Assembly (NCBI GenBank): GCA_963775695.1
Contig: CAVZJU010000003.1
Coordinates: 141,050-205,049 of the forward strand
Direction of reading: 5' to 3'
DNA: 64,000 nucleotides
Origin: an uncultured Actinomycetes bacterium
GTDB taxonomy: Bacteria > Actinomycetota > Thermoleophilia > Gaiellales > Gaiellaceae
Both the position numbers and the translations under genes were made by a program. Below, piece by piece: positions 1 to 64,000 of this stretch (positions within the stretch are counted from its first letter, which is position 1; each line of letters begins with the position of its first letter). The notes beneath the pieces were generated by a model. That model saw only the letters and a program-made list of their open reading frames with translations, was not told the DNA's origin and searched no databases.

Positions 1-1453
1 CTCCGGCGACGAGCGACTTTTCGACGAGCCGCGCCAGCACGTCGGCGATCTCGCGGCGATCGACGCCGGCGCCCGCGCACACGGCCTCGACAGCGGACAG
101 GTCGAAGCCTCCGGCGAAGACGGCCAGGCGGCGGAGGAGCATCCGCTCGTCGTCCTCGAGCAGTTCGTGGCTCCATTCGAGCGTCGCCTCGAGCGTCTGC
201 TGGCGCGTCGGCGCGGAGGGGCTGCCCGCACGCAGCAGCCGGAAGCGGTCGTCCAGCCTCTCGGCAATCGCGTCCGCTCCGAGCGCTCCCAGCCGGGCTG
301 CCGCGAGCTCGATCGCCAGCGGCATGCCGTCGAGCCGGTAGCAGATGCGCATCACGTCGCGAGCATTCCGCTCGTCGAGGGCGAAGCCGGGGGCCGCCGC
401 CCCGGCCCGCTCGACGAAGAGGCGAATCGACTCGTAGCCGAGGAGGTCGTCGCGGTCGATCGGTCCCTCCGGATCCGGGAGCGCGAGCGATGGCACCCGG
501 AAGATCGTCTCGCCCTGCACCCGCAGCGGCTCGCGGCTCGTCGCGATGATCGAGACGCCGGGGGCCGATCGAAGCAGCGGATCGGCGACCGCGGCTGCGG
601 CGACGAGGACGTGCTCGCAGTTGTCCAGCACGAGCAGGAGCGACCGCCCGGCCAGGAACTCGGCCACGGCGGCGTCCAGGTCCCGGCCGGGCAGCGCCCG
701 CACGTCGAGCGCTGCGGCGACGGCCTCCCCGACGTGCGCCGGCTCGGCCACGGGCGCGAGCTCGACGAGCACCGCTCCGTCTTCGAACGAAGCCTCGACC
801 CCTCGTGCCAGCTCGAGCGCGAGCCGGGTCTTGCCTGCGCCGCCGGCTCCTGTGAGTGTGAGCAGCCGCGTTCCGGTCAGGAGCGTTTCGAGCTGGTCGA
901 GTTCGCGCTCCCGGCCGACGAAGGAGGTCGCATCGATCGGCAGGCCGCGTACGCCCTCGACCACGCCGAGGTCCCCCAGCTCGTCAGCGAGGGCGGCCGC
1001 GAGCTCGGCGAGCTCCTCGCGGCGGCCCTCTACCCAGTCCTCGTAGCGGTTCTCGGGAAGGAGCTCCCCGCCGTACAGCGCCAGCGCCGCCCGGTACGCG
1101 GCCGGCGTTCCCGCCCGGCGGGCGTCGACGGCCGCCCGCTCGAACTCCTCGACGTCGACGGCGACGTCGGCGGAGAGGTGGAGCAGCTCGTCGCGGAGCT
1201 CGATCGCGTCGGCGCCCAGCGCGCGCCGGGCGACGTGCAGGGCCTGGTGGAGGTTGTTCGCGGCCGCATCCGGGCTCTTCTCGCGCCAGAACGCGTCCAT
1301 CGCCTGCTCGCGATGGAGGCGATGCTGTGGGGCGAGCGCCAGCAGCTTCACCAGCTCGCGCGCCTTCCTCAGCCTCCAGGCCGCGTCCGGGACAGTGTGC
1401 CCGTCGACCACGGCGCTGAAGCCTCCGAGCAGCTCGATCCTTGTTTTCGCCAT
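1..1453 (-). CDS. SARP/AfsR-family regulator (winged-helix + BTAD + NB-ARC-type P-loop ATPase); C-terminus runs off the left edge
   Basis: Absent from the ORF track because it is open at the window edge. Hand translation from ATG 1453: MAKTRIELLGGFSAVVDGHTVPDAAWRLRKARELVKLLALAPQHRLHREQAMDAFW..., then FVGRERELDQLETLLTGTRLLTLTGAGGAGKTRLALELA (Walker A encoded at 821-856). The listed 167..1567(+) ORF is its antisense shadow. Confidence 0.8.
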   Translation of the reverse strand, partial: MAKTRIELLGGFSAVVDGHTVPDAAWRLRKARELVKLLALAPQHRLHREQAMDAFWREKSPDAAANNLHQALHVARRALGADAIELRDELLHLSADVAVDVEEFERAAVDARRAGTPAAYRAALALYGGELLPENRYEDWVEGRREELAELAAALADELGDLGVVEGVRGLPIDATSFVGRERELDQLETLLTGTRLLTLTGAGGAGKTRLALELARGVEASFEDGAVLVELAPVAEPAHVGEAVAAALDVRALPGRDLDAAVAEFLAGRSLLLVLDNCEHVLVAAAAVADPLLRSAPGVSIIATSREPLRVQGETIFRVPSLALPDPEGPIDRDDLLGYESIRLFVERAGAAAPGFALDERNARDVMRICYRLDGMPLAIELAAARLGALGADAIAERLDDRFRLLRAGSPSAPTRQQTLEATLEWSHELLEDDERMLLRRLAVFAGGFDLSAVEAVCAGAGVDRREIADVLARLVEKSLVAG

Positions 1454-1563
1454 GCGGATACAAGGATGACTGACTCGTCACCTTCAACGGTTAAGCGGCG
1501 GCAAACGGCGCGCAAAGAGCGCTCTCCTACCGTGGCAGCGACCCATCGACGAGGAGGACTCAT

Positions 1564-2019
1564 GTGATGTGGAAGCTGAAGGTGGTCGCAACGCTCGCGG
1601 CAGCGCTGGTCGTGGCCGGCGTCGCGTCTGCATCGGGAGAGCCGCCGATCAAGGCCCAGGCCCTGGCTGCGGCCAAGCTCGCGCAACCGATCAGCATCAA
1701 GACGTCGAAGCCCGGCAACGTCGTCTTCGTCCAGGTGAAGGTGATGCCGGGTGGAGACTTCGGCTGGCACCTCCATCGCTCGCCGGTGGTCGCCGCCGTC
1801 ACGGCGGGGACGCTGACTCTCTACGACAGCAGCGACCCGAAGTGCGCTCCGCGGCGCATCACCGCGGGGAATGCCTTCACCGAGGCGGCGAACCACGTCC
1901 ACCTGGCGCGCAACGAGGGCACGACGCCGGTGCGCGTCATGGTCGCGTATCTGGGGGCTCCGAGCGGACAGAAGCCGGACGTCCCGGCAAAGGCGCCGTC
2001 GCAGTGTTCCGTGAAGTAG
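1564..2019 (+). CDS. secreted cupin-domain protein
   Basis: 151-aa ORF with signal peptide (KLKVVATLAAALVVAGVASASG) and a cupin-like core (GWHLH...HVHLARNEG). Alternative starts GTG 1564 / ATG 1567. Confidence 0.7.
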   Translation: MMWKLKVVATLAAALVVAGVASASGEPPIKAQALAAAKLAQPISIKTSKPGNVVFVQVKVMPGGDFGWHLHRSPVVAAVTAGTLTLYDSSDPKCAPRRITAGNAFTEAANHVHLARNEGTTPVRVMVAYLGAPSGQKPDVPAKAPSQCSVK

Positions 2020-2033
2020 GCGCCGCCGAAGAG

Positions 2034-2064
2034 GAGGGTCGGGCCCCGACGGGGTCCGGCCCTC
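2034..2064. terminator. GC-rich hairpin between convergent genes
   Basis: GAGGGT-CGGGCCCC-GAC-GGGGTCCG-GCCCTC lies between stop codons at 2019(+) and 2068(-). No clear U-tract. Confidence 0.45.
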
Positions 2065-2067
2065 CCT

Positions 2068-2775
2068 CTAGCTCGTGAAGGTCAGCGGGATCTCGACCTG
2101 GTGGATGTGCGACCCGTCGGCGGCGGAGCGCTCGTACACGACCAGCTTGCCCGTCCCGCCGGGCGGCCCGAACGGGATGGTCACGTCGTATGTGCCGCGC
2201 GTGCCGCTTCCTGAGGTGGCGGTGGCGAAGTGCCGCGCGAGGGCCTTTCCGGCCGAGTCGAGGAGCTCGTACTCGAAGGTCGCCTCGAACGTGTTCGCGG
2301 TCCCCCGCAGGCGGAGCGGCGCGGAGACCGTGGCGAACGGAAGCGGCGCCTCGACCAGGATCGCGGGGGTCAGGTCTTCGAAGTCGGCGCGGGTGTAGCT
2401 CTTCCCGCCGACGTCGACCGGCTGCCTCGGGTCGAACTGCGAGAGCGTGTACACCTCCTCCGCCTTCCGCTCGGTCGCCTCACCCCGGGTGAACCCGATC
2501 GCCCGCTCGGCGTCCGTCGGTCCGGCGTCGAGCGCCCCGAGCAGCGACGAGCGGTCGGCCGTCTCGAGCTCACGGGCGACGGGGCCGACCTTGCCGTCGC
2601 GCATGAAGTAGACCCGCACCGCCTTCTTCGCGGCCGGAGCGGTCGTGGTCACGGTCCGGGTCACGGTGGCCGTCACCGTGACCCGGACCGTCGAACCGCA
2701 TCCGGCCGCGACCGCGGCAACGACTACCACAGCCGGCAGCGCGGCGTACCTCAGCAGGGCCGTCAGCCCAGCCAT
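2068..2775 (-). CDS. lipoprotein with GerMN and Gmad2 Ig-like domains
   Basis: Internal ATG at 2775 gives MAGLTALLRYAALPAVVVVAAVAAGCGS (lipobox AAGC). VRVYFMRDGKVGPVAREL...LDAGPTDAE is GerMN-like. The C-terminal PLRLRGTANTFEATFEYELLD...GTYDVTIPF is Gmad2-like. Confidence 0.65.
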   Translation of the reverse strand: MAGLTALLRYAALPAVVVVAAVAAGCGSTVRVTVTATVTRTVTTTAPAAKKAVRVYFMRDGKVGPVARELETADRSSLLGALDAGPTDAERAIGFTRGEATERKAEEVYTLSQFDPRQPVDVGGKSYTRADFEDLTPAILVEAPLPFATVSAPLRLRGTANTFEATFEYELLDSAGKALARHFATATSGSGTRGTYDVTIPFGPPGGTGKLVVYERSAADGSHIHQVEIPLTFTS

Positions 2776-2977
2776 GTGATCCCGTACTGCTTCGACGCCT
2801 CGGCGTAGGCGTCCGACCCGAGGGCTCCCGCCTCGTGGGTCGCCGCCGGCCGCCGGAAGGCGCTCTCCCACGTCTGGCTCGAGGGCACAACCGACGACAC
2901 CCGCACCACTCGGAGGATAGATGGACGCCCGACCGACTCGACCCGGCGCTCGGGTCGCGCGTCGCTAGAGTCGGACG

Positions 2978-3967
2978 ATGGCGCCCGACACGAACGGGAT
3001 CGCAGTCGAGGGGCTCGTCCGCCGCTTCAAGGACGTCGTCGCGGTCGACGGCATCGACCTGAGCGTCGCTCCCGGCGAGATCTACGGCTTCCTCGGCCCG
3101 AACGGCGCCGGTAAGTCGACGACCGTCCACATGCTGACCACGCTGCTGCCGCCGACCGCCGGGAAGGCGACGGTCGCAGGCTTCGACGTGGTGAAGAACG
3201 GTCCCGACGTTCGACGGGCGATCGGCGCTGCCCTCCAGGAGGCGGCGCTCGACCCGCTCCTCACCGGGCGGGACCACATGCGTCTCCAGACCGCGCTGCA
3301 CGGGATCCCGCGGCACGAGCGCGCGCGGCGCGGGGACGAGCTGCTCGAGCGCGTCGGCCTCTCACTCGCCGCAGACCGCCGCGTGCGCACCTACTCGGGC
3401 GGGATGAAGCGCCGCCTCGACCTCGCGTTGGCGCTCGTCCATCACCCGCGGATCCTCTTCCTCGACGAGCCGACCACCGGCCTCGATCCGCAGAGCCGCA
3501 CCGCGCTCTGGGGCGAGGTCGGCCGGCTCGCGAAGGAGGAGGGCGTGACCGTCTTCCTGACGACGCAGTACCTGGAGGAGGCCGACGTCCTCGCCGACCG
3601 GGTCGGGATCATCGACCACGGGCACATCGTGGCCGAGGGGACGCCGACCGCCCTGAAGGCCGAGATCGGCCGGCCGACGGTCGAGATCACGCCCGCCGAC
3701 CCCGAGCAGCGGATCCACGTCGCGGAGATCCTGCGCAGCTTCGGCGAGCTCGTCCAGGTCTCGTCGGACAGCGTCGCGGTGCGGTGCGCGCACGGCGACC
3801 TCGACCTCGCCGAGATCATCCGTGCGCTCGACGCGGAGAGCCTGCACATCGCGAACCTCCAGCTCCACGCGCCGTCCCTCGACGACGTCTTCCTGGAGAA
3901 GACCGGCCGGACGCTCGAGGGTGCCGCCGCCGAGGCCGACGCTGAAGCGGAGCCCGCCCGGCGGTGA
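2978..3967 (+). CDS. ABC transporter ATP-binding protein (DrrA/ABC-2 type)
   Basis: Walker A GPNGAGKSTT, signature YSGGMKRRLDLA, Walker B ILFLDEPTTGLD. Confidence 0.9.
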   Translation: MAPDTNGIAVEGLVRRFKDVVAVDGIDLSVAPGEIYGFLGPNGAGKSTTVHMLTTLLPPTAGKATVAGFDVVKNGPDVRRAIGAALQEAALDPLLTGRDHMRLQTALHGIPRHERARRGDELLERVGLSLAADRRVRTYSGGMKRRLDLALALVHHPRILFLDEPTTGLDPQSRTALWGEVGRLAKEEGVTVFLTTQYLEEADVLADRVGIIDHGHIVAEGTPTALKAEIGRPTVEITPADPEQRIHVAEILRSFGELVQVSSDSVAVRCAHGDLDLAEIIRALDAESLHIANLQLHAPSLDDVFLEKTGRTLEGAAAEADAEAEPARR

Positions 3968-4740
3968 GGGACACCGCATTCCACGTCTACCACGTCGCCC
4001 GACGCTCGGTCGTGCGGCAGGCCCGGCAGCCTGCGAATGTGGTCGCACCGGTCGTCTTCCCGCTCGCGCTGCTGGCGGTGAACTCCGGCGGCCTGCAGCG
4101 GGCGACGACGATCCCCGGTTTTCCGGCGAACCGCTTCGTCGCGTTCGCCCTGGCGATCCCGTTCATGCAGGGAGCGCTGTTCGCGACGATGAACGCCGGT
4201 ACCGACCTCGCGCGTGACATCCAGACCGGTTTCCTGAACCGCCTCGCCCTCACCCCGGTGCGCGGCGTCGCCCTGATCCTCGGCCAGCTCGCAGGCGTCG
4301 CCTTCGTCGCGTCGATCCAGGCGGTCGTGTACGTCTCGGTCGGCTACGCGGTCGGCGTCCACCCGGCCTCGGGCCCGGCAGGCGTCGTCGTGCTGCTGGG
4401 GCTGGCGATCGCGATCGCGATCGGATTCGGGGCGGTCGGCGTCTTCCTCGCGCTCCGCACCGGCTCGGGCGAGTCGGTCCAGGGCCTGTTTCCCGTGCTG
4501 TTCGTGTTCCTGATCGTCTCTTCGATGAACTTCCCGCGGAACCTGATCGAGGTGAGCTGGTTCCGGTGGGCTGCCACCGTGAACCCGGTCTCGTACCTGA
4601 TCGAGGGCCTTCGCAGTCTCGTGATCGAAGGGTGGAACGGCGAGGCGCTCGGGCTCGCGTTCGTGATCGCCGCCGTCCTGATCACGATCTCCCTCACCGC
4701 CTGCGGGTTCGCCATGAGCTCGAGGATGACCCGCACGTGA
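3964..4740 (+). CDS. ABC-2 type transporter permease
   Basis: 258-aa polytopic membrane ORF. It overlaps the ATPase stop by 4 nt. Confidence 0.85.
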   Translation: MRDTAFHVYHVARRSVVRQARQPANVVAPVVFPLALLAVNSGGLQRATTIPGFPANRFVAFALAIPFMQGALFATMNAGTDLARDIQTGFLNRLALTPVRGVALILGQLAGVAFVASIQAVVYVSVGYAVGVHPASGPAGVVVLLGLAIAIAIGFGAVGVFLALRTGSGESVQGLFPVLFVFLIVSSMNFPRNLIEVSWFRWAATVNPVSYLIEGLRSLVIEGWNGEALGLAFVIAAVLITISLTACGFAMSSRMTRT

Positions 4741-5510
4741 TCCGCGACTTCCGCAACGTCTCACTCGCGGTCGGCTGGCGGACGCTCCACAACGTCCTGC
4801 ACAACCCGTCGCTGCTGATTCCCGGGATCGTCTTCCCGCTGCTGAATTTCGTCGCGTTCTATGGCGGCCTCTCGCGGCTGCGGCACATTCCCGGCTTCGA
4901 CTATCCGCCGGGCTACGCCGGCTTCCAGTACTGCTTCGTGCTCCTCCAGTCGGCGGCGTTCGGTGGCGTGTTCACCGGGTTCGGGATCGCCCGGGACTTC
5001 GAGCACGGCTTCTCGCGCCGGCTGATGCTCGCCGCGTCACGCCGCAGCGGCGTGATCGCCGGGTACGCGATCGGCGCGCTGATCCGCTGGCTGATCAACG
5101 CGGTGATCCTCACCGGCGTCGCATTCGCCGCCGGCATGCGGATCAAGGGCGGCCCGGCGGACATCGCCGGCATGTTCCTGCTCGCGGTGATGGTCAACGT
5201 CGCGTTCCTCTGCTGGGCCTGCGGGATCGCGATGCGCTTCCAGTCGGTGCAGGCCGGGCCGATCATGCAGACGCCCGTGTTCCTGCTCCTGTTCTTCGCG
5301 CCCGTCTACGTGCCGCTGAAGCTGCTGCAGGGCTGGATCCACGGCGTCGCCACGGCGAATCCGATCACGCAGCTGCTGGAGGCGATCCGCGGCCTCCTGG
5401 CCGGCCAGCCGGCCGAGGTCGCGGTCGCCTACCTGGTCGCCGCCGGGCTGATCTTCTTCTTCGGGATGTGGGCGGTGTTCAACCTGCGCCACGCCGAAGG
5501 TGTCGGCTGA
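4737..5510 (+). CDS. ABC-2 type transporter permease (second subunit)
   Basis: In-frame GTG at 4737 overlaps the preceding stop (GTGA). VIRDFRNVSLAVGWRTLHNVLHNPSLLIPGIVFPLL... is polytopic. The part of ORF 4566..5510 upstream of 4737 is a shadow of the previous gene. Confidence 0.8.
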   Translation: MIRDFRNVSLAVGWRTLHNVLHNPSLLIPGIVFPLLNFVAFYGGLSRLRHIPGFDYPPGYAGFQYCFVLLQSAAFGGVFTGFGIARDFEHGFSRRLMLAASRRSGVIAGYAIGALIRWLINAVILTGVAFAAGMRIKGGPADIAGMFLLAVMVNVAFLCWACGIAMRFQSVQAGPIMQTPVFLLLFFAPVYVPLKLLQGWIHGVATANPITQLLEAIRGLLAGQPAEVAVAYLVAAGLIFFFGMWAVFNLRHAEGVG

Positions 5511-5588
5511 GGCGGCGGAGGAGTAAACGGGTTCCCGCGGCCGAGAACGGCCGAACGTCCTGGCCGGCACGTACGATCGCCGGGTCTC

Positions 5589-5635
5589 GGCGATGAGGCC
5601 CGCCGCCAACCGCCCGTGAGGCTGATGGCTTCTAC
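5589..5635 (+). promoter_or_regulatory. fluoride riboswitch (crcB motif), copy 1
   Basis: GGCGATGAGGCCCGCCGCCAACCGCCCGTGAGGCTGATGGCTTCTAC. Contains P1 (GGCG/CGCC), the AACCGCC block and GGCTGATGGCTTCTAC, with pseudoknot GAGGCC:GGCTTC. Closely resembles the Thermotoga petrophila crystallised aptamer as I recall it (GGCGAUGAGGCCCGCCCAAACUGCCCUGAAAAGGGCUGAUGGCCUCUAC). Confidence 0.85.
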
Positions 5636-5651
5636 GAACCAGGAGGTGCCT

Positions 5652-5888
5652 GTGATGCCGGGACGGGTTCGTGAGCCGAGGTACGACGTATCCCTCGAAC
5701 GCAAGATCGCCTGGGGAGCCGCGACGTTTGTCGCCGTCTCCGTCGTCGGGCTCCGGCTGGAGCCTGGTCTGCGCCTCGTGTGGATAGTGGCGCTGGTCTT
5801 CGGCGCGGGCGCGATCGGCACGATCGTGGGCGGCCGACTCGGCCGACCCACGATTCGGGGGCGGCGGTTGCGGCGCGGCTCGCGCTGA
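5652..5888 (+). CDS. small 2-TM membrane protein (unknown function)
   Basis: AGGAGG at 5641-5646, then GTG 5652 / ATG 5655. Product MPGRVREPRYDVSLERKIAWGAATFVAVSVVGLRLEPGLRLVWIVALVFGAGAIGTIVGG... First ORF after riboswitch 1. Confidence 0.5.
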   Translation: MMPGRVREPRYDVSLERKIAWGAATFVAVSVVGLRLEPGLRLVWIVALVFGAGAIGTIVGGRLGRPTIRGRRLRRGSR

Positions 5889-5898
5889 GCGCGTTTCG

Positions 5899-6363
5899 AT
5901 GAGTCTGCAGATCGAGATTCCTGGCAGGCCACCGCTCTCCCTGGACCATGTCGTCCTCGACGTCAACGGCACGCTCACCGATCGTGGGCGTCTCCTGGAC
6001 GGCGTCGGCGTTGCAGTCGAGCGGCTTCGGAGTCACGTCGGCGTCCTGCTCGTCTCCGCCGACACCTTCGGAACGCTGGAGCAGATCGGCGAGGATCTCG
6101 GCGTCGAGACGCGAACCGTTCGCGGTGGCGTGGACAAACGGCGGCTGGTGGAGGAGTTCGGCCCGGAACGCACGGCGGTGATCGGCAACGGGACGAACGA
6201 CGGTCCGGCGCTTGCGGCGGCGGCCGTCGGCTTGGCAGTGCTCGGACCCGAAGGGACGAGCGGAGATGCCGTGCGTGCCGCGGACGTTCTCTGCCGGTCG
6301 GTGGTGGAGGCAGTCGAGCTCCTTCTCGATCCGAACGCTCTGGCCGCCACCCTTCGGCCCTGA
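5899..6363 (+). CDS. HAD-superfamily protein, soluble P-type-ATPase-like (COG4087-like)
   Basis: LDVNGTLT (DKTGT-like phosphorylation motif) and GNGTNDGPAL (GDGxNDxPAL hinge-like). 154 aa, no TM segment. Confidence 0.8.
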   Translation: MSLQIEIPGRPPLSLDHVVLDVNGTLTDRGRLLDGVGVAVERLRSHVGVLLVSADTFGTLEQIGEDLGVETRTVRGGVDKRRLVEEFGPERTAVIGNGTNDGPALAAAAVGLAVLGPEGTSGDAVRAADVLCRSVVEAVELLLDPNALAATLRP

Positions 6364-6505
6364 GTTCGTGAGCTGGCCGGACAGCCCGAAGGAGTGCACC
6401 CGCTGCCGCTTCTCGCGCCCTTCGAGACGCCGTCGCGCGACGACGCCGGGTACGAGATCGTCGGCTGCTGCCGAAACCCCCGCATCGGCATGGACCTGTT
6501 CGCTT

Positions 6506-7768
6506 TCAGACGTCGCGATCCGGATCTGATGGAGCCCTGCCCGTCCTTTCGTCCCGGGACACCGGATTGACTGCCCCGCCGGAGAGCACCGAAACCGCCA
6601 TCCATCCGGCTGCGTAGAAGAAGGCCGCAGTCGGGGAGACCAGAGTCCACAGCAGACCGACCGCCGCCGACGAGCCGAAGTCGCCGAACGACTGCACCCC
6701 CCCGAGCACTCCGAAGCCGCTCCCTCGCAGTCGGTCCGGGAGGAGTCGCGCGACGAGCGCCGACTCGGCGGTCTCGGCGAGCCCGATCCCGCCGCCTGCG
6801 AGGAAGAACGGCACGACCAGAAACGGCCACGACTCGAGTGGCAGGGCGAACAGCGTGTACGCAACGACGTAGAGGAGGCCGCCCGTTGCGAACACGATCC
6901 TGGGCCCGACGCGGTCGAGCCAGTGGCCTCCTCCGTAGGCGGCGAACGTGGCGACCAGGTTGTGGCCGGCGTAGATCAGGACCGCGATCGAGGTCGCGGC
7001 GGTGAGGGAGCGCTCTCCGTGGTGGAGGAGCGTCGTCGCCCGGAGGATCAGGAGAGTCGTCGCCATGTTGCCGAGCTCGAAGGCGGAGATGGGCAGCAGC
7101 GGGCGCATCAGACCGGCTTCGCGGAGACCCGAGAAGTCGAAGCGGGCGCGGCGCGGGACAGCGTGGTGGGCGCGCCGCGCCTCGGCCGCTGCCACCGTGA
7201 TCGCCGCCGCCGCGAAGAACCCCGGAACGGCGGAGAGGTAGAGCGTCGGTCGGATCCCGATCCAGGCCACGAGCCCGGCGGCCAGGAGCGGACCGGCGAC
7301 GGCACCGAGATTGTCCCCGGCCCGCTCGAGGCCGAAGGCCCGCCCGTAGGTGGACGGCGAGGCGAGTGAGGCGAGCATCGCGTCGCGGGCCGGCGAGCGC
7401 ACACCTCGGGCCAGCCACGCGCCTGCGCGGAGGAGGCCGACCTGCCAGACCGTGCTCGCGAGTCCGAGGGCTCCGGTGGCTGCCGCGGTGACGACGTAGC
7501 CGCCTGTGGCCAGCCGCAGTCGGCGCGACTCGTCGTTCGCGAGCGGGCCGCTGATGAGCTTCGCGACCCCCGTGAGACCGTCGCTGATCCCTTCGATCAG
7601 CCCCAGGGCGCCCGCGGAGGAGCGGAGGACCACGGTCACGAAGCTCGGCAGCACCGAGGTCGCGATCTCGTGGCCGAAGTCGCTGAAGAAGCTCGCGACG
7701 CCGATCCCGGCGACGCCGCGGGTCAGCCACGAGCGGCGACCCTCGGCGGTCGTCTCGGTCGTCGTCAT
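6506..7768 (-). CDS. MFS transporter
   Basis: ATG at 7768 gives MTTTETTAEGRRSWLTRGVAGIGVASFFSDFGHEIATSVLPSFV... About 12 TM. Lies 25 nt downstream of the MutS-like pair on the same strand. Confidence 0.85.
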   Translation of the reverse strand: MTTTETTAEGRRSWLTRGVAGIGVASFFSDFGHEIATSVLPSFVTVVLRSSAGALGLIEGISDGLTGVAKLISGPLANDESRRLRLATGGYVVTAAATGALGLASTVWQVGLLRAGAWLARGVRSPARDAMLASLASPSTYGRAFGLERAGDNLGAVAGPLLAAGLVAWIGIRPTLYLSAVPGFFAAAAITVAAAEARRAHHAVPRRARFDFSGLREAGLMRPLLPISAFELGNMATTLLILRATTLLHHGERSLTAATSIAVLIYAGHNLVATFAAYGGGHWLDRVGPRIVFATGGLLYVVAYTLFALPLESWPFLVVPFFLAGGGIGLAETAESALVARLLPDRLRGSGFGVLGGVQSFGDFGSSAAVGLLWTLVSPTAAFFYAAGWMAVSVLSGGAVNPVSRDERTGRAPSDPDRDV

Positions 7769-7793
7769 CGCCCGAGCGAGCCGTTCCGCGCGA

Positions 7794-9320
7794 TCAGCGG
7801 GCCGTCCGTGCCTCTGCGGCGTTCGACTCGATTCCGAAGACCCTGCGGTAGGAGTCCTCGCCGTAGCTCGTCGGGAGCGGCTCGCCCTTGACGATACGGA
7901 ATGTCCTTCGGCCGCCGCTCCCGCGTTCGGCACGCAGGAACAGGGTGGTGTCGAGGCGCTGCGCGTGCAGGGTGTGCGCAAGGTCGTAGAGGTGGGTGAC
8001 GAAGAAGACCTTCACCCCGGAGTCGAGCATCGCGCGGATCACCTGGCGGGCGATCTCGGAGCCTTCCCGCTCGTTGGTCGCGGCGAACGACTCGTTGCAG
8101 AGCAAGAGGCAGCCCGGGGTGATCTCATCGGCGATCGCGCTCATCCTGGCGAGCTCCTCGTCGAGCTTCCCGCTCTCCATCGATTCGTCCTCCTCGCGCT
8201 TGTAATGGGTGAAGACGCCGCTGACGACGCCGGCCCGGAGGAATGCAGCGGGGGCGAACAGCCCGCACTGCATCATCAGCTGCGCGATGCCCGTGCTCCG
8301 CAGGAACGTCGACTTGCCGCCCTGGTTCGCGCCCGTGATCATCACGAGCGACCTGCCGTCCGCGTCGACGTCGTTTCCGACCACGCGTGGATCGAGGTGC
8401 AACGAGAGCGCCGCGTCGTACAGGTTCTCGGCGCTGAAAGCAGTGGCATTCCGGTCGACCGGTTCGGGGAAGCAGATCGGCTCGCCCTTCTCCGTCAGCC
8501 TCGCGTGCAGGTTCAGCGCCCCGAGGTAGAAGGCGATCTCGGCCCGCAGGACGGTGAAGAAGCTGACGATGTGGTCGGTCGACTGGCCCACGGCGTTGGC
8601 GACCAGGTTGGTGCCCTTGCCGCGCAGGTCGTCGAGCGCCTTGAAACCCGCCTCGTCCCGCGGCGGGATCGTGAAGCTGCGGCTCGGCGGCCCCTGCCCG
8701 GGGATGCGCTCGAGCCAGCCTCGCCGGCGGGGACGGCGCAGAACGTGCCCCACGCCCCTGTTGGCCCTTCCCAGACGCGCGCTCATGAGCTCTCCGCGGT
8801 CGAACTTCAGCTCCTTCAGGTAGCGGCGGAGAACGCCGAGGTACTCGTCGTCGAGCTCGGCCCGGAGCATGCCGAAGAACCGCTCGAACGCGTCGGAACG
8901 GAAGCTCGGCGCTTCCTCGTCGGCGAGCTTACGCAGGCGCTCGAGGACGTCGACGAGCGCCTGCAGCACCTGCACCGAGCTGTGCAGGATCATCCCCGGC
9001 GACGCGTGCCTGAGGCCGAAGAACAGGCTTGCCTTCCGCGGCGCGTTGACGGCCTCGACGGCCAGGTCGTAGATCGCCCTGACGGTCGCTTCGTGGGCCA
9101 GGCAGTCGGCCAGGACCTGTTGCCGGTACCGGATCTCTTCCCGCGTTCGCAGGTTCGCGAGCAGACCCTTGCCGGCGATCCCGCGCAGGAAATCGTCGCC
9201 CGCGGCCATCGCCTCGACCAGGGTCTCCAGCTCGAGGTCCTGGATCAGCGCGTCGGCGTTGGCCGGTGGCTCGCGCTCGACGTCGAAGTCGCGGTCGGCG
9301 TGCATGAGGAAGACCCTCAT
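7794..9320 (-). CDS. MutS-domain-V ATPase (MutS-related, no mismatch-binding domain), paralog B
   Basis: ATG 9320 overlaps the upstream stop (ATGA). Walker A GANQGGKST. Walker-B region LLLCNESFAATNEREG (NE instead of DE). Confidence 0.85.
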   Translation of the reverse strand: MRVFLMHADRDFDVEREPPANADALIQDLELETLVEAMAAGDDFLRGIAGKGLLANLRTREEIRYRQQVLADCLAHEATVRAIYDLAVEAVNAPRKASLFFGLRHASPGMILHSSVQVLQALVDVLERLRKLADEEAPSFRSDAFERFFGMLRAELDDEYLGVLRRYLKELKFDRGELMSARLGRANRGVGHVLRRPRRRGWLERIPGQGPPSRSFTIPPRDEAGFKALDDLRGKGTNLVANAVGQSTDHIVSFFTVLRAEIAFYLGALNLHARLTEKGEPICFPEPVDRNATAFSAENLYDAALSLHLDPRVVGNDVDADGRSLVMITGANQGGKSTFLRSTGIAQLMMQCGLFAPAAFLRAGVVSGVFTHYKREEDESMESGKLDEELARMSAIADEITPGCLLLCNESFAATNEREGSEIARQVIRAMLDSGVKVFFVTHLYDLAHTLHAQRLDTTLFLRAERGSGGRRTFRIVKGEPLPTSYGEDSYRRVFGIESNAAEARTAR

Positions 9321-10870
9321 GACGCGACCCGCTCCCGCAGCCGTTCGTACGTGAGACCGTACTTCTCGGCGATCGCCCAGGCGTAGGCGCGTCCGTCGGC
9401 CGGCCGGCGGACGAGCTTGAAGGTCCGAAGGGCGGGATTCCCCGGAACGACGGTGCTGACCATGCTGACCGTCGCATCGCTGAGCGACGCGAGCTCGTCC
9501 ACGAAGGTGACGTAGACACCGAGCAGGTCCAGGTCGAGCAATGCCCTCAGCACCTCGGTCCCGATGAAGAGCGCGTCGCTCAGCGTCGTCGACCCGAAGC
9601 TCTCGTTCATGACGACCACGCTCTCCGGGGTCGCCTGCTCGAGGATCTCGTGGACGCGGACGAGCTCGTCGTCGAGCTTGCCGCGGAGCGTCTCGATGTC
9701 CTCCTCGCGCTCGAAGTGGGTGAAGATGCGGTCGGGCAGGAAGAGCCGTGCCGCACTCCCGGGGACGGGGAGGCCGAGACTGGCCAGATGGTGGAGCTGT
9801 CCGAACATGCGGGCGAAGGTCGTCTTGCCCCCGTTGTTCGGCCCGGTGACGACGATGCACCGTTCCGTCCCCCGAAGCTCGAGGTCGTTGCAGACCACCG
9901 TTCCCCGCTCGGAGACGAGCTTGAGCGCCAGGGCGAGGTCGAAGGTCTCCGACGCGGTGGTGTCCTTCGAGCGTGCCGAGACGTGCGGGAAGCAGAATCG
10001 CAGGCCGACCCGCTCGAGCGGCTCGATCAGCTCGAGATACGCGACGTAGAACTGAATCTCGCGGTCGAAGCGGACGATCGCCGGCTCCAGGAAGTCCGCG
10101 TGGCGGCTGCAGAAGGCGTCGAGGGCGCCGAACGGGTCCGGGTTCAGCTGCGCGACCAGGGCCAGGATCTGCCCTTCGACGTGGCTCATGTGCGGCCACT
10201 CGCGCAGCTCGAGGAGGTAGCTCTTCGCGGCCCCCTGCTTGAACCGGGCAAATGTCTGCTCGACCTCCGCGCTGTAGTCCGGTTCGCCCGCATACCCGGT
10301 GACGGTGACGCGGGGCCCGTTGATCTGGACGGCGTAGACGACCTCGCCGAGAGCCTCCTCGACCGTACGCCCCTCGGTCTCGAGCGAGGCAAAGGCGTCC
10401 GAGGCCACGTAGCTCTCGAGACAGGCGGCGAGGGACCGGAGGCCGCGGGATGTGACGTCGAGCGAGGAGAGCTCGTCGGCGAGGGTGCGGACGCTTGCGC
10501 AGTAGGTGCCGGCGGCGTCCAGGAACCAGCGCTCCCTCTCGAAGTGGTACCGCCGGTCGCCCGCCTGCGCCAGGTACGTCCGTGTCGTCCGCATCCGATC
10601 GGCGAACCGGCGCACCGAGGCCATCACCTGGTCGTTGCGCAGGTCGCGGACGACCTCGTGCCGGTAGCGGACCGTCTCCACGTCCCGTTGCGCTGCCTGG
10701 AAGAACGGCTCGAGCTCGTACTCCTCGCGCCCGGCGGTCAGCCCCGCCAGCACCTGGTCGAGGTTCAGGTCGGCGAAGGAGTCCGGCTCGGCGGTCGCCT
10801 CGCCAGCTGGCCGCCCCGGAAAGAGGACTGTTCGGAACTTCCCAGCTTCCCGCCCGTTGCGATCCGCCAT
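9317..10870 (-). CDS. MutS-domain-V ATPase (MutS-related), paralog A
   Basis: 517 aa. Walker A GPNNGGKTT. Walker-B region VVVMNESFGSTT. Start codon is 25 nt downstream of riboswitch copy 2. Confidence 0.85.
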   Translation of the reverse strand: MADRNGREAGKFRTVLFPGRPAGEATAEPDSFADLNLDQVLAGLTAGREEYELEPFFQAAQRDVETVRYRHEVVRDLRNDQVMASVRRFADRMRTTRTYLAQAGDRRYHFERERWFLDAAGTYCASVRTLADELSSLDVTSRGLRSLAACLESYVASDAFASLETEGRTVEEALGEVVYAVQINGPRVTVTGYAGEPDYSAEVEQTFARFKQGAAKSYLLELREWPHMSHVEGQILALVAQLNPDPFGALDAFCSRHADFLEPAIVRFDREIQFYVAYLELIEPLERVGLRFCFPHVSARSKDTTASETFDLALALKLVSERGTVVCNDLELRGTERCIVVTGPNNGGKTTFARMFGQLHHLASLGLPVPGSAARLFLPDRIFTHFEREEDIETLRGKLDDELVRVHEILEQATPESVVVMNESFGSTTLSDALFIGTEVLRALLDLDLLGVYVTFVDELASLSDATVSMVSTVVPGNPALRTFKLVRRPADGRAYAWAIAEKYGLTYERLRERVAS

Positions 10871-10894
10871 CCGCTTCCACCACCAGTAGGTTCG

Positions 10895-10941
10895 GTAGAA
10901 GCCATCAGCCGCTCTGGCGGTTTCAGGCGGGCTTCATCGCC
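10895..10941 (-). promoter_or_regulatory. fluoride riboswitch (crcB motif), copy 2
   Basis: Minus-strand sense: GGCGATGAAGCCCGCCTGAAACCGCCAGAGCGGCTGATGGCTTCTAC. Pseudoknot GAAGCC:GGCTTC is fully Watson-Crick. Confidence 0.85.
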
Positions 10942-11015
10942 GCTGACATCCTACCGCTGGCGGCCGTTCCCACGCCGGTCGCGGCCGGTTCTGCGTGCGG
11001 CTGGATTTCGTTGCA

Positions 11016-11064
11016 GCGCGATGAGGCTCCGCGCCCAACCGCCGCTCCGGCTGATGGCCTCTAC
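11016..11064 (+). promoter_or_regulatory. fluoride riboswitch (crcB motif), copy 3
   Basis: GCGCGATGAGGCTCCGCGCCCAACCGCCGCTCCGGCTGATGGCCTCTAC. Pseudoknot GAGGC:GCCTC. Divergent from copy 2. Confidence 0.8.
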
Positions 11065-11090
11065 CGACTGGCCCTCGAGGGGGAGTGGTG

Positions 11091-11210
11091 ATGGAGGTCA
11101 AGGTTCGGGCAATCGTCGTCTGCGGGAACCGGCTGCTGGTCACCCGCGAACGCCGCCGGGCAGCCGAGCACTCCTCGCTGCCGGGAGGTCGCGTCAAGCG
11201 CTGGGAGTAG
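11091..11210 (+). pseudogene. 39-codon NUDIX-hydrolase N-terminal stub
   Basis: Hand-found ATG 11091 to TAG 11210: MEVKVRAIVVCGNRLLVTRERRRAAEHSSLPGGRVKRWE. This reads like a NUDIX N-terminus up to LPGG, but the NUDIX box (GxxxxxExxxxxxxREUxEExGU) is absent. Confidence 0.35.
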
Positions 11211-11488
11211 CGGATGTCACCTGTGCGGTCGTAGTCCGCGAGGAGCGCTCGGACGCGCGCCGGCGTCTCCGACGGACCGGTGCAGGAGAACGCCAGCCTG
11301 GCGTCGCGACTGCTCTTTCCTGCTCGCCAGAACGACGACATCCAGCGCTCTTCGTCTTCGAAGATCGTCCGGCGGAGCGGACAGCCACTGCGAGCGAAGG
11401 GCTCGACGAGGTCGAGGGCCAGGAAATCGGCCACCGGAGAGGCCTCCCTCCCGGCTCCGGCCCGAGCCAGGTCGTCTCGTGCCTCCGC

Positions 11489-12001
11489 TCAGCCGCCGAG
11501 ACGCGCTGCGTACCGAGCCTGTGCCTGCTCGATCTCTCGCTCCGCTGCCTCGCGACCGGCCCAGCCCTCGATCGCCGTCAACCGCTCGGGCTCGAGCTCC
11601 TTGTAGACGGAGAAGAAATGTGCGATTTCGTCGCGGACGCGCGCGGAGACGTCGTCGAGCTCGTAGACGTCCCGCCACTCGGCATCGTGCAGCGGGACGC
11701 AGAGCACCTTGTCGTCGACGCCGGATTCGTCCCGCATCTGGAAGATGCCGATCGGCCTGACGTCGATTCTGCAGCCGGGGAACGTCGGCTCGCTGACCAG
11801 CACGAGCGCGTCGAGCTGCGCATCCATCTCGCGCTGACGCTGGCCGTGGTCGACCAGCGTGTCCTCCAGGAAGCCGTAGTCGGCCGGGAACACGACCGAC
11901 GAGAACAGGTGCCGATCGAGCCTGAAGACGCCCCTGCCCACATCCCACTCGTACTTGTTCTGGCTCCCCTTCGGCACTTCGACGAAGCAGACGAGCTCCA
12001 C
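11489..12001 (-). CDS. ppa: inorganic pyrophosphatase, family I (atypical metal-site region)
   Basis: VEVPKGSQNKYEWD, FPADYGFLEDTL, IRPIGIFQMRDESGVDDKVLCVP, IAHFFSVYKELE. An insertion and substitutions occur at the DxDxxD segment (see findings). Confidence 0.9.
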   Translation of the reverse strand: MELVCFVEVPKGSQNKYEWDVGRGVFRLDRHLFSSVVFPADYGFLEDTLVDHGQRQREMDAQLDALVLVSEPTFPGCRIDVRPIGIFQMRDESGVDDKVLCVPLHDAEWRDVYELDDVSARVRDEIAHFFSVYKELEPERLTAIEGWAGREAAEREIEQAQARYAARLGG

Positions 12002-12032
12002 GGCTACTCCTTGATCTCCTCGATACTCCGGA

Positions 12033-12470
12033 TCAATCCGCCGGCTCCTCCGATACGACCAGAACGGGTACCTCCGCCGAGGCGATCAGGCGCTCGGCCA
12101 CGCCGTGGAGGAGGAAGCGTCCGGGGCGGCGGCTGCGGTGATGGCCGACGATCACCAGGTCGAACCCGTGCTCACGCGCATAGTCGAGCAGGTCCTCCAC
12201 CGGATGGTCGCCTTCGATGATCTCCTGGCGGACGTCGACCCCGGCACGGTCGGCGCGGTCGAGGAAGTGGTCGAAGGTCTCCCTCAGGTACCTGGTCGCC
12301 GCATCGACCGATTCGGCGCGGTCGGCCTCGGTCTCCGCGTGGGCGGGGGAATGCGCGACGGACGCGGCGACGATGTCCGCCTGGTAGCGGCGGGCCAGAT
12401 CCAGCGCGAGGTCGAATGCACGCGCCGCGGGGCGTGAGCCGTCCCAGGCGATGAGGATTTCCTGGAACAT
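12033..12470 (-). CDS. universal stress protein (UspA family)
   Basis: ATG 12470 overlaps the upstream stop by 1 nt (TGATG). MFQEILIAWDGSRPAARAFDLALDLARRY...DLVIVGHHRSRRPGRFLLHGVAERLIASAEVPVLVV. Confidence 0.85.
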   Translation of the reverse strand: MFQEILIAWDGSRPAARAFDLALDLARRYQADIVAASVAHSPAHAETEADRAESVDAATRYLRETFDHFLDRADRAGVDVRQEIIEGDHPVEDLLDYAREHGFDLVIVGHHRSRRPGRFLLHGVAERLIASAEVPVLVVSEEPAD

Positions 12471-14440
12471 CAGTGACGGAGGGCTGGGATCATGGCGAGT
12501 GCTCCTAGCAGGACGAGAAGGACATACAGCAGGTAGAAGCCGAGCCGGCCCGACTGCAACCGGCGGGTGAAGCCGGAGAGCCGAAGGCCGGCGGCGACGA
12601 GCGGCTCGTACAGGTAGTGCTCGAAGGCCGGCACCACGCGCGTGGTGAGCATGAAGCGCTCCGGCTGCCTCCCGCCCCCCTCGGCGTGGATCGTCCTGCG
12701 AAATCCGTAGACACCGGCCAGGACGACGCGGATCGGATTGGTGTAGGCCTCTGGCGTGTATTGGACGACCGCGATGTCGGGTGCGGCGCCGGAGAGCCAC
12801 ACCGGCGCACGACGCACCGACGGCTTCAGGAGCACGCGGACGAGAAGGGCGGCCGCGATCAGGAACGTCGGGATCGCCAGCGCCAGCCACGTCGGCGAGA
12901 GGACCGAGAAGTTTCCGTAGACGGGGCCGAGGACCAGCGGGTGGGTGACGGCCGTGCCGGCCGGGTCGAAGCCGAGGACGCCGCTCAGCCCTTCGCCGAG
13001 CCAGCGGATCTCCCACGGCGCGGCCGCCCCGAGGAACAGCAGGGTGACGCCGAACGCGACGAAGCCGATGCCTCCCCGGCGGGCCTCGGGGGCCGGCTCC
13101 TGCGGGTGACGTGGACGCCCGAGGAAAATTCCACCGAAGAGGCGGGCGAAGGCGAGCAGCGCGATGCCGGCGGTGAGCGCGACCATCGCGCCACCGAGCG
13201 CCATGAACAGCTGCGCGTCCGAGTCCTTCAGACGAAACCCTTGCAGGAGCGCCTCCAGGGTGAACCACTCGCTGACGAATCCGCCGAATGGAGGCATCGC
13301 CGCAAGTGTGAGGACCGCGAGTCCGAAGCCCAGAGCCGTCCCCGGAAGCTTTGCCGCGAGGCCTCCGAGCGGCGCGGTCGTCCGCTCCCCGGTGGCCTCG
13401 GCGACGCTTTCCGCGCCCAGGAACGCCCCCGCCTTCGCGATTCCGTGCATGATCACGTGCAGGGTCGCGGCGAGGAGTCCCGCCGCCGCCAGCTCCGGCT
13501 CGTTGCTGCCCTGCCCGATGAGGGCGACTCCGAAGCCGAGGAGCGCGATGCCCCCGTGCTCGACGCTCGAGAAGCCGAGGAACCGCTTCACGTCGTCCTG
13601 CACCACCGCGTAGAGGATCCCGGCGATGGCACCCAGACCGCCCAGCACGATCAGCAGCTCTCCCCACCAGAGCGGCGCAGGTGCGAGCGTGCCGTAGACG
13701 AGGCGCCAGAGCCCGTAGAAGCCGCCGTTGAAGGCGACGGCGATCGTCGCCGCCGTCGCAGCGGGAGCAGCCTGGTACAGACCCGGGAGCGGCACCTGGA
13801 AGGGAAGCAACCCGATCTTGGTGCCGAAGCCGACGAGCAGGAGGACGAACGCGACGTCGCGGGTCGTGCCGAGGCCGGCCGCGGCGTGCTGCCAGGCGCT
13901 GAACTCGAAGCTTCCGGTCTGCCCGTAGAGCAGCCCGAAGGCGGCGAGGATCGCAGCACCGCCGATCTTGTTCACCGCCGAGGCGAAGTAGCCGGCCGCG
14001 AGCGCAGCCGGACGGTCGCGATCCAGGCTGCCGAGGATGTAGAGGCAGACGCTGAGGGTCTCCCAGGCGAGGAGGAAGACGAACCCCTGATTGGCGCCGA
14101 GGACGGCGGCGAGCGCAAGGATGACGAGGCTGTGGAGGGTCGCGGGCGACCGGCGAGTCGGACGCTCGGCGAGAGCGACGGACACTGCAGCGGCCGTCCC
14201 GCCGACCAGCGCGAGGAAGATGCCGCTGAGCCGGTCGGCGACGAGCGCGGAGGGGCCGAATCCGAGCCACGTCCCGAGACCCACGCGAGCTTCCGACCAC
14301 CCCCCCGCGCTGACGACTCCGACTGCGCAGAGGAGCGCGGATGCGACGGCCGCCGCACCCAGGGCCGGGCGAGGCCGGAGCAGGGCGAGTCCGGCTGCCC
14401 CGCAGAGCACGAGGAGGGCTGCTGCGAAGACGCCGTTCAC
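12470..14440 (-). CDS. HyfB/HycC-like (NuoL-like) antiporter-type membrane subunit
   Basis: 656-aa polytopic protein with proton-antiporter-like blocks (GFGTKIGLLPFQVPLPGLY, FLGFSSVEHGG). Confidence 0.85.
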   Translation of the reverse strand: MNGVFAAALLVLCGAAGLALLRPRPALGAAAVASALLCAVGVVSAGGWSEARVGLGTWLGFGPSALVADRLSGIFLALVGGTAAAVSVALAERPTRRSPATLHSLVILALAAVLGANQGFVFLLAWETLSVCLYILGSLDRDRPAALAAGYFASAVNKIGGAAILAAFGLLYGQTGSFEFSAWQHAAAGLGTTRDVAFVLLLVGFGTKIGLLPFQVPLPGLYQAAPAATAATIAVAFNGGFYGLWRLVYGTLAPAPLWWGELLIVLGGLGAIAGILYAVVQDDVKRFLGFSSVEHGGIALLGFGVALIGQGSNEPELAAAGLLAATLHVIMHGIAKAGAFLGAESVAEATGERTTAPLGGLAAKLPGTALGFGLAVLTLAAMPPFGGFVSEWFTLEALLQGFRLKDSDAQLFMALGGAMVALTAGIALLAFARLFGGIFLGRPRHPQEPAPEARRGGIGFVAFGVTLLFLGAAAPWEIRWLGEGLSGVLGFDPAGTAVTHPLVLGPVYGNFSVLSPTWLALAIPTFLIAAALLVRVLLKPSVRRAPVWLSGAAPDIAVVQYTPEAYTNPIRVVLAGVYGFRRTIHAEGGGRQPERFMLTTRVVPAFEHYLYEPLVAAGLRLSGFTRRLQSGRLGFYLLYVLLVLLGALAMIPALRH

Positions 14441-15207
14441 GCTGCTGCCTCCCGGGTGACGACGCCGGACGCCAGAAGCAGTCCGTGCAGGACCGCGATC
14501 GGGCTCGGCGGAGATCCCGGGACGTAGACGTCGACCGGGAGGACCCTGTCGACGCCGCCGGCCACTTCACCTGTCTGGGCTGCGAGACCGCCGGAGCAGG
14601 CGTCGGTACCGGCGGCGACGACCGCCTTGGGGTGCGGCATGACCTCGAATGCGCGAAGGAGGGGTGCCTCCATCGAGGGGGTGACTCCACCGGTGACGAG
14701 GAGGATGTCGGCGTGCCTCGGAGACAGCGTGAAGAAGAGGCCGAGGCGCTGCATGTCGTAGAAGGGGTTCGTCAGCGCGGCGATCTCCCACTCCTCGGCT
14801 CCGTCCGAGCCGGCGTCGACGTGCCTGACGTGGATCGAGCGGCGGAGCGTGCGCGACTGCTGTCCGAGGCTGCGACGCGGCTCGCCGGTCGCGCCTTCGG
14901 GATCGTTCACGACGAGCGCGCCGCGCCGGCGTGCTGCCGTCTCGTACTCGGGCTCGAATTCGAAGCGGCTCGGATCGGCGGCGACGCAGGCGCCGCAGAG
15001 GATGCAGCGGCCGCGGTCGACGGAGACGCGGCCGCCGCTGCTCCTGATCGCTCCGGTCGGGCAGACCGCTTCCAGACCTGCCGGCGCCGGCGTGTCGCTC
15101 CTGAGACCGACCCGGCCGCGAAAGCCGGGAGGGGCCGCCTCAGGACGCCGCGGGTATCGGGTCGTGACGATGCCGCGATGCAGGCCGCGGGGGATCCACT
15201 CCAGCAT
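14437..15207 (-). CDS. fusion of a HycF-like ferredoxin remnant and a HycG/NuoB-like small subunit; most FeS cysteines missing
   Basis: N-terminal part retains VCPTG...CILCGACVAADP. C-terminal part is NuoB-like (LSPRHADILLVTGGVT...PKAVVAAGTDACSGG...LPVDVYVPGSPPSP). It has GSDGAEEWE and PGSPP where the canonical motifs are GSCxxCE and PGCPP. Confidence 0.75.
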   Translation of the reverse strand: MLEWIPRGLHRGIVTTRYPRRPEAAPPGFRGRVGLRSDTPAPAGLEAVCPTGAIRSSGGRVSVDRGRCILCGACVAADPSRFEFEPEYETAARRRGALVVNDPEGATGEPRRSLGQQSRTLRRSIHVRHVDAGSDGAEEWEIAALTNPFYDMQRLGLFFTLSPRHADILLVTGGVTPSMEAPLLRAFEVMPHPKAVVAAGTDACSGGLAAQTGEVAGGVDRVLPVDVYVPGSPPSPIAVLHGLLLASGVVTREAAA

Positions 15208-16700
15208 CAGCGATCCGCTCCTGCCGGCGAGAGCCCGAAGCTGTGCTCGATGAACGAGAAGTCGGTGAGCACGTCGCCGCGGAAGCTGGCTGCGAAGAGC
15301 GGCCAGTTACGAAGCGACGGCGAGGAGATCCGCACCGTTCGCAGCCGACCCTCGTCCACCTCGACCCAGTAGACGAGCTCGCCCATCGGCGCCTCGGCCC
15401 AGCCGAACGCCGCTCCACTCTCGGCGGGAAGCTCGACCGTCAGCTCGCCGTCGTCCTTCTCGTCGCGCTCGAGCGACTGCCGGATCAGGTGGACACTCAC
15501 GCGGATCTCGTCGAGGCGGACCTCGAGACGGGCCATCGCGTCACACTCCTCGGCCGTGACCATCCGGAAGCCCAACCTCCGGTACGCGCCGTAGGGGCGC
15601 TCGAAGCGCGCATCGGTCGGGATCCCCGATCCGCGCGCGACGGGCCCGACGCCCGCATGGGCGTCGACCGTGGCGGGTTCGAGTGTGCCGCTTCCGATCA
15701 GACGGTCGGTGAACGAGGGTGTCCTCAGCAGGAGCCGTCGATCCCGGCGCACGTCGCGCTCGAGCTCGCTGAGAAACCGTCGTATCTCGCGGATCGGAAG
15801 CTGGGGCCCTCCGGCGACACCGCCGGTGACGATGACGCCTCGTCCGAAGCGACTGCCGCAGAGCCGCGCCCGCAGACGCATGACCTGCTCCTTGAGGATC
15901 CCGAATCGGGCGACCGCCACGGACAGGGCGGCGTCCTCTGCGAGCCGGGTGGCAACGTCGAGATGGTTCGCGATCCGCTCGAGCTCCGCGTGTACGACCC
16001 GCCAAAGCTGCGCCTTCGGCGGCGGTTCGACGCCGAGCGCACGCTCGACCGCGTGCGAGAAGGCGCACGCATGCGCGACCGACGCAATGCCGGCTACGCG
16101 CTCGGCGACCGTCGTCCCGTCCCCGGGGGTGCGACCGTTGAAGCGGCTCTCGAGCCCCCGCCGCTTGAAATACGGCCGGACCTCCAGTGCCAGGACGTCT
16201 TCGCCGCCCGTCTCGATCACGTACTGGATCGACTCGAAGACTCCGGAACGGATCGGCCCGTAGGGGATGACGAACGTCCCCTCGCCCTCCACCCGGCGGC
16301 GAAGGTTGTCCGGATCGGGGCGGACGGCCGGGGCCAGGTCCGGATGCCCGAGAGGAATGAGACCGTGGAGGTCGTGCAACTCCCGCTCCGGGAAGCGAAA
16401 TGCCGGTGACATCAGTGCAAGTGACGGAAACGACGACGTCCGGTCGATCGACGCCAGGAGGGCGACCAGCTGTCCGCGCACCGCGAAGGCGACGGCGAGG
16501 GACCGCTCCGGCTCGTCCGTGACGAACATCGCGACGAGCCGGGCGCGACGTTCGAGCAGGAGCGCCGCCGCCCGGTCGATCACTCCGATCGGCAGTCGTA
16601 GGCGCTGCTCGCCGAGCGGAGCCGGTTCGCCGACTGCGCGAAAGCGACCGTCGAGGAACTCGTGTGCGTCGCCTGCGAGCATTGCGTTCTCGGCGGTCAT
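15207..16700 (-). CDS. HycE/HyfG-like (NuoC-NuoD fusion type) 'large subunit' lacking both NiFe CxxC motifs
   Basis: ATG 16700 overlaps the upstream stop (ATGA). AERVAGIASVAHACAF replaces R-x-C-G-x-C-x-x-x-H. The C-terminus ...SFIEHSFGLSPAGADR replaces D-P-C-x-x-C-x-x-R. Only 3 isolated Cys in 497 aa. Confidence 0.85.
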   Translation of the reverse strand: MTAENAMLAGDAHEFLDGRFRAVGEPAPLGEQRLRLPIGVIDRAAALLLERRARLVAMFVTDEPERSLAVAFAVRGQLVALLASIDRTSSFPSLALMSPAFRFPERELHDLHGLIPLGHPDLAPAVRPDPDNLRRRVEGEGTFVIPYGPIRSGVFESIQYVIETGGEDVLALEVRPYFKRRGLESRFNGRTPGDGTTVAERVAGIASVAHACAFSHAVERALGVEPPPKAQLWRVVHAELERIANHLDVATRLAEDAALSVAVARFGILKEQVMRLRARLCGSRFGRGVIVTGGVAGGPQLPIREIRRFLSELERDVRRDRRLLLRTPSFTDRLIGSGTLEPATVDAHAGVGPVARGSGIPTDARFERPYGAYRRLGFRMVTAEECDAMARLEVRLDEIRVSVHLIRQSLERDEKDDGELTVELPAESGAAFGWAEAPMGELVYWVEVDEGRLRTVRISSPSLRNWPLFAASFRGDVLTDFSFIEHSFGLSPAGADR

Positions 16701-18160
16701 CGGGCGGCGAGCTGGTCGGCGGCGTGTCCGAGGAGCGTCGAGAGTCCGCTCGGAACGTGCAGGCCGAGGCCGACGACGACGACGAGGCAGGCTGCCATCC
16801 CGGCGACCATCGTCCAACTCGCCTCGCCGCGAGGGGCCCCGGGCGCTGCAGGCGAGAACACCATCCTGCCGGCGTGCCAGACGACCCCGAGGAACGCCAC
16901 GTTGACGAAGACGAGCAGCATCGTCACCCAGACGTACCCGGGGGTCGCGAAACCCCCGCTGACGATCTGGAACTCGCTTCGGAAGATGCCCGAGACGGGC
17001 AGACCGCTGAGCGCGAGGACTGCCACGAGAAACATCGGGCCGGAGACCGGCAGGGCTTGGGCCGCACCCTGCACGGAGTCGATCTCCTTGCTCCCGAAGC
17101 GTCTCAGGATCGAACCCGTGCCGAAGAAGGCCATCCCCTTCGCGGCGGCGTGGTTGAGCACGTGCAGGAGTGCGCCGGCGACCGCGATGCGCACGCCGAA
17201 GCCGATGCCGACCGCGATCACGCCCATGTGCTCGATCGTCGAGTAGGCGAGGAGCCGCTTGTAGTTCTCCTGCCGGAGAACGAAGAGCGCCGCCACGAGC
17301 AGCGATGCGGTTCCGAACACGAGCAGGACGTGGCGCGGAAAGTCCTGTCCGACTGCGAGGGCGGTCACCTGGTAGAAGCGGAGGATGGCGTAGAGGGCAT
17401 TCGCGAGCAGCGCCCCGGAGAGGAGCGCCGACACGGGGCTCGGTGCCTCGCTGTGCGCGTCCGGGAGCCAGGCGTGGAGCGGGGCGAAGCCCGCCTTGGT
17501 GCCGAATCCGACCACCGCCAGGAGGAACGCGATCTCGACCTCGGTCGCCGGCAGCTGCCCGCCGACCGAGAGATATCGCGTGAACCGCGGGATGTACGCC
17601 TGGCCGAGTGCGTTCGTTCCCGAGGCGTACAGGATGATCACCGCGAGGAGGGCGATGCCGAGCCCCACGGACGCGATCAGGACGTACTTCCACGCCGCCT
17701 CGAGCGCCGCGTCCGTCCGTTCCAGCGCGACCAGGAGAACCGAGACGATCGTGGTCAGCTCGACCGCCACCCACAGCGTGGCGAAGTCGTTCATCAGTGG
17801 GACGAGCAGCATCGTCCAGCCGAAGAGGTTGAGGTAGCCGAAGTACTTGCGGGCGAACGAGTCACGGCCGTGGTGATGCGCTCCCGCCCGCAGGAATCCG
17901 ATCGAGAAGACGCTCCCCGCCGCATACAGGAAGCTGCTTGCGAGAAGGAACACCGCTCCAAGGGAATCGAGGCGGAGCCACCCGCTGGCGGTCGTCAGAG
18001 GCACGTCATTGCGAACAGAGACAGCGGCGCTGAGCGCGAGTGCAAAGCAGGCACCCCCCGCTGCGGCGGTCGCGAGCTCGGCCGCACGCGGTGAGCCGAG
18101 AAAGGCAACCGCTGAGCCGGCCAGCGGTACGAGGACCAGGGCGATGAGGACGGCGCTCAT
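16697..18160 (-). CDS. HyfF/HyfD-like (NuoM/N-like) antiporter-type membrane subunit
   Basis: 487 aa. GFGTKAGFAPLHAWLPDAHSEAPSPVSALLSG and LAYSTIEHMG are typical of NuoM/N/MrpD-type subunits. Confidence 0.85.
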   Translation of the reverse strand: MSAVLIALVLVPLAGSAVAFLGSPRAAELATAAAGGACFALALSAAVSVRNDVPLTTASGWLRLDSLGAVFLLASSFLYAAGSVFSIGFLRAGAHHHGRDSFARKYFGYLNLFGWTMLLVPLMNDFATLWVAVELTTIVSVLLVALERTDAALEAAWKYVLIASVGLGIALLAVIILYASGTNALGQAYIPRFTRYLSVGGQLPATEVEIAFLLAVVGFGTKAGFAPLHAWLPDAHSEAPSPVSALLSGALLANALYAILRFYQVTALAVGQDFPRHVLLVFGTASLLVAALFVLRQENYKRLLAYSTIEHMGVIAVGIGFGVRIAVAGALLHVLNHAAAKGMAFFGTGSILRRFGSKEIDSVQGAAQALPVSGPMFLVAVLALSGLPVSGIFRSEFQIVSGGFATPGYVWVTMLLVFVNVAFLGVVWHAGRMVFSPAAPGAPRGEASWTMVAGMAACLVVVVGLGLHVPSGLSTLLGHAADQLAAR

Positions 18161-18161
18161 C

Positions 18162-19790
18162 TCAGCCGCGAAGCCGGTTCAGCACGTCAGTCGTGACCGA
18201 GGTGCGCTGGACGCTGAAGTACTGGACGAGGAGGACGAAGACCAGGAGCCCGATGAAGACGTCGAAGAGCAGGAGCAGGGCGAGGATCAGGGGAAGGCTG
18301 GGGGCGATGACCAGGGCCGCGAGGGTGACCCCGTTCTCGAGCACGAGGAAGCCGATCACCTGCGACGGCGCGTAGGGCCGGAGGATCATCAGGAGCAGTG
18401 CGACCAGCACGATCGCAACCGCAATGCCGAGCGCCTCCAGCGGGAGCGCTCCCTGGTGATCGAGATGGAGCCGTGAGAGGGCGATGAAGCTGAAGCTGGA
18501 GAGGACGATGCCGAGCAGCGCTGCGCTCGGCACCCGCACCGTCGACGGGACGCGCATGGACACGTCCAGCCTCGTAATGGTCGCCCCGATCGCGAGCGGG
18601 ATGGCGATCGTCTTGAAGGCGATCGTGATCGCCCCGATCACCCACAGATCGGCGTGGTGGAGCTTCGCCGCCGCTGCGAACGCGACGATTGCGACAGCGG
18701 CGGAACCGAGGCCGTACAGCCGCAGCTGCCCCCGGATGTCCTGCGTGCGTAGGAGTGCGAACTCGAGCAACAGGACGGTGACTGCGACGACGCTCGCGAT
18801 GCCGCCGAACACGGTGAGGTGGACGGTCCCGTACTGTCGCTGGAGCACGAACGTGATCACGGCCAGGACGGCGAAGAGAAAGCCGGCCACGGTGAACTCG
18901 GGGATCTTGTAAAGGCGCAGCTTCGCGAACGACGACTCGATGACGACGATCGCGGCTCCGACGACGAGCGCCTTCCCGAACAGAATCGCGATCGCCAGGA
19001 GGACGCTGTCGAGCCGCCGGTCCCCCGCCAGGCCCCACGGCGCGGTGAGGACGTTGGCGAGGATGACGAAGAGGATCATCTGCTTCATCGACGAGCCCCA
19101 CTTGAGCAGGGCGTAGCCGGGGCCGGAGTGCTCGAGCGTCCGGCCTTCCTCGATCATCCCGAACTCCAGGGTGGCCCCGTGGTTCTCCAGTGGGATCCGC
19201 CCGGTCTCGGAGATGACGACCATGAAGAACGCTGCCGCGGCGAGAAGATGAGCGGGCCGGAAGACCTCGACCGCGGACGACTTGAGCGTCGCGGCGAAGG
19301 CGTAGGGGAGGTCGGTGCCCGTGATGAGCGCGACCGAGAAGATGACGAAGATGATCGTCGGCTCGCCGAGCGCGCCGAACGTGCGGAGCCGGCTCGAGCC
19401 GAGCTGGGTATACGGGCTGCCGCTGTCGATAGCGGCCAGCGAGACGGCATAGCTTGCGAGCCCGAGCACGAAGCCGCCGCCGAGGATGTCCCCCATGTAG
19501 GCCGGTTGGGGCGGGAAGTCCGTCAGCACCGGGATCAGGAGCGGGACAACGCAGTAGCAGGCGAAGGCGACGTAGGGAGCGATCCGGAACACCGGCCCTG
19601 CCCCGTCCGGAAGGACCGTCTCCTTCCGGAAGAACTTGGCGATGTCGTGGTAGGGCTGGAGCAGCCTGGGCCCGTGCCGTCCCTGCACCAGGGCCTCGGC
19701 CCGGGCGATGACACCGGTGACCAGCGGCGAGACGAGCAGGATCGTCCCCAGCTGGAAAGCCTGGATCAGTCCGTCGCTCAGCTGCGGCAT
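18162..19790 (-). CDS. HycD/HyfC-like (NuoH-like) subunit fused to a HyfE-like (NuoK-like) membrane module
   Basis: 542 aa. N-terminal ~300 aa: LVSPLVTGVIARAEALVQGRHGPRLLQPYHDIAKFFRKE...EFGMIEEGRTLEHSGPGYALLKW (HycD-like). C-terminal ~220 aa are multi-TM and HyfE-like. First gene after riboswitch copy 4. Confidence 0.8.
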   Translation of the reverse strand: MPQLSDGLIQAFQLGTILLVSPLVTGVIARAEALVQGRHGPRLLQPYHDIAKFFRKETVLPDGAGPVFRIAPYVAFACYCVVPLLIPVLTDFPPQPAYMGDILGGGFVLGLASYAVSLAAIDSGSPYTQLGSSRLRTFGALGEPTIIFVIFSVALITGTDLPYAFAATLKSSAVEVFRPAHLLAAAAFFMVVISETGRIPLENHGATLEFGMIEEGRTLEHSGPGYALLKWGSSMKQMILFVILANVLTAPWGLAGDRRLDSVLLAIAILFGKALVVGAAIVVIESSFAKLRLYKIPEFTVAGFLFAVLAVITFVLQRQYGTVHLTVFGGIASVVAVTVLLLEFALLRTQDIRGQLRLYGLGSAAVAIVAFAAAAKLHHADLWVIGAITIAFKTIAIPLAIGATITRLDVSMRVPSTVRVPSAALLGIVLSSFSFIALSRLHLDHQGALPLEALGIAVAIVLVALLLMILRPYAPSQVIGFLVLENGVTLAALVIAPSLPLILALLLLFDVFIGLLVFVLLVQYFSVQRTSVTTDVLNRLRG

Positions 19791-19823
19791 CCGTCCCGAC
19801 GTCTCCTTGCCCTCGACTACGAG

Positions 19824-19891
19824 CTAGAAGCCATCAGCCGTCGGAACGGCGGTTCGGAGCGGGGGCCGCTCCCGCCAGAGCTTCATCTGGC
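19824..19891 (-). promoter_or_regulatory. fluoride riboswitch (crcB motif), copy 4, with an extra inserted hairpin
   Basis: Minus-strand sense: GCCAGATGAAGCTCTGGC-GGGAGCGGCCCCCGCTCC-GAACCGCCGTTCCGACGGCTGATGGCTTCTAG. Same core blocks. An 18-nt GC hairpin is inserted between P1 and the AACCGCC block. Confidence 0.8.
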
Positions 19892-20034
19892 GTCGCCAGC
19901 GTAGCGAATCGCCGACGCGGTCCGGACGGTACCGGACACGCAGGACGCAGACCTGGAACCCGAACTCCAGGCGCGCCGCCACCGGCCGAGACGGTTGGAC
20001 CGGCCCTGTTCGGCTAGGCTGATTCCACACCGGT

Positions 20035-20080
20035 CGCGATGAGGCCCGCGCTCAACCGCCTTCGGGCTGATGGCTTCTGT
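20035..20080 (+). promoter_or_regulatory. fluoride riboswitch (crcB motif), copy 5
   Basis: CGCGATGAGGCCCGCGCTCAACCGCCTTCGGGCTGATGGCTTCTGT. Divergent from copy 4. Followed by GGGAGG and ATG 20115. Confidence 0.8.
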
Positions 20081-20114
20081 GTCTTCTTCGGGTTCGCTCC
20101 AGGGAGGCGGACGT

Positions 20115-20540
20115 ATGAGTCATCTCGCGCCGGATTCAGCCGGAAGTGCCCAGGTCGAGATCGACGTCGACCCGGCTGGGCTCGACGAGCTTCGCGGCCG
20201 GGCAGGCGACGCAGCACCGACCGCGGACGAGGACCTGCTCCGATACCTCGTGTACCTGGGCGCCGGCTACCTGGAGACCGAGGCAGTCTCTGCGGCTGCC
20301 CCGAGCGTCCACGAGGCCTATGCGCGCCTCGACCGCATGCATGCTGCCGTGGAGGGGCACTCGTCGGTCCTGAGTTTCCACTACGGCGAGTCGGCGCGAG
20401 AGTTCGCCGAAGAGGAGAGGGCACACGCGGCTCACGAGCGAAGCGCCGGAGCCTACGAGGGGCTTGTCGAGAAGCTCGAGGCGGAGATCGCAGCCCGGGA
20501 AAAGCGAGTCGTCAGGCTGAAACGAGCGCTCGAGCAATGA
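20115..20540 (+). CDS. hypothetical protein (acidic, C-terminal coiled-coil-like), first gene after riboswitch 5
   Basis: ATG 20115 is preceded by GGGAGGCGG. Product MSHLAPDSAGSAQVEIDVDPAGLDELRG...LVEKLEAEIAAREKRVVRLKRALEQ. High GC3. No family recognised. Confidence 0.6.
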   Translation: MSHLAPDSAGSAQVEIDVDPAGLDELRGRAGDAAPTADEDLLRYLVYLGAGYLETEAVSAAAPSVHEAYARLDRMHAAVEGHSSVLSFHYGESAREFAEEERAHAAHERSAGAYEGLVEKLEAEIAAREKRVVRLKRALEQ

Positions 20541-21067
20541 GGACATCGCTTCTGACGGCCGATCTCGACGAGTTCGAGCGGACCGGGGCCGACGTCGGAT
20601 CCGCGTTTGCCCGTGGCGCTCGCTCCCTCGGCTGCCGGCAACTCCACGAGCGCCTGCTTGAACCCTTCAGCACGGAGGCGGGGCTGACCGAGTTGGTCGA
20701 TCTCTATGCCGAGGCCTACGCCCGGATGCATCTGCTGCGGTTCGGCTACATGAGCAAGGCCGAGGCGTATGCCGAATCGAAGGAACGGTACGACGCCGTC
20801 GACGACGTGCTCTTCGACCTACGGCGGCACGTCGTCCCTGCTCTTCGAACCCGTCTGGCGGAGGTCAGGCAGCGTGAGGCGCAGCTCGTGGCGGAGGCCG
20901 AGGCGCGCGGCATCCCGACGGCTGAGATAGGCCCGATCGTCCCCGCGGATCGAGCGCAGGTGACGTCGGTTCGCCCAGGCGAAGGCCCTCCACAGCGCCG
21001 GACGCTTACACCCCTCGCTCCACGGCCTACGCGGCTGCAACGGTTGCGGCAACTGTTGCGTCGATGA
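20537..21067 (+). CDS. hypothetical protein
   Basis: ATG 20537 overlaps the upstream stop (ATGA). Product MRTSLLTADLDEFERTGADVGSAFARG...YMSKAEAYAESKERYDAVDDVLFDLRRHVVPALRTRLAEVRQREAQL. The C-terminal Arg/Pro-rich tail is uncertain. No family recognised. Confidence 0.55.
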   Translation: MRTSLLTADLDEFERTGADVGSAFARGARSLGCRQLHERLLEPFSTEAGLTELVDLYAEAYARMHLLRFGYMSKAEAYAESKERYDAVDDVLFDLRRHVVPALRTRLAEVRQREAQLVAEAEARGIPTAEIGPIVPADRAQVTSVRPGEGPPQRRTLTPLAPRPTRLQRLRQLLRR

Positions 21068-22498
<1,431 letters not shown>

Positions 22499-22499
22499 G

Positions 22500-23549
22500 T
22501 GTAGTTCCTGAACACGTTGGTTCATCCGGGCCTCCTTGGAGGCTGAGGGCTGCCAGGCACTCAGACTCAAGGAGGCATCCGGATGAGGCTTCACGGTAAC
22601 GCGGCTCTCAGTTGGAGCGGTCGGCGGCGGCTGGCCGAGCGCGTTGTTGTTCAGGGCTGGACGGTGAGTGCTGCCGCTGAGGCTGCCGGTGTCAGTGTCG
22701 GTTGCGCTCGCAAGTGGGTGAGCCGCTACCGGCTCGAGGGTGAGACGGGCTTGTGCGACCGTTCCTCGGCCCCTCGCCGAGTCTGGAATCGGACAGCGCC
22801 GGAGCGTGTTGAGGCGGTGATCGCGCTTCGGCGGCTGCGGATGACCGCAGCGGAGATCGCCGAGCTGCTTGGGATGGCGCTCTCGACCGTGTCAGGGATC
22901 CTGGCTCGGTGCGGAATCGGTCGTCTCGGTCGGATCGGGCTCGAAGCAGCTCGCCGATATGAGTACTCGCGGCCCGGTGAGCTCGTGCACATCGACGTGA
23001 AGAGACTCGGTCGAATCGAGGGTGCTGCTGGCAAGCGCATCAGCGGACGGCCCCACTCGCAGTACATGCCGAGGCGCACCGATGCCGCCGGCAGCCGGCG
23101 GAACACGGTCGGCTGGGAGTACGTCCACATCGCCGTCGACGACTACAGTCGCCTTGCCTACGCCGAGGTCCTCAACGACGAGAAAGCCGCTACCGCAGCC
23201 GGCTTCCTGCGTCGCGCTCTCCGCTACTACCGCCGCCACGGAATCCAAGTCGAGCGGATCCTGACCGACAACGGCTCCTGCTACCGCGCCGCGATCCACG
23301 CAGTCGCTTGCAGGGCCCTCGGCATCCGCCACAGCCGAACCCGCCCCTACCGGCCACAAACAAACGGCAAGGCCGAGCGCTTCATCCGCACTCTCCTCCA
23401 CGGGTGGGCCTACGGCGCGATCTACCGCTCAAGCCAAGAACGAACCGCGGCACTTGACGGCTGGCTCAGGCACTACAACCATCGCAGACGACACTCAGCC
23501 CTCGGCCACCAACCCCCGGTCAGCAGAACCAACCTGCTCGGGTCCTACA
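22500..23549 (+). mobile_element. IS481-family insertion sequence, apparently intact, with 6-bp target-site duplication ACTAGG
   Basis: IRL TGTAGTTCCTGAACACGTTGGTT (22500-22522) versus the reverse complement of 23527-23549, TGTAGGACCCGAGCAGGTTGGTT (18/23 identical). Flanks are ACTAGG at 22494-22499 and 23550-23555. Confidence 0.85.
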
Positions 23550-23554
23550 ACTAG
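22583..23554 (+). CDS. IS481-family transposase (DDE, rve domain)
   Basis: 323 aa: HTH N-terminus, HIDVKRLG, WEYVHIAVDDYSRLAY, TDNGSCY, RPYRPQTNGKAERF. The ORF reads through IRR and stops at the TAG within the duplicated CTAG. Confidence 0.9.
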   Translation: MRLHGNAALSWSGRRRLAERVVVQGWTVSAAAEAAGVSVGCARKWVSRYRLEGETGLCDRSSAPRRVWNRTAPERVEAVIALRRLRMTAAEIAELLGMALSTVSGILARCGIGRLGRIGLEAARRYEYSRPGELVHIDVKRLGRIEGAAGKRISGRPHSQYMPRRTDAAGSRRNTVGWEYVHIAVDDYSRLAYAEVLNDEKAATAAGFLRRALRYYRRHGIQVERILTDNGSCYRAAIHAVACRALGIRHSRTRPYRPQTNGKAERFIRTLLHGWAYGAIYRSSQERTAALDGWLRHYNHRRRHSALGHQPPVSRTNLLGSYN

Positions 23555-23564
23555 GCCGCCTGGG

Positions 23565-23954
23565 TCAGGACCCGAACGCCCGGCGCCGCTCCAGGTCGCG
23601 GTCCGGATCGACGAGGTGGCCGTCGCGCTCGACGTACCCGTCCTGGCCGCCGATCACGATCACGACCAGGTCGTCGTCGCCCGCGTTCGAGAACTTCCGC
23701 GGAGTCGTCGACTCGACGTGCACGAGGCTGCCCGGGCCGAGCTCACGTGACTCGCCGTCGACCTCGAACCGGGCGGTTCCCCGGTGGACGAAGTAGAGCT
23801 CGTCCTGGGTGTCGTGGAAGTGGAGGAACCCGTCGAACCCGGGCGGCATCACCAGCGCGTTCGCGCCGAAGGCGGTGACGCCGAGCCCTCGACGGATCTT
23901 GCGGAAGCCGTATCCCTCTCCGAGCTCGTCGAGCGAGCTGAACGCGTGTCCCAT
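23565..23954 (-). CDS. cupin-domain protein
   Basis: ATG 23954 gives MGHAFSSLDELGEGYGFRKIRRGLGVTAFGANALVMPPGFDGFLHFHDTQDELYFVHRGTARFEVDG. Confidence 0.7.
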   Translation of the reverse strand: MGHAFSSLDELGEGYGFRKIRRGLGVTAFGANALVMPPGFDGFLHFHDTQDELYFVHRGTARFEVDGESRELGPGSLVHVESTTPRKFSNAGDDDLVVIVIGGQDGYVERDGHLVDPDRDLERRRAFGS

Positions 23955-24022
23955 CGTGCTCCTTTCCTTTCCGGTGTTTGGGGGTAGCATCAGGTCCCGA
24001 AGTGCCGTACCGCAAGGTCAAG

Positions 24023-24418
24023 ATGCGGCCCGTCCGGACGGAGGACGAGGGTGAGCTCTTCGCAGTCGCGAAGCTCGCCTTCGCGGACTGCGACGAGGGA
24101 CGCACGCTCGCGGCCCTCACGCGGGACACCGTCTTCGTCGCCGAGCTGGCAGGAGAGACCGCCGGCTACGTCGCGATCGAGGAATCCACTGCCAGGCTTC
24201 GGATCGAACAACTCTGTGTGCATCCGGCTCACGAGAAGGAGGGGGTCGGCAGGCAGCTGCTCGAGTGGGCCGAGGGGTACGCGATCTCGAACGGTGCGGG
24301 CCGCCTCGAAGTCGTCGTCGAGCGCGGGAACGACCGCGCCGAGTCCTTCTACCGGGGCCGCGGTTTCGTGCCGGCCGGGCCGGAACTGCTCGAGCTCGTC
24401 CTTCCGCAGGGTCAGTAG
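24023..24418 (+). CDS. GNAT-family N-acetyltransferase
   Basis: MRPVRTEDEGELFAV...LCVHPAHEKEGVGRQLLEWAE...FYRGRGF (acetyl-CoA binding R/Q-x-x-G-x-G/A-like segment). Confidence 0.8.
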   Translation: MRPVRTEDEGELFAVAKLAFADCDEGRTLAALTRDTVFVAELAGETAGYVAIEESTARLRIEQLCVHPAHEKEGVGRQLLEWAEGYAISNGAGRLEVVVERGNDRAESFYRGRGFVPAGPELLELVLPQGQ

Positions 24419-26387
24419 CCTCGTCGTTCTCCTGGCCGCGCTCGCCTTTCCGGCGGCGGCCTCGGCCCACGCACGGCTGGTCGGCTCGAAGCCCGCCGAC
24501 GGCGCGGTGCTGGCGAGTCCGCCGCAGGACGTCAAGCTGCTCTTCGACGACGAGATCCGCACGGCGGGAGGCGACCGAGTGGTCGACGCGCGGGGACGCT
24601 CGGTGCTCGCCGGTCCCGCCCACCGGCTGGCCGGCAACGACCGCGCGCTCGTGCTGCCGCTGCGCGCAGGGCTCGTCCGCGGCGCCTACACCGTCCGGTG
24701 GCGGGTCGTCTCGAACGACGGCCATCTGGTCACCGGCGTCCTTGCGTTCGCCGTAGGCGCCGGCTCGCCGCGGCCCGTGCCGACGCTGTCTGCCGACGGT
24801 GGTGTCTCGACCGCATCCGTCGTCTTCCGCTTTCTGTTCATCGCCGGCGTGCTGGTCGCCGGCGGTGCGGCGCTCACGGGGCGCGTCCTGCTCGAGCCCG
24901 GTCGGCGTCGGCTGGAGACCGCGGTCGTCGGCATCGGCCTGATCCTGATCGCGGCCGGCGGGCTGGGACTGCTGGCGCTCGAGCCGGCCGCCGACGCGAC
25001 CCGGTTCGGACGCGTGACCGAGACCGCCGCGATCGTCGCCCTTGTCGGCTCTGCGGCCGCGCTCGCCTCGCTTGCGGTCCCCGCGACGGCCGTCGTCGCC
25101 TCCGTGGCTGCAGCGCTCGAGCTCGCCGCGCCGACGCTGGCCGGCCACGCCCTCGACCCCAGGAACTACCGTCCGCTGATCGCGCTTGCGGACTTCATCC
25201 ATGTGGCCGCGGCGGCGGTCTGGATCGGCGGTCTCGTCCTGCTCGTCACGAGCGGGAGCGCAAGGGCGCGCCGGCGCTTCCCCACGATCGCGATCGGCGC
25301 GGTCCTCGTACTGGGCGCGGCGTCGATTCCCCGCGCAATCGCGGCGTTCCCCACGTTGGCGTCGGTCGTGCACACGTCGTACGGGCAGACGCTGCTCGTG
25401 AAGACCGGCGTGCTCGTCGCCGTGCTCGCCGTCGCCTGGGCGAACCGGTACCGGATTGCGCGCGCCGGCCTCGGCGCCGAGCTCGCGTTGCTCGCCGGCC
25501 TGGTTGTCGCGCTCGCGGTGCTGACAGAGCTGCCCCCGCCGCCGCGGGCGGCCGCGTCGGCGCGGGCCGCACCCGCCGTTCCCCGGCCGCCGCCCGCGGA
25601 CGCGGTCGTCCTCGGCGGCGAGGACGACGACGTCGCCGTCGGGCTCGCCGCTTCGCCGCGCGGGCGGAATGTCGCGGTACGCGTCACCGCGCTCGGCCAG
25701 GACGGCAAGGGCATCGACGGCCTGACCGTGCGGATCGCAGGATCGGGCGCCCGCCCATGCGGGCCGGGCTGCTACGCGGCAACCATCCCGCTGCCGCCGC
25801 CCCCGCGGGCCGTCGCCGTCGCCCTCTCCGGCGCGGGGGCAAAGCCCGCGACCGTCCGCTTCGTCCTGCCGCGACGCTGGCCGGCTCCGGTCGCGACTGC
25901 GCTGGTCACCCGCGCCGACCGCGTCTTCCGCTCACTGCGCACGCTCGTCATCCACGAGCGGCTGGCCTCGAATGCGCGGAACGCGATCACGACCGTCTAC
26001 CGGGTGGCCGCGCCGGACAAGCTCGCCTACTCGATCGCGAACGGGCCGAAGGCCGTGGTCATCGGCGGCACCCGCTGGGACAAGCTCCCCGGCGGGAAGT
26101 GGGAGCGGTCGCAGACGGAGCGGATCGGGCAGCCGGAGCCGTTCTGGGGCCCGGACCGGCGCACGAACGCCCATCTGCTGGGAACCGGGACGGTCGACGG
26201 CCGCCCGGTCCGGATCGCGTCCTTCTACGACCCGCACCTGCCGGCCTGGTTCGTGCTGTCGATCGAGCCGAGGACGGGCCGGCTGCTCGCGTTGCACATG
26301 ACCGCCCAGGCGCACTTCATGCAGCACCGCTACACCGGCTTCGACGAACCGCTCAGGATCGTCCCGCCGACCGCAACGCAGCCTTAA
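24294..26387 (+). CDS. CopC-CopD fusion copper-resistance membrane protein with C-terminal extracytoplasmic domain; start uncertain
   Basis: Signal peptide plus mature N-terminal His (RRVSSLVVLLAALAFPAAASA/HARLVGSKPADGAVL), CopC fold (YTVRWRVVSNDGHLVTG), then about 8 TM CopD-like. The nearest in-frame canonical start upstream of the signal peptide is GTG 24294, giving a 125-nt overlap with the GNAT gene. Confidence 0.75.
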   Translation: MRAASKSSSSAGTTAPSPSTGAAVSCRPGRNCSSSSFRRVSSLVVLLAALAFPAAASAHARLVGSKPADGAVLASPPQDVKLLFDDEIRTAGGDRVVDARGRSVLAGPAHRLAGNDRALVLPLRAGLVRGAYTVRWRVVSNDGHLVTGVLAFAVGAGSPRPVPTLSADGGVSTASVVFRFLFIAGVLVAGGAALTGRVLLEPGRRRLETAVVGIGLILIAAGGLGLLALEPAADATRFGRVTETAAIVALVGSAAALASLAVPATAVVASVAAALELAAPTLAGHALDPRNYRPLIALADFIHVAAAAVWIGGLVLLVTSGSARARRRFPTIAIGAVLVLGAASIPRAIAAFPTLASVVHTSYGQTLLVKTGVLVAVLAVAWANRYRIARAGLGAELALLAGLVVALAVLTELPPPPRAAASARAAPAVPRPPPADAVVLGGEDDDVAVGLAASPRGRNVAVRVTALGQDGKGIDGLTVRIAGSGARPCGPGCYAATIPLPPPPRAVAVALSGAGAKPATVRFVLPRRWPAPVATALVTRADRVFRSLRTLVIHERLASNARNAITTVYRVAAPDKLAYSIANGPKAVVIGGTRWDKLPGGKWERSQTERIGQPEPFWGPDRRTNAHLLGTGTVDGRPVRIASFYDPHLPAWFVLSIEPRTGRLLALHMTAQAHFMQHRYTGFDEPLRIVPPTATQP

Positions 26388-26434
26388 CGGAGGCGCTACC
26401 GAGCCTCAACACGGCCGGGTCTATAACGGCTCTG

Positions 26435-27634
26435 GTGGGACGCACGCGCTTTCTCGCGGGGGCCGGGCTGCTCGCGGCCGCGCTGCTCGGGGCCGGGCTG
26501 GCGCTCGGCGGAGCCGCCGCGCTCGGAGGTCTCGGCCGGAAGACGACCACCGTCCGCGAGATCCAGGCGTCGGTCTCGGCTGCGGCCTCGTCCTCGTCGC
26601 GCTCGGCCCTCTCCATCAACGACATCTACCGCCGGGCCGCGCCAGGGGTCGTGCAGGTGACCTCGACAACGGTCGTCTCCGTCCCGGCCGACCCCTTCTT
26701 CGGCAACCAGTTCTTCCCCCAACGCCAGGAGGAGCGGTCGCTCGGCTCCGGCTTCGTCGTCGACAAGGCCGGGCATGTGGTCACGAACTACCACGTGATC
26801 ACCGGCGCCAAGCAGGTGCGGATCAGCTTCTCGAACGGCGCGAGCACGAAGGCGACGGTCGAGGGCACCGATGCCTCGAGCGACCTGGCGGTGCTGAAGA
26901 TCGACGCCAGCTCTCGCGCTCTGACGCCGCTGCCGCTGGGCAACTCGGACGCCATGCAGGTCGGCGACCCGGTCGTCGCGATCGGGAACCCGTTCGGGCT
27001 CGATCGCACGGTCACCGCAGGCATCGTCAGCGCGATCCAGCGGGCGATCACCGCTCCGAACGGCTACACGATCGACCACGTCATCCAGACCGACGCGGCG
27101 ATCAACCACGGCAACTCGGGCGGGCCGCTCCTGAACCGGCTCGGCCAGGTGATCGGCGTCAACTCGCAGATCGAGACCGGCAGCTCGAGCGACACCAGCG
27201 GCAACGTCGGCATCGGCTTCGCGATCCCGTCGAACACGGTCAAGACGGTGATCGCCCAGCTGATCCGCGAGGGCCACATCGACCGTGCGTTCCTCGGGAT
27301 CAGCGCCACGCCGATCACCCGCGACCTGGCCCGGGTCTTCAGGCTCCCCGCGGCCCGTGGCCTGCTCATACAGAGCGTGCAACCGGGCAGCGGCGCCGCC
27401 AAGGCGGGTCTCGAGGCGGGAACGACCCAGGTGGTGCTCGCGGGCGAGAGCTACAAGCTCGGCGGCGACATCGTCGTCGCGGCGGCGGGCCAGCCGGTCG
27501 CAAGCCTGGACAAGCTCCGCGACATCGTCGCTGCGAAGAAGCCCGGGGACTCGATCCGCGTCGTCGTCTACCGGGAAGGCAAGAGAAAGACCATCGACGT
27601 GAAGCTCGGACGGCAGCCGGCCACGCCAGGCTAG
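26435..27634 (+). CDS. HtrA/DegP-family trypsin-like serine protease with PDZ domain
   Basis: GTG 26435, then an N-terminal TM anchor. Catalytic triad context TNYHV / DLAVLK / GNSGGPL. C-terminal PDZ (GLLIQSVQPGSGAAKAGL). Confidence 0.9.
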   Translation: MGRTRFLAGAGLLAAALLGAGLALGGAAALGGLGRKTTTVREIQASVSAAASSSSRSALSINDIYRRAAPGVVQVTSTTVVSVPADPFFGNQFFPQRQEERSLGSGFVVDKAGHVVTNYHVITGAKQVRISFSNGASTKATVEGTDASSDLAVLKIDASSRALTPLPLGNSDAMQVGDPVVAIGNPFGLDRTVTAGIVSAIQRAITAPNGYTIDHVIQTDAAINHGNSGGPLLNRLGQVIGVNSQIETGSSSDTSGNVGIGFAIPSNTVKTVIAQLIREGHIDRAFLGISATPITRDLARVFRLPAARGLLIQSVQPGSGAAKAGLEAGTTQVVLAGESYKLGGDIVVAAAGQPVASLDKLRDIVAAKKPGDSIRVVVYREGKRKTIDVKLGRQPATPG

Positions 27635-27647
27635 CCGTCCACGAGGA

Positions 27648-27718
27648 GAAGGCCCCCGACCGCCTGCCCGGGGGCCTTCACAGGACGAAGGCCCCCGATC
27701 GCCTGCCCGGGGGCCTTC
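27648..27718 (+). repeat. tandem pair of near-identical GC hairpins (terminator or REP-like doublet)
   Basis: GAAGGCCCCCG-ACCGCCTGC-CGGGGGCCTTC (27648-27679) and GAAGGCCCCCG-ATCGCCTGC-CGGGGGCCTTC (27687-27718). 39-nt period. The second copy is followed by GCTTTATC. Lies just after the htrA-like stop. Confidence 0.6.
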
Positions 27719-27738
27719 GCTTTATCTAGGGTGATCGC

Positions 27739-28101
27739 ATGGCCAGCGAGGAACCGGGCCGCCTCGAGCTGGCGCTCGAGGACGTCGACTTCCTCGAGGA
27801 AGAGGAGGTCTGGACGGACGACGACCAGGCCGACCATTCCGGGTGGTTCTGCGTTGCCACCAACCCGTTCCCGTGCCCCGCGGCAGGCTGTTCCTTCGTC
27901 GCCGAGTTCATGACCGCCGCCCACCTGATCCTGGTCTGGGAGGAGCGCGACGATCCGAACCTGCTTCGCCACGCGGAGCGTGCCAAGCACGTCGGCCGAA
28001 ACCCGCGGGTGACCTCCTACGAGCCCTCGTTCGGGCCGAGCGCGTCGTACTACGCCTGGGAGGCGGCAGGCCGCCCGGTGCACGCCGTTCGCGGCAAGTG
28101 A
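27739..28101 (+). CDS. hypothetical acidic protein
   Basis: 120-aa ORF with good GC3. Its stop overlaps the next gene's start (GTGA). No family recognised. Confidence 0.5.
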   Translation: MASEEPGRLELALEDVDFLEEEEVWTDDDQADHSGWFCVATNPFPCPAAGCSFVAEFMTAAHLILVWEERDDPNLLRHAERAKHVGRNPRVTSYEPSFGPSASYYAWEAAGRPVHAVRGK

Positions 28102-29180
28102 GAGACGAAGCCCGGTACAAAGCCGACGGCGGGGCCGTCGGCATCGGTGCGACGCGAGGTCGTGACGCCGGAGGGGTCATCGAGCACCGATTCGGCCGGG
28201 CCGAGCCCGGGACGCTGGGCGTCGAGGAGGAGCTCTTCTTCGTCGACCCCGGCACGCTCGATGTCGCCGCCGGTTTCTCACGGGTCGTCGGCGACGGAGA
28301 CGACCGCACCAAGGCCGAGGTCTTCGAGAGCCTGGTCGAGCTCGCGACTCCCGTGGTGCCCGCCGCCGCAGCTGTTCTTGCCGACCTCGCCCGGATGCGG
28401 GCCGAGATCGCCGAACGTGCCGCGGCCACCGGGCTGCGTGTCTACGCGGCCGGGGCGCATCCCCTGGCCTCCGGTGACGACCAGGAGATCGTTCCCCTGC
28501 CCAGGTACGAGCAGATGGCCGCGTCGCTGGGCGACGCTCTCCGCAGGCAGCTGGTCTGCGGGCTGCACGTCCACGTCTCCGTTCCCGACCCGGACACGGC
28601 CCTGCTCGTCTTCGAGGCGGTGGTCCCGTGGCTCCCGGTCCTGCTGGCGCTCTCGGCCAACTCGCCTTTCGCCGACGGCGGTGACACGGGCCGGCGGTCG
28701 GAGCGCGCGGAGCGGCTTCTGTCGATGCCGACCGGAGGAACCCCGCCCGTGCTCCGCAGCTGGGACGCCTGGCAGACCGCCACCGGCCGCGACTCGGCCC
28801 GCCGGCACTGGGACGCCTGGCCGCGGCCCGAGTACGGCACGGTCGAGGTGCGGGTGATGGACATGCAGACCGACGTGCGCAGGTCGGCCGGCTTCGCCGC
28901 GATCGTGCGCGCCCTTGTCTCGACGGTGCCGGGCACTGTCGAGACGTACGACCGAGAGCTCTACGCCCGCCGCCGGGAGGAGGCCTCGCGGCTTCCGCCA
29001 GATCCGGCCGAGGTCGAGGCGCTCGCCGCGCAGGTCGAGCCGGTCCTGCACGGAGAGGAGCTCGAGCTTGCGCGTCTCGTCCTCGACGGCCGTCCCGAAG
29101 CCCAGCGCCAGCTGGAGGTCGCAGCCGCAGGCGGGCTCGAAGCCGTCGTCCGGGACGTGGCCGACCGGACGCTAGGCTAG
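28098..29180 (+). CDS. carboxylate-amine ligase, glutamate-cysteine ligase family 2 (YbdK-like)
   Basis: GTLGVEEELFFVDP...ESLVELATP...CGLHVHVSVPD...LLALSANSPF...WDAWPRPEYGTVEVRVMD. Confidence 0.85.
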   Translation: MRDEARYKADGGAVGIGATRGRDAGGVIEHRFGRAEPGTLGVEEELFFVDPGTLDVAAGFSRVVGDGDDRTKAEVFESLVELATPVVPAAAAVLADLARMRAEIAERAAATGLRVYAAGAHPLASGDDQEIVPLPRYEQMAASLGDALRRQLVCGLHVHVSVPDPDTALLVFEAVVPWLPVLLALSANSPFADGGDTGRRSERAERLLSMPTGGTPPVLRSWDAWQTATGRDSARRHWDAWPRPEYGTVEVRVMDMQTDVRRSAGFAAIVRALVSTVPGTVETYDRELYARRREEASRLPPDPAEVEALAAQVEPVLHGEELELARLVLDGRPEAQRQLEVAAAGGLEAVVRDVADRTLG

Positions 29181-29188
29181 GAGCCGGC

Positions 29189-29407
29189 ATGGCGATCCAG
29201 ACCGAGACGATCCACGTCACCGGCATCCGCTGCGAGCGTTGCGTGATGCGCCTGGGCGCGGCGCTCAGCGACCTCGACGGGCTCGAGGCCGCGAACGCGA
29301 GCCTGGTCGGCGAAGTCACCCTCTCCTGGGACGACGACCGCACCGACCGGGAGGCGATTCTCGGCCGGCTGGCCGAGGGCGGCTTCCACCAGACCCTTCC
29401 GGTCTAG
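29189..29407 (+). CDS. HMA (heavy-metal-associated)-like small protein with variant metal motif
   Basis: 72 aa, ferredoxin-like pattern. IHVTGIRCERCVMRLGAAL has CxxC, but GIRCERC replaces GMTCxxC. RBS AGGAG upstream. Confidence 0.6.
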   Translation: MAIQTETIHVTGIRCERCVMRLGAALSDLDGLEAANASLVGEVTLSWDDDRTDREAILGRLAEGGFHQTLPV

Positions 29408-29892
29408 TAGTCGTTCCGCACCCGGCGCAGGCCGATCCTCCGGTCGCCCAGCAGGGCCGGCGAGCTTGCGTGGTGCTCGTCCGGGAACCCGGGCCGCACG
29501 TGCTTGCGCTGCTCGGCCCGTCGGTGCTCGGTCGCCGGCCGTCCGGCGGCGATCGAGTCCCGGTCGGCCCCCCAGGCAGGATCGTGCGCGAGCGACTCGC
29601 CTTCGCCCTCGGTCGGAGGCTGGAGGTTGGACTCCACGAGGCCGAAGTGCCCGGCCGCAGACGCCTGGTCGAAATTCCCATGTGTGTCCACGCGGGGCGC
29701 GTCCATCAGCACGCGCCTCGGCACCGTCACGAACACCTTCGCCGCCTCGTCCACGGCGTGGACGAACTCCAGCGGAACGGGATGCCGCGACTTCCGAAGC
29801 CGGCCCGACTCGACGATCGGGAAGCCGTTCCGGACGTCGACGACCCGGCCGACGACACGGTCGTCGCTGGTCACAACGTCGTACCCACGCAT
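29404..29892 (-). CDS. PRC-barrel-like domain protein
   Basis: MRGYDVVTSDDRVVGRVVDVRNGFPIVESGRL... is a typical PRC-barrel/DUF2171-like N-terminus. Confidence 0.55.
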   Translation of the reverse strand: MRGYDVVTSDDRVVGRVVDVRNGFPIVESGRLRKSRHPVPLEFVHAVDEAAKVFVTVPRRVLMDAPRVDTHGNFDQASAAGHFGLVESNLQPPTEGEGESLAHDPAWGADRDSIAAGRPATEHRRAEQRKHVRPGFPDEHHASSPALLGDRRIGLRRVRNDY

Positions 29893-30012
29893 CCCTGCCT
29901 CCTTCCGGTGGGCTGTCCGGGTCCTACCCCTCGGCCGGCGGGCTCTAACCGGGAATATCCCCGCTCCGGGGCTCGTTGGAGGTCCTCAGGAACGCGTTGC
30001 TAGGGTGGGCGG

Positions 30013-30597
30013 GTGAGCGAGATCACTCCCACCGAGCCGCAGCGACTGGCAACCGACGCGCGCGATCGCGTGCGGTTCGAGGAGGAAGCTCTTGAACTCT
30101 CGGATCAGGTCTACCGGGTGGCGAGAAGGCTCGTCGGCAGTCGCGAGGAGGCGGAGGACCTGGTGCAAGAGACATATGCGCGCGCGTTCCGCAGCTGGCG
30201 CTCGTACACGCCCGGAACCAACCTTCGCGCCTGGCTGCTGCGTATCCTCACCAACCTCAATATCGACCGCGGCCGCCGCAAGCAGCGCTCTCCCGAGATG
30301 CAACCGCTGGAGGAGGGCGACTACTTCCTCTACAACCGCCTCGAGGAATCATCGCGCGAGCCGCGGTCCGACCAGGAGGCCGTCGTCGACCGGCTGTCGC
30401 AGGACGACGTCGTGGCCGCCTTGTCGGCGGTCCCGCACGACTTCCGCGACGTCATCGTCCTCGTCGACATCGGCGACTTCACCTACCAGGACGCCGCCCA
30501 GATCCTCGACATCCCGATCGGCACCGTGATGTCGCGACTGCACCGCGGACGTCGTATCCTGAAGACCGCACTCGCGGACCAGACTGTCGGAGGCTGA
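30013..30597 (+). CDS. ECF (sigma-70 family) RNA polymerase sigma factor, SigR/SigH-like context
   Basis: Region 2 (EDLVQETYARAFRSW...NLRAWLLRILTNLNIDRGR) and region 4 (FTYQDAAQILDIPIGTVMSRLHRGR). Confidence 0.9.
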   Translation: MSEITPTEPQRLATDARDRVRFEEEALELSDQVYRVARRLVGSREEAEDLVQETYARAFRSWRSYTPGTNLRAWLLRILTNLNIDRGRRKQRSPEMQPLEEGDYFLYNRLEESSREPRSDQEAVVDRLSQDDVVAALSAVPHDFRDVIVLVDIGDFTYQDAAQILDIPIGTVMSRLHRGRRILKTALADQTVGG

Positions 30598-30598
30598 G

Positions 30599-30832
30599 AT
30601 GGAATTCGACGAACTCTGCGACAAGTGCGAGGAGTGGATGCAGCCGTATCTCGACCGCGAGCTCGACGATTCCGAGCGCGCCGAGGCCGAGAAGCACCTC
30701 GACGGCTGCGGGTACTGCCGGAAGCGGTACCGCTTCGAGGAGAGCCTGCGGATCTTCGTCCGCGAGGTCTGCTCGGAGGAGATGCCGCCCGCGCTGAAGC
30801 AGAAGCTCGCCGCGCTTCGAACGCCTCTCTGA
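30599..30832 (+). CDS. zinc-binding anti-sigma factor (ZAS family, RsrA-like)
   Basis: 77 aa, starting 2 nt after the sigma gene. ZAS motif H-x3-C-x2-C = HLDGCGYC, plus upstream Cys (CDKCEEW). Confidence 0.8.
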   Translation: MEFDELCDKCEEWMQPYLDRELDDSERAEAEKHLDGCGYCRKRYRFEESLRIFVREVCSEEMPPALKQKLAALRTPL

Positions 30833-30911
30833 TCTGGTCCGGAGCGCCGCCGGGCGGAGCCCGCCGGCGCGCGACGAGCGGCCGGCCGCGCCCCGCGCGG
30901 GGCACGAGCGG

Positions 30912-31457
30912 CTAACGGAAGCGCTCGGGGAGGTCCTCCGGCCGGTCGACGTCGCCCGGCTCGCCCAGGTCGTCGCACGGGACGAGCACCGGGTCGAGCG
31001 CACGCGCGCCCTCGTCCGGCACCGAGGCCCAGACCGTGCGGTCGAGCACGACGGGATGACCGCGCACCCCTCCGTAGGAGGCCGCCACCACGTCGCCCGC
31101 GCCCTGCTGCCAGGCGGTGACGACGCGATCGACGGCCGCCGGCGCGAGGTCGGGGCCGTCGGCGAGGATCACCGCCGCCGCTGGCGTGTGGTCGGCGAGT
31201 TCGCGTAGTCCGCAACGCAGCGAGGCCCCGGGGCCGAGCGCCCAGTCGTTGCAGCGGACGAGGCGCGCATCCGCCTCGAGCTCGTACGCGCCGACGACGA
31301 CGACGATCTCGCCGATCGCGCCGCTCTGCCCCAGTCGGGCCACCACCTGGTCGAGAAGAAGCGCCTGCTTCGGAGCCCCGAAGCGCGTGGCCGCTCCGGC
31401 CGCGAGCACGACCGCGGCGACGGAGCCCGGTTCAGCGTCTCCTCCCAGGTCACGCAT
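30912..31457 (-). CDS. MobA/MocA-like nucleotidyltransferase (NTP_transf_3)
   Basis: VAAVVLAAGAATRFGAPKQ (LAAGxxxRxG motif); ILADGPDL. Confidence 0.75.
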   Translation of the reverse strand: MRDLGGDAEPGSVAAVVLAAGAATRFGAPKQALLLDQVVARLGQSGAIGEIVVVVGAYELEADARLVRCNDWALGPGASLRCGLRELADHTPAAAVILADGPDLAPAAVDRVVTAWQQGAGDVVAASYGGVRGHPVVLDRTVWASVPDEGARALDPVLVPCDDLGEPGDVDRPEDLPERFR

Positions 31458-31514
31458 CCTACGGACGGCTCACGCTCTCATCGGGCTCTCAGGGAGGGTG
31501 GCTACCGTTGTGTC

Positions 31515-32348
31515 GTGCTTCGTCTTGCCGTAGGCCTCCTGTCACTGTCGGCACTCGCATTCGGCGGGCCTACCGCCGACGCGGCGCCGAGTCGGGTCTT
31601 CGCCCCGCGCACCCTCGGCGAGGGCCAGGTGTCGTCGAACTGGGCCGGGTACGCGCTGACGGGAACGAATGCGTCCGGCGCGGCGACCTCCTACTCGAAC
31701 GTGGTCGGCTCCTGGGTGCAGCCGAAGGTGACCTGCACGGCCGGGCAGCCCTCGTACTCCGCCTTCTGGGTCGGGCTCGGCGGCTTCTCCGCCGACGCCA
31801 AGGCGCTCGAGCAGATCGGCACCGAGTCGAACTGCGACGCGCGCGGGCGTCCCGTCTACGCGGCCTGGTACGAGATCGTCCCCGCGCCGTCGATCCCGAT
31901 CGCGATGAAGATGGCGCCCGGCGACCGGATGACTGCGGCCGTGCTGGTGCAGGGAACGCAGGTGACGCTCCAGCTGACGAACTCCACGCGCCACATTCGC
32001 GTCACCCGCCGCGTGACCGTCCAGCAGCCCGATCTGACTTCGGCCGAATGGATTGCCGAGGCGCCGTCGTCGTGCTCGTCGTCCGGCCGGTGCCAGACCC
32101 TGCCGCTCGCCGACTTCGGGACGGTCTCGTTCACACGCGCTGCGACGACCGGCGACGCGCATGCCGGGACGATCAGCGACCCGGCGTGGCAGCCGACGCC
32201 CCTCGAGTTGGCCGAGCTCGGGCCGGACGGCGTCGACCCGAGCTTCGCCGACGTGCGGCCGTCACCGGCCACGTCCGGTGCGTCCCCGGGGCCGCTGTCG
32301 GCCGACGGGCGCGGCTTCGCCGTCGCCTGGCATCCCGCGTCCGGCTAG
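31515..32348 (+). CDS. secreted peptidase G1 (eqolisin / former A4) family protein
   Basis: Signal peptide, then SSNWAGYAL, SAFWVGLGG, AAWYEIVP, SAEWIAEAP. Confidence 0.75.
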   Translation: MLRLAVGLLSLSALAFGGPTADAAPSRVFAPRTLGEGQVSSNWAGYALTGTNASGAATSYSNVVGSWVQPKVTCTAGQPSYSAFWVGLGGFSADAKALEQIGTESNCDARGRPVYAAWYEIVPAPSIPIAMKMAPGDRMTAAVLVQGTQVTLQLTNSTRHIRVTRRVTVQQPDLTSAEWIAEAPSSCSSSGRCQTLPLADFGTVSFTRAATTGDAHAGTISDPAWQPTPLELAELGPDGVDPSFADVRPSPATSGASPGPLSADGRGFAVAWHPASG

Positions 32349-32355
32349 GAAACGA

Positions 32356-32526
32356 CTCGAGGCTTGATGTGAAATTCGGCTCGCGTCGGGGCCGTTCCAG
32401 ACCAAGACGGAGCCCGCGATCGTCCTCGGCGCGTAACAGCGTTACGTGTCGAGGGGGAGCGTACCGCTCCGGCGCCGTGTCTGGGGCGGCATCCGGCACC
32501 GGCTGAATTTCACATCAAGCCTCTAG
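32356..32526. repeat. 171-bp element bounded by 25-bp terminal inverted repeats (MITE-like or long hairpin)
   Basis: CTCGAGGCTTGATGTGAAATTCGGC (32356-32380) versus the reverse complement of 32502-32526, CTAGAGGCTTGATGTGAAATTCAGC (23/25; 19 nt perfect). AT-rich arms in a GC-rich genome. Fills the gap between two convergent genes. Confidence 0.5.
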
Positions 32527-33086
32527 CTGCGTGCGCCGAAGTCCGCGGTCAGGATCGTGACGTCCTGACCCGCGTAGACTCCCGGCGCCGACGAGGCGTG
32601 CACCGCGGCGATCCCGACCTCCCGCCAGGCGGCCGTGAGCAGGTTCTGCCGGTGCGGCGGGCTGTTCAGCCACAGCTCTAGGGCGCGTCGGGCGCTGAGC
32701 CGCGGCGAGCTCCACACGAGGTTCTCGCCGACGCGCCAGGCTCCGTCAGCGGGTTTCGGATACCGCGTCTCCACGCGCTTCCAGAACGGGGCGCCGCTGA
32801 AGGAGTCATGCCCGAAGAAGCCGTGCTCGGCCATCGAGGAGGTCTGCTCGTGCGCGGCCGCGGCCAGCGCCGGGCTGGCGCGCAGGGGGGCGAGCCCCGC
32901 TGCGCGGCGGAGGTCGTTGATCCGGGTCAATAACCGTGCCTCCAACCCCGGGAGCACGGTCACGCGCTCCGTGCCGCTGGCCGCGTTGTTCCAGCCGGCG
33001 GTGTCGCCGGCGGCGGCGGTGGTCGTACCGAAGACGGCCGCGACGAGCATGGCTGCCGCTGCCACCGCGGGCGACCGGCGAATCAC
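32523..33086 (-). CDS. secreted CAP/SCP (PR-1-like) domain protein
   Basis: GTG 33086 gives VIRRSPAVAAAAMLVAAVFGTTTAAAG (signal peptide). LLTRINDLRRAAGLAPL...HGFFGHDS...GENLVW...WLNSPPHRQNLL. Alternative start GTG 33113. Confidence 0.75.
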   Translation of the reverse strand: MIRRSPAVAAAAMLVAAVFGTTTAAAGDTAGWNNAASGTERVTVLPGLEARLLTRINDLRRAAGLAPLRASPALAAAAHEQTSSMAEHGFFGHDSFSGAPFWKRVETRYPKPADGAWRVGENLVWSSPRLSARRALELWLNSPPHRQNLLTAAWREVGIAAVHASSAPGVYAGQDVTILTADFGARS

Positions 33087-33224
33087 GTCTTTCGGTATCG
33101 GCAGCTTGGCCACGTCGGCAAGTCCGTGGTGACACTTCGATACAGCTTTGCTTGCCCCTACCCCGGGGGGCGACGACTGGACGATGGGGATGCGGCATCT
33201 TAATCGCACACCCGGTCGCCACGC

Positions 33225-35207
33225 GTGACAACCGCATGTTCGCTCGTTTCGAGCGGCGATTGTGCTTCGACCGGATTGCCCTACGCTGTGACGGAGATGG
33301 TCGAAGTCACCGCTGCTCGACCCCGGGTGCCCGCGGTCCGGGAGTCGCTCGCGCGCTCGCTCACGTACGCCGGGATACCGATTGGTCTCGCGGCCTGCGT
33401 GGCCGTCGGCGCGTTCGGCTTCGCGAACGGTGGGTACTTTCCCGTCTCCTGGGGCTGGGGCAGCTTGGCGCTGCTCGTGCTCGTGGCGGTTGCGCTCGCA
33501 GTCGGCGTGACCGTCGAGGCCGACGTCCTTGACGTCGTGTTCCTCGCCGGTTTCGCCGCTTTGACCGGCTGGATCGCGCTCTCGCTGCTGTGGACGACGG
33601 TCGTGCCGGACACCGTGCTCGAGGTCGAGCGCGTGCTCGTCTACCTCGCAGCGGCCGCGGCGGGCGTCCTGCTGCTGAGGCGACGATCGGTGGCGGCGAT
33701 CGTTCTGGGGCTCTGGGGCGCGCTGGTGATCCTCACGACGTATGCCCTGCTGACCCGTCTCTTCCCGGACCAGTTCGGAGCATCCGACCCGTTCTCGGGC
33801 TACCGACTCTCCGACCCGCTCGGCTACTGGAACGCGCTCGGCATCCTCTCCGCCATAGGCTGGCTGCTTGCGCTCGGCCTCGCCGCCCGCAGCGGGCCGC
33901 TCGTCCGCTGCCTCGCGGCCGGCTCGACGGTGATCTTCGCGCTCGCGCTCTACTTCACCTACAGCCGCGCGAGCTGGATCGCGCTCGTCGTCGGACTCGC
34001 GGTCGCGGTCGCGCTCGACACTCGACGCCTCCAGCTGATCACCATCGCCCTCGTGCTCGCGCCCTGGTCGATCACGGCAGTCGCCGTCGCCTCGACGTCA
34101 CCCGCGCTGACGCACCAGAGCGCGGCGGTGAGCGCGGCCAGCCGCGACGGACACGGCCTCGCCGCGATCGCGATCGGGCTCGTGGTCGCGGCCTCGCTCA
34201 CGATCCTGCTCGTCGACTGGCTCGCGTCCACGCTCACGGTGTCGTCTGGTCTCCGGCGGATCTACGCCGGCACGCTGCTGTTCCTGCTCATGGCGTTCCT
34301 GATCGTCGTCTTCGGCCGCTACGGCTTTCCGCCGACGCTCGCGCGCAAGGCCTACGACTCCTTCAACGGGACGCTCGCCACGACGGACGATCTCAATAGC
34401 CGCCTACTCAACCTCTCGAGCAACGGGCGGACCGAGACCTGGCACACGGCCTGGCAGGAGGTGACCGAAAATCCGATCCTCGGCGCGGGAGCGGGCAGCT
34501 ACGCCCAGTTCTGGTTCCAGCATCGGCGCGTCGGCTCTACCGTGCACGACGCCCACAACCTCTATCTCGAGACGCTCGCCGAGCTCGGCCCGGCCGGGCT
34601 CGCCCTGCTCCTGCTGATGCTCCTGGCGCCGTTCGCCGCCGTCCGGCGCGCCCGTTCGTCGCCGCTCGCCGTGGTTGCGTGCGGCGCCTACGTCGCGTTT
34701 CTCCTGCACGCTGCGATCGACTGGGACTGGGAGATGCCCGCGGTCACCCTGACGGGCCTGTTCTGCGCGATCGTGCTGCTCGCCGCCGGCCGGCGCGACC
34801 GGAAGCCGCGTCGGTTGCGCTCGGGCACCAGAATCGGTGGGGCCGTGGCCGCCGTCGGGCTCTTCGCGTTCGCGTTGGTCGCGCTGCTCGGGAACAGCGC
34901 TGTCTCCGCGAGCTCGAAGTCCACCGACGGCGGCCACTATGCGCGGGCGGAGTCTCAGGCCCGGCAGGCGATGTCCTTCGTGCCGTGGTCGGCCGAGCCG
35001 TGGCGGCGGCTGGGAGAAGCTCAGCTGCTCTCCGGAGACTCCGCCGCCGCGCGGGTCAGCTTCCGCCGGGCGATCGAGAAGGACCGCCGCGACTGGACGC
35101 TCTGGTTCGAGCTGGCCGGGGCGAGCCGCGGCGTCGAACGCCGGCAGGCGCTGGCCGAAGCCTCCCGCCTCAACCCGCTCGACGGTCGCCTCCGACCCCA
35201 GGCCTGA
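33225..35207 (+). CDS. O-antigen ligase-like (Wzy_C) polytopic membrane protein with C-terminal TPR-like repeats
   Basis: About 12 TM. YFTYSRASWIALVVGLAV (Wzy_C core). C-terminal soluble AESQARQAMSFVPWSAEPWRRLGEAQLLSGDSAAARVSFRRAIEKD. Exact start uncertain. Confidence 0.8.
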   Translation: MTTACSLVSSGDCASTGLPYAVTEMVEVTAARPRVPAVRESLARSLTYAGIPIGLAACVAVGAFGFANGGYFPVSWGWGSLALLVLVAVALAVGVTVEADVLDVVFLAGFAALTGWIALSLLWTTVVPDTVLEVERVLVYLAAAAAGVLLLRRRSVAAIVLGLWGALVILTTYALLTRLFPDQFGASDPFSGYRLSDPLGYWNALGILSAIGWLLALGLAARSGPLVRCLAAGSTVIFALALYFTYSRASWIALVVGLAVAVALDTRRLQLITIALVLAPWSITAVAVASTSPALTHQSAAVSAASRDGHGLAAIAIGLVVAASLTILLVDWLASTLTVSSGLRRIYAGTLLFLLMAFLIVVFGRYGFPPTLARKAYDSFNGTLATTDDLNSRLLNLSSNGRTETWHTAWQEVTENPILGAGAGSYAQFWFQHRRVGSTVHDAHNLYLETLAELGPAGLALLLLMLLAPFAAVRRARSSPLAVVACGAYVAFLLHAAIDWDWEMPAVTLTGLFCAIVLLAAGRRDRKPRRLRSGTRIGGAVAAVGLFAFALVALLGNSAVSASSKSTDGGHYARAESQARQAMSFVPWSAEPWRRLGEAQLLSGDSAAARVSFRRAIEKDRRDWTLWFELAGASRGVERRQALAEASRLNPLDGRLRPQA

Positions 35208-35728
35208 TGAAGGGCTTTCGCAGAGATCCGCTCGCCGATCCCGAGGATCTGATCCGTCACGTCTACGCGTACGCGGCCTACCGTCTCGGCGACGGCCACG
35301 ACGCCGAGGACGTCACGAGCGAGGTCTTCGAGCGCGCGATCCGGTACCACGGGAGCTACAACCGTTCGAAGGGCGCACCGCTCGCGTGGCTGCTCGGCAT
35401 CGCCCGACGCTGCGCCGACGACGCGCTGGCGAAGCGTCCGCGTGAGGAGCCGGAGCCGGAGGAGATCGCAGCGGTCGGAAGCGTCGAGGAGGACACCGTT
35501 CGTCGCGTGACGCTGGCCGCCGCGGTGGCGCAGCTGAGCGCGCGCGACCAGGAGTTGATCGCGCTTCGCTACGGCGCCGAGCTGACCGCAGCTCAGATCG
35601 CCCAGGTCCTGGACGCGCAGACCAATGCGATCGAGGTGGCGCTCCATCGCGCGCTCGCCCGGCTCCGCCGCATCCTGGAAGCCGAGGAGGCGGAGACGGC
35701 GGGGATGTCCGGCTCCGGCAGGGTGTAA
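35207..35728 (+). CDS. ECF sigma-70 family sigma factor
   Basis: ATG 35207 overlaps the upstream stop (TGATG). DAEDVTSEVFERAIRYHGSY...PLAWLLGIARR and LTAAQIAQVLDAQTNAIEVALHRALARLR. Confidence 0.8.
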   Translation: MKGFRRDPLADPEDLIRHVYAYAAYRLGDGHDAEDVTSEVFERAIRYHGSYNRSKGAPLAWLLGIARRCADDALAKRPREEPEPEEIAAVGSVEEDTVRRVTLAAAVAQLSARDQELIALRYGAELTAAQIAQVLDAQTNAIEVALHRALARLRRILEAEEAETAGMSGSGRV

Positions 35729-35795
35729 GGATCGCGGCCCCCGGCCGGTATTTATCTATGTAGGCACGAAACGGACACTGGGAGAGGGGAGTTAC

Positions 35796-36374
35796 ATGAA
35801 GGACGAAAGATTCGATCTCGAGGGTGAGCTCAACGCGGGCCGTTCCCGGCCACGCGCCGAGTTCGTCACGTCGCTCGCAGGCGACGTGCAGGGGCGCGTG
35901 CGCCGCAGCCGGATCGGTCTGATGCTCGCGCTCTGCGGCCTGATGATCGTCTCCGTCGCGTCGTTCGGGGGCATCGGCTACGCGGCAGGGAACGAGCCTT
36001 CGCAGAGCAACTCGAGCGCGGCGGCGCAGTACGTGCCGTCCCCAACGCCGCCGTTCGTGCCGGAGACGCCGACCACACCGGAGACGCCGACCACACCGGA
36101 GGCGCCGCCCGCGCCGGAGCCGCAGGCGTCCACGCCGCAGCAGGCGGCGACGTTCGTGCCGAAGGTCGTGAAGCCGAAGGTCGTCAAGAAGGCTGCAGTG
36201 AAGGCCGAGGCGACGGCTGCCGCTCCCAAGGCCGCTGCCCCCGCGCACACCTCCTCGCAGCTGCCGTTCACCGGCCTCGCGCTGTGGGTCCCGCTGGCGA
36301 TCGGCCTGCTGCTGATCGCGTCCGGCGTGCTCCTCAGGACGCGGGCCAGGCGGCACGGCTCGAGCACTCACTAG
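35796..36374 (+). CDS. Pro/Thr-rich surface protein with N-terminal TM and C-terminal LPFTG sortase signal
   Basis: ATG 35796. TM IGLMLALCGLMIVSVASFGG, repeats PETPTTPETPTTPEAPPAPEP and PKVVKPKVVKK, then LPFTG + hydrophobic segment + RTRARRHG tail. Confidence 0.65.
   Translation: MKDERFDLEGELNAGRSRPRAEFVTSLAGDVQGRVRRSRIGLMLALCGLMIVSVASFGGIGYAAGNEPSQSNSSAAAQYVPSPTPPFVPETPTTPETPTTPEAPPAPEPQASTPQQAATFVPKVVKPKVVKKAAVKAEATAAAPKAAAPAHTSSQLPFTGLALWVPLAIGLLLIASGVLLRTRARRHGSSTH
36060..36107 (+). repeat. 18-bp in-frame tandem repeat (about 2.7 copies)
   Basis: CCGGAGACGCCGACCACA x2, then CCGGAGGCGCCG. Encodes PETPTT repeats inside the LPFTG protein. Confidence 0.8.
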
Positions 36375-36397
36375 CGAGCGTCGACACCGAGGATCCG

Positions 36398-36422
36398 ACG
36401 GGGGCTGTTCGCAGCCCCCGTC
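36398..36422. terminator. perfect GC hairpin between convergent genes
   Basis: GACGGGGGCTG-TTCG-CAGCCCCCGTC lies between stops at 36374(+) and 36438(-). Confidence 0.6.
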
Positions 36423-36437
36423 GTCGTTCGGCGTCGT

Positions 36438-37679
36438 TCAGTCGGCGCCGGGCGTGACCGTGACGATGTCGGCCAGGTGGATCAGCCGGAACGTGCTGCG
36501 GATGGTGCGCATCCGGTCGCGTTCGTCCTCGATCTCCGGGGCGACCCGCCAGAGGTCACGCGCGCAGAGCAGCAGCTCGCGGATGCGGTCGAGGTCCGGG
36601 CCGGGATGGCCGTTCTCCTCGCAGGCGTTCAGGGCGAGCCCGAGCACGCCGACCGTGTCCGGCTGGCGCGTCCAGAGCAGCGGGCTGGCCATCGACAGGT
36701 ACTGGTGGATGCGCGCCAGCACCATCGGCTGGCTGAAGGTGTCGCTCCCCTTCGCCGGCGTCGGCTCGAGCGGCGGCTGTCCCTCCGCGATCCGCATCGC
36801 ATTGCCGGAGAGCATCCCGCGCACCTGCGCGTCGTCCAGCCCGGACACCCGTGCTGTGCGGAGCGCGATCAAGAGCGACGACGGCTGCTGGCCGTAGGGA
36901 TAGTCCGAGGCGTACAGCACTTGCTCGGGCGAGACCTGGCGGAAGAAGTCGAGCAGGTCGATCGGGCTCCAGGCGGAGGTGTCGAAGAAGACGCCGGGCT
37001 TGCCCGCGAAGTGGCGCATCAGGGCGCCCAGATCGGCGATCCCGGCGTGGGCGATGATCAGCTGCGCGTCGGGATAGGTCTCGACGAGCCGCGCGAGGTC
37101 GTCGGCGATCGGCGGCAGGCCCCGCCCCCCGTGGATCAGGATCGGCACCTTCCGTTCGGCGGCGATCGCGAAGACGGGGGCGAGGCGTTCGTCGTTCAGC
37201 AGGAACTTCTGCGCTCTGGGGTGGAGCTTGATTCCTTTCGCACCGAGGCCGAGGCAGCGCTCGGCCTCTTCGATCGGCCGCTCACCCAGGTCGAGGCGGA
37301 CGAACGGGATGAGCCGTCCCTCGCTGCGGGCCGCGTGCTCGAGCGTCCGGTCGTTCGGAGCCCGGAACGCCGGATGCCGATCGGGCTCGTCCATGCAGAA
37401 CATGAACGCGCGCGCGATCCGGTACCGCTCCATCAAGAGCTGGAGCTCGTCGTAGTCGCCCACCATCCCGTCGATGTCGTGACCCAGGTGGAGGTGGACG
37501 TCGAAGATGTCCGCCCCACCGGCTGCACCGGCGGCGCCGGGAAGTTCCGGCCGGGCGTCGTCGGCCTGGCCGCCGACGCTTTCAGCCCCCGAGAGCTCGC
37601 GGCGCAGCTCCGCGTCCCACTCCTCGATCAACCGCTGCGCGCGCACGACCGCTTCGTCCACGTCTCTGAGTCTAGGCAT
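36438..37679 (-). CDS. amidohydrolase-family (Amidohydro_2/TIM-barrel metal hydrolase) protein
   Basis: DIFDVHLHLGHD (HxH metal motif), GIKLHPRAQKF, PILIHGGRG, IIAHAGIAD, ASDYPYG. Confidence 0.8.
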   Translation of the reverse strand: MPRLRDVDEAVVRAQRLIEEWDAELRRELSGAESVGGQADDARPELPGAAGAAGGADIFDVHLHLGHDIDGMVGDYDELQLLMERYRIARAFMFCMDEPDRHPAFRAPNDRTLEHAARSEGRLIPFVRLDLGERPIEEAERCLGLGAKGIKLHPRAQKFLLNDERLAPVFAIAAERKVPILIHGGRGLPPIADDLARLVETYPDAQLIIAHAGIADLGALMRHFAGKPGVFFDTSAWSPIDLLDFFRQVSPEQVLYASDYPYGQQPSSLLIALRTARVSGLDDAQVRGMLSGNAMRIAEGQPPLEPTPAKGSDTFSQPMVLARIHQYLSMASPLLWTRQPDTVGVLGLALNACEENGHPGPDLDRIRELLLCARDLWRVAPEIEDERDRMRTIRSTFRLIHLADIVTVTPGAD

Positions 37680-37695
37680 TTACGATCCCGATGCC

Positions 37696-38832
37696 GTGCC
37701 GGACGTCCTGATCTACGCCGACACCATCCGCTCGCCGGAGCTCAGGCACGAGCTGCCGCTCGGCATCCCCGACCCCTTCCTCTACGTCGAGCGCAAGGGG
37801 GAGCGCCACGTCGTCCTGACGTCGTTCGAGATCGACCGCGTCCTGGAGGTCGCCGGCGCGCCGGAGCCGCACGCGCACGAGGAGTTCGGCTACGACGACC
37901 TGATCGCGAAGGGGCTGCCGCGCGACGAGGTGCTGCTCGAGGTCGCGGTCAACGCCTGCGAAGCGCTCGGTGTGACCGACGCGCTGGTGCCCTGGACCTT
38001 CCCGGCCAAGTTCGCCGACCGGCTGCGCGAGGCCGGGGTCGAGCTGACCCCGGAGCTCGACTTCTTCCAGGACCGCCGCCGGGTCAAGAGCGAGGCCGAG
38101 CTGGCCGGCATCCGGCGGGCACAGCGCGCGGCCGAAGCGGGGATGGACGCGGCGCGCGCGTTGTTGCGGCGCGCCGAGCCCAACGGAGCCGGTCTCGGCG
38201 TGGACGGTGAGCCGCTCACCTCCGAGCGGATCAAGCGCGCGATCCTGGAGGCGTTCACCGCTCGCGGGACTGTCGCCGACGAGTTCATCGTCGCGCACGG
38301 CCCCCAGAGCGCGGTGGGGCACGACATGGGCTCCGGGCCGATCTCCGCGGGCGAGCCGGTCGTGATCGACCTGTGGCCGCGTGACCTCGAAACGGCGTGC
38401 TACGCAGACATGACCCGAACGTACGTGGTCGGTGAGCCGGCGGAAGAGATCGTGCGCTACCACACGCTCTGCAAGGAGGCGCTCGACCGGTCGCTGGCCG
38501 CCATCCGGGCCGGCGTGCCGGGCGCCGACGTCTTCACGCTCGTGTGCGAGCTCTTCCACGAGGCCGGCCAGCCGACGCAGCTCTCGAAGCGACCGGGCGA
38601 GGTGCTCGAGGACGGCTTCTACCACGGCCTCGGGCACGGAGTGGGGCTCGAGGTGCACGAGGCGCCGTCACTCGGCCGCGCGCCCGGCGCGATGGTCGCC
38701 GGCGACGTCGTCACGGTCGAGCCGGGCCTCTACCGGCACGGCTACGGCGGCGTCCGGCTCGAGGACCTCGTCCTCGTCACCGAGGACGGAGCGGAGAACC
38801 TGACCGAGTACCCCTACGACCTCGAGCCGTGA
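37696..38832 (+). CDS. Xaa-Pro aminopeptidase / M24-family metallopeptidase
   Basis: GTG 37696. HGPQSAVGHD, VVIDLWPRD...YADMTRT, HGLGHGVGLEVHE, VVTVEPGLY...GGVRLED. Confidence 0.85.
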   Translation: MPDVLIYADTIRSPELRHELPLGIPDPFLYVERKGERHVVLTSFEIDRVLEVAGAPEPHAHEEFGYDDLIAKGLPRDEVLLEVAVNACEALGVTDALVPWTFPAKFADRLREAGVELTPELDFFQDRRRVKSEAELAGIRRAQRAAEAGMDAARALLRRAEPNGAGLGVDGEPLTSERIKRAILEAFTARGTVADEFIVAHGPQSAVGHDMGSGPISAGEPVVIDLWPRDLETACYADMTRTYVVGEPAEEIVRYHTLCKEALDRSLAAIRAGVPGADVFTLVCELFHEAGQPTQLSKRPGEVLEDGFYHGLGHGVGLEVHEAPSLGRAPGAMVAGDVVTVEPGLYRHGYGGVRLEDLVLVTEDGAENLTEYPYDLEP

Positions 38833-38839
38833 CCGAGCC

Positions 38840-40786
38840 TTGAGCGACGCGGCGATCGAGACCCTGCTTGCGGAAGAACGCCGTTACCCGCCGCCCGACG
38901 ACTTCGCGGCCCAGGCGAACGCCCAGCCAGATCTCCACGAGCTCTCGTTCGAGGAGCTGTGGGAACGGGAGGGGCGCGAGCGCGTCACCTGGTTCGAACC
39001 GTTCACCGAGCTCTACGAATGGGAGCTGCCCTACGCGAAGTGGTACCTAGGCGGGAAGCTGAACGCGTGCTTCAACTGCGTCGACCGCCACGTCGACGCG
39101 GGGCGCGGCTCGAAGGTCGCGTACTACTGGGAGGGCGAGCCTGACGACGACCGGCGGATCGTCACGTTCGACGATCTCCTGCGCGAGACCACGCGACTGG
39201 CCAACGCGCTGCGGGAGCTGGGCGTCGTCAAGGGAACGCCGGTGGCGATCTACATGGGCATGATCCCGGAGCTACCGATCGCGATGCTCGCCTGCGCGCG
39301 GATCGGCGCCCCGCATACGGTCGTCTTCGGCGGCTTCTCGGCCGAGTCGCTCTCGGCCCGGATGAACGACATGGAGTGCGAGGTGCTGATCACGCAGGAC
39401 GAGGCCTGGCGGCGTGGCACGACCGTGCCGCTGAAGGCGATCGCCGACGAGGCCCTCGCCGAGGTGCCCGGCGCTCGGTCGTGTGTGGTGCTGCGTCGGA
39501 CGGGCGGCGATGTCCCGATGGACGAGGACCGCGACGTCTGGTGGCACGAGGTCGCGGTCTCCGACGAGGCCTGCCCGTGCGAGCCGATGGACTCGGAGGA
39601 CCTGCTGTTCCTGATGTACACGAGCGGGACGACCGCGAAGCCCAAGGGAATCGCGCACACGACCGCCGGCTACCTGGTCGGCAGCGTCTCGACGCACCAC
39701 TACGTCCACGACGTGAAGCCCGACGCCGACGTCTACTGGTGCGCGGCCGACGTCGGCTGGATCACCGGCCACTCGTACATCGTCTACGGGCCGCTGGCGA
39801 ACGGGACGACTGGGGTGCTGTATGAGGGCACGCCCGACTTCCCGGACAAGGACCGGTGGTGGGCGATCGTCGAGCGGTATGGCGTGACGATCCTCTACAC
39901 GGCGCCGACCGCGATCCGCGCGCACATGAAGTGGGGAACGGAGTACGCCGGGCGGCACGACCTCTCGTCGCTGCGGCTGCTCGGCTCGGTCGGCGAGCCG
40001 ATCAACCCCGAGGCCTGGATCTGGTACCGGCGGCACATCGGCGGCGACCGGACGCCGGTCGTCGACACGTGGTGGCAGACGGAGACGGGGATGGCGATGA
40101 TCACGCCGCTGCCGGGCGTGACGACCCTGAAGCCGGGATCGGCGACCAAGCCCTTCCCCGGGATCGACGCCGCCGTGGTCGACGAGTCGGGCCGCGAGGT
40201 CGAACCCGGCGGCGGCGGTTACCTGGTTCTGCGCAAGCCGTGGCCGGCAATGCTGCGCGGCATCTACAAGGATCCCGACCGGTACGCGGAGACGTACTGG
40301 TCGCGCTTCCCGGGCATGTACTTCGCGGGGGACGGCGCGCGGCGCGACCGCGACGGCGACTTCTGGCTCCTCGGGCGCGTGGACGACGTGATGAACGTGT
40401 CAGGGCACCGGATCTCGACGATCGAGGTCGAGTCGGCGCTGGTCGACCACCAGGCGGTGGCCGAAGCGGCCGTGTGCGGCCGGAACGACGCACTGACCGG
40501 GCAGGCGATCGTCGCGTACGTGACCCTGAAGGGTAGCCAGGAGGGGTCGGTGGAGATGATGGACGAGCTCCGCGACCACGTGGCCCATGTGATCGGGCCG
40601 ATTGCGAAGCCGGCCAACGTCGTGTTCACGCCTGAGCTGCCGAAGACACGCTCAGGGAAGATCATGCGCAGGCTGCTGCGGGACGTCGCCGAGAATCGGC
40701 CGCTGGGCGACACGACGACGCTGGCCGACCCGGCGGTCGTTTCGGAGATCAAGGCGCGGGCCGAGGCCGAGCCCGCCGAGGAGTGA
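38840..40786 (+). CDS. acs: acetyl-CoA synthetase (AMP-forming)
   Basis: 648 aa. FWEREGRERVTWFEPF, YTSGTTAKPKGI, WWQTETG, TLPKTRSGKIMRR. Confidence 0.95.
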   Translation: MSDAAIETLLAEERRYPPPDDFAAQANAQPDLHELSFEELWEREGRERVTWFEPFTELYEWELPYAKWYLGGKLNACFNCVDRHVDAGRGSKVAYYWEGEPDDDRRIVTFDDLLRETTRLANALRELGVVKGTPVAIYMGMIPELPIAMLACARIGAPHTVVFGGFSAESLSARMNDMECEVLITQDEAWRRGTTVPLKAIADEALAEVPGARSCVVLRRTGGDVPMDEDRDVWWHEVAVSDEACPCEPMDSEDLLFLMYTSGTTAKPKGIAHTTAGYLVGSVSTHHYVHDVKPDADVYWCAADVGWITGHSYIVYGPLANGTTGVLYEGTPDFPDKDRWWAIVERYGVTILYTAPTAIRAHMKWGTEYAGRHDLSSLRLLGSVGEPINPEAWIWYRRHIGGDRTPVVDTWWQTETGMAMITPLPGVTTLKPGSATKPFPGIDAAVVDESGREVEPGGGGYLVLRKPWPAMLRGIYKDPDRYAETYWSRFPGMYFAGDGARRDRDGDFWLLGRVDDVMNVSGHRISTIEVESALVDHQAVAEAAVCGRNDALTGQAIVAYVTLKGSQEGSVEMMDELRDHVAHVIGPIAKPANVVFTPELPKTRSGKIMRRLLRDVAENRPLGDTTTLADPAVVSEIKARAEAEPAEE

Positions 40787-41224
40787 GCACCGAGTCGCAC
40801 TCGGAGGAGCGGCAGCGGGGCGTCGCACTGTTCAACGGGACGTGGGAGCTGAGCGAGTCGCGTCGTGACGACGATCGCATGCTCCACATGGCGCACGCTT
40901 CGCGGTATCACTGGGGCGAGGCGCCCGAGTGCCGCGCCGGAGAGCCTCGCGCGCGGCGAGTGGCTGATCTCGCGCGTGTACTGCGTGCTGGGCCGGTCTG
41001 ACCCGGCCCTCTGGCACGCGAGGCTGTGCCTGGAGCGAGTCGAGGAGGCGGGGGTCGGCGACCTGGATCTCGCGTACGCCTACGAGGCGCTCGCGCGTGC
41101 GTCCGCGGTCGCGGGGGACCCGGCCGCAGCGGGCGAGTGGCGTGCGCGTGCGCGACAGGCAGGCGATGCGATCGGCGATCCCGAGGACCGGGAGCATTTC
41201 GACGAGGACTTCGCGACGCTCTAG
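40783..41224 (+). pseudogene. conserved-hypothetical gene split over two frames (frameshift near 40921-40950)
   Basis: ORF 40783..41001 (...ALFNGTWELSESRRDDDRMLHMAHASRYHWGEAPE...) and ORF 40865..41224 (...ESLARGEWLISRVYCVLGRSDPALWHARLCLERVEE...) read as one polypeptide if a frame change occurs. GC3 switches frame at the same place. Confidence 0.55.
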
Positions 41225-41664
41225 TAGACGCCGGCGCGGAGCCGGCTGTACGACCAGGGCCAGTCCTCGACCCGATCACAGAGCCCGGCCTTCACCGGAT
41301 TCCAGAGCACGTATCCGCACCGGTCGAAGACGCCGTCCTCGTCGACTGTCCGGCACTGGTAGCGCTCGGCGAAGACGCTGCCGAACCGTCCGTAGCGCCG
41401 GTTGAACTCACGCGCATAGCGCGAATGGAACCACTGCAGCGCCGGCGAGAGGGTCGCGCGGGTCCCGACGACGACGGCGTGGTAGTGCGTGGTCATGACG
41501 CACGCAGCCTCGACCCGGAGCTCGAACCGGGCGGCAGCCTTCATGAGCATCCCGAGCGCGGCGGTCCGATCCTGAGGTGCGGGGAAGGGCGGAATGCCGC
41601 AGACCCCGCGGATCCAGACGTGGAAGCACCCGTCGGGTAGCGAGCTGCGTAGCACGTATCCCAT
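41221..41664 (-). CDS. REP-associated tyrosine transposase (RAYT) / IS200-like Y1 (HUH) transposase
   Basis: 147 aa. HUH motif in MTTHYHAVVVG. C-terminal CGYVLWNPVKAGL (Y-x3-NP). Confidence 0.8.
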   Translation of the reverse strand: MGYVLRSSLPDGCFHVWIRGVCGIPPFPAPQDRTAALGMLMKAAARFELRVEAACVMTTHYHAVVVGTRATLSPALQWFHSRYAREFNRRYGRFGSVFAERYQCRTVDEDGVFDRCGYVLWNPVKAGLCDRVEDWPWSYSRLRAGVY

Positions 41665-41728
41665 ACAGGCGACGCTATCGCCGCCGACCGGTCTCCAGCA
41701 CCCCTGTGGACGAATCGTGACCCAATCG

Positions 41729-41759
41729 TTTCAACCCTGTCTCAGAGACTGGGTTGAAA
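41729..41759. repeat. AT-rich near-perfect palindrome next to the RAYT gene
   Basis: TTTCAACCCTGTCTC-A-GAGACTGGGTTGAAA (14/15 arm pairing). Lies 65 nt upstream of the RAYT start and 123 nt downstream of the M16 peptidase stop. Confidence 0.5.
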
Positions 41760-41881
41760 ACGTCACGAGGTTCGCCATGGCTGCTGGGGACCCGGCCAAC
41801 CCGGGGCGTCGGGACCGATCGACCGGGCCTTCCACGCTTCGAGCGCGCCCTCGTCGGGGTGGGGACGCAGTGGTGCGGGCG

Positions 41882-43147
41882 TTAGCCGAGCAGCTGCTCG
41901 AACCGATCGGCGTCGTCGAACGGGCCGATCACAGCGAGCCGGAGAGCGCCGCCGTCGATCAGGTTGCGCGCCACGCGCTGGACGTCCCCTGCCGTCACGG
42001 CTTCGATTCCGGCCACCACCTCGTCCGGCTCCGGTGCCTGGCCTTCCAGCACTTCCCGCCTTAGGCCGAACATGATCAGCCCGTGCGGGCTCTCGATCTG
42101 GAGGGCGAACCGGCCTTTGGAGAAGCTCTTCGCCTTCAGGAGCTCCGCCTCGGGAACCGCTTCCGCCGCGATCTTGCGCAGCTCGGCCGCGACCGTCTCG
42201 ACTGCGTCGTCGATTCGCTCGATGTCGACACCGGCCTGCGCGTACAGAGAACCCGCGTCGGTGTATGCGTGGTTCGTAGCGAAGACGTAGTAGGCGAGAC
42301 CACGGCGTTCGCGGACCTCCGTGAAGAGCCGCGACGACATTCCGCCGCCCAGCACGGTCGAGAGCACCATCAGCACGTACCGGTCGGGATCGACGATCGG
42401 CCGGCTGCGGACGCCGAGGCAGATATGAGCCTGGTCGGACGCCTTCGTGTGCACCTTGACCCGCGACCCGTTCGGCGCGGCAAGCGCCGGCAGCGGCGCG
42501 CCGCTCGGTGCGTCCTCGAGGTCGCCGAGGAGCCCGGCGACCCGCTCGACCAGGTCGTCGCCGAGTCGTCCGCCGACGCCGACCACCATCCGCGACGGCT
42601 TGTACCAGTGGCCGATGTAGTCGAGGAACGAGTCGCGGGTCGCTCCCTGCACCGTCTCCTTCCGGCCGATGATGTCCCAGCCGAGAGGGTGGTCGCCGTA
42701 GACGAGCTCCTCGTACACGCCGTCGACGAAGTCGCGGGGCGTATCGAAGTACATGTTCATCTCCTCGATGATCACGCCCTTCTCGCGGTCGATCTCGCCG
42801 GCGTCGAATTTCGAGTTGCGGAGCATGTCCACGATCACGTCCAGAGCGATGTCGCGGTGCTCGGCCGCGCACCTGACGTAGTACGCCGTGTACTCCTTGC
42901 CGGTGAACGCGTTGAACTCGCCGCCGATCGAGTCGACCTCGCCGGCGATGTCCCGTGCGGTCGGCCGCCGTTCCGTGCCCTTGAAGAACATGTGCTCGGC
43001 GAAGTGCGCGATCCCGCTCGACTCCCGCGTCTCGTAGCGCGAGCCGGCCGCGAGCATGACGAAGCAGGAGACGGACTGGGCGGCGGGCATCGGCGCTGTC
43101 AGCACGCGCAGCCCGTTGCCCAGGGTGTGGCGCTCGAAGACGGACAT
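41882..43147 (-). CDS. M16-family (pitrilysin/insulinase) zinc peptidase
   Basis: Inverted zinc motif HxxEH in GIAHFAEHMFFKGT. 421 aa. Confidence 0.9.
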   Translation of the reverse strand: MSVFERHTLGNGLRVLTAPMPAAQSVSCFVMLAAGSRYETRESSGIAHFAEHMFFKGTERRPTARDIAGEVDSIGGEFNAFTGKEYTAYYVRCAAEHRDIALDVIVDMLRNSKFDAGEIDREKGVIIEEMNMYFDTPRDFVDGVYEELVYGDHPLGWDIIGRKETVQGATRDSFLDYIGHWYKPSRMVVGVGGRLGDDLVERVAGLLGDLEDAPSGAPLPALAAPNGSRVKVHTKASDQAHICLGVRSRPIVDPDRYVLMVLSTVLGGGMSSRLFTEVRERRGLAYYVFATNHAYTDAGSLYAQAGVDIERIDDAVETVAAELRKIAAEAVPEAELLKAKSFSKGRFALQIESPHGLIMFGLRREVLEGQAPEPDEVVAGIEAVTAGDVQRVARNLIDGGALRLAVIGPFDDADRFEQLLG

Positions 43148-43175
43148 GTCCCGGATCGTAGCCGCGGCCGGCCGC

Positions 43176-45167
43176 TCAGCCGCGGTGGAACTCGAACACG
43201 GTCGTGCCGGCCAGGCCGGTTGGCTTGACCGACAGCGTGCATGTTCCGCCCGCCCGCTCCGGAACCGGCAGGTCGCCGTGCCAGGTCGTCGGCCCCGGGA
43301 ACTCGAGGTGGCGGACGGGCTTGCCGTCGATCGAGATGTCCACGGCCTCCGCCTGCTTGATCAGCAGCGTGACGCTGAACGTCCCCGACTTGCAGTTGAA
43401 GGCGACCAGCCGACCCTCACCTGAGATGTCGCCGTTCGGCTCCAGGCCGGAGATCCACGAACGCAGCCGAAGCGGCTGCTCGAGCTTCCAGAGGACGAGC
43501 CCGGTCTGGTTGAGGCCCTGCTGGGTCACGTCGCCCTTCCGCTCGCCGTGCAGCTTGATCCAGTTCGACACGATCGCGTACCTCGTCCTGGCCAGGTGCG
43601 ACGGCGGTCCCACCACCATCCCGTCCGGGCGAACCGACACGTCGTCCTGCGGCAGCGGCCCGGGCACGGTCGCGACGTTCAGGTCGTAGACGCGGTCGAT
43701 CCTGGCGTTGAAGAACACCGTCTCCCACACGCCCGGCCACGACGGCTCGCCGTCGTAGATGTAGGCGATGCGCGAGCCGCCGGCGTGATCGGCCCACGAC
43801 GGGTCGTCTCCGAGGAACGTGCGCTGCTGGGCCCTCGCCTCGTCGACGACGAAGCGGCTGGAGACGACCGACGCCGCGACCAGCGCCACGATCAGTGCGA
43901 ACGGAACCCACTGCAGCCCGCGTCGTGGCACGAACGCGAACACGGCCGCCGCCGCCACCGCCACCGCCCGGTAGACCCAGGCCATCGTCGAGAGCGACGT
44001 CGACGTCGAGAGCTTGAACATCGGGATCAGCGTCAGCGCGTCGTGCATCCCGTAGATGTCGACGTAGCGGCGGACCGGCAGGAGCAGGAGCACGGCCAGC
44101 GCGCCTGCCGCGACCGCGCCGCGAACCACGTACCCGCCGTCCGGGCCGCGGGCGAGCCACAGTACTAGGCCGATGAACAACACCGGGGCCAGCCCGATCA
44201 GGTTCCGCTCGACGATCCGGTCCGAGTAGCGCGAGGCGAAGGCACCGACCTCGACGACCACCCAGACGCACAGCGAGGCCGTGACCGCCAGATAGGCGCG
44301 CACCCCCTCGTCCTGCTCTCCCCGCCGAAGTCCCTCGACCAGCTTGACGGCGACGGCGGCGAGCGGGAAGAGACCGCAGAGGATCAGCAGCGAGGCGCCG
44401 TGGTAGAGGACGAAGCGGGCTGCCGCGCCGACGCTGTACGAGGTGCTGGCGACCACGTCGTAGCCGCCGAGCGCCCCTTTTCCGGTTGCCAGACGCCAGA
44501 CAACCCACCCGGCCAACAGGACGGCGAGGCCGACCGCAGCGGGCAGCTGGTGCCTGAGGCGCCCCCACGAGCGGGCGAGCCAGGCGTCGAGCAGCGCCGC
44601 CGTGACGAGCGCCGGCACGAGCACGATCGCCTGGATGCGGGTCGCGCAGACTGCGACGAACGCTGCCAGGAGCAGGATGTGGGTGGCGCGGGTCGGGCGC
44701 GCGATCGCCGCCGCCCCCGCCCACGCGGCCGTGACCAGCAGCGGATAGAAGAGCACCTCCGTCATCACCAGACCCGAGTAGGCGAGCACCGGCGTCGCGA
44801 CCGTGAGAGCGGCCGCCGTCAGCGCGCTCCGGCGCGGGACGAGCGTTCGCGCCCAGAGGTAGACCGGCACCGCCGCCAGCGACATCACGAACGCCTGGAG
44901 CCCCTGCAGCAGGTCGTAGCCGGTGCCGAGCCCGAACGCGGCCAGCGGGAAGCCGGCGAGCAGCGGTGTCAGCAGCGAGTAGTACGGCGTCGGGCCGCCG
45001 AGGATCGCCAGCGAACCGTGCAGCCACAGGCTGCGGCCGAGCATCCCGTACACCATCTCGTCCGGGGCGATCCAGGGGACGGGCACCTCGACCGCCGCCC
45101 ACGCCCGGAACGCGGTCGAGAGGAGTACGATCGCGACCAGCGCCGCCCATTCGCTCCGGCGGGTCAC
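43176..45167 (-). CDS. ArnT/PMT-like (GT39/GT83-type) membrane glycosyltransferase with C-terminal extracytoplasmic domain
   Basis: GTG 45167 overlaps the upstream stop (GTGA). VTRRSEWAALVAIVLLSTAFRAWAA...IAPDEMVYGMLGRSLW..., about 12 TM, then a ~230-aa soluble tail. The part of ORF 43176..46100 upstream of 45167 is a shadow. Confidence 0.65.
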   Translation of the reverse strand: MTRRSEWAALVAIVLLSTAFRAWAAVEVPVPWIAPDEMVYGMLGRSLWLHGSLAILGGPTPYYSLLTPLLAGFPLAAFGLGTGYDLLQGLQAFVMSLAAVPVYLWARTLVPRRSALTAAALTVATPVLAYSGLVMTEVLFYPLLVTAAWAGAAAIARPTRATHILLLAAFVAVCATRIQAIVLVPALVTAALLDAWLARSWGRLRHQLPAAVGLAVLLAGWVVWRLATGKGALGGYDVVASTSYSVGAAARFVLYHGASLLILCGLFPLAAVAVKLVEGLRRGEQDEGVRAYLAVTASLCVWVVVEVGAFASRYSDRIVERNLIGLAPVLFIGLVLWLARGPDGGYVVRGAVAAGALAVLLLLPVRRYVDIYGMHDALTLIPMFKLSTSTSLSTMAWVYRAVAVAAAAVFAFVPRRGLQWVPFALIVALVAASVVSSRFVVDEARAQQRTFLGDDPSWADHAGGSRIAYIYDGEPSWPGVWETVFFNARIDRVYDLNVATVPGPLPQDDVSVRPDGMVVGPPSHLARTRYAIVSNWIKLHGERKGDVTQQGLNQTGLVLWKLEQPLRLRSWISGLEPNGDISGEGRLVAFNCKSGTFSVTLLIKQAEAVDISIDGKPVRHLEFPGPTTWHGDLPVPERAGGTCTLSVKPTGLAGTTVFEFHRG

Positions 45168-46342
45168 TCCAGCCGGGCGAGCTCCGCGAGGAGCCGGTCG
45201 ACCTCGTCGGCCGTGTTGTAGTGGACGAAGCCGACCCGGACGGCGCCGCCGTCGTCCTCGAGACCGAGTCGCTTCATCACCTCGAGCGCGTAGTAATTGC
45301 CGTGCCACACGGCAAATCCGCGCTCGCCGAGCCTCGCCGCCGCCTCCTCGGCGGAGATGCCGTCGACCGAGAAGGCGAACGTCGGCACGCGACCGTCCAT
45401 CCCGGGCAGCCCGTGGAGCCTGATCGCAGGCGGAAGGCCGGCCAGGAACCGCTCGCCCAGCACACGCTCCCATGCGGCGATCTCCTTCCAGCCGAGCGAC
45501 TCGACGTATTCGACCGCCGCGACGAAGCCGGCGAGCAGCTCGTACGCCAGCGTGCCGGTCTCGAAGCGCTTGCCCACCGGCTCGACCGGCGCGGGACGCA
45601 CCTTGTACGGGCGCCACGACTCGAGCAGGTCGCGGCGGCCGAAGGCGATCCCCAGATGCGGCCCGAAGAACTTGTACGGCGAGCAGATGAGCACGTCGAC
45701 GCCGAACGCACCGACGTCGATCGGCCCGTGCGGCGCGTAGTGGACGGCGTCGGCCCAGGCGATCGCGCCGGCACCGTGGGCGAGCTCGGCGATGCGGCGG
45801 ACCTCGGTGAGCGTCCCCACCGCGTTGGACGCGACCGGGAAGGCGACCACGCGCGTCCGGTCGGTGAGCCGCCGCTCGAGGTCGTCGAGGTCGAGCGTCG
45901 TGTCGTCGTGGATGTCGACGAAGCGGACGGTCAGGTCGCGGTCGTGCGCGAGCTCGAGCCACGGCGAGACGTTCGCGTCGTGATCGAGCTTCGTGCACAG
46001 GATCTCGTCGCCCGGCCGAAACTCCCGGCCGGCCGTGCGCGAGAGCGCGAAGCTGAGCGTCGTCATGTTCGGGCCGAAGACGGTCTCCTCGGCCGCACAC
46101 CCCAGGAAGCGGGCCGCCGTGGCCCGGGCGCGCTCCTCCAGGGCCCCGGTGCGGCGGCTCGTCTCGTAGGGCCCGCTGACGTTCGCGTTCGACTCGCGCA
46201 GGTAGGTTGCGATCGCGTCGATCACGACGTCCGGCACCTGCGAGCCGCCGGGCGCGTCGAACAGGACGAGATCGCGCCGAAGGGCGCTGAAGCCTGCCCG
46301 CACCCGCTCGATGTCGATTCCGCTCGTACTCACGGCCGCCAA
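45164..46342 (-). CDS. class-V aminotransferase, cysteine desulfurase-like protein
   Basis: 392 aa. FDAPGGSQVP, VAFPVASNAVGT, DAVHYAPHGPIDV, CSPYKFFGPHLG (PLP-Lys context). Confidence 0.85.
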   Translation of the reverse strand: MAAVSTSGIDIERVRAGFSALRRDLVLFDAPGGSQVPDVVIDAIATYLRESNANVSGPYETSRRTGALEERARATAARFLGCAAEETVFGPNMTTLSFALSRTAGREFRPGDEILCTKLDHDANVSPWLELAHDRDLTVRFVDIHDDTTLDLDDLERRLTDRTRVVAFPVASNAVGTLTEVRRIAELAHGAGAIAWADAVHYAPHGPIDVGAFGVDVLICSPYKFFGPHLGIAFGRRDLLESWRPYKVRPAPVEPVGKRFETGTLAYELLAGFVAAVEYVESLGWKEIAAWERVLGERFLAGLPPAIRLHGLPGMDGRVPTFAFSVDGISAEEAAARLGERGFAVWHGNYYALEVMKRLGLEDDGGAVRVGFVHYNTADEVDRLLAELARLE

Positions 46343-46366
46343 CCCTACAACGACCGCGGCCGGGCC

Positions 46367-46567
46367 CTACTCGAGGACGAACGTGATCCTCAGCGTGACG
46401 CGGAAGGCGACGATCTCGCCGTTCTCGACCTCCACCTTCTGCTCCGCCACCCAGGCGCCCTTGATGTCTCGCAGCGTCTCGCCGCTCTTGGCGAGCCCCT
46501 CGCGGATCGCCGCCTCGAAGCTCTCGCTCGAGCTGGCCGTTACCTCGATCACCTTCGCGACCGACAT
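46367..46567 (-). CDS. dodecin-family flavin-binding protein
   Basis: ATG 46567 gives MSVAKVIEVTASSSESFEAAIREGLAKSGETLRDIKGAWVAEQKVEVENGEIVAFRVTLRITFVLE. Confidence 0.75.
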   Translation of the reverse strand: MSVAKVIEVTASSSESFEAAIREGLAKSGETLRDIKGAWVAEQKVEVENGEIVAFRVTLRITFVLE

Positions 46568-46622
46568 CTCGCTCCTTTCGTCGACGGCCACGGATCCTTA
46601 CACGCGAAACGCTCTTCTGCAG

Positions 46623-47660
46623 TCACGCTCCCGCCTTCCCCCAGGCTTCGAGCAGCTCGCGCTCCCGCTCGGCAGAGAGCCCCGCCTTGCCCGTCCACTC
46701 GGGCACGTCGCGGGCGGTCTCGGCGAGCGGGCGGAAGGTCAGGCCGGCCTCGACAGCCCGGTCGACGGGCGCGAGCTGGAAGGCGGCGAAATCGGCATCG
46801 TTCGGCGGGATCCAGCACGGGAGGTCGCTCCAGCCCTCGGCTCCCTGGTCGGCCAGGAACTCCTCGGTCACACGCACGACGTCGACGGCACCGCAGGCCT
46901 CGAGCATCGAGTCGAAGGTGATTGCACGGGGCGGGGAGGTCGCGTTGTACGGGCCCGAGCCGCCGTCCTCGGCGAGCTGGATCATCCAGTCGGCCAGGTC
47001 GCGGACGTCGATCATCTGCACGGGCTGATCGGGAGGGGCGAGGATCGGCCCGCCGCGCTCGGCCCGGCGCGGCCAGTAGGTGAAGCGGTCCGTGGGGTCG
47101 TTCGGGCCGACGATCAGCCCCGGGCGCACCAGGATCGCGCGGTCGCCGAAGGCGCGCTCCGCCTCCTGCTCGCAGAGCGCCTTCAGCGCGCCGTAGTTGG
47201 AGTAGTCCGCGAGCAGGCGGTCGTCCGGCTTGTCCCCGAGCTGCTCCGGCGGGTCGGTCTCGGCCCGCGGCTCCCGGTAGTCGGCGTAGTAGGAGATCGA
47301 GGAGACGAACACGTACCGGTCCGCCGCTTCGGCCAGCAGAGTGGCCGAGTCGTGCACATGCCGCGGGACGTAGCCGGAGGTGTCGAGCACGGCGTCCCAC
47401 GTGCGGCCTTCGAGCGGCGCCAGCCCGCCGTCGCGGTCTCCGTGCAGCTTCTCGAGCTGCGAAAAGAGCCCGGGGTTCGTCTGGCCGCGGTTGAACGTGG
47501 TCACCTCGTGCCCTCTGCTCAGCGCGGCCTCGATCAGCGCATAGCCGACGAACTTCGGGCCGCCGATCAGGAGCAGCTTGAGGCCTCCGGCCTCACGACG
47601 TCGCCTCACACCAAGGCTGACAGCTCCGCTGTCGCCTTTGTGCTCGGCTTCGTCTCTCAC
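46623..47660 (-). CDS. NAD-dependent epimerase/dehydratase (SDR) family protein
   Basis: Rossmann motif LLLIGGPKFVGYAL. GTG 47660 overlaps the OsmC stop (GTGA). Alternative start GTG 47609. Confidence 0.8.
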   Translation of the reverse strand: MRDEAEHKGDSGAVSLGVRRRREAGGLKLLLIGGPKFVGYALIEAALSRGHEVTTFNRGQTNPGLFSQLEKLHGDRDGGLAPLEGRTWDAVLDTSGYVPRHVHDSATLLAEAADRYVFVSSISYYADYREPRAETDPPEQLGDKPDDRLLADYSNYGALKALCEQEAERAFGDRAILVRPGLIVGPNDPTDRFTYWPRRAERGGPILAPPDQPVQMIDVRDLADWMIQLAEDGGSGPYNATSPPRAITFDSMLEACGAVDVVRVTEEFLADQGAEGWSDLPCWIPPNDADFAAFQLAPVDRAVEAGLTFRPLAETARDVPEWTGKAGLSAERERELLEAWGKAGA

Positions 47661-48049
47661 GCGACCTTCCAGACGTAGCGCGGCGGGGCGGTGAGCGATG
47701 CGCCGACGAAACAGTCTCGCTCCGCCTTCTCGAGCAGAAGGCCCTGGTCCGCCGGCGCGGGGTCGAAGCGCACGTCGAGGCGCGCCTCGACGTCGACGAA
47801 TGCGAAGCGGTCGTCCTCCTCACGGCGGGTCACTGTCCCCGACGCCCCGCCGCTCGCCGTCACGGCCACGCCCTCCCGCCGGGCGTGGTGGCGGAGGCTA
47901 GTCAGCGAGCAGTCGAGCAGGGCCGCGAGGACGAGGTGCTCGGGCGACCAGTTCTCGGGCACCTGGACGGTCGTGCCCTCCGCTGTGGCGACGGCGGTCC
48001 CGTCGTAGGCGACCTCGTACTCGAGCACCCTCGCTCTTGGCTCAGCCAT
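47657..48049 (-). CDS. OsmC/Ohr-family protein
   Basis: ATG 48049 gives MAEPRARVLEYEVAYDG...WSPEHLVLAALLDCSLTSL...AERDCFVGASL (two conserved Cys contexts). Confidence 0.8.
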   Translation of the reverse strand: MAEPRARVLEYEVAYDGTAVATAEGTTVQVPENWSPEHLVLAALLDCSLTSLRHHARREGVAVTASGGASGTVTRREEDDRFAFVDVEARLDVRFDPAPADQGLLLEKAERDCFVGASLTAPPRYVWKVA

Positions 48050-48328
48050 GCGGAAGAACCTAGCGGGTCCGTCCGGTCCGGAAGCTACGTTCGGACCGTG
48101 ACGAGGCTCCGGCCCCTGAGCGAGTCCGAGTGCTACACCCGCCTCTACGGTGACCGCGAATCGACGGTCGCGGTGATCAGGGAGTTCGATCCCGAACGCC
48201 CGAGCGGTGGGCTCCTCGGCGAGCAGCTGCTCCGGCTCTTCGAGAAGCATCAGCAGGAGAGCTCGGACGGCGGGCTGACCGAGGTCGAAGCCGCGTAAGG
48301 CACGGGGGAAGCGGCCGGGTCGCGTAGC

Positions 48329-48832
48329 GTGGGCAGCGCGGTTCCCGACGTACTCGCGGGCGACCTGGACTTGATCTTCTGCGGGATCAACCCGGGCCGC
48401 GTGTCCGCGGCGGCGGCGGCCCACTTCGCCAACCCCCGGAACGACTTCTGGCGGCTCCTCCACGACGCGGGGTTCACGCCGCGGCTGGTCGAGCCGCAGG
48501 AGCAGTTCGAGGTGCTGCGCTGGGGGATCGGCCTGACGAACGCCGCTCCGCGCACCACGCCGGGGTCGAGCGACCTGCGCGCGGCCGACTTCGAGGGCGC
48601 CGGCGCGCGGCTCGAGCGGCTGGCGACGGAGCTGCGTCCGCGGGCGATCGGGTTCGTCGGCAAGGAGGCGTACCGTGGCCCGTTCCGGGAGCGGCCGGAC
48701 CACGGACTGCAGAAGCGCAAGCTGGGGGAGACGATGCTGTTCGTGCTTCCGTCGACGTCTCCGGCGAACGCCGCCGTCCCCTACGCCGAGCGGCTGCGCT
48801 GGTTCGTCGCACTGCGGAAGCTGCTCGACTGA
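48329..48832 (+). CDS. mug: G/U mismatch-specific uracil-DNA glycosylase (family 2 UDG)
   Basis: DLIFCGINPG, NPRNDFWRLL, GIGLTN, LPSTSPAN. Confidence 0.85.
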   Translation: MGSAVPDVLAGDLDLIFCGINPGRVSAAAAAHFANPRNDFWRLLHDAGFTPRLVEPQEQFEVLRWGIGLTNAAPRTTPGSSDLRAADFEGAGARLERLATELRPRAIGFVGKEAYRGPFRERPDHGLQKRKLGETMLFVLPSTSPANAAVPYAERLRWFVALRKLLD

Positions 48833-48834
48833 GA

Positions 48835-50508
48835 CTACCGGCCGGCCGCGTAGCCTTGCATGCCGCGCGGGTTGGCTCCCGCCTTGAGCAGGCCGTCCTC
48901 GCGCGCGACGGCGCTGACCCGTCCGAGCGACCACGGATCGGTGACGGTGACGTCGTGGCCGCGCCGGCGGAGCTCGTCGGCAACGTCCTCGCCCCAGCGC
49001 GCCTCCAGCGCCAGCGAGCGCGGCGCGCTCTCGCGCGGGAAGAACGAGGACGGGAAGTGGTCGGTGTGGAACGACGGCGCGTCGATCGCGGCCTGAAGGT
49101 CGTCGCCGAAGACGACGTGGCGGAGGAACGCGTGCAGCGACCACTGGTCCTGCTGGTCGCCGCCGGGCGTCCCGATCGCGAGCGCCGCCCCGCCGTCGCG
49201 CAGCGCGATCGTCGGCGACAGCGTCGTCCGCGGCCTGCGCCCCGGCACGAGCGACGACGGCAGCCCTTCCTCGAGCCAGAACATCTGCGCTCTCGTTCCG
49301 AGCGGCCACCCGAGCGCCGGGATCACCGGCGACGACTGGAGCCAGCCGCCGCTCGGCGTTGCGGAGACGAGGTTGCCGAAGCGGTCGGCGACGTCGAGAT
49401 GAACGGTGTCGCCCCGGGTCGGCTCGCCGACGCCGATCGTCGCAGCCGCCGCGACCGGGCTGGGCAGCCGGCCGCCGTCGCCGGGCCGCAGCTCGTTCGA
49501 CGCCGCGTCGCCCACGAGCCGCCGCCGCTCGTCGGCGTACGCCTGCGACAGGAGCCGGTCGAGCGGGACGTCGGCGTCGCCGTAGAACGCGTCGCGGTCG
49601 GCGAAGGCGAGCTTCGCGCACTCGACCACCAGGTGGACGTACTCGGCATCCGACAGCTCCGGGAGGTCGAAGCCGTCGAGGAGCGCGAGCTGCTGGAGGA
49701 AGACCGGGCCCTGGCCCCACGGGCCTGTCTTGCACACCGTGAACCCGCGGAAGTCGAGCGTCGCGGGCGATTCGAGTGTCGGCTCCCAGACGGCGAGGTC
49801 GGACCCGGTCAGCAACCCGCCCTGCTCGGCGGAGAAGCCGTCGATCTTCTCGGCGACGAAGCCCTCGTAGAACAGGTCGCGCGCACGCTCGAGCTCCTGT
49901 TCGCGCGACCCCCCGCGTGACTCCTCGACGATCCGCCGGTACGTCGCCGCGAGCGCGTGGTTGCAGAAGAGCGTTCCGGGACGCGGGGCGGGGAGGTACA
50001 GCGTCGCCGATCCCTCCCAGGTGCGCAGCAGCTCCTCGGTGCGCTCGATCGTCTGCGTGATCCCGGGCACCACCGGATACCCCTCGTCGGCGTAGCCGAT
50101 CGCGAACGCGAGGACGTCCTCGAGCCGCCAGGTGCCGAACTCGCCGAGCAGCCGCAACCAGCCGCCGAAGGCCCCCGGCACGCAGGCGGCCAGGAGGCCG
50201 GTGCCGGGCACGAGCTCGTGCCCGAGCTGCCGGTAGCGCTCGATCGTCGCGGCGGCGGGCGCGACCCCCTGCGCGCAGAGCACGAGCGGCTCGCCGCGCT
50301 CGGCCGACCAGAAGACGACGGGCAGATCGCCGCCCGGGCCGTTGAGGTGCGGCTCGACCACCTGGAGCGTGAACCCGGTCGCCACCGCCGCGTCGAAGGC
50401 GTTGCCCCCGCGCTCGAGCACGGCCATCCCGGCGGCTGTGCCCAGCCAGTGGGTGGAGGCGACCATCCCGAACGTCCCATGCAGCTCCGGCCTGGTGGTG
50501 AAGGTCAT
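48835..50508 (-). CDS. ggt: gamma-glutamyltransferase family protein
   Basis: 557 aa. GMVASTHWLGTAAGMAVLERGGNAFDAAVA, LNGPGGD, PRTTLSPTIAL, GTPGGDQQ. Confidence 0.9.
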   Translation of the reverse strand: MTFTTRPELHGTFGMVASTHWLGTAAGMAVLERGGNAFDAAVATGFTLQVVEPHLNGPGGDLPVVFWSAERGEPLVLCAQGVAPAAATIERYRQLGHELVPGTGLLAACVPGAFGGWLRLLGEFGTWRLEDVLAFAIGYADEGYPVVPGITQTIERTEELLRTWEGSATLYLPAPRPGTLFCNHALAATYRRIVEESRGGSREQELERARDLFYEGFVAEKIDGFSAEQGGLLTGSDLAVWEPTLESPATLDFRGFTVCKTGPWGQGPVFLQQLALLDGFDLPELSDAEYVHLVVECAKLAFADRDAFYGDADVPLDRLLSQAYADERRRLVGDAASNELRPGDGGRLPSPVAAAATIGVGEPTRGDTVHLDVADRFGNLVSATPSGGWLQSSPVIPALGWPLGTRAQMFWLEEGLPSSLVPGRRPRTTLSPTIALRDGGAALAIGTPGGDQQDQWSLHAFLRHVVFGDDLQAAIDAPSFHTDHFPSSFFPRESAPRSLALEARWGEDVADELRRRGHDVTVTDPWSLGRVSAVAREDGLLKAGANPRGMQGYAAGR

Positions 50509-50714
50509 GCCGGCTCACTGGCGAGGTCGACCAGACCGGACTCGCCGACCGGGCCGACAACTTCGCCCGGGCCGATCGTCAGCGACACGCCGTCGACCGC
50601 CAGCACGATCCTGCCGCCGCCCATGGGCTGCGGGCCGACGTGGAAGTGCTCTACGAGGCCTTCGACCTCGAGAATCGGCGCTGGTGTCGTCATTCGCTCC
50701 CTGGATGGAAGCAC
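50505..50714 (-). pseudogene. N-terminal stub of a peptide-type ABC transporter ATPase
   Basis: PILEVEGLVEHFHVG...VLAVDGVSLTIGPGEVVGPVGESG, then the sequence diverges and stops where the Walker A GSGKST should follow. Overlaps the ggt start by 4 nt. Confidence 0.5.
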
Positions 50715-50781
50715 GCGACGAGGTGGGAGGGCCGCACCTCGCGTAGCTGCGGGACGTCCGAACGCGACCTGACCTAGACCT

Positions 50782-52506
50782 CTAGCCCCGCCAGCGGTTC
50801 GTGATCGGCGTGCGCCGGTCGCGACCGAACGCCTTCGGGCGCAGCTTCACGCCGGGCGGCGCCTGCCGGCGCTTGTACTCCGCCCGGTCGATCATCGCCA
50901 GCGCGCGGTCGACGACCCCCGGATCGAACCCGTCGGCGAGCAGTTCCTCGCGCGAGCGGTCGAGCTCGACATAGGCCTCGAGCACCCGGTCGAGCTCGGG
51001 ATAGGGCGGCAGCGAGTCCTGGTCGAGCTGACCCTCGCGCAGTTCGGCGCTCGGCGGACGCTCGATGATCGACCGGGGGATCAACTCGTGGCCGGCGCGC
51101 TCGTTCAGGTGCGCGGCCAGCCGGAAGACGTCCGTCTTGAAGACGTCCTTGAGCAGCGCGAACCCGCCGGCCATGTCCCCGTAGAGCGTCGCGTAGCCGA
51201 CCGAGAGCTCCGACTTGTTGCCGGTGGCGACGACGAGCCAGCCGAACTTGTTCGACAACGCCATCAGCAGAACGCCGCGGGCCCGGGCCTGGAGGTTCTC
51301 CTCGGTCAGGTCGCGTTCGAGGTCGCCGAAGCTCGGCGCGAGCGACTGCTCGAAGGCGGCGACGATCTCGTCGATCGGCAGCTCGCGGAAGTCGATGCCG
51401 AGGCTCTCCGCGAGCCGCCTCGCATCGCCGCGGGTGTCCTTCGACGAGAACCGGGACGGCATCGAGACGCCGTGCACCCGGTCGGGGCCGAGCGCCTCGA
51501 CGGCCAGCGCCGCGGTCAGCGCCGAGTCGATTCCGCCGGACAGGCCGACGACGACGTCGCGGAACCCGTTCTTCTCCACGTAGTCGCGCAGCCCGAGCCC
51601 GAGCGCGAGCCGCATCTGCTCGAGGTCGTCGCCGAGCGGCGCAACCGCTTCTCCAGCGACGGGCCCCGCCGGGGTCTGTCCCTGCCCATCGCCGAGCACG
51701 ATGGTCTCGACCCGGGGCGGCTCCTCGCGCTCCCGCGCCAGGGCCCGCCGCCTCGTCTCGCTCAGCCGCCGCCCCATCGCCGCGGTCGGGTCGACGTCGA
51801 CGACCAGCAGCGCCTCTTCGAAGCCCGGCGCCCGGGCGAGCACCTCGCCCTCGTCGTCGAGGACGACGGAGTGGCCGTCGAAGATCAGCTCGTCCTGCCC
51901 GCCGACCGCGTTGACGAACGCGACGAAGCTGGACGTGTCCCGCGCGCGCTGCTGGAACATCTCCTCGCGTTCGCGCTCCTTGCCCACGTGGAACGGCGAC
52001 GCCGAGACGTTCACCAGCAGCTGTGCGCCGGCGAGCGCGAGGTCAGTCGCCGGCGGTCCCGGCTGCCACATGTCCTCGCAGATCGTCACGCCGACCAGCG
52101 ACTCGCCCAGGCGGAGGACGACGAGGTCTCGGCCCGACGCGAAGTATCGCTCCTCGTCGAAGACGCCGTAGTTCGGCAGGAACCGCTTCCGGTAGGCGGC
52201 CCGGACGGCACCGTCCGCGCAGACCGCGCACGCGTTGTAGAGGTCGCCGTCGAAAGACGGAAAGCCGACGAGGGCCGCGATTCCGCTCGTCGCCGCCGCG
52301 ATCTCGTCGAGCGAGCGCCGGGCCGCGCGCACGAACGCCGGGCGCAGGAGCAGATCCTCGGGCGGATAGCCGGTGACCGCGAGCTCGGGAAAGAGGACGA
52401 GATCTGCACCCGCCTCGCGCGCCTGCTCGAGGCGCGACAGGATCAGCGACCGGTTCCCGTCCAGGTCGCCGACGACCGTGTTGATCTGCGCGAGCGCGAG
52501 TCTCAT
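50782..52506 (-). CDS. nadE: glutamine-dependent NAD+ synthetase
   Basis: N-terminal nitrilase/CN-hydrolase domain (LVLFPELAVTGYPPEDL, CEDMW) plus C-terminal synthetase (GLSGGIDSALTA, ATGNKSE). Confidence 0.95.
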   Translation of the reverse strand: MRLALAQINTVVGDLDGNRSLILSRLEQAREAGADLVLFPELAVTGYPPEDLLLRPAFVRAARRSLDEIAAATSGIAALVGFPSFDGDLYNACAVCADGAVRAAYRKRFLPNYGVFDEERYFASGRDLVVLRLGESLVGVTICEDMWQPGPPATDLALAGAQLLVNVSASPFHVGKEREREEMFQQRARDTSSFVAFVNAVGGQDELIFDGHSVVLDDEGEVLARAPGFEEALLVVDVDPTAAMGRRLSETRRRALAREREEPPRVETIVLGDGQGQTPAGPVAGEAVAPLGDDLEQMRLALGLGLRDYVEKNGFRDVVVGLSGGIDSALTAALAVEALGPDRVHGVSMPSRFSSKDTRGDARRLAESLGIDFRELPIDEIVAAFEQSLAPSFGDLERDLTEENLQARARGVLLMALSNKFGWLVVATGNKSELSVGYATLYGDMAGGFALLKDVFKTDVFRLAAHLNERAGHELIPRSIIERPPSAELREGQLDQDSLPPYPELDRVLEAYVELDRSREELLADGFDPGVVDRALAMIDRAEYKRRQAPPGVKLRPKAFGRDRRTPITNRWRG

Positions 52507-52523
52507 GGTTTTCGCCTATTAGT

Positions 52524-54398
52524 CTAAAACCCTGGACCGAGCGCCGTCGAGATCGCCTCGAGCGCCTCGGGGTTCTCGACCGACGAGAGATCGCCGGGAT
52601 CGTCCCCGAGCGCGGTCGCCCGCACCGCCCGCCGCACGATCTTGGCCGAGCGCGTCTTCGGCAGCGCGGGCACGAAGACGACGCGGTCGGGTGCGAACGC
52701 CTTGCCCAGGTCGGCGGAGATCAGGTCGGCCACCTCCTCGGCCGAGGCCGACCTGTTCGGTGCGAGCACGCAGAAGACCCACGCCACCTCGCCCTTGATC
52801 TCGTGCGGGACTCCGACGGCGGCCGCCTCGATCACGGCCGGATGCGCGACCGCGGCCGACTCGATCTCGGCCGGCCCGATCCGCTTGCCGGCGATGTTCA
52901 GCGTGTCGTCCGAGCGGCCGTGCAGGAACCAGTAGCCGTCCGCGTCGACGGAGGCCCAGTCTCCGTGGGTCCAGATCCCCGGAAAGCGGCGCCAGTACGT
53001 ATCGAGGTAGCGCTCCGGGTCGCCCCAGAACCCCCGTGTCATCCCCGGGAAGGGCTTGCGGCACACGAGTTCGCCCACCTCGCCCGTCCCGACGAGGGAC
53101 TTCCCGTCTGGATCGACCACGTCCATCGCCATGCCGAGAGCGGGGCCGCCGACGGAGCACGCCTCGATCGGCTCGGCGATGGACGAGCCCAGGAACACCG
53201 CGCCGACCTCGGTGCCGCCGGTGATGTTGACGATGGGGACGCGCGACCCTCCGATGCGCTCGAACAGCCAGTGGTACGGGCCGGGATTCCACGGCTCGCC
53301 CGTGGTCACGAACACGCGCAGCGACGACAGGTCCGCCTCCGGCTCGCCGTGCGGGATCAGCGCACGCACCAGCGTCGGCGAGCACCCGAGGATCGTCACG
53401 CGCTCCTCCTCCACCAGGCGCCACAGCCGGTCGGACGGCCAGTCGGGCGCCCCTTCCGCGAACACGAGGGTCGCGCCCATGGCGCCACAGCCGACCACGG
53501 TCCAGGGACCCATGATCCAGCCCATGTCGGTGGAGAAGTGGACGACGTCGTCGGGTCGCGCGTCCGCCAGGTAGCAGGCCTCGCGCGCGATCGAGATCAG
53601 GAAGCCACCCTGGACGTGGAGCACGCCCTTGGGTTTCCCGGTCGTCCCGGACGTGTACGTGAGGAGGTACGGATGCTCAGCTTCGACCGGGAGCGGCTCG
53701 AGCGTGCCGGGGCAGCCGGCGACCTCCTCGTCCCACGGCGCGACGATCACGTGCTCGAGCGCCGGCGAGTGCCGACGTGCCTCCTCGAGGATCTCGAGCA
53801 TCGGCACGGACCTGCCGCGCCGCAACGACGTCCGGGCGGTGATCGCCGCGCGCGCCCCGGAGTCGACCAGGCGCTGCGCGACCGCCGGCGCCGCGAAGCC
53901 CGAGAAGACCGGCACCTGGACCGCTCCGACGTGCGCGCAGGCGTGCGAGGCGATCGCCGCCTCGGGCGACATCGGCAGGTAGGTCGCGACGCGGTCCCCC
54001 GGCCGGACGCCGAGCTCGACCAGCCGCTCCGCGAGCCGCGTGATCGAGTCCGAGAGCTCGGCGAAGGTCAGCTCGCGCCGCGCCCCGTCCTCGCCGCGGA
54101 AGACGGCCGCTACCCGGTCACTCCGCCAGCGGTGGACGCAGTTCCAGGCGATGTTCAGCTTCGCGCCCTCGAACCAGGTCGCCCACTCGGGGCCGCGCGA
54201 CAGGTCGACGACCTCGGACCAGGGTTCGTACAGCTCGATCCCGGTGTCCTCCACTGCCGCCGGCCAGAACCATTCCGGATCCTCGATCGAGCGGGCGACG
54301 AGCTCGCGGTAGGAGGAGAAGCCGTGCCTGCGCATCAGCCGGACGACGTTCGCGCGCTCGAGCACGTCCTCGGAGGGCGTCCAGACCACCTCTGCCAC
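52524..54398 (-). CDS. AMP-forming acyl-CoA synthetase (acetyl-/acetoacetyl-CoA synthetase-like)
   Basis: 624 aa. EDPEWFWP, TYTSGTTGKPKGV, TGGTE, PKTRSAKIVRR. Confidence 0.9.
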   Translation of the reverse strand: MAEVVWTPSEDVLERANVVRLMRRHGFSSYRELVARSIEDPEWFWPAAVEDTGIELYEPWSEVVDLSRGPEWATWFEGAKLNIAWNCVHRWRSDRVAAVFRGEDGARRELTFAELSDSITRLAERLVELGVRPGDRVATYLPMSPEAAIASHACAHVGAVQVPVFSGFAAPAVAQRLVDSGARAAITARTSLRRGRSVPMLEILEEARRHSPALEHVIVAPWDEEVAGCPGTLEPLPVEAEHPYLLTYTSGTTGKPKGVLHVQGGFLISIAREACYLADARPDDVVHFSTDMGWIMGPWTVVGCGAMGATLVFAEGAPDWPSDRLWRLVEEERVTILGCSPTLVRALIPHGEPEADLSSLRVFVTTGEPWNPGPYHWLFERIGGSRVPIVNITGGTEVGAVFLGSSIAEPIEACSVGGPALGMAMDVVDPDGKSLVGTGEVGELVCRKPFPGMTRGFWGDPERYLDTYWRRFPGIWTHGDWASVDADGYWFLHGRSDDTLNIAGKRIGPAEIESAAVAHPAVIEAAAVGVPHEIKGEVAWVFCVLAPNRSASAEEVADLISADLGKAFAPDRVVFVPALPKTRSAKIVRRAVRATALGDDPGDLSSVENPEALEAISTALGPGF

Positions 54399-54581
54399 GG
54401 GCGCAACCCTAGACGGTCGCCCGGCAATTCAACATCGCTGCGGATGGGGGCCCGCACGGTGCGCATTGCGTCCGCCTCGCCCGGCGCCAAGGCTCACAGC
54501 CTTGCCACCGGTCGAGTCGGACACACTGCTTGGCGCAGACCCTCCCCGCAGCGACGCGAATCACCGGCCGACCGTCACTCT

Positions 54582-54597
54582 GTTAGTATCCACTAAC
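54582..54597. promoter_or_regulatory. candidate TetR operator (6-4-6 perfect inverted repeat) with embedded -10-like TAGTAT
   Basis: GTTAGT-ATCC-ACTAAC ends 2 nt before the GTG start (54599) of the MFS gene that is followed by a TetR gene. It is the only AT-rich palindrome in the 200-nt intergenic region. Confidence 0.5.
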
Positions 54598-54598
54598 C

Positions 54599-56041
54599 GT
54601 GCGCGCGAAGGTTCTCGCCAGCATCGTCGACGAGGAGCACCGGAAGTGGTGGACCCTCGCGGCCGTCTCCTTCGGCCTGTTCATGATCATGCTCGACAAC
54701 ACGATCGTGAACGTGGCGCTCCCGACGATCCAGAGCTCGCTCGACCTGAAGATCTCGGAGCTCGAATGGGTCGTGACGGGGTACGCGCTCACGTTCGGCG
54801 CCTTCATGCTGACCGGCGGCAAGCTGGCCGACCTGCTCGGTCGTCGCCGGGTCTTCGTGATCGGGCTCATCATCTTCACGGTCTCGTCGCTCGCCTGCGG
54901 GCTCGCGGGCGGGGCGACCGTGCTGATTGGCGCGCGAGTCGTCCAGGGTGTCGGCGCCGCCCTGATGAACCCCGCAACGCTCTCGATCATCGTCGCCACC
55001 TTCCCGGCGCGCCAGCGCGGGACGGCGATCGGGGTCTGGGCGGGAGTCTCCGCGCTCGCGCTCGCGATCGGCCCGCTCGTGGGCGGCATCATCACCGAGC
55101 GGATCAGCTGGAACTGGATCTTCTTCATCAACGTCCCGGTCGGCGTGCTCGGCATCTTCGCCGCCTACATCTTCATCGACGAGTCGCGGGACACCTCGCA
55201 CGAGCAACGTCCGGACGTCCCCGGGTTGGTCACGTCCACGGTCGGCCTCTTTGCGCTGATCTACGGCCTGATCGAGGCGAACAACTACGGCTGGACGTCC
55301 ACGCGGATCCTCACCGCGTTCGCCATCGCGGTGGTCGCGCTCGTCGCCTTCCTTCTGCTCGAGCACTTCCAGCGCCTGCCGATGCTCGAGCTCGACCTCT
55401 TTCGCAACAAGGGCTTCTCGGGAGCGAACGCCGTGATGCTGTTGACGGGACTCGCGATGTTCGGCGTCTTCTTCTACGTCTCGCTGTACGTCCAGCAGGT
55501 GCTCGGCTACTCGGCGATCGAGGCCGGTGCCTCGTTCCTGCCCTGGACGGTCCTGATCATCCTGCTCGCGCCGCTGGCCGGCCGCCTGTCCGACCGGATC
55601 GGGGCAAGGCCGCTCGTCGTGGGCGGGATGATCGTGCTCACCGGGTCGCTGATCCTGTTCGCGCGGATGGGCGTGCACGAGACCTTCTGGGATCTCCTCC
55701 CCGCGATGCTGCTCGGCGGCGTCGGCATGTCCGCTGCGATGGCCCCCACCACGGCCGCGGCGATGCAGTCCGTTCGCGCGGACAAGGCTGGCGTCGGCTC
55801 GGCCGTCCTGAACAGCATGCGCCAGGTGGGCGGTTCGCTCGGCATCGCGGTCATGGGTGCGATCGTCGCCGCGTCGGCGACGCCCGGCATTCGGAATCCG
55901 TCGGGGTTCATCAACGGGTTCCACCACGCGCTCCTGACCGCGGCCGGGCTGACCGTCGCCGGCGCCCTGGTCGCCGCCCTGACCCTCGGGGGCAGGACGC
56001 GCCATGAGCCCGAGCGTGCCGTGGCCTTCGAAGCAGGATGA
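54599..56041 (+). CDS. MFS transporter, DHA2 (EmrB/QacA, 14-TMS) family
   Basis: 480 aa. FMIMLDNTIVNVALPTI, GKLADLLGRRRVF, about 14 TM. Confidence 0.9.
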   Translation: MRAKVLASIVDEEHRKWWTLAAVSFGLFMIMLDNTIVNVALPTIQSSLDLKISELEWVVTGYALTFGAFMLTGGKLADLLGRRRVFVIGLIIFTVSSLACGLAGGATVLIGARVVQGVGAALMNPATLSIIVATFPARQRGTAIGVWAGVSALALAIGPLVGGIITERISWNWIFFINVPVGVLGIFAAYIFIDESRDTSHEQRPDVPGLVTSTVGLFALIYGLIEANNYGWTSTRILTAFAIAVVALVAFLLLEHFQRLPMLELDLFRNKGFSGANAVMLLTGLAMFGVFFYVSLYVQQVLGYSAIEAGASFLPWTVLIILLAPLAGRLSDRIGARPLVVGGMIVLTGSLILFARMGVHETFWDLLPAMLLGGVGMSAAMAPTTAAAMQSVRADKAGVGSAVLNSMRQVGGSLGIAVMGAIVAASATPGIRNPSGFINGFHHALLTAAGLTVAGALVAALTLGGRTRHEPERAVAFEAG

Positions 56042-56634
56042 GCGGCGGGCCGAGGCTTCCGGCCGAGGAACGGCGGGCCGCCGTCCTCGACACTGCGTGC
56101 CGAGTCTTCGCGCGCTGCTCGTACCGCGGCGCGACGACGGCCGAGATCGCCCGCGAGGCGGGCGTGACCGAGCCGATCCTCTACCGGCACTTCGCCTCGA
56201 AGCAGGCGCTCTACCTGGCCTGCATCGAGACGGCCTGGCAGCGGGTCCGCGCCGCGTGGGACGAGGCGGTGGCGAACGAGCCCGACCCGCGCGCCTGGAC
56301 GCAGGCGATGGCGGAGGCGTTCTTCGAGTTCAAGGAGCAGCGCTCGGCGGTCGCGCAGCTCTGGCTGCAGGCGCTGACAGAGTCCGGGGAAGACCCGGAG
56401 ATCCGGCGCTACCTGCGTCGCCACCTGCGCGACGTGCACGCGTTCGTCGCCGAGGTCGTGACGCGCTGCCAGGCGGCCGGAGCGATCCCGGCCGAGCGCG
56501 ATCCGCGGGCCGAGGCGTGGATCTTCGTCGCGGTCGGCCTGCTGACCGCGGTCGCAGGCCGCCTCGGCGGCCTGCCGGCGAACGATCTCGAGCGGATCCG
56601 CGCCGCCCGTCGTGCCTGGCTGACCGGCGCGTAG
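56038..56634 (+). CDS. TetR-family transcriptional regulator
   Basis: HTH region YRGATTAEIAREAGVTEPILYRHFASKQALY. Overlaps the MFS stop by 4 nt. Confidence 0.9.
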   Translation: MSGGPRLPAEERRAAVLDTACRVFARCSYRGATTAEIAREAGVTEPILYRHFASKQALYLACIETAWQRVRAAWDEAVANEPDPRAWTQAMAEAFFEFKEQRSAVAQLWLQALTESGEDPEIRRYLRRHLRDVHAFVAEVVTRCQAAGAIPAERDPRAEAWIFVAVGLLTAVAGRLGGLPANDLERIRAARRAWLTGA

Positions 56635-56834
56635 GCGCTGACGCAGCGAGAGCCGAAATCCGCCCAGCCGACGGCGACCAGCCGACCGCCCGCCCGACAG
56701 CGGAGAGATATGGGCGGGCCACGCAGTGCCTCGCAGCAGGGAGAGGCAATAGCCGCGACGCCGCAGGCCCGCCCACTTGCGATTTCCATGCAGGCAACGA
56801 AACTCCTCTGCTTGGACGGACCCCGGAAAGGCCG

Positions 56835-56885
56835 AGAGCCCCGGCTGCGGCCAACGGCGCGTAGTCGGGGCTCTTTTCCTTTGTT
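56835..56885 (+). terminator. possible intrinsic terminator
   Basis: AGAGCCCCG ...22-nt loop... CGGGGCTCT followed by TTTCCTTTGTT. Lies 200 nt after the TetR stop. The large loop lowers confidence. Confidence 0.4.
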
Positions 56886-56939
56886 CGAGAGGGTTCGCGG
56901 GCCGAGGGTGCGCTCGACCGGCCCGAGCTTGACCCTCCT

Positions 56940-57012
56940 GTTTACGCAGGTTCCTGGTGGATTAAGGCGCAGGATCGATGGCTGCGCCCAAATGGGTGCC
57001 TACGCTCGACGC
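56940..57012 (+). repeat. ~70-nt intergenic motif, copy A
   Basis: GTTTACGCAGGTTCCTGGTGGATTAAGGCGCAGGATCGATGGCTGCGCCCAAATGGGTGCC... shares the blocks GTTTACGC/GGTT/GTGGATTA/GGCGC/CGCC/AAATGGGT with copy B. Confidence 0.55.
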
Positions 57013-57095
57013 ACGAAATAGATGATCAGCACGACGAGAAGGATGATCACAAGTAGCCCGATCAGTCCGTACCCGGTTCCAGCGATGGCGAGCAT
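57000..57095 (-). CDS. 31-aa hydrophobic peptide (below ORF-track threshold)
   Basis: Hand-found: GGGAGAG RBS, ATG 57095. Product MLAIAGTGYGLIGLLVIILLVVLIIYFVRRA, then TAG. Single TM plus a basic tail. Confidence 0.3.
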   Translation of the reverse strand: MLAIAGTGYGLIGLLVIILLVVLIIYFVRRA

Positions 57096-57252
57096 TGGCT
57101 CTCTCCCTTTCTTGTGGGACGCGCTGTATATCCAGGCAACTGGAGAGAGAAACTCATGGGAGCGCCCGAGCGCGGCCGCGAAGGCTCGTGTTCACACGTG
57201 GGGTTGCGTTCTTGCAGTTCTTGGACTCAATGGAGGAGGGAGCTGCGGCGAA

Positions 57253-57444
57253 ATGGGCATCGGAATCGGCACGATCGCGATCGCGGACGGAGCGATCCTC
57301 GCCTGGGCGGTGGACGCGTCTGCCGGGCCGAGCGCGCAGACGATCGGGTACGTCCTGCTCGCGCTCGGCGGGATCACCGTCTTGCTCTCGCTCGTCCGGT
57401 CGAGTCTGGCGGGTCGCGGCGAACGCCTCCATCGCCGCTGGTAG
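57253..57444 (+). CDS. small 2-TM membrane protein
   Basis: GGAGGAGGG at 57232-57240, ATG 57253. Product MGIGIGTIAIADGAILAWAVDASAGPSAQTIGYVLLALGGITVLLSLVRSSLAGRG... Confidence 0.45.
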   Translation: MGIGIGTIAIADGAILAWAVDASAGPSAQTIGYVLLALGGITVLLSLVRSSLAGRGERLHRRW

Positions 57445-57555
57445 CAAGCGTCCGTTCGCCCCGGCGGCTCCTCCGGGGCCGGTGTCCTGGCTCCGCGCTG
57501 GACGCGGCTTGCAGCATGATCCGGGTTGTTCCCCGGAGCCAACTTTCACCCGTTC

Positions 57556-57626
57556 GTTTACGCGGGTTAACGTGGATTAGGGCGCGGGTTTCGTGTTCAC
57601 GCCGAAATGGGTCAGAAGGCTGACGC
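57556..57626 (+). repeat. ~70-nt intergenic motif, copy B
   Basis: GTTTACGCGGGTTAACGTGGATTAGGGCGCGGGTTTCGTGTTCACGCCGAAATGGGTCAG... (see copy A). Confidence 0.55.
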
Positions 57627-57772
57627 GCTGAGGGGTTTCTAGAACAGCAACTTCGGGGTCGGCAAGCGGTTTTGGCAAGCGGTGTCCCGCTTGGCGCAGG
57701 GCTCTCCCGCCGCCGACGTTCAGGTCGAGCGGCGGGAAAGCCTAGATGTCAGAGCACTGAGCGAGGGGTCGG

Positions 57773-58051
57773 CTAGAAGCTGACGACGACCTCGCCGGTC
57801 ATCACTTGCGGAGCACCGAACGAAGCATCTGGAAGGTTCTCGGAGATCCAGCCCGCCGCCGCGCTGGTTGACGCCTCAGCGCCCGCCTGGTCACCGAAGA
57901 CGCTGATCGTCGTGGTTCCGTCGGCGGTGCGTACAGCGTGGTAAGAGCGGAAGCCGTCGATCGCCCCGATGACTTCTTTGATCTCGTCCTCACGTGCGGC
58001 GAGGACATCGGCGAGGTCGCCTCCCGAGTAGCTGCGGATGGTCGCGTACAT
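57773..58051 (-). CDS. ABM/Dabb-like (antibiotic biosynthesis monooxygenase fold) small protein
   Basis: AAGGAGG 5 nt upstream of ATG 58051. Product MYATIRSYSGGDLADVLAAREDEIKEVIGAIDGFRSYHAVRTADGTTTISVFGDQAGAE. Confidence 0.6.
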   Translation of the reverse strand: MYATIRSYSGGDLADVLAAREDEIKEVIGAIDGFRSYHAVRTADGTTTISVFGDQAGAEASTSAAAGWISENLPDASFGAPQVMTGEVVVSF

Positions 58052-58244
58052 GTCTGCCTCCTTCATGACCCCTGGCTTGGACAGCGGAGTCTCACAGGTG
58101 CGAAGGTAATACGCGGGCCACTGCTCTTCGACGTCGGTCGTCGCGGGACAGAGACTAAGCGCAGATCGTGAGACACCGCGCCGACGTTCTTCCGCCGAAC
58201 AGCGGGGAAGCGAGTCCTATACCGGCCCTCAAAGATCCGACCGC

Positions 58245-58484
58245 GTGTCTTTACAGCCCCGGGTCCGGATGGCTAACGTCGTGTCCATGACACAGGACAT
58301 GAATTGCGAGCGTTGCGGCGAGCCAATCGCGCCTCCGGACCAGCCGGTGAAGATGGCGAAGCAAGTGGACGTGACCGGCTTCAACGCGGCGGGGACGCGT
58401 GAGTACTTGGACGGTATCCCCTCGATCTTCCACGAGTGGTGCGCTCCGTCCCCGCAAGTGGGGCGCTGGCGACGAGTTGACTAG
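58245..58484 (+). CDS. hypothetical protein with CxxC...HxxC pattern
   Basis: 79-aa ORF, possibly starting at the internal MTQDMNCERCGEP. CERC ... HEWC could form a Zn site. Weak support. Confidence 0.3.
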   Translation: MSLQPRVRMANVVSMTQDMNCERCGEPIAPPDQPVKMAKQVDVTGFNAAGTREYLDGIPSIFHEWCAPSPQVGRWRRVD

Positions 58485-58677
58485 CTCGTCCCTCGGAACC
58501 TACTTCGCGCACGTTCGGGACTGAGCGAAGCCGTCCGCGCCGGGCGAGATTCCCCACCCCTTCAACACCGACGGACTCACGTCCACGCCGTAGGTCGAGA
58601 CTTGACCTGACCCCCTGAATCTGGTCCAGCCGTTGTGAGAGTCACGATCGCCCGGATGGGCGAAGGAGGTGGCTCTT

Positions 58678-58956
58678 GTGAAGGGGAGGAGGCACACGCC
58701 GGAGCAGGTGGTGCGGAAGCTTCGGGAGGCTGATCGGCTGCTCGCTGAGGGGAGCGATCTGCAGGATGTTTGCCGGCAGCTGGAGGTGTCGGTGCAGACG
58801 TATCAGCGGTGGCGGTCGCAGTACAAGGCGATGCGGCCAGAGGACGTGGTGCGGTTGAAGCAGCTGGAGAAGGAGAATGCGCGTTTGAAGCGGCTGCTGG
58901 CGGAGAGGGAACTCGATCTCGACATGCTGCGGGAGGTGGCTCGGGGAAACTGGTGA
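58678..58956 (+). CDS. IS3-family transposase OrfA (HTH)
   Basis: GAAGGAGG RBS then GTG 58678. VKGRRHTPEQVVRKLREADRLLAEG...VSVQTYQRWRSQY...LKQLEKENARLKRLLAE (leucine zipper). Confidence 0.85.
   Translation: MKGRRHTPEQVVRKLREADRLLAEGSDLQDVCRQLEVSVQTYQRWRSQYKAMRPEDVVRLKQLEKENARLKRLLAERELDLDMLREVARGNW
58944..58950 (+). promoter_or_regulatory. candidate -1 programmed frameshift heptamer G_GGA_AAC
   Basis: An X_XXY_YYZ heptamer correctly phased in the orfA frame, 4 nt before the orfA stop. A -1 slip enters the orfB frame (GGG AAA CTG GTG AGC ...). Confidence 0.55.
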
Positions 58957-59801
58957 GCCCGGAGCGGCGGCGCAGGGCGGTCGTGCACCTGCAAAGCCGT
59001 TTCCGGGTATCGGAGCGGAGGGCCTGTCGGGCGGCGAGGCAGCATCGCTCCTCACAGCGCTACGGGCGGAGGTGCCTCGCCGATGAGGCAGTGTTGCGGG
59101 AGCGTCTGCGGCTGCTGGCCAGGCGTCATCCCCGCTACGGCTACCGGCGGATGCACGCGCTGCTACGACGGGAAGGCTGGGCGTGTAACCGCAAGCGGGT
59201 GCAGCGGCTCTGGCGGGACGAGGGCTTGCGCCTGCCGCCCAAGGTGCGTCGGCGCAGACGCAAACGGCGGATGCCCGGCCACGTGACCGCGGCCTGCCCC
59301 GATCAGGTCTGGGCGCTCGACTTCCTCGTCGACCGCACCGCCGATGGTCGGCCAATCAAGATCCTGGCGATCACCGACGAGCACACCCGCGAAGCACTGG
59401 CCATCCCAGCGGCTCGTCGCATCACCTCGGACGACACTGTCGAGGCGCTCGAACGAGTCGTCGAACGGCGGGGCAGCGCCCCCTCCTACATCCGCTGCGA
59501 CAACGGCCCCGAGCTGACCGCCGAGGCGCTGAAGGACTGGTGCCGCTTCAGCGGAATCGCCGTCTCCTACATCGAGCCCGGGGCTCCCTGGCAGAACCCG
59601 TACGTCGAGTCGTTCAACGGGCACCTCCGCAACGAGCTCCTCGACATGGAGTCCTTCAACACCCTGCTCGAGGCCCAGCTCCTCCTCGAAGACTGGCGGC
59701 AGGAGTACAACCACCACCGGCCTCACCAATCACTCAACTACGAAACCCCGGCAGCATTCGCCCGCCAATGGCATGCTGACCACGACCACAGACCCTCATA
59801 A
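58953..59801 (+). CDS. IS3-family transposase OrfB (integrase core, DDE)
   Basis: HPRYGYRRMHALLRREGW, VWALDFLVDRT, RCDNGPELTA, PGAPWQNPYVESFNGHLRNELL, YNHHRPHQSL. Probably expressed as an OrfAB fusion. Confidence 0.85.
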   Translation: MSPERRRRAVVHLQSRFRVSERRACRAARQHRSSQRYGRRCLADEAVLRERLRLLARRHPRYGYRRMHALLRREGWACNRKRVQRLWRDEGLRLPPKVRRRRRKRRMPGHVTAACPDQVWALDFLVDRTADGRPIKILAITDEHTREALAIPAARRITSDDTVEALERVVERRGSAPSYIRCDNGPELTAEALKDWCRFSGIAVSYIEPGAPWQNPYVESFNGHLRNELLDMESFNTLLEAQLLLEDWRQEYNHHRPHQSLNYETPAAFARQWHADHDHRPS

Positions 59802-59833
59802 CAAGTGGACCAGAAAACGGGGTCAGGTCAACG

Positions 59834-60742
59834 GCGCTGGCGACCCTGCACAGTGCGAACCTGAAGTTCTTCTGGATCGCAGGCGCCTGCTTCCTCGCCT
59901 CCCTGATCGCCGGCGCCAACGAATGGAGAACGACGCTCGAAGGGTGCGGCGCACAGCTTGGAACACGGAGCGCATGCGCCCGCTACGGGGTCGGCTCGCT
60001 CGTGAACACGTTCGCGCCGATGCGGCTCGGCGATGCCGTGCGCGTCGCCCTCTTCTCCCGCACCCTTCCACAGGACGAGGGACGGACGCTCACGACCGGC
60101 GGTGCGCTGGGCACGGTCGAGGTTGCGCGCGCGATCGTTCAGGCCCTCCTCCTGGCCACGGCAGCCGCCGCGGGAACGCTGCCGCTGTGGCCGGTCGCGA
60201 TGCTCGGCGGGCTCGCGTCGTTCATGCTGGCAACGGTCTACCCCCTCCGCCGCCGTCACCCCTGGCGACGAATGGAGCACCTTCTCGACGCGTTCCGAGG
60301 ACTCACCCAATCGCCCCGCAGAGCCGCCGCGTTACTCGGCTGGACGGCGGTAGCGTCAGTCGCGCGTGTGATCGCGGCAACGGCGATCGCGAGCTCGCTT
60401 GGAGTGCCGTGGTCGCTCCAAACCGGTCTGATCATCACTGTCGCCATCGACACGGCGACGATCGTCCCGCTCATGCCGGGCAACCTCGGCATCGCGAGCG
60501 GAGCCGTCGCGCTCGCCCTGCACTCGAACGGCGTTCCGCTCTCGACAGCTCTCGCCGCGGGCCTCTCCTTCCAAGCCGTCGAGGCGGCCACCAGCATCGC
60601 GTTCGGAGGCGCGGGCGCGCTCATGCTGGCACGGTTCCCCACTCCCGCAGCCCGGCAACTCGTGCTCGGACTCACCGCCGGGATCTTCGCCACGCTCGTC
60701 ACCGGCGGTCTCGGTTTCTCTGTTCTACCGTCGATCGTTTGA
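59834..60742 (+). pseudogene. flippase-like / lysylphosphatidylglycerol-synthase-TM (UPF0104) family gene, 5' end cut off by the IS3
   Basis: The frame is open from the IS3 right end: ALATLHSANLKFFWIAGACFLASLIAGANEWRTTLEG...GVGSLVNTFAPMRLGDAVRVALF... through 60742. No start codon or first TM helix remains. The listed ORF 60002..60742 is only its internal-Met part. Confidence 0.65.
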
Positions 60743-61126
60743 TCACGCGGCCGGGAACACCCTCGGCTTCTGGACACCGTCGCCGGAGTTGACGTCTGGC
60801 GGAGCCCAGCCGCTGAGCGGCCCGTCACCGTGCCGCGCCACCGTGAGACCCGCGCGCCGCCGATCAGCAGGATCGGGCTCCCCCGTCGTCGCCCACCGAC
60901 GGTACGCGACCAGCGTGTCGCCGACTCTAACGAACGGCCCCGGGTACAGCTGCTGCGCCGGGCGAGAGTCGCCGGCGGTCACGAAGTCGAACGCGATCGC
61001 CGCCAGCGTCAGCGCGACCAGCAATCCCAGCAGCAGGAGCCCGAGGAGGCGCAGCCACCGCCACACGCGTCCTCGCTTCCCCCGACGCTCGAGCTCGTCG
61101 TCGACTGGAGACGCCTCGGCAACCAC
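60743..61126 (-). pseudogene. N-terminal remnant of a membrane-anchored alpha/beta-hydrolase-like gene
   Basis: GTG 61126: ...RVWRWLRLLGLLLLGLLVALTLAAIAFDF (TM), then YPGPFVRVGDTLVAYRRWATTG. The expected P-x-LL-x-G motif appears only in another frame (SPILLIGGA). The reading frame ends against the convergent gene at 60742. Confidence 0.35.
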
Positions 61127-61137
61127 AGCATCCGACT

Positions 61138-62112
61138 CTAGGGATGGACCGATATGACCCCGCCCACCAGGTCGGCAGACTCGCCCACCAGCCAGTGGGC
61201 CTCGATGAACCGCCGGGCACCGTCCGGGAGCCGGCAGCGCGCGGTGAAGCTCACGCTGTGGACCCTCGTCACAGTGCCGGAGCAACGGCTGGCACTCGGC
61301 AGGTACTCCATCTGGAATGCTGTTTTCAGGAGCTTCCGCGGCGCGATCAGGAGGTCGGCGCGGACGAGCACACGCTGTTCGCCGTGCCCTTCTCCAGCCA
61401 TCGACACGATGCCTCGGCTGACGCCGTTGAGTTGCGCGATATGACCGGTGAGCGGCTCGGTGAAGCGTGTGGCGTTCCATGGCTTGGGCCTGAAGTGAAG
61501 CGGTCCGATGCCAAGGCCGACGATCAGGAGCAGGCCGAGAGCAGCGGACAGCCCGGATAATCCCGCTCCATACCGCATGCCCCGCACGCGTGCGAGACGC
61601 CAGACGACGGCGGCTGTCACCGCGGAGGCGCTGAGTGCGTAGAGGCCGATCGCCCAGGGGGCGCTCCGGTCGGTGCCGCTCCCCAGCCCGTGGAGGGTCG
61701 CGGCGCCCCAGACGGCGAAATTGAGATAATGGGCCCGCCGCCAGAAGGAGTACTGCAGTCGGTCGCGGTAGTGGTTTGTGATCGCAAGGGCGACGAGGAG
61801 CTCCATGGCGGCCGCGCCAAGCCCGACCCACAGCGGTCGGTAGCGCGAGACGAAAGGCACGAGGAGGGATTGCAGGGAGAACGGCAGCCAGGAGTCGATC
61901 GCGATCGTGATCACGTGGATTGCAACGAAGCTGCCGACGAGGAGGCCTCCGAAACGGTGTACATCCTCAACGGTGAAGCGAGGGAAGCCGCCGAACGTCC
62001 TCTTCGCCGCCATGGTCAACCCGGCGAGCACGACCCCGGTTAGGAGCAGATAGGCGGTCAGGCCTGCGGCCCGCGCGGCGTACCAGTCGATCGGCGCCGA
62101 GGTCAGGTGCAT
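61138..62112 (-). CDS. ferric-reductase-like transmembrane (MsrQ/YedZ-like, di-heme b) protein with C-terminal soluble extension
   Basis: 324 aa, 6 TM. His pairs in VHRFGG...FVAIHV and RAHYLNFAVWGAATLHG. Confidence 0.75.
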   Translation of the reverse strand: MHLTSAPIDWYAARAAGLTAYLLLTGVVLAGLTMAAKRTFGGFPRFTVEDVHRFGGLLVGSFVAIHVITIAIDSWLPFSLQSLLVPFVSRYRPLWVGLGAAAMELLVALAITNHYRDRLQYSFWRRAHYLNFAVWGAATLHGLGSGTDRSAPWAIGLYALSASAVTAAVVWRLARVRGMRYGAGLSGLSAALGLLLIVGLGIGPLHFRPKPWNATRFTEPLTGHIAQLNGVSRGIVSMAGEGHGEQRVLVRADLLIAPRKLLKTAFQMEYLPSASRCSGTVTRVHSVSFTARCRLPDGARRFIEAHWLVGESADLVGGVISVHP

Positions 62113-62972
62113 ACGACCGAGGCGGTGACCGCGGCCTGCGCCATGCTGGTCTGCCAGGATCGATTCGGGAGAACGTCACCGGCGGTGGTGACGAAGCGGG
62201 CAGGCAGGCCGCGCGTGTCCAGCCAGGCCGGCCCGTGCGCACCGAGTAGAAACGCAGCTTTCGCGGCGATGTCGGCGCCAACGCAGGAGCGGCCGCACAC
62301 GGTCACCTGTTCCCACGGCGACTCGCAAGGCTGACCGGTACGCGGATCGATCAGGTGATGCTGTGGGCGGCCGCCGCGCGACCAGCGCCGCCGGTCGGTC
62401 CCGCTCGTCGCCAGTGCCCCACGCACAAGGGAAACCGTGCCGCCGCCCGGGAGCGCCACCACGACCGGCCCCCGGGCCGCGAGATCGCCGCCTGCCGAGA
62501 CAAACCCGTCGCCGCACATGACCGCAAGCGCATCGTCGACGGTTTGCCCCTTGACGACGCCGTTGAGATCGAGGCGGACGCCCTCGGGGACGATGACCCA
62601 CCTTCCGGAGAGGAACACCGTGCTCTCCTGCAACCCGGCTTCCACGGGTGGCGACGGGTCGTCGTCCAGCGCCGAGAAGTCGCGGTCGTAGCCTGCAGCC
62701 TCGAGCGCCCCTCCCAGAGTCGGGGCGACCAGCCCGTCCGTCTCGCGCTCGGCGTCCATGGCGAGCGCGAGCATGCCGGCGAACGTCGGTGAGACGCGCA
62801 CAGGTCGTCCGGCAGCGGCGTTGACGCGACTGAGCTCGCTCCCGAGCAGGAAGCGGCTGAAGATCCTCTCCCGCAAGGCGAAGAGCTGGTAGATCGCGTG
62901 TCGCTCATGCGCCGACGCGCCTTCGACGACGACCGAACAGCCCATCGACCGGAACTCGTGCGGCTCGGCCAT
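62103..62972 (-). CDS. apbE: FAD:protein FMN transferase (ApbE family)
   Basis: ATG 62972 gives MAEPHEFRSMGCSVVV...SELSRVNAAAG...DGLVAPTLGGALEAAGYD...LDLNGVVKG...ATSGTDRRRW...HHLIDPRTG. Confidence 0.85.
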   Translation of the reverse strand: MAEPHEFRSMGCSVVVEGASAHERHAIYQLFALRERIFSRFLLGSELSRVNAAAGRPVRVSPTFAGMLALAMDAERETDGLVAPTLGGALEAAGYDRDFSALDDDPSPPVEAGLQESTVFLSGRWVIVPEGVRLDLNGVVKGQTVDDALAVMCGDGFVSAGGDLAARGPVVVALPGGGTVSLVRGALATSGTDRRRWSRGGRPQHHLIDPRTGQPCESPWEQVTVCGRSCVGADIAAKAAFLLGAHGPAWLDTRGLPARFVTTAGDVLPNRSWQTSMAQAAVTASVVCT

Positions 62973-62976
62973 CAGC

Positions 62977-63174
62977 TCACGACGTGCTCGTGGAGGCATC
63001 TGGCGGCGCGGTTGCGGGCGCGACGATCCCGGCCTGCAAGAGGTTCCGTCGAACGACCGCGTATAGCGGCGGCGGGATCGCGAGCGGCTCAACCCGATGC
63101 TTCTTGTGCCCGGGGTAGTTGACGCGGGCAAGGCCCATCCAGGCGCCGACGCTCACCACCGCGGCGGCGCCCAC
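62977..63174 (-). CDS. small membrane-anchored protein upstream of apbE; true start uncertain
   Basis: High-GC3 frame ...RRRAAAVKIGVGAAAVVSVGAWMGLARVNYPGHKKHRVEPLAIPPPLY... The stop lies 4 nt before the apbE ATG. The coding-looking frame continues upstream to 63339 without any start codon (see findings). Confidence 0.35.
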   Translation of the reverse strand: MGAAAVVSVGAWMGLARVNYPGHKKHRVEPLAIPPPLYAVVRRNLLQAGIVAPATAPPDASTSTS

Positions 63175-63657
63175 TCCGATCTTGACCGCAGCCGCCCGAC
63201 GCCTCGCGCGAGCAAGGCGCGAAGGCTCGTCTGCCGCCCCAGGCGGCAGCGCCTCCCTGCGGCTCGTTCGCCTTTCCGCGATCTGTCGGCGGGCCTTGGC
63301 GCGGGCCCGCTTCGAGCGGCTCAGCTCGCCCCGCCTTGATCAGTCGGCGTCGCATCTGCGCCGTGCATTCTCGAAGGTGGTATCCGGCACAGATGAGAGC
63401 CGGATGAATGTCCCCGTTGACGTCTACGGAGCGGGGAGATGCTTTCGTCAAGCCAAGTGGGCGCTCTGACGCCAGATGCCGAGACTCAGGAGCAAACAGC
63501 CCAGCGGGATCGAGCCGCCCGGACGGAAGCCCACCCTGCAGCCTCCTCGCCTGCGAGGGTGGCGTCCGGCCTGCGAGGAACTCGTATGCCTCGTCGCCGG
63601 TCAGTGTCTTCTATCGAACTCGGACAGTGGCGCGCATCGCAGTGGCCGCAGACGAAT

Positions 63658-64000
63658 TCAATCCGATGCGAGCAGCGTGAGTCGGGCGAAGCCGGGGCCT
63701 GGCCAGGAGATCGCACGGTCAGCGCCTTCCGTCCGGTCGGCGGGCGAGGCGGGGAGCGCCGCCCCGACCGCGACGCCGGCGAATGCGAGCGCTCGCAGCA
63801 CGCCCAGGACGCCCTCCGGGAGCCGCTCGTGGAAGAGCACCGTCCAGGCGAGGATCGGCAGCGCATTCGTGAAGAGGGTCGACACGCCGGCGGTGGCGAG
63901 CGCGCTCTCGCTGGAAACCGAGCTGGAGGGCGACGAGGGCGAGCCCGTGGCAGGCGAGCACGGCGACGTCGAACGCGAGCGCGAGCCCTCCTCCCACGGC
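63658..64000 (-). pseudogene. 3' end of a DMT/EamA-like transporter gene, apparently split between two frames; runs off the right edge
   Basis: Frame 1 gives GGGLALAFDVAVLACHGLALVALQLGFQRE. Frame 2 continues SALATAGVSTLFTNALPILAWTVLFHERLPEGVLGVLRALAFAGVAVGAAL. Both are EamA-like in composition. Junction near 63895-63905. Confidence 0.3.

Follow-up and report, generated by a model that had tools for sequence, protein, structure and literature searches.

We find that a soil actinobacterium, whose nearest relatives are Gaiellaceae MAGs (class Thermoleophilia), carries in the analysed window (a stretch of 64,000 nucleotides) an operon for an Ehr-type membrane complex which has lost its Ni-Fe and proximal-cluster ligands and to which a fluoride riboswitch is linked in a near-obligate manner. 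The complex would consist of five proteins derived from hydrogenase-4/formate hydrogenlyase-2 (HyfC::E, HyfF, HyfG, HyfH::I and HyfB). With slightly more belief than doubt, we suggest that this fluoride-inducible, Hyf-derived complex moves protons or cations under HF/F- stress and is turned on through a translational ON switch. To our knowledge, no function is known for Ehr-type complexes, which are widespread and are annotated as hydrogenase, formate hydrogenlyase or NADH dehydrogenase.

The operon has seven tightly packed genes, all on the minus strand. G1 (18162..19790, 542 aa) encodes a fusion of a NuoH/HycD-like domain and a HyfE-like membrane domain (HyfC::HyfE-like), G2 (16697..18160, 487 aa) a HyfF/MrpD/NuoM-like antiporter-like subunit, G3 (15207..16700, 497 aa) a NuoC-NuoD/HycE-like "large subunit" without Ni-Fe ligands, G4 (14437..15207, 256 aa) a HyfH/NuoI-like domain joined to a HyfI/NuoB-like one, and G5 (12470..14440, 656 aa) a HyfB/HycC/NuoL-like antiporter-like subunit. 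These are followed by G6 (12033..12470, 145 aa), a universal stress protein, and G7 (11489..12001, 170 aa), a family I inorganic pyrophosphatase. The coordinates are those of the initial annotation, and independent gene calls on a 98%-identical JGI contig have the same lengths (542, 487, 497, 256, 656, 145 and 170 aa). The junctions given there also hold: G1 and G2 are separated by 1 nt (18161), G2 and G3 share ATGA (16697-16700), G3 and G4 share 1 nt (15207), G4 and G5 share 4 nt (14437-14440), the start of G6 lies over the stop of G5 in TGATG (12470), and 31 nt (12002-12032) lie between G6 and G7.

The subunit assignments made there are supported by Pfam and NCBIfam domains. G1 contains PF00146 (NADHdh) at residues 16-315 (5e-33) and NF008556 (HyfE) at 333-542 (2e-9), its best PDB match is HycD (7z0s_D, 4e-40), and its two halves are separate genes in distant relatives. 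G2 and G5 both match PF00361 (1e-51 and 1e-43, respectively), G2 additionally matching HyfF models (3e-110) and G5 the HyfB model (2e-107); MbsH and MbhH are the best PDB matches of G2. Thus two of the "three antiporter-like subunits" that had been proposed are upheld, but the third, G1, is NuoH-like and not antiporter-like. G3 combines Complex1_30kDa, NiFeSe_Hases and Complex1_49kDa domains, G4 has Fer4 families at residues 47-91 (one Fer4 motif) and PF01058 (Oxidored_q6) at 139-244, and G6 and G7 match PF00582 (Usp, 3e-28) and PF00719 (Pyrophosphatase, 4e-46). In all loci of the clade that has at least 52% identity in G3, and likewise in a second clade, G6 comes after G5. G7 has the same position in two loci (L001 and L091), and elsewhere it has its own riboswitch or is found on the other side of the operon.

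A Ni-Fe site was defined by four Cys, in an N-terminal RxCGxC and a C-terminal DPCxxC motif. G3 aligns with HycE (7z0s_E, 1.5e-45), having RVAGIAS where HycE has RVCGICG, and its C-terminal motif reads LSPAGADR. Over 90 loci, positions 203, 206, 491 and 494 are A or E, A, S or T, and G, and no Cys is present at these positions in the window or in the 90 loci, save for one locus at position 206. G3 ends at R497, the Arg at which HycE is processed, and has no C-terminal extension for endopeptidase processing. The proximal cluster of G4 lacks Cys at three of four ligand positions (DAGSDGAEE for DxGxCxxCE, PGSPP for PGCPP), the sole Cys left, C204, is found in only 36 of 73 loci, and invariant D135 and S232 stand where Cys would be. 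Nor does the complex read as respiratory complex I (Nuo), as the quinone-site Tyr and His of NuoD (Nqo4 Y87 and H38) align to G204 and F155 of G3, and the ligands of the N2 cluster of NuoB are missing too. In a tree of 118 representatives at 50% identity, 98 are Cys-less, and G3 groups with these, outside a clade of 20 Cys-bearing hydrogenases; the riboswitch-linked Cys-less clade makes up 62 of the 118. The Ehr-type identity proposed earlier is thereby sustained: G3 is homologous to group-4 large subunits without the four Ni-Fe Cys, and it is encoded together with the antiporter-like subunits (PF00361 in G2 and G5, PF00146 in G1).

Homologues carry database names such as "formate hydrogenlyase subunit 5" and "Ni,Fe-hydrogenase III large subunit", HycE and HycD match best among solved structures (HyfF and HyfB among NCBIfam models), and the association of such genes with fluoride riboswitches has been interpreted as formate oxidation (PMC11139923), all of which would agree with a true formate hydrogenlyase, or a true group-4 [NiFe]-hydrogenase, using up protons of the cytoplasm. 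We regard this as extremely unlikely in view of the replaced Ni-Fe and proximal Cys, the end of G3 at R497, its place in the tree, and NCBIfam equivalog scores that are all far under the cut-offs. Furthermore, the genes called on L091 within 10 kb include no hyp, hycI or fdh/fdhF gene, and neither do the 20 largest other ORFs of the window, which bears out the initial annotation for the gene models tested. The identity as [NiFe]-hydrogenase or formate hydrogenlyase is refuted at the sequence level, and with its Ni-Fe ligands gone the complex is judged not to be a hydrogenase.

The complex had also been described as cofactor-less, with the redox ligands gone. This is correct for the Ni-Fe site and the proximal cluster, but not for the HyfH-like domain of G4, where C49, C68, C71 and C74 together supply all the ligands of one [4Fe-4S] cluster; they are conserved in 83-85 of 85 loci. 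In G3, 38 charged residues are conserved in at least 95% of loci, among them E156 at the position of the conserved Glu in HycE and MbhL, and MbsL (6u8y_L) is a detectable homologue. In the distant, riboswitch-linked locus L095 all three FeS clusters still have their ligands, and three of the four proximal ligands remain in L093 and L098. These observations could point to a redox-driven pump resembling MBX/MBS, where Ni-Fe was lost and redox chemistry retained, and in which the [4Fe-4S] cluster takes up electrons, for example from ferredoxin, and delivers them to an acceptor or cofactor in the remodelled HyfG/HyfI pocket; such a pump would provide a fluoride-insensitive proton-motive force while glycolysis and ATPases are inhibited. 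We consider it possible but doubtful, since the proximal cluster in the clade of the window has at most one ligand, and a non-conserved one, since, by the established geometry of complex I, the distance between the remaining cluster and the pocket would be too great for electrons to cross, and since Gly and Phe take the places of the quinone-site Tyr and His. In addition, no HyfA/HycB-type or other electron-input gene is present in the operon or within 10 kb. Because L095 keeps the ligands of three clusters, the ancestral function may have been redox-driven.

The membrane arm is well preserved. Invariant across loci are E134, K222, H229, D234, H236, K341 and E396 of G2 and E127, K208, K336 and E391 of G5, so that both have an invariant TM5 Glu, TM7 Lys, TM8 Lys and TM12 Glu. 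The residues characteristic of Mrp antiporters (TM5 Glu, TM7 Lys and TM12 Lys/Glu) are thus found in both subunits (E134/K222/K341/E396 in G2, E127/K208/K336/E391 in G5). The complex may work like Mrp, but it would not count as a member because the MrpB, C, E, F and G small subunits are absent, the HyfE-like domain being the only small membrane module. An ion-translocating arm that is kept after most of the redox chain has been lost constitutes a natural experiment on the coupling of the arms.

The loss of catalytic ligands, together with a paralogous copy (L010) that appears fragmented, could alternatively indicate a decaying, functionless relic of a hydrogenase operon, kept by its linkage to the Usp and pyrophosphatase genes. 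This is very unlikely, as dN/dS is 0.06-0.22 for G1-G6, including every subunit of the complex, the reading frames are intact in about 90 loci of 44-98% identity, and the riboswitch is conserved directly upstream of G1, not of Usp or the pyrophosphatase. The invariant antiporter residues and the low dN/dS instead argue that the complex is functional.

The window contains five fluoride riboswitches, located before a HAD gene, MutS-like and MFS genes, a NUDIX remnant, the Ehr-like operon and an enolase gene. Four canonical copies pass the gathering score of Rfam RF01734 (34 bits), but copy 4 (19823..19891, minus strand), that of the Ehr-like operon, is below it (21.4 bits, E=0.0015 in a 601-nt search) because a hairpin is inserted between P1 and P2, and the Rfam model mistakes this hairpin for P1. 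By direct reading of the sequence, all elements are present from 19891 to 19823: P1 (19891-19874; GCCAG-AUGAAGCU-CUGGC), whose loop AUGAAGCU is the conserved one (GAUGNNGNN), the AAC linker, P2 (19850-19837), CUGAUGG, and, inside the 3' tail (19836-19823), the pseudoknot 3' strand GGCUUC, which is complementary to the P1 loop. A structural scanner for fluoride riboswitches, which gave 0 matches in 5 shuffles of 975 kb, recovers copy 4 as well as the four copies that pass the gathering score. Copy 4 shares the P1 loop, the AAC-P2-CUGAUGG core and the pseudoknot complementarity with canonical RF01734, whereas its class differs by a structured hairpin of 13-48 nt in the J1/2 linker between P1 and P2. 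In copy 4 this is the extra 18-nt GC hairpin noted in the initial annotation (19856..19873, minus strand; GGGAGCGGCCCCCGCUCC; GGGAGCGG-CCC..., 7-bp stem), which has a predicted energy of -13.1 kcal/mol.

The homologous inserts of the relatives, 13-48 nt long, differ in sequence but keep the pairing, and RNAalifold finds compensatory changes in 4 of the 6 pairs of the hairpin. Some clades have the canonical 1-3 nt P1-P2 linker and no hairpin, and orthologous leaders without the insert pass the RF01734 gathering score; the variant riboswitches of L004, L035 and L066 are missed at this threshold, like copy 4. The Rfam gathering threshold thus misses a whole riboswitch class with a structured insertion, and the fluoride regulons of Actinomycetota are therefore under-annotated.

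Downstream of the aptamer, the expression platform (19788..19822, minus strand) comprises the SD sequence AAGGAG (19808-19803), an anti-P2 segment CGUCGGGAC (19801-19793) and the start codon (19790-19788). In ligand-free MFE and consensus folds, the P2 strand pairs with the anti-P2 segment and the aptamer 3' tail pairs with the SD, and compensatory changes in this pairing are found in L012. No promoter or terminator could be called for the operon. Copy 4 most likely acts on translation as an ON switch. As long as no fluoride is present, the ribosome-binding region would be paired with the P2 strand and with the 3' tail of the aptamer; once fluoride is there, the aptamer would fold and that region would be freed.

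Control by a fluoride riboswitch, as claimed initially, is supported, the switch being conserved in every related locus that could be evaluated. It is found upstream of the same operon in 44 of the 44 related loci that have upstream sequence: in 41 of them the scanner detects it 35-116 nt before the G1 homologue, and in the other three it can be recognised by eye. Switches that pass the Rfam gathering score also precede the operons of four distant Cys-less lineages (L093, L095, L096 and L098). No riboswitch linkage was seen for a NiFe-bearing relative or for a second Cys-less clade (L101). In about ten loci, the operon continues into crcB fluoride-channel genes with no further riboswitch in between, arranged as crcB-crcB-DUF190 or DegV-crcB-DUF190-crcB. 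As the large Cys-less clade almost always has the fluoride riboswitch, and often the fluoride-channel genes, it offers a testable physiological context for the Ehr family.

The near-obligate linkage over this large clade, the fusion of the operon with crcB pairs and DUF190, and the fact that no crcB or CLC-F is found in the annotated region of the window could suggest that fluoride as such is dealt with by the complex. In that case F-, HF or a metal-fluoride species would be bound in the former Ni-Fe/N2 pocket or in the membrane arm, and the complex would export or neutralise it together with the Fluc channels that relatives encode downstream. This is unlikely: there is no known or detectable fluoride-binding motif, clades differ in the residues that stand in for the Cys ligands (A or E at G3 203; A/C/T at G4 132), and we know of no role for antiporter-like subunits as conduits for anything other than cations or protons. 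Moreover, many loci have both the Ehr-like complex and Fluc, which argues for complementary and not redundant roles.

An ion-translocating role under fluoride stress is, in our judgement, a reasonable assignment, which agrees with the invariance of the antiporter residues and with the presence of crcB genes in the same operon. The cytoplasm turns acidic when HF enters, Fluc and CLC-F need the proton-motive force, and among the classes of riboswitch-linked genes Na+/H+ antiporters rank second in frequency (PMC11139923). The complex would carry protons, or protons and cations, over the membrane, and this movement would offset the proton load and the loss of membrane potential from HF entry and from F- export by Fluc/CrcB; the extra pyrophosphatase and enolase would act alongside by compensating for fluoride-inhibited enzymes. 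An energy source for uphill proton export is not evident, as there is no electron-input subunit and no electron path past the one cluster. Against the ion-handling role, the conserved [4Fe-4S] site and the invariant charged residues of G3 and G4 suggest that the peripheral arm has a specific, unexplained task. A bolder and rather unlikely proposal is that one major Cys-less Ehr branch is a dedicated fluoride-defence machine, in which the remodelled peripheral arm and the antiporter-like arm carry out energy-coupled F-/HF detoxification. The energy-coupled step might act on F-/HF directly, or it might extrude protons in mechanical linkage with export by Fluc; this would, if true, be a new function in the complex I superfamily and not generic pH homeostasis.

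That the crcB motif is associated with "formate hydrogen lyase" genes was already published in 2010 (Weinberg et al., PMC2864571), of which the initial annotation was unaware; there, too, a fluoride riboswitch lies in the 5' UTR of hyc/hyf-like genes. It was restated in 2024 (PMC11139923, citing Baker et al. 2012), in a passage that reads it as formate oxidation. The published systems have the same partners (mutS-like, enolase, pyrophosphatase, Usp, HAD and crcB), but there the genes are treated as real formate hydrogenlyase, whereas here the Ni-Fe and proximal ligands are missing and the genes form a distinct Cys-less clade. We found no statement in the literature that the riboswitch-linked genes encode nickel-free Ehr-type complexes, and the evidence presented here corrects the formate-oxidising hydrogenlyase reading of the 2024 review (PMC11139923).

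Hydrogenase-4/FHL-2 (HyfA-J) and FHL-1 (7Z0S) of E. coli have the same subunit set and order (HyfC, E, F, G, H, I, B), but here HyfA, HyfD, HyfJ and FdhF are lacking, no maturation genes were found, neither the Ni-Fe site nor the proximal cluster is present, and of the two HyfH clusters only one is left. MBS/MBX (6U8Y) and MBH (6CFW) of P. furiosus are complex-I-like group-4 relatives, as is the complex described here, but MBS and MBH have a full three-cluster chain and an Mrp-type Na+ module (MrpB/C/E/F/G-like), both of which are missing here. MBS, too, is without a Ni-Fe site (PMC6349859, and general knowledge). Ehr complexes are defined, in PMC6349859 (citing Marreiros et al. 2013), by group-4 homology, the absence of Ni/Fe-coordinating residues and the presence of antiporter-like subunits, all of which apply here. 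The Ehr complexes described there have proposed formate dehydrogenase partners and keep electron-transfer subunits, whereas the present complex has no redox partner, has lost the proximal cluster, is fluoride-regulated, and contains the HyfC::HyfE and HyfH::HyfI fusions.

The seven genes of the operon (G1–G7) run head to tail on the minus strand from 19790 to 11489, and their junctions are as the initial annotation had described them (a 1-nt gap, ATGA, a 1-nt overlap, a 4-nt overlap, TGATG and a 31-nt gap). Independent gene calls on L091, a JGI contig 98% identical to the window, gave exactly equal lengths. By Pfam and NCBIfam, G1 (542 aa) joins a NuoH/HycD-like part (PF00146) to a HyfE-like C-terminal half, G2 (487 aa) is a HyfF-like antiporter-like subunit, G3 (497 aa) is NuoC plus NuoD/HycE-like, G4 (256 aa) combines a single ferredoxin motif with a NuoB/HyfI-like domain, G5 (656 aa) is a HyfB-like antiporter-like subunit, G6 (145 aa) is a Usp and G7 (170 aa) is a family I pyrophosphatase. 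The NCBIfam equivalog scores all fall far under the cut-off, and thus the subunits are not conventional Hyf, Hyc or Nuo proteins. Distant relatives encode the halves of each fusion as separate genes, which confirms the fusion status of G1 and G4. An exact sequence look-up of G3 returned no identical record.

Against solved structures, G3 matched HycE best (1.5e-45), followed by MbhL and Nqo4. Its RVAGIAS aligns with RVCGICG of HycE and RMCGICS of MbhL, and its C-terminus, SFGLSPAGADR, ends at the Arg that corresponds to the processing site of HycE. Across 90 related loci the Ni-Fe ligand positions of G3 are occupied by A or E, A, S or T, and G. The proximal-cluster motif in the small-subunit domain of G4 reads DAGSDGAEE...GTDACSGG...PGSPP; D135 and S232 are invariant across loci, and C204, the one Cys left in the motif, is kept in only 36 of 73. 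The ferredoxin-like domain of G4 keeps C49 (AVCP) and C68, C71 and C74 (CILCGAC) in 83–85 of 85 loci, and, following the ligand swapping that is standard in 2x[4Fe-4S] ferredoxins, the four together make up the complete ligand set of one predicted cluster. The complex had been called cofactor-less, which is correct for the Ni-Fe ligands and, save for the non-conserved C204, for the proximal cluster, but is overstated since the four-Cys site of G4 is retained. In four distant riboswitch-linked Cys-less operons the loss of FeS ligands is graded: L095 has the ligands for all three FeS clusters, L093 and L098 have three of the four proximal ligands, and the pattern of L096 is like that of the window.

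In a neighbour-joining tree of 118 large-subunit representatives, built without bootstrap support values, 20 Cys-bearing sequences form one clade, and a separate Cys-less clade of 62 takes in G3 of the window together with every riboswitch-positive lineage. This placement upholds the Ehr-like identity proposed for the complex. What the residues show is a predicted complex that is unable to reduce protons at a Ni-Fe site and has no complete electron path, and the reading of the operon as a true hydrogenase, for all that HycE is the best structural match of G3, is excluded. In L099, a relative that bears the Cys ligands and is a true hydrogenase, the small-subunit gene is directly followed by a gene for beta-carbonic anhydrase (7247–7837).

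The operon might instead be the relic of a hydrogenase that has decayed and has no function. This is ruled out by the conservation of charged residues and by pairwise dN/dS values of 0.06–0.22 for each gene of G1–G6 (window against L001 and L002, two related loci). The residues kept are E134, K222, H229, D234, H236, K341 and E396 in G2 and E127, K208, K336 and E391 in G5, and in G3 38 charged residues are conserved in at least 95% of loci, among them E156, which aligns with a conserved Glu of HycE and MbhL. Of the three antiporter-like subunits in the initial annotation, all are kept as membrane subunits, but only G2 and G5 are antiporter-like, the third being a NuoH-like/HyfE-like connecting module.

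The closest relatives that carry a name are MAGs assigned to Gaiellaceae, Gaiellales and Solirubrobacterales, and a sister clade has Acidimicrobiales and the cultured Aciditerrimonas ferrireducens (WP_248105975.1) among its members. Related loci were searched for with a seed from an 11-sequence alignment; a 35-sequence alignment held no sufficiently conserved stretch. All loci in the resulting comparison set (10 from genomes, 80 from metagenomes) keep the order G1-G2-G3-G4-G5, with Usp next after G5 in the closer clade and in one other. We restricted the count of riboswitch linkage to the 44 loci whose sequence extends 160 nt or more upstream of G1. A structural scanner found a same-strand riboswitch 35–116 nt upstream of G1 in 41 of these, and in the remaining three (L030, L048, L084) it is visible by eye. 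The fluoride-riboswitch control first noted for the window thus extends to all 44 evaluable loci and to the four distant Cys-less operons (L093, L095, L096 and L098; 36–45% G3 identity), where a riboswitch at or above the Rfam gathering score stands at the equivalent place. The leader is not visible on the short contigs L092, L094 and L097, and L099 is cut within the first operon gene and is uninformative as a control. A riboswitch was sought at the Hyf-type operon of Desulfitobacterium hafniense, a Cys-bearing relative, and none was found there; together with L101, a locus of a second Cys-less clade, this operon marks the limits of the association.

Two of the related loci have features of their own. 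L010 (6510–14401) is a second whole-operon copy from the same MAG as L003 (MFD04944.bin.2.116), whose riboswitch looks intact but whose tblastn matches to G1, G2, G3 and G5 are broken up, the result either of pseudogenisation of a paralogue or of long-read indel errors. L093 carries three riboswitches at or above the gathering score (1467–1528, 5506–5569 and 13389–13449), of which one precedes a Cys-rich 87-aa ORF directly 5′ of the NuoH-like gene and another lies before a small ORF, after which come sulfatase and MFS genes.

Rfam places four fluoride riboswitches of the window at or above the gathering score, 5580–5641 (+), 10889–10950 (−), 11008–11070 (+) and 20026–20086 (+). Copy 4, the riboswitch ahead of G1 (19823–19891, minus strand), reaches only 21.4 bits because the Rfam model mistakes an inserted hairpin for P1. 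Read directly from the sequence, P1 is GCCAG-AUGAAGCU-CUGGC (19891–19874), the inserted 18-nt hairpin is GGGAGCGGCCCCCGCUCC (19873–19856), P2 is GCCGUUCCGACGGC after G-AAC-C (19850–19837), and the 3′ tail is UGAUGGCUUCUAGC, whose GGCUUC is complementary to the P1 loop. MAFFT alignments of the aptamers were rejected as the basis for a covariance model, as they repeated the error of Rfam by placing the hairpin over the P1 of canonical copies; we therefore used the structural scanner, which demands all aptamer elements (P1, loop, P2 and a 3′ tail complementary to the P1 loop). Its first version required a 4-bp P2 and found two of the five window copies; the relaxed version found all five, still with no matches in five shuffles of 975 kb. 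Some leaders have CCGCG as P2 and are missed by a simple regex.

The extra GC hairpin after P1 noted initially is therefore real, and in relatives the J1/2 insert varies from 13 to 48 nt and is foldable in every case. Its stems differ by lineage (GGAGCGG/CCGCUCC, GGAGGGA/UCCCUCC, GGAGGC/GCCUCC, GGGGG/CCCCC, GGGC/GCCC), and RNAalifold reports compensatory changes in four of six hairpin pairs. As pairing is kept despite the changed sequences, the insert is a structural element under selection. A third clade has an ordinary linker of 1–3 nt in its place. Hairpin-bearing riboswitches at L004 (3355–3420, 18 nt), L035 (851–934, 34 nt) and L066 (242–334, 48-nt insert) went unreported at the gathering threshold in an Rfam search that did report canonical copies, which points to systematic under-annotation of the variant.

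Fluoride riboswitches are known as ON switches. In the ligand-free consensus fold of eleven leaders, the P2 strand pairs with CGUCGGGAC (19801–19793), located between the Shine-Dalgarno sequence (19808–19803) and AUG, and the aptamer 3′ tail pairs with the Shine-Dalgarno sequence; in L012, three of these platform pairs are changed on both sides. We infer from this fold that control by copy 4 is translational: without fluoride the P2 strand and the 3′ tail would pair with the ribosome-binding region, and fluoride would lock P2 and the pseudoknot and so free the ribosome-binding site. A scan for promoters and terminators gave no promoters and two terminator-like sites against 2.7 expected, none of them callable.

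The window is a fluoride island, with five fluoride riboswitches within 15 kb (5580–22498). Besides the Ehr operon under copy 4 (−), they control a HAD hydrolase (about 5650–6363, +), two MutS-domain-V proteins and an MFS transporter (10870 down to about 6506, −), a truncated NUDIX fragment, and two small uncharacterised proteins with enolase (20115–22498, +). The fragment, a 39-codon ORF resembling a NUDIX hydrolase N-terminus (11092–11211), is all that follows riboswitch 11008–11070 (+), and on the opposite strand ORF 10934–11434 resembles the N-terminus of DUF6062 proteins. Intact riboswitch-linked NUDIX and DUF6062 neighbours occur in L012, L016, L025 and L096, and region 11008–11434 looks like a decayed module that retains a well-scoring riboswitch. 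The two small proteins (141 and 176 aa) are encoded by overlapping genes (20115–20540 and 20537–21067, +) between riboswitch 20026–20086 and enolase; neither matches a Pfam family, both have identical gene calls on L091, and they are predicted members of the fluoride regulon. Recurrent neighbours in related loci are enolase, Usp, CrcB, DUF190, NUDIX, PPase, DUF6062 and DegV, and about ten loci continue on the same strand into crcB-crcB-DUF190 or DegV-crcB-DUF190-crcB without an additional riboswitch. The annotated part of the window holds no crcB or CLC-F. The reported absence of maturation and formate dehydrogenase genes also stands: no hyp, hycI or fdh gene is present among the gene calls within 10 kb on L091, nor among the 20 largest remaining ORFs in the window.

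The crcB motif has been associated with "genes encoding formate hydrogen lyase" since 2010 (PMC2864571), an association that a 2024 review counts among the commonest of riboswitch-linked enzymes and reads as formate oxidation (PMC11139923). Ehr complexes, too, have a published definition: relatives of hydrogenases that lack Ni/Fe ligands and whose function is unknown (PMC6349859). The locus is thus a variation on what was already known. In a search of mainly open-access literature, we found no paper connecting Ehr complexes with fluoride. What is added here is the correction of these formate hydrogenlyase genes to Ehr-type complexes, the retained FeS site, the near-obligate riboswitch link across the clade together with the crcB fusion, and a hairpin-bearing riboswitch class below the threshold of Rfam.

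HF diffuses inward and acidifies the cytoplasm, F− export via Fluc or CLC-F consumes proton-motive force, and Na+/H+ antiporters rank second among the gene classes most often linked to the riboswitch (PMC11139923). The gene content shows a predicted complex with two antiporter-like channels, the connecting module and one FeS site, placed under putative fluoride control together with fluoride-inhibited enzymes. We infer that this complex most likely moves protons, or swaps cations for protons, and that pH and membrane potential would thereby be restored. Energetics is where this model is weak, as no driving reaction is seen. The peripheral arm is strictly conserved, which indicates that it has a role left unexplained by ion movement. 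A residual redox function is one rival to ion movement, and direct handling of fluoride is another.

A second Cys-less clade, of 36 sequences in the same tree, was examined at one locus only, L101, whose protein cluster includes one sequence named Candidatus Binatia. No riboswitch was found there even at E ≤ 1; its regulation differs from that of the riboswitch-linked clade, and its function probably does too. The L101 operon differs in gene order, and ahead of it (2280–3803) lie the gene of an ArsR-family HTH regulator, another for a pentapeptide-repeat protein, and an AT-rich palindrome of 34 nt (AATAAGTATATTCG...CGAATATACTTATT). In the NuoB-like subunit of this operon, none of the four proximal-cluster cysteines has been lost.

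Follow-up and report, generated by a model that had tools for sequence, protein, structure and literature searches.

Family I inorganic pyrophosphatases (PPases) are a textbook target of fluoride, and this locus raises the question of whether one of them, encoded in a fluoride-riboswitch neighborhood and departing from its relatives at the metal-binding aspartates, could be an isozyme that tolerates the ion. The original prediction had suggested exactly this for the ppa gene at 11489-12001 of the window, by which we mean the whole 64-kb stretch of uncultured Actinomycetes DNA that was analyzed. We examined in turn the protein, its operon and leader, its relatives and their genomic company, and the readings that these allow.

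The pyrophosphatase and its aspartate segment

The gene and the two stretches of it that matter here are as follows:

11489-12001, minus strand: variant family I inorganic pyrophosphatase (ppa) CDS, 170 aa, intact ORF
11810-11851, minus strand: remodeled metal/nucleophile segment, codons D51-D64 (DHGQRQREMDAQLD), from HMMER and MAFFT alignments and direct reading
11819-11839, minus strand: seven-residue insertion R55-A61 (RQREMDA), opposite a seven-residue gap in solved PPases

The ORF starts at GTG, preceded by AGGAG at a distance of 6 nt, and the assignment to family I was borne out by a match to PF00719 over the full length of the protein (157 bits, E=4e-46, Pfam cut-off 23.5, profile positions 2-152 of 153) and by alignments to solved PPases in the PDB (HMMER, E=1e-43), with an identity of 46-47% to the M. 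tuberculosis enzyme. An AlphaFold model computed from an alignment of 50 relatives (mean pLDDT 80, pTM 0.78) recovered PPases as all of its top Foldseek matches (TM 0.70-0.77; 0.74 for the M. tuberculosis PPase), and by this comparison the protein is predicted to adopt the PPase fold of a five-stranded barrel and two helices. Against the NCBIfam equivalog NF002317 ('inorganic diphosphatase') it scores 132.6 bits, under the 200-bit cut-off; an ordinary member of the clade described below (P0012, whose segment reads TENGRHLD; 143.5 bits) and one canonical-type tandem partner (152 bits) also miss this cut-off, and the shortfall is therefore not specific to the motif change. No second family I PPase was found within the 64-kb window.

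The E. coli aspartate segment against which the change had been called (HTLSLDGDPVDVLV) had been quoted correctly, as the reference copy is identical to PDB 4um4_A, and the alteration itself is real by both HMMER and MAFFT: alignment to characterized PPases restores no D-x-D-x-x-D. HMMER pairs the query segment (EDTLVDHGQRQREMDAQLDALVLV in the alignment to the mycobacterial PPase), as 'edtlvDHGQrqremdaQLDALVLV', with 'edtlgDDGD-------PLDALVLL' of the solved M. tuberculosis and M. leprae PPases, and MAFFT concurs. E. coli Asp65 is replaced by His52, Asp67 by Gln54 and Pro68 by Gln62, Asp70 is kept as Asp64, and RQREMDA is inserted ahead of the conserved Leu-Asp70. E. coli Asp67 we take to be yeast Asp117 by the standard numbering correspondence. 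Anchored on the left, the segment thus places His52 and Gln54 at E. coli D65 and D67; anchored on the right, it places M59 and A61 there. The predicted insertion is present, at seven residues instead of the eight to nine first estimated, but the proposed replacement of D-G-D-P-V-D by D-A-Q-L-D was out of register: only its last Asp is homologous (D64 to E. coli D70), and D60 sits at position -4, which is the Gly position in canonical enzymes. We also considered whether D60 or E58 might restore the motif and rejected this, since E58-x-D60-x-x-x-D64 is set against D-x-D-x-x-D and no gap-free register fits. The PROSITE-type Asp-rich signature D-[SGDN]-D-[PE]-[LIVMF]-D-[LIVMGAC], which we take to describe E. 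coli Asp65, Asp67 and Asp70, is absent from the window protein in a pattern check; it is present in the E. coli and M. tuberculosis enzymes, in the four tandem partners and in 68 of 79 canonical loci, and 10 of the 11 canonical loci that fail it keep the three Asp, which are thereby kept in 78 of the 79.

The rest of the enzyme is canonical, as had been stated. Eleven of 13 catalytic residues are intact in the MAFFT alignment: E8, K16, E18, R30, Y42 and D64 correspond to E. coli E20, K29, E31, R43, Y55 and D70, and D91, D96, K98, Y133 and K134 to E. coli D97, D102, K104, Y141 and K142, while Y51 is Phe in the window protein. Compared with canonical family I PPases (E. coli Ppa; M. tuberculosis Rv3628, PDB 4z70/1wcf), the protein thus has the same fold, length class, PPi-binding residues and D70/D97/D102 metal ligands; unlike them, it is without Asp65 and Asp67, carries a loop longer by seven residues and belongs, in contrast to a housekeeping ppa, to a riboswitch-controlled island.

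As the window is a metagenome contig and residues 54-59, at the insertion, are poorly modeled by AlphaFold (pLDDT <50), a pseudogene or an artefact of assembly or frameshifting has to be considered. Against this, the ORF is uninterrupted and has a ribosome-binding site, an identical protein is encoded on four contigs from three samples, and the insertion recurs, in frame, in relatives 78-91% identical from other samples. The last two observations mean that the variant is not an assembly artefact; this explanation is vanishingly improbable and, in our judgment, already effectively refuted.

The operon, its leader and the surrounding fluoride island

The ppa gene lies in the following setting:

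5580-5641, plus strand: fluoride riboswitch above the Rfam threshold, leading a 77-aa ORF and a HAD-like hydrolase gene (5654-6363, plus strand)
10889-10950, minus strand: fluoride riboswitch downstream of ppa (Rfam, 50.2 bits), leading MutS-domain-V genes at 9317-10870 and 7794-9320 and an MFS transporter gene
11008-11070, plus strand: fluoride riboswitch (Rfam, 38 bits) that faces the 3′ end of ppa
11092-11211, plus strand: 39-codon Nudix-like stub (weak NUDIX match, 14.2 bits) resembling the N-terminus of a Nudix hydrolase
12033-12470, minus strand: universal stress protein (USP) gene (PF00582, E=3e-28), 31 nt upstream of ppa
12470-19790, minus strand: complex-I/hydrogenlyase-like membrane module of five overlapping or abutting genes (Pfam), itemized in the next five lines
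12470-14440, minus strand: Proton_antipo_M (antiporter-like; Pfam)
14437-15207, minus strand: Oxidored_q6 (20-kDa-like; Pfam)
15207-16700, minus strand: 49-kDa/NiFe-like (Pfam)
16697-18160, minus strand: Proton_antipo_M (antiporter-like; Pfam)
18162-19790, minus strand: NADHdh (Pfam)
19824-19890, minus strand: fluoride aptamer variant in the operon leader (Rfam match 19818-19885), with 34 nt between its end and the first start codon
20026-20086, plus strand: divergent fluoride riboswitch (Rfam, 36.4 bits), leading two ORFs (141 and 176 aa) and enolase
21098-22498, plus strand: enolase (gene calls)

The operon thus reads NADHdh, antiporter-like, 49-kDa-like, 20-kDa-like, antiporter-like, USP and, as its last gene, ppa; the start of USP and the stop of the gene before it overlap, and a promoter and terminator scan of the gap between USP and ppa returned nothing informative. 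The same module order adjoins the variant ppa in loci L101-L106 and L109-L112. The 49-kDa/NiFe-like protein has three cysteines in total and no CxxC motif, and cannot bind a NiFe centre; judged from its sequence, the module, elsewhere in fluoride regulons called 'formate hydrogenlyase', is here a hydrogenase-less complex-I/Mrp-like membrane complex.

Five fluoride aptamers fall within one 15-kb part of the window (region 5580-22498), four of them above the Rfam threshold and one, the leader of the ppa operon, below it. Neither the 141-aa nor the 176-aa ORF ahead of enolase has a Pfam match, and the scanned genes of 5580-22498 included no CrcB/Fluc or CLC-F exporter. Six-frame translation recovered no continuation of the Nudix-like stub in any frame, and the plus-strand stretch 11008-11211 is probably what is left of a decayed riboswitch-controlled Nudix gene; a transcript from the 11008 riboswitch could run antisense into ppa.

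The view that ppa closes a fluoride-induced operon holds for its position and for the aptamer leader, with the proviso that this leader, at 21.4 bits (E=0.077) against the Rfam RF01734 gathering threshold of 34 bits, is recognizable only as an insertion-bearing variant. It has the layout CCAGAUGAAGCUCUGG-[hairpin]-GAACCGCC...GGCUGAUGGCUUCUA, in which an extra hairpin stands between P1 (CCAG/CUGG) and the GAACCGCC linker and accounts for the Rfam score below threshold; the conserved RF01734 core is otherwise in place, with P1 around the GAUGRnGCY loop, the AACCGCC linker, P3, the GCUGAUGGCUUCUA tail and the loop-tail pseudoknot. A covariance model of our own scores it at 28.8 bits (E=8e-6). We recovered 14 distinct examples of this extra-hairpin aptamer (the window, L002, L005, L085, L087, L088, L089, L091, L095, L096, L098, L099, L103 and L106), each ahead of a hydrogenlyase-like operon that begins with NADHdh. 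Every one of them can pair fully (100%) in P1, P3 and the pseudoknot, and 98.4% of cells are paired in the 14 homologues as against 25-57% with the partners slid; the inserted hairpin has compensatory changes in three of its four pairs, and none of 500 shuffles reached the observed covariation. On the strength of the core elements and of the hairpin covariation across the 14 examples, we accept that a fluoride aptamer leads the window operon; a response of this leader to fluoride is predicted. Because the window copy falls under the Rfam threshold, operons with the extra-hairpin aptamer can be annotated as riboswitch-less; judged by this one scored copy, fluoride-riboswitch regulons would be under-annotated, Rfam's threshold missing a conserved insertion-bearing subclass of the aptamer.

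A clade without Asp67 and its riboswitch linkage

We collected the best 120 homologues of the window protein (62-100% identical to it), which gave 119 clusters without the Asp-rich signature; the PROSITE-type pattern fails in 119 of the 119. With positions numbered backward from Asp70, the residues that stand in the altered segment are, of 119:

Position -5 (E. coli Asp65): Asn 34, Asp 24, Glu 21, Gly 15
Position -3 (E. coli Asp67): Arg 68, Gly 15, His 9, Gln 7
Position -2 (E. coli Pro68): His 90, Arg 15, Gln 11

The clade consensus is T-E-x-G-R-H-L-D-A-L-V-L-V, and the anomaly is, at the level of sequence, wider than originally described, comprising a clade-wide change that is mostly Asp67 to Arg and Pro68 to His. 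The seven-residue insertion is limited to seven clusters (P0001-P0005, P0007 and P0008), while two clusters have a shorter, intermediate insertion and three a longer one, all ending in hydrophobic-D-x-x-L-D; by this distribution it represents an uncommon sub-variant and a small addition to the change shared by the clade. Within the sub-clade, P0003-P0005, P0007 and P0008 have Asp at -3 where the window protein has Ala, and the clade's conserved His, present in the 91%-identical relative P0002, is Gln56 in the window protein.

In a neighbor-joining tree of the 119 clade sequences, 78 canonical sequences, four tandem partners, the PPase of L071 and two references, the clade is monophyletic with no canonical sequence inside it, and its sister group consists of PPases of Thermoleophilia and Solirubrobacterales. 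A column-by-column contrast identified the Asp65/Asp67 segment as the sole active-site difference between clade and canonical enzymes; E8, K16, E18, R30, Y42, D64, D91, K98 and Y133 are invariant in the clade alignment and D96 is nearly so, and this conservation of the remaining active site points to selection for substrate and metal binding and not to decay. Laboratory variants of yeast PPase Asp117 and its neighbors, obtained by site-directed mutagenesis, were reportedly described by Pohjanjoki and colleagues in 2001 (cited in PMC11210485); the same position is perturbed in both cases, there in laboratory mutants and here by Arg/His, or Arg-Gln and an insertion, fixed in a whole lineage.

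Several other departures from the canonical segment were found. An Actinomycetota MAG (JBKPFQ010000151.1; L071, 10001-10453) encodes a PPase outside the clade with an independent loss of Asp65 and Asp67 (…TRSPKGTPLDAM…), with no fluoride aptamer within 10 kb, and Asp67 is replaced by Glu, His, Asn or Ala in the representatives P0162, P0177, P0210, P0221, P0246, P0249 and P0261. The top-scoring entries of the representative library (P0121, P0122 and P0124; 545-646 aa) have three PPase-domain matches per chain and could be real fusions or gene-calling artefacts; the third repeat of P0121 reads EDGKPVD, with Asp67 changed to Lys. Among representatives at 50% identity the clade is reduced to two, P0123 and the fragment P0232. 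A pattern search of metagenomes for HLDALVLVxEPT returned 16 loci, three of them canonical 'EDGDHLD' enzymes.

We next turned to the genomic company of the clade. Our covariance model was built from 18 Rfam-confirmed aptamers and used to search 1.45 Mb of loci, the negative control being 1.25 Mb from 79 canonical PPase loci, most of them of Actinomycetota; these 79 and L005 are the matches listed in a profile scan of genome contigs with the clade alignment. Ten further loci were added through exact-protein look-up, which brought to 22 the non-redundant clade loci whose upstream sequence was available. All 22 lie in fluoride riboswitch clusters, 17 of them with an aptamer upstream on the ppa strand, and across the 1.45 Mb, model matches of at least 25 bits occurred only in the window or clade loci. 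None of the 79 canonical PPase loci has a fluoride aptamer above 20 bits by the same model. Restriction of the clade to fluoride-riboswitch neighborhoods is the pattern that a fluoride-specialized isozyme would predict. The 22 loci are arranged as follows:

Aptamer directly upstream, same strand (9 loci): L005, L088, L092, L103, L104, L105, L106, L111, L112
Riboswitch, then canonical-type ppa, then variant ppa (4 loci): L085, L095, L098, L099
Variant ppa at the distal end of an operon led by a riboswitch (4 loci): window, L102, L109, L110
Variant ppa divergent from an operon with a riboswitch leader, own aptamer not detected (5 loci): L087, L089, L091, L096, L101

The directly upstream aptamers are at or above the Rfam threshold in L005, L088, L092, L103, L105 and L106 and are called by our own model in L104, L111 and L112. 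The long loci all share one neighborhood, composed of the hydrogenlyase-like module, USP, the MutS-domain-V gene pair and often enolase. In the second arrangement a tandem PPase pair stands behind a single fluoride riboswitch:

L085, 1250-2240: tandem PPase pair
L095, 6527-7497: tandem PPase pair
L098, 8086-9059: tandem PPase pair
L099, 9406-10358: tandem PPase pair

The paired genes are 6-33 nt apart, the first with a canonical DGDPLD motif and the second a member of the Asp67-less clade; the pairs may represent a hetero-oligomer or a division of labor. The canonical-type partner has an unusual C-terminus, YKxLEGKPTRTFGF.

That PPase genes and fluoride riboswitches go together is established in print (PMC11139923, summarizing Baker et al., 2012). 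In E. cloacae FRM, a fluoride riboswitch controls the operon ppaC-uspA-eno, whose PPase is of family II (Mn-dependent) and whose other products are USP and enolase (PMC5533749). The window resembles such published fluoride-riboswitch PPase genes in bringing together PPase, USP and enolase, and its hydrogenlyase-like, MutS-like and HAD-like company matches as well; it differs from E. cloacae FRM in that the characterized enzyme there is of family II, whereas the one here is of family I with a rebuilt nucleophile site. Like the ppa of the CrcB-CrcB-ppa-eno cluster of Clavibacter michiganensis pCM2 and the tandem partners, the window ppa is an actinobacterial fluoride-linked extra copy of family I, but those enzymes keep D-G-D-P-L-D and fall outside the variant clade. 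The pCM2 locus (L108) reads CrcB-CrcB-ppa-eno-ilvD and has a fluoride aptamer about 5 kb off on the other strand, ahead of glnA; a further plasmid-borne extra family I ppa with a canonical motif is found on S. cattleya pSCAT (L107, 633325-633723). We found no report of the remodeled active site: the literature searchable without subscription yielded no account of any family I lineage whose Asp65/Asp67 loop is rebuilt, and nothing usable on the kinetics of Asp67/Asp117 mutants with fluoride.

A possible fluoride-tolerant enzyme and the alternatives

Fluoride bound to PPase stands where the nucleophilic water would otherwise be (PMC6770254); this water, as stated in PMC11210485 with reference to Heikinheimo 2001 and Pohjanjoki 2001, is activated by two metal ions and yeast Asp117. 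The loop that has been rebuilt here normally supplies Asp65, a ligand of M1, and Asp67, which serves as hydrogen-bond partner and general base to the water that bridges M1 and M2, and it is this bridging water that fluoride replaces when it inhibits canonical enzymes. Across the clade, Asp67 has been exchanged and the constraint on the M1 ligand beside it relaxed, with the remainder of the site preserved. The reading that we favor, and hold to be close to an even call, is of a fluoride-response family I PPase paralogue in which the rebuilt loop weakens fluoride binding while PPi removal continues. Placed at the end of an operon whose leader contains an aptamer, ppa would be expressed when cytoplasmic fluoride rises; the enzyme keeps all residues binding PPi and metals M2-M4, and the altered loop, with Arg and His for Asp67 and Pro68 in most clade members and Arg-Gln followed by an acidic insertion in the window, may hold the nucleophile differently and so bind fluoride less well, such that PPi would still be removed while the ordinary enzyme is blocked. 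Low levels of a fluoride-insensitive PPase are enough for fluoride tolerance in yeast (PMC11857102). From these features we may reasonably regard the window protein as a good candidate for a naturally fluoride-tolerant enzyme.

Several observations weigh against tolerance. With the M1 ligand and the general base both lost, catalysis could be crippled or abolished. The canonical-type ppa co-transcribed with the variant in four loci would be redundant if the variant were self-sufficient, which argues against a simple 'resistant replacement' and hints at a partner role or, at the least, at a variant that leaves the canonical copy needed, and the existence of fluoride-linked family I PPases with canonical motifs implies that over-expression alone can be a strategy. 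The five clade loci without an aptamer on the ppa strand, the absence of the clade's His from the window protein and the low model confidence of its insertion (pLDDT <50) count against it too. The loss of two of the three Asp of D-x-D-x-x-D, together with the tandem arrangement of L085, L095, L098 and L099, would suit a weak or dead partner or protective subunit with the PPase fold, which either joins canonical PPase in mixed hexamers or buffers Mg-PPi-fluoride; as bacterial family I PPases are homohexamers (PMC11210485), mixed oligomers are conceivable. We think such a role unlikely, as most loci, the window included, have the variant without an adjacent canonical copy, the residues that bind PPi and those left for metal binding show little or no variation, beyond what a scaffold needs, and the replacement residues Arg and His are themselves conserved.

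The same conservation of the new residues across the clade bears on the proposal that this is an ordinary PPase over-produced under fluoride stress, its loop changed by lineage drift with no effect on fluoride sensitivity. Fluoride-linked family I copies have been read in print as compensation by over-expression, and riboswitch-linked ppa and eno together are interpreted in this way (PMC11139923, PMC5533749), and PPases with canonical motifs, the tandem partners among them, do occur in fluoride clusters. Drift would, however, have had to strike the otherwise strictly conserved Asp65 and Asp67 in a clade found only beside fluoride riboswitches, and we consider it quite unlikely. A changed reaction, by which the protein would hydrolyze another phosphoanhydride or phosphoester or act on fluoride-containing phosphate species, is suggested by the conversion of nucleophile-activating residues to Arg/His and by the constant linkage with other members of the fluoride regulon whose role is unclear (the MutS-like pairs, the HAD-like hydrolase and the Nudix stub); with the PPi-binding Lys, Arg and Tyr set unaltered and no further clade-specific substitutions lining the pocket, it appears very unlikely.

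Returning to tolerance, its extension to the clade can be put forward more tentatively, at somewhat below even: the fluoride regulons of uncultured soil Actinomycetota may include a dedicated, active and intrinsically fluoride-insensitive family I lineage in which Asp65-x-Asp67-Pro has become x-Gly-Arg-His (Arg-Gln and an acidic insertion in the window) and in which the nucleophile would be activated unlike in any characterized family I PPase. The fluoride-insensitive PPases known from the searchable literature are those of family II, which are reported to be so, and the membrane PPases (PMC11857102), beside an old Methanothrix report cited in PMC11139923. If the proposal is true, a natural family I lineage altering the residues that hold the fluoride-displaced water would change the accepted picture in which cells simply make more of a sensitive enzyme, and would provide a natural experiment on nucleophile activation; it could also furnish a compact 170-aa part to engineer fluoride tolerance, for which PMC11139923 and PMC11857102 state a need, into strains that degrade or make organofluorine compounds.

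Follow-up and report, generated by a model that had tools for sequence, protein, structure and literature searches.

The formate hydrogenlyases (FHL) of E. coli, i.e. Hyc and Hyf (FHL-2), are group 4a [NiFe] hydrogenases, and FHL combines a [NiFe] site with one cluster in HycG, two clusters and a Cys4 metal site in HycF, and a HycB/FdhF input module. The MBS/MBX (6U8Y) and MBH (6CFW) complexes of P. furiosus also derive from group 4; MBS lacks the [NiFe] site, and in both MBS and MBH the three [4Fe-4S] clusters are all retained, alongside a full Mrp module. The complexes called Ehr (for energy-converting- or Ech-hydrogenase-related) are said to go back to work by Coppi in 2005 and by Marreiros et al. 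in 2013, and their function has reportedly been undefined ever since. In the available texts Ehr complexes are defined solely by a large subunit without the metal-site cysteines; electrons are assumed to cross the small subunit to the membrane interface, and the complexes are expected to link a redox reaction in the cytoplasm with the translocation of charge. The Ehr gene set, including NuoI-NuoB and NuoC-NuoD fusions, is described in the supplement of PMC6349859, and these fusions have been reported for the Ehr complexes of Firmicutes, hyperthermophiles and Margulisbacteria. For other Ehr complexes formate dehydrogenase partners have been proposed, and Ehr subunits, albeit of a different Ehr, are abundant in Geobacter grown on formate.

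Here we describe an operon in a 64-kb window, i.e. the complete stretch of DNA that was analysed, of a Gaiellaceae-like Thermoleophilia bacterium (Table 1). Judged by the motifs of its large subunit and by its gene set, the locus is a predicted Ehr complex: the large subunit is homologous to that of the group 4 [NiFe] hydrogenases and to NuoD and is devoid of the cysteines of RxCGxCxxxH and DPCxxCxxH/R, and the cluster holds NuoB-, NuoC/D-, NuoH- and HyfE-like genes along with antiporter-like (HyfB, HyfF) ones, with NuoI-NuoB and NuoC-NuoD fusions. A large subunit without these cysteines is common to the loci that were compared (L013, L014, L017 and L021). Relative to Ehr as described, the complex has additionally lost the cluster of the small subunit and one ferredoxin cluster out of two, whereas other Ehr loci, Nocardia L014 and L021, have kept the NuoB cluster; the arrangement of L014 presumably resembles the M. 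tuberculosis hyc locus. The Ehr kind and the NuoI-NuoB fusion were already known; our literature search, which did not reach Marreiros et al. 2013 or Coppi 2005, found no description of a one-cluster Ehr or of conserved acids at positions 1 and 3 of the proximal cysteines. An earlier, sequence-only reading of this DNA had not recognised the locus as an Ehr complex.

Table 1. Features of the operon: positions in the 64-kb window, strand and basis of the assignment
Feature	Position	Strand	Basis
Universal stress protein (USP) gene	12033..12470	-	PF00582 E 4e-28; synteny; junction sequence
HyfB-like (NuoL-like) antiporter-like subunit, ORF of 656 aa, with homologues aligning from ~residue 48	12470..14440	-	Pfam, NCBIfam, PDB alignment
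NuoI/HycF-like :: NuoB/HycG-like fused 'small' subunit gene, 256 aa	14437..15207	-	ORF, Pfam/NCBIfam, PDB alignments, AlphaFold2, Foldseek, dN/dS
NuoB/HycG-like domain, residues 121-250, without cluster ligands	14458..14847	-	PF01058 E 1.5e-21; HycG E 7.5e-31; Foldseek MbhJ
S232 in PGSPP: Ser in place of proximal Cys 4 (PGCPP)	14512..14514	-	PDB alignments; conservation
D202-A-C204: Asp in place of proximal Cys 3; C204 two residues off register	14596..14604	-	PDB alignments; conservation
D135-G-A-E138-E139-W-E141: Asp and Glu in place of proximal Cys 1 and 2	14785..14805	-	Alignment to HycG VDCGGCNGCEIE and MbhJ SGSCNGCDIE
Ferredoxin domain, NuoI/HycF-like, residues 1-100, with N-terminal amphipathic helix and TxxYP motif	14908..15207	-	NCBIfam, Pfam Fer4
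D78, place of missing fourth Cys of motif 2 (ligand of lost second ferredoxin cluster)	14974..14976	-	Variable in homologues
C49 (CP of motif 1) and C68, C71, C74 (CxxCxxC of motif 2): ligands of one complete [4Fe-4S] site	14986..15063	-	Codon coordinates; conservation
NuoC-NuoD/HycE-like large subunit, 497 aa, no metal-site Cys	15207..16700	-	Pfam Complex1_30kDa, NiFeSe_Hases, Complex1_49kDa; alignment to HycE, MbhL, Nqo4
Degenerate L2 motif SFGLSPAGADR (canonical DPCxxCxxR/H)	15210..15242	-	Translation, alignment
Degenerate L1 motif RVAGIASVAH (canonical RxCGxCxxxH), also without Nqo4 Tyr87 equivalent	16071..16100	-	Alignment
HyfF-like antiporter-like subunit, 487 aa, TM5 Glu, TM7 Lys, TM8 Lys, TM12 Glu intact	16697..18160	-	Pfam, NCBIfam, alignments
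Fused HyfC/HycD (NuoH-like) and HyfE-like membrane subunit, 542 aa	18162..19790	-	PF00146; HyfE PRK11492 at residues 333-542; HycD alignment; conserved loops

Operon, membrane arm and relatives

The operon consists of six intact, overlapping and translationally coupled genes, in the order HyfC+HyfE, HyfF, the NuoCD-like large subunit (true start, ATG 16700), the fusion, HyfB and USP, the last of which is coupled to the HyfB-like gene via TGATG and adjoins it in 11 of the 12 related loci. Four of the five subunits searched had their best PDB matches in E. coli FHL (Hyc, 7Z0S), namely HycG (7.5e-31), HycE (1.5e-45), HycD (3.9e-40) and HycC (2.1e-39), and the HyfF-like subunit matched the MBS subunit 6u8y_H best (4.7e-35); at the level of NCBIfam the best matches were HyfB, HyfE and HyfF. 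Although the overall architecture is like that of Hyc and Hyf, the complex differs from FHL in lacking the [NiFe] site, the HycG cluster and the C-terminal Cys quartet of HycF, in having only one HycF-type cluster, and in that HycB, FdhF and hyp genes are not found nearby.

With complex I (Nuo/Nqo) the NuoB domain shares its fold (Foldseek TM ~0.75-0.88 to PSST and MbhJ), a GSRFGRG stretch in the large subunit resembles the GQRFHH of complex I, and conserved charged residues are retained in the NuoH-like and antiporter-like subunits, whereas the N2 ligands, the equivalents of Nqo4 His38, Tyr87 and His169 and half of the NuoI cysteines are missing, and the operon contains no NuoEFG, NuoA, NuoJ or NuoK genes. 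MrpA and MrpD were among the PDB hits of the antiporter-like subunits, which carry the charged residues that mark the MrpA/MrpD type (TM5 Glu, TM7 Lys, TM8 Lys/His and TM12 Lys/Glu), but MrpB, MrpC, MrpE, MrpF and MrpG are absent and NuoH-, NuoCD- and NuoI-NuoB-like genes are present instead. The analogy with Mrp, DAB and the cyanobacterial NDH-1 CO2-uptake module, whose antiporter-like subunits move ions without an internal electron relay, is one of mechanism and not of membership: Mrp and DAB, unlike the complex described here, have no peripheral arm of NuoH-, NuoB-, NuoCD- or NuoI-like subunits.

In the membrane arm the canonical charged residues that make up the ion-translocation path have all been kept. 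Across 15 loci, reaching as low as 30% identity, neither the HyfF-like nor the HyfB-like subunit shows any change at the TM5 Glu, TM7 Lys, TM8 Lys or TM12 Glu, and conservation of the NuoH-like loops extends over the same range. Of 12 related Thermoleophilia loci, 11 share the six-gene order, USP included, and the remaining one (L008) has the same genes rearranged; the synteny persists from 89% down to 50% identity. The dN/dS of the fusion gene is 0.17-0.32, and the whole operon is under purifying selection. Two protein searches returned 2907 and 6669 homologues, which occur in soil Thermoleophilia and in human-gut Alistipes. The possibility that the gene is a pseudogene or in decay was rejected on the basis of dN/dS, synteny, coupled junctions and fold confidence.

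Among the ORFs scanned in the 64-kb window there was no gene for a formate dehydrogenase (FdhF), HycB, NuoEF, CODH or Hyp protein and none for a maturation endopeptidase, and none for a formate dehydrogenase, HycB, NuoEF, CODH or Hyp protein among all called genes of the Alistipes loci; the Thermoleophilia loci were searched for the window's own genes only, so that electron-input partners are possible there.

Metal-site ligands of the soluble arm

In the large subunit the four [NiFe] cysteine positions of hydrogenases are taken by Ala and Ala (N-terminal) and by Ser and Gly (C-terminal). The three cysteines that it does contain are not conserved, and there is not a single conserved Cys column. 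The equivalents of the quinone-head ligands Nqo4 His38 and Tyr87 are Phe and Gly, and an equivalent of Nqo4 His169 is lacking as well. The subunit is thereby predicted to carry neither a [NiFe] site nor the quinone ligands of complex I. The same loss of the L1/L2 cysteines was seen in ten related Thermoleophilia loci; in L010 and L011 the large-subunit frames are disrupted.

The fusion gene runs on the minus strand from an ATG at 15207 to a stop at 14437. Single-cluster Fer4 models match residues 47-91 and Oxidored_q6 (NuoB, PF01058) residues 139-244, and NuoI (TIGR01971, residues 13-101) and HycF (PRK12387, residues 1-98) are collinear from the N-terminus, be it with weak matches under the curated cut-offs. 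AlphaFold2 predicted a confident fold (pLDDT 90.9, pTM 0.89) that matches HycG, MbhJ and PSST in Foldseek, and for the NuoB domain the closest structure is MbhJ (133 columns, rmsd 1.8 A). The sequence-only reading had proposed, at these coordinates (14437-15207, 256 aa), a HycF/NuoI::HycG/NuoB fusion with at most one FeS cluster in its ferredoxin part, lost cluster ligands in its NuoB part and a partner large subunit without [NiFe] cysteines. All of this agrees with our analysis: the frame is as given, the fusion is recovered with Pfam, NCBIfam, PDB alignments and Foldseek, the motifs that had been quoted (VCPTG, CILCGACVAADP, GSDGAEEWE, GTDACSGG and PGSPP) are all present in the translation, and the large subunit reads RVAGIASVAH and SFGLSPAGADR at its two metal-site motifs.

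When the fusion is aligned residue by residue with HycG of E. coli (7z0s_G), MbhJ of P. furiosus and the mitochondrial PSST, D135, E138, D202 and S232 fall at the four positions of the proximal-cluster cysteines, such that the four proximal [4Fe-4S] cysteines that characterize the small subunit of group 4 [NiFe] hydrogenases are absent. The N2 ligands of NuoB in complex I (tandem Cys-Cys, Cys, Cys) are absent too, with the third and fourth ligands aligning with D202 and S232 and with the alignment to PSST and Nqo6 beginning downstream of the CC motif. In the count the sequence-only reading needs correction: about one of the four usual cysteines was thought to remain, but strictly none of the canonical positions holds one, because C204 lies two residues downstream of the third ligand position and is not conserved (C/I/V/L among relatives, with Ile, Val or Leu in most). 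The option that the ligands of the fusion are displaced and not lost was discarded, since the protein has just five cysteines (49, 68, 71, 74 and 204), too few to rebuild a second cluster, and the off-register C204 is unconserved.

The residues that have replaced the cysteines differ in their conservation, which was counted in 120 close homologues and in 120 sequences of a second deep clade (Alistipes-type). Position 135 is Asp in all sequences of both sets, and position 202 is Asp in all close homologues and Asp or Glu in all of the Alistipes-type clade. Position 138, on the other hand, varies across the clades (E/D/V/I/T/C), and position 232 is Ser in 118 of the 120 close homologues and N/A/T/D in the Alistipes-type clade. 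The universal presence in two deep clades of Asp at proximal Cys position 1 and Asp/Glu at position 3 indicates that the replacement is non-random.

The ferredoxin part lacks the two CxxCxxCxxxCP motifs (eight cysteines) of a 2x[4Fe-4S] ferredoxin and has the CP of motif 1 and the CxxCxxC of motif 2 only. All four of these cysteines (C49, C68, C71 and C74) are present in each of the 240 sequences (120/120 in either set), whereas position 78, where the fourth Cys of motif 2 once stood, drifts (D 59, A 36, E 19 and H 3 among the 120 close homologues; A/Y/S/C/F in the Alistipes-type clade, n=120). This difference argues that the retained cysteines are no random remnant and that they are a complementary set for exactly one [4Fe-4S] site under strong selection. 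The ferredoxin domain holds the ligands for one [4Fe-4S] cluster, and the soluble arm, which usually has three clusters, has ligands for no other.

The one-cluster state, together with acidic residues at proximal Cys positions 1 and 3, was also found in human-gut Alistipes, and relatives with three, two and one cluster all occur. Those with two have the same single ferredoxin cluster and a NuoB cluster, and the large subunit of one of them (L021) is already Cys-less; the cluster numbers are consistent with a stepwise loss (from three via two to one). From the two-cluster relatives only, we infer that the retained cluster corresponds to the NuoI cluster that adjoins the NuoB site; the literature searched gives no assignment of the ligands to N6a or N6b.

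Proposed function and alternatives

The loss of ligands suggests that the path of electrons from a donor via an FeS relay to an active site is inoperable, i.e. that the wire is broken, and an inoperable canonical path would most likely leave a redox-independent cation/proton translocator. As an explanation of the whole, we tentatively propose, with a confidence that stays somewhat below even, that the complex is a redox-independent (or redox-gated) cation or proton translocator, Mrp-like with a peripheral arm, as deduced from the parts that were lost and the parts that were kept. The peripheral arm would in that case form a cap, structural or gating, on the NuoH-like E-channel, the one cluster left would have a structural role or serve as a redox or O2 sensor, and the co-transcribed USP would be a regulator.

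A redox role would account for the absolute conservation of one [4Fe-4S] site no less well than a structural role, the conserved Asp and Asp/Glu might coordinate a metal where the old cluster sat and so form a rebuilt redox centre, and electron-donor genes may lie elsewhere in the genome. The complex might be a redox-driven ion pump with new chemistry, in which the retained cluster takes electrons from a ferredoxin or a detachable dehydrogenase and hands them on, either to a substrate or to a new mononuclear metal at D135, D202 and E139, at the NuoB/NuoD/NuoH interface, a reading that we regard as possible but rather unlikely. A parallel would be the MBS of P. furiosus, which has no [NiFe] site and reportedly uses its proximal cluster to reduce polysulfide. 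The invariance of the four cluster ligands (240/240) and the universal acidic pair in two deep clades both speak for such a pump, as do the redox-to-charge coupling that the literature expects of Ehr and the retention in the large subunit of Glu164 (alignment numbering), which aligns with a Glu in the beta1-beta2 loop of HycE and MbhL that we take to be the proton-transfer Glu of [NiFe] hydrogenases. However, of five candidate positions for ligands just two stay conserved from clade to clade (138, 232 and 204 vary), and neither the Alistipes loci nor the 64-kb window showed a gene for a partner oxidoreductase within the operon or next to it. Moreover, in complex I the cluster adjoining N2 is >20 A away from the substrate pocket, and over such a gap electron transfer would be too slow without a bridging centre. 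It is quite improbable that the complex is a relative of complex I that works without redox chemistry and is gated by pH or ions, a conserved, titratable carboxylate pair (Asp and Asp/Glu) having taken the place of the N2/proximal cluster and providing, by protonation or cation binding, the electrostatic trigger that otherwise comes from the reduction of cluster or quinone, with the single [4Fe-4S] cluster as a redox or O2 sensor; such a machine would be spread widely among the Thermoleophilia of soil and the Alistipes of the human gut.

That the wire is in fact intact, with a proximal cluster held by non-Cys ligands (Asp135, Glu138, Asp202, Ser232 and/or Cys204), seems very unlikely to us. 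Single Asp or Glu ligands to [4Fe-4S] clusters do occur, for example in P. furiosus ferredoxin, DPOR and IspG, and the NuoB fold and pocket are preserved in the predicted structure, but we know of no [4Fe-4S] cluster with zero or one Cys ligand, four of the five cysteines of the fusion are used by the ferredoxin site, and the fifth, C204, has given way to Ile, Val or Leu in most relatives, with 138 and 232 varying as well. Hardly credible is a functionless, decaying relic of a formate hydrogenlyase-2/Hyf-type hydrogenase, despite three of the four metal centres being gone and despite the disrupted large-subunit frames of L010 and L011, which could reflect either decay or long-read assembly errors: the low dN/dS, the intact and coupled state of the six overlapping genes, the synteny down to 50% identity, the homologues that number in the thousands among soil Thermoleophilia and gut Alistipes and the invariance of the replacement residues all stand against it.

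Ehr complexes are common, being found in Geobacter, Nitrospira, Sulfobacillus, candidate phyla, soil Thermoleophilia and gut Alistipes. A large subclass of them appears to have ligands for one [4Fe-4S] cluster in the entire soluble arm while the membrane arm is fully kept, and for that subclass the loss of ligands would rule out the canonical relay. If the proposed movement of ions without redox chemistry is true, these complexes would constitute a natural experiment on the communication between the peripheral arm and the membrane arm in complex I-type machines.

Domain architecture and family membership

Matches of Pfam and NCBIfam models identify the 256-aa product as a NuoI/HycF::NuoB/HycG fusion: PF01058 (NuoB) covers residues 139-244 (E 1.5e-21), several Fer4 models of the single-cluster type fall on residues 47-91, and NuoI (TIGR01971, residues 13-101), HycF (PRK12387, residues 1-98) and HyfH run collinearly from the N-terminus with scores under the curated cut-offs of NCBIfam. 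This is the composition that a sequence-only reading had proposed, and the five motifs it quoted are all present in the ORF translation. An AlphaFold2 model built from a 63-sequence alignment (pLDDT 90.9, pTM 0.89) has, according to Foldseek, a C-terminal domain that resembles HycG, MbhJ and the mitochondrial PSST (for MbhJ, 133 columns at an rmsd of 1.8 A).

The gene is part of a tightly coupled six-gene operon (junctions TGAGATG, ATGA, TGATG, GTGA and TGATG). Complexes of the energy-converting-hydrogenase-related (Ehr) kind, whose function has repeatedly been called unknown in the literature, are defined by a Cys-less large subunit clustered with NuoB-, NuoCD-, NuoH-, HyfE-, HyfB- and HyfF-like genes (Coppi 2005; Marreiros 2013), and both NuoI-NuoB and NuoC-NuoD fusions are explicitly on record for them. 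The locus shares the Cys-less large subunit, the gene set and both fusions, and is therefore a member of this known kind. In Thermoleophilia loci the HyfC/HycD (NuoH-like) and HyfE-like parts form one 542-aa protein, and they are unfused in Alistipes (L017) and Nocardia (L014).

Features of the operon and its neighbourhood in the window
Feature	Position	Strand	Basis or remark
HyfC/HycD(NuoH)+HyfE fusion	18162-19790	minus	Pfam + NCBIfam
HyfF-like	16697-18160	minus	Pfam + NCBIfam
NuoC-NuoD/HycE-like large subunit	15207-16700	minus	Pfam + NCBIfam
NuoI-NuoB fusion	14437-15207 (ATG 15207, stop 14437)	minus	256-aa ORF
HyfB-like	12470-14440	minus	Pfam + NCBIfam
Universal stress protein (USP)	12033-12470	minus	Pfam + NCBIfam
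Soluble inorganic pyrophosphatase-like	11489-12001	minus	directly downstream of operon
MutS-family ATPase-like	9317-10870	minus	ORF translation
MutS-family ATPase-like, adjacent paralogue	~7794-9330	minus	ORF translation
156-aa ORF	20070-20540	plus	divergent from operon promoter region; no match in Pfam scan
IS481-family DDE-like transposase	22583-23554	plus	translation alone
Acetyl-CoA-synthetase-like	38840-40786	plus	ACAS_N + AMP-binding + AMP-binding_C
Acetyl-CoA-synthetase-like, paralogue	52524-54398	minus	ACAS_N + AMP-binding + AMP-binding_C
IS3-like transposase	58770-59801	plus	HTH_21 + rve

Among the neighbours, the pyrophosphatase-like ORF takes the same place in L001 and is situated nearby in L002, L003 and L008, and an H+-pyrophosphatase gene is found near the Alistipes operon. 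The 156-aa ORF is 76% identical in L001. The MutS-like paralogues carry the Walker A motifs GPNNGGKTTF and GANQGGKSTF.

Cofactor ligands of the soluble arm

The proximal-cluster positions were read from phmmer alignments to HycG (7z0s_G), MbhJ (6cfw_J) and PSST, and their conservation was scored in the 120 closest homologues (69-100% identity to the fusion; first set) and in a second clade of 120 members (30-35% identity), which includes Alistipes and Rikenellaceae.

Residues of the fusion at FeS-ligand positions
Residue	Reference counterpart	First set	Second clade
C49, C68, C71, C74	ferredoxin cluster ligands	120/120	120/120
D78	motif-2 CP Cys	D 59, A 36, E 19, H 3	A/Y/S/C/F
D135	proximal Cys 1 (HycG ...CNGCE..., MbhJ SGSCNGCDIE)	D 120/120	D 120/120
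E138	proximal Cys 2 (same motifs)	E 119, D 1	T/C/V
D202	proximal Cys 3 (G-x-C-x)	D 120/120	D 86, E 34
C204	two residues past proximal Cys 3	C 120/120	I/C/V/L
S232	proximal Cys 4 (PGCPP)	S 118, A 2	N/A/T/D

The five cysteines in the table are the only ones in the fusion. None stands at a proximal position, so that the loss noted in the sequence-only reading holds, and its count of about one in four becomes zero of four, C204 being off register by two. Only two replacements are universal in both sets, i.e. an Asp at the first Cys position and an acidic residue at the third; in the first set E139, W140 and E141 are invariant as well. In clostridial-type 2x[4Fe-4S] ferredoxins, one cluster is bound by the Cys of the motif-1 CP together with the CxxCxxC of motif 2. 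This ligand set is complete (C49 with C68, C71 and C74), and the joint ligands of the other cluster, i.e. the motif-1 CxxCxxC and the motif-2 CP Cys, are all absent; the domain therefore keeps one whole cluster and has wholly lost the other, in line with the earlier estimate of at most one.

The large subunit, described before as Cys-less, indeed has its [NiFe] motifs without Cys: RVAGIASVAH aligns opposite RVCGICGFAH of HycE, and the C-terminal end reads SFGLSPAGADR where hydrogenases have DPCxxCxxR. None of its three cysteines is conserved, and the soluble arm therefore totals four conserved Cys, enough for one [4Fe-4S] cluster. The quinone ligands His38 and Tyr87 of Nqo4 align with Phe and Gly, and the redox-Bohr His169 with Gly. 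One cluster site is thus left in the complex; the proximal cluster, the [NiFe] site and the quinone ligands are all missing, and the locus appears to be an Ehr complex stripped down to a single FeS cluster. Published Ehr models assume that electrons run down the small and large subunits, whereas the small subunit here has no proximal cluster. Neither the loss of that cluster in Ehr nor its replacement by carboxylates is mentioned in the literature found, which did not cover Coppi 2005 and Marreiros 2013 on this point.

Membrane arm, distribution and probable order of loss

In both antiporter-like subunits the TM5 Glu, TM7 Lys, TM8 Lys and TM12 Glu are invariant across 15 loci (down to ~30% identity), and the TM1-2 and TM5-6 loop motifs of the NuoH-like part are kept; the membrane arm and its ion path are intact. 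The USP gene is translationally coupled via TGATG to the HyfB-like gene, the last membrane-subunit gene, and adjoins it in 11/12 related Thermoleophilia loci, which suggests that the operon has in it a sixth member with a regulatory role. Neither input-module nor hyp genes were found within the 64-kb window or in the Alistipes operon.

A word-indexed protein search scored 2907 relatives, with 6669 for the second clade, and an exhaustive search of representatives gave 5381 clusters (E<=1e-3); the nearest sources that carry a name are MAGs of Gaiellaceae and Solirubrobacteraceae. Gene order including the USP is kept in 11 of 12 loci from Thermoleophilia and Acidimicrobiia MAGs (89% to ~50% identity); L008 has the same genes rearranged, and in L010 the USP is not detectable. 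In L010 (Acidimicrobiaceae) and L011 (Solirubrobacteraceae), both long-read MAGs, the large-subunit frame is broken or scrambled and the fusion gene intact or partly so, which could reflect real decay or assembly/indel error. The same Cys-less ferredoxin::NuoB class, with the motifs GGDNS...DAIS...PGNP, occurs in human-gut Alistipes (L017-L020, from Alistipes/Rikenellaceae contigs, and L013). The Alistipes operon comprises six genes (HyfB, NuoH, HyfE, HyfF, NuoCD and the fusion), with no electron-input genes adjoining; one cluster of this type comprises 213 sequences, one of which turned up on 252 contigs.

Canonical Cys occupy all four NuoB positions in 73 of 150 representatives (50% identity), most others being of the Asp-type class. 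The fused forms occur in three states: with both ferredoxin clusters and the NuoB cluster, with the NuoB cluster and the same single ferredoxin cluster, or with that single ferredoxin cluster and nothing else. A two-cluster form (P0139, locus L021) already adjoins a Cys-less large subunit, and in the Nocardia locus, whose gene order we take to resemble the M. tuberculosis hyc locus, the large subunit is Cys-less and the small subunit is unfused with a canonical cluster. Together these suggest that the [NiFe] site was likely the first to go, followed by the distal ferredoxin cluster and last by the proximal cluster. Since it is the same ferredoxin cluster that remains in the two-cluster forms, the survivor is probably the one adjoining the NuoB site.

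Possible functions of a one-cluster complex

The wire of the complex had been called broken; the ligand loss behind this claim stands, both the proximal and the [NiFe] Cys being gone, and from it we infer the break of the electron path itself, i.e. that the canonical relay cannot run. A full proximal cluster held by non-Cys ligands is improbable, given five Cys in all and positions 138, 204 and 232 that vary among relatives. Decay of the gene is likewise judged improbable from dN/dS values of 0.17-0.32 against eight orthologues, which indicate a functional gene under purifying selection. In the main rival reading the complex would be a redox enzyme of new chemistry, and the Asp pair may bind a metal or a substrate as a bridge between the retained cluster and the pocket; this rival stays alive because the cluster ligands and the Asp pair are absolutely conserved.

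The best-supported reading, as judged from the sequences, takes the complex for a cation/proton translocator that is either redox-independent or redox-gated. Its peripheral arm would then serve as a structural or regulatory cap, the retained [4Fe-4S] cluster would have a structural or a sensor role, and the co-transcribed USP may act as regulator; USP domains are often joined to cation transporters. Overall, the initial observation is confirmed and its interpretation supported, refined by the proximal count and the Ehr identity. Ehr itself was already known, and the cofactor census narrows its unknown function; Alistipes offers a culturable host for decisive work on the one-cluster form.
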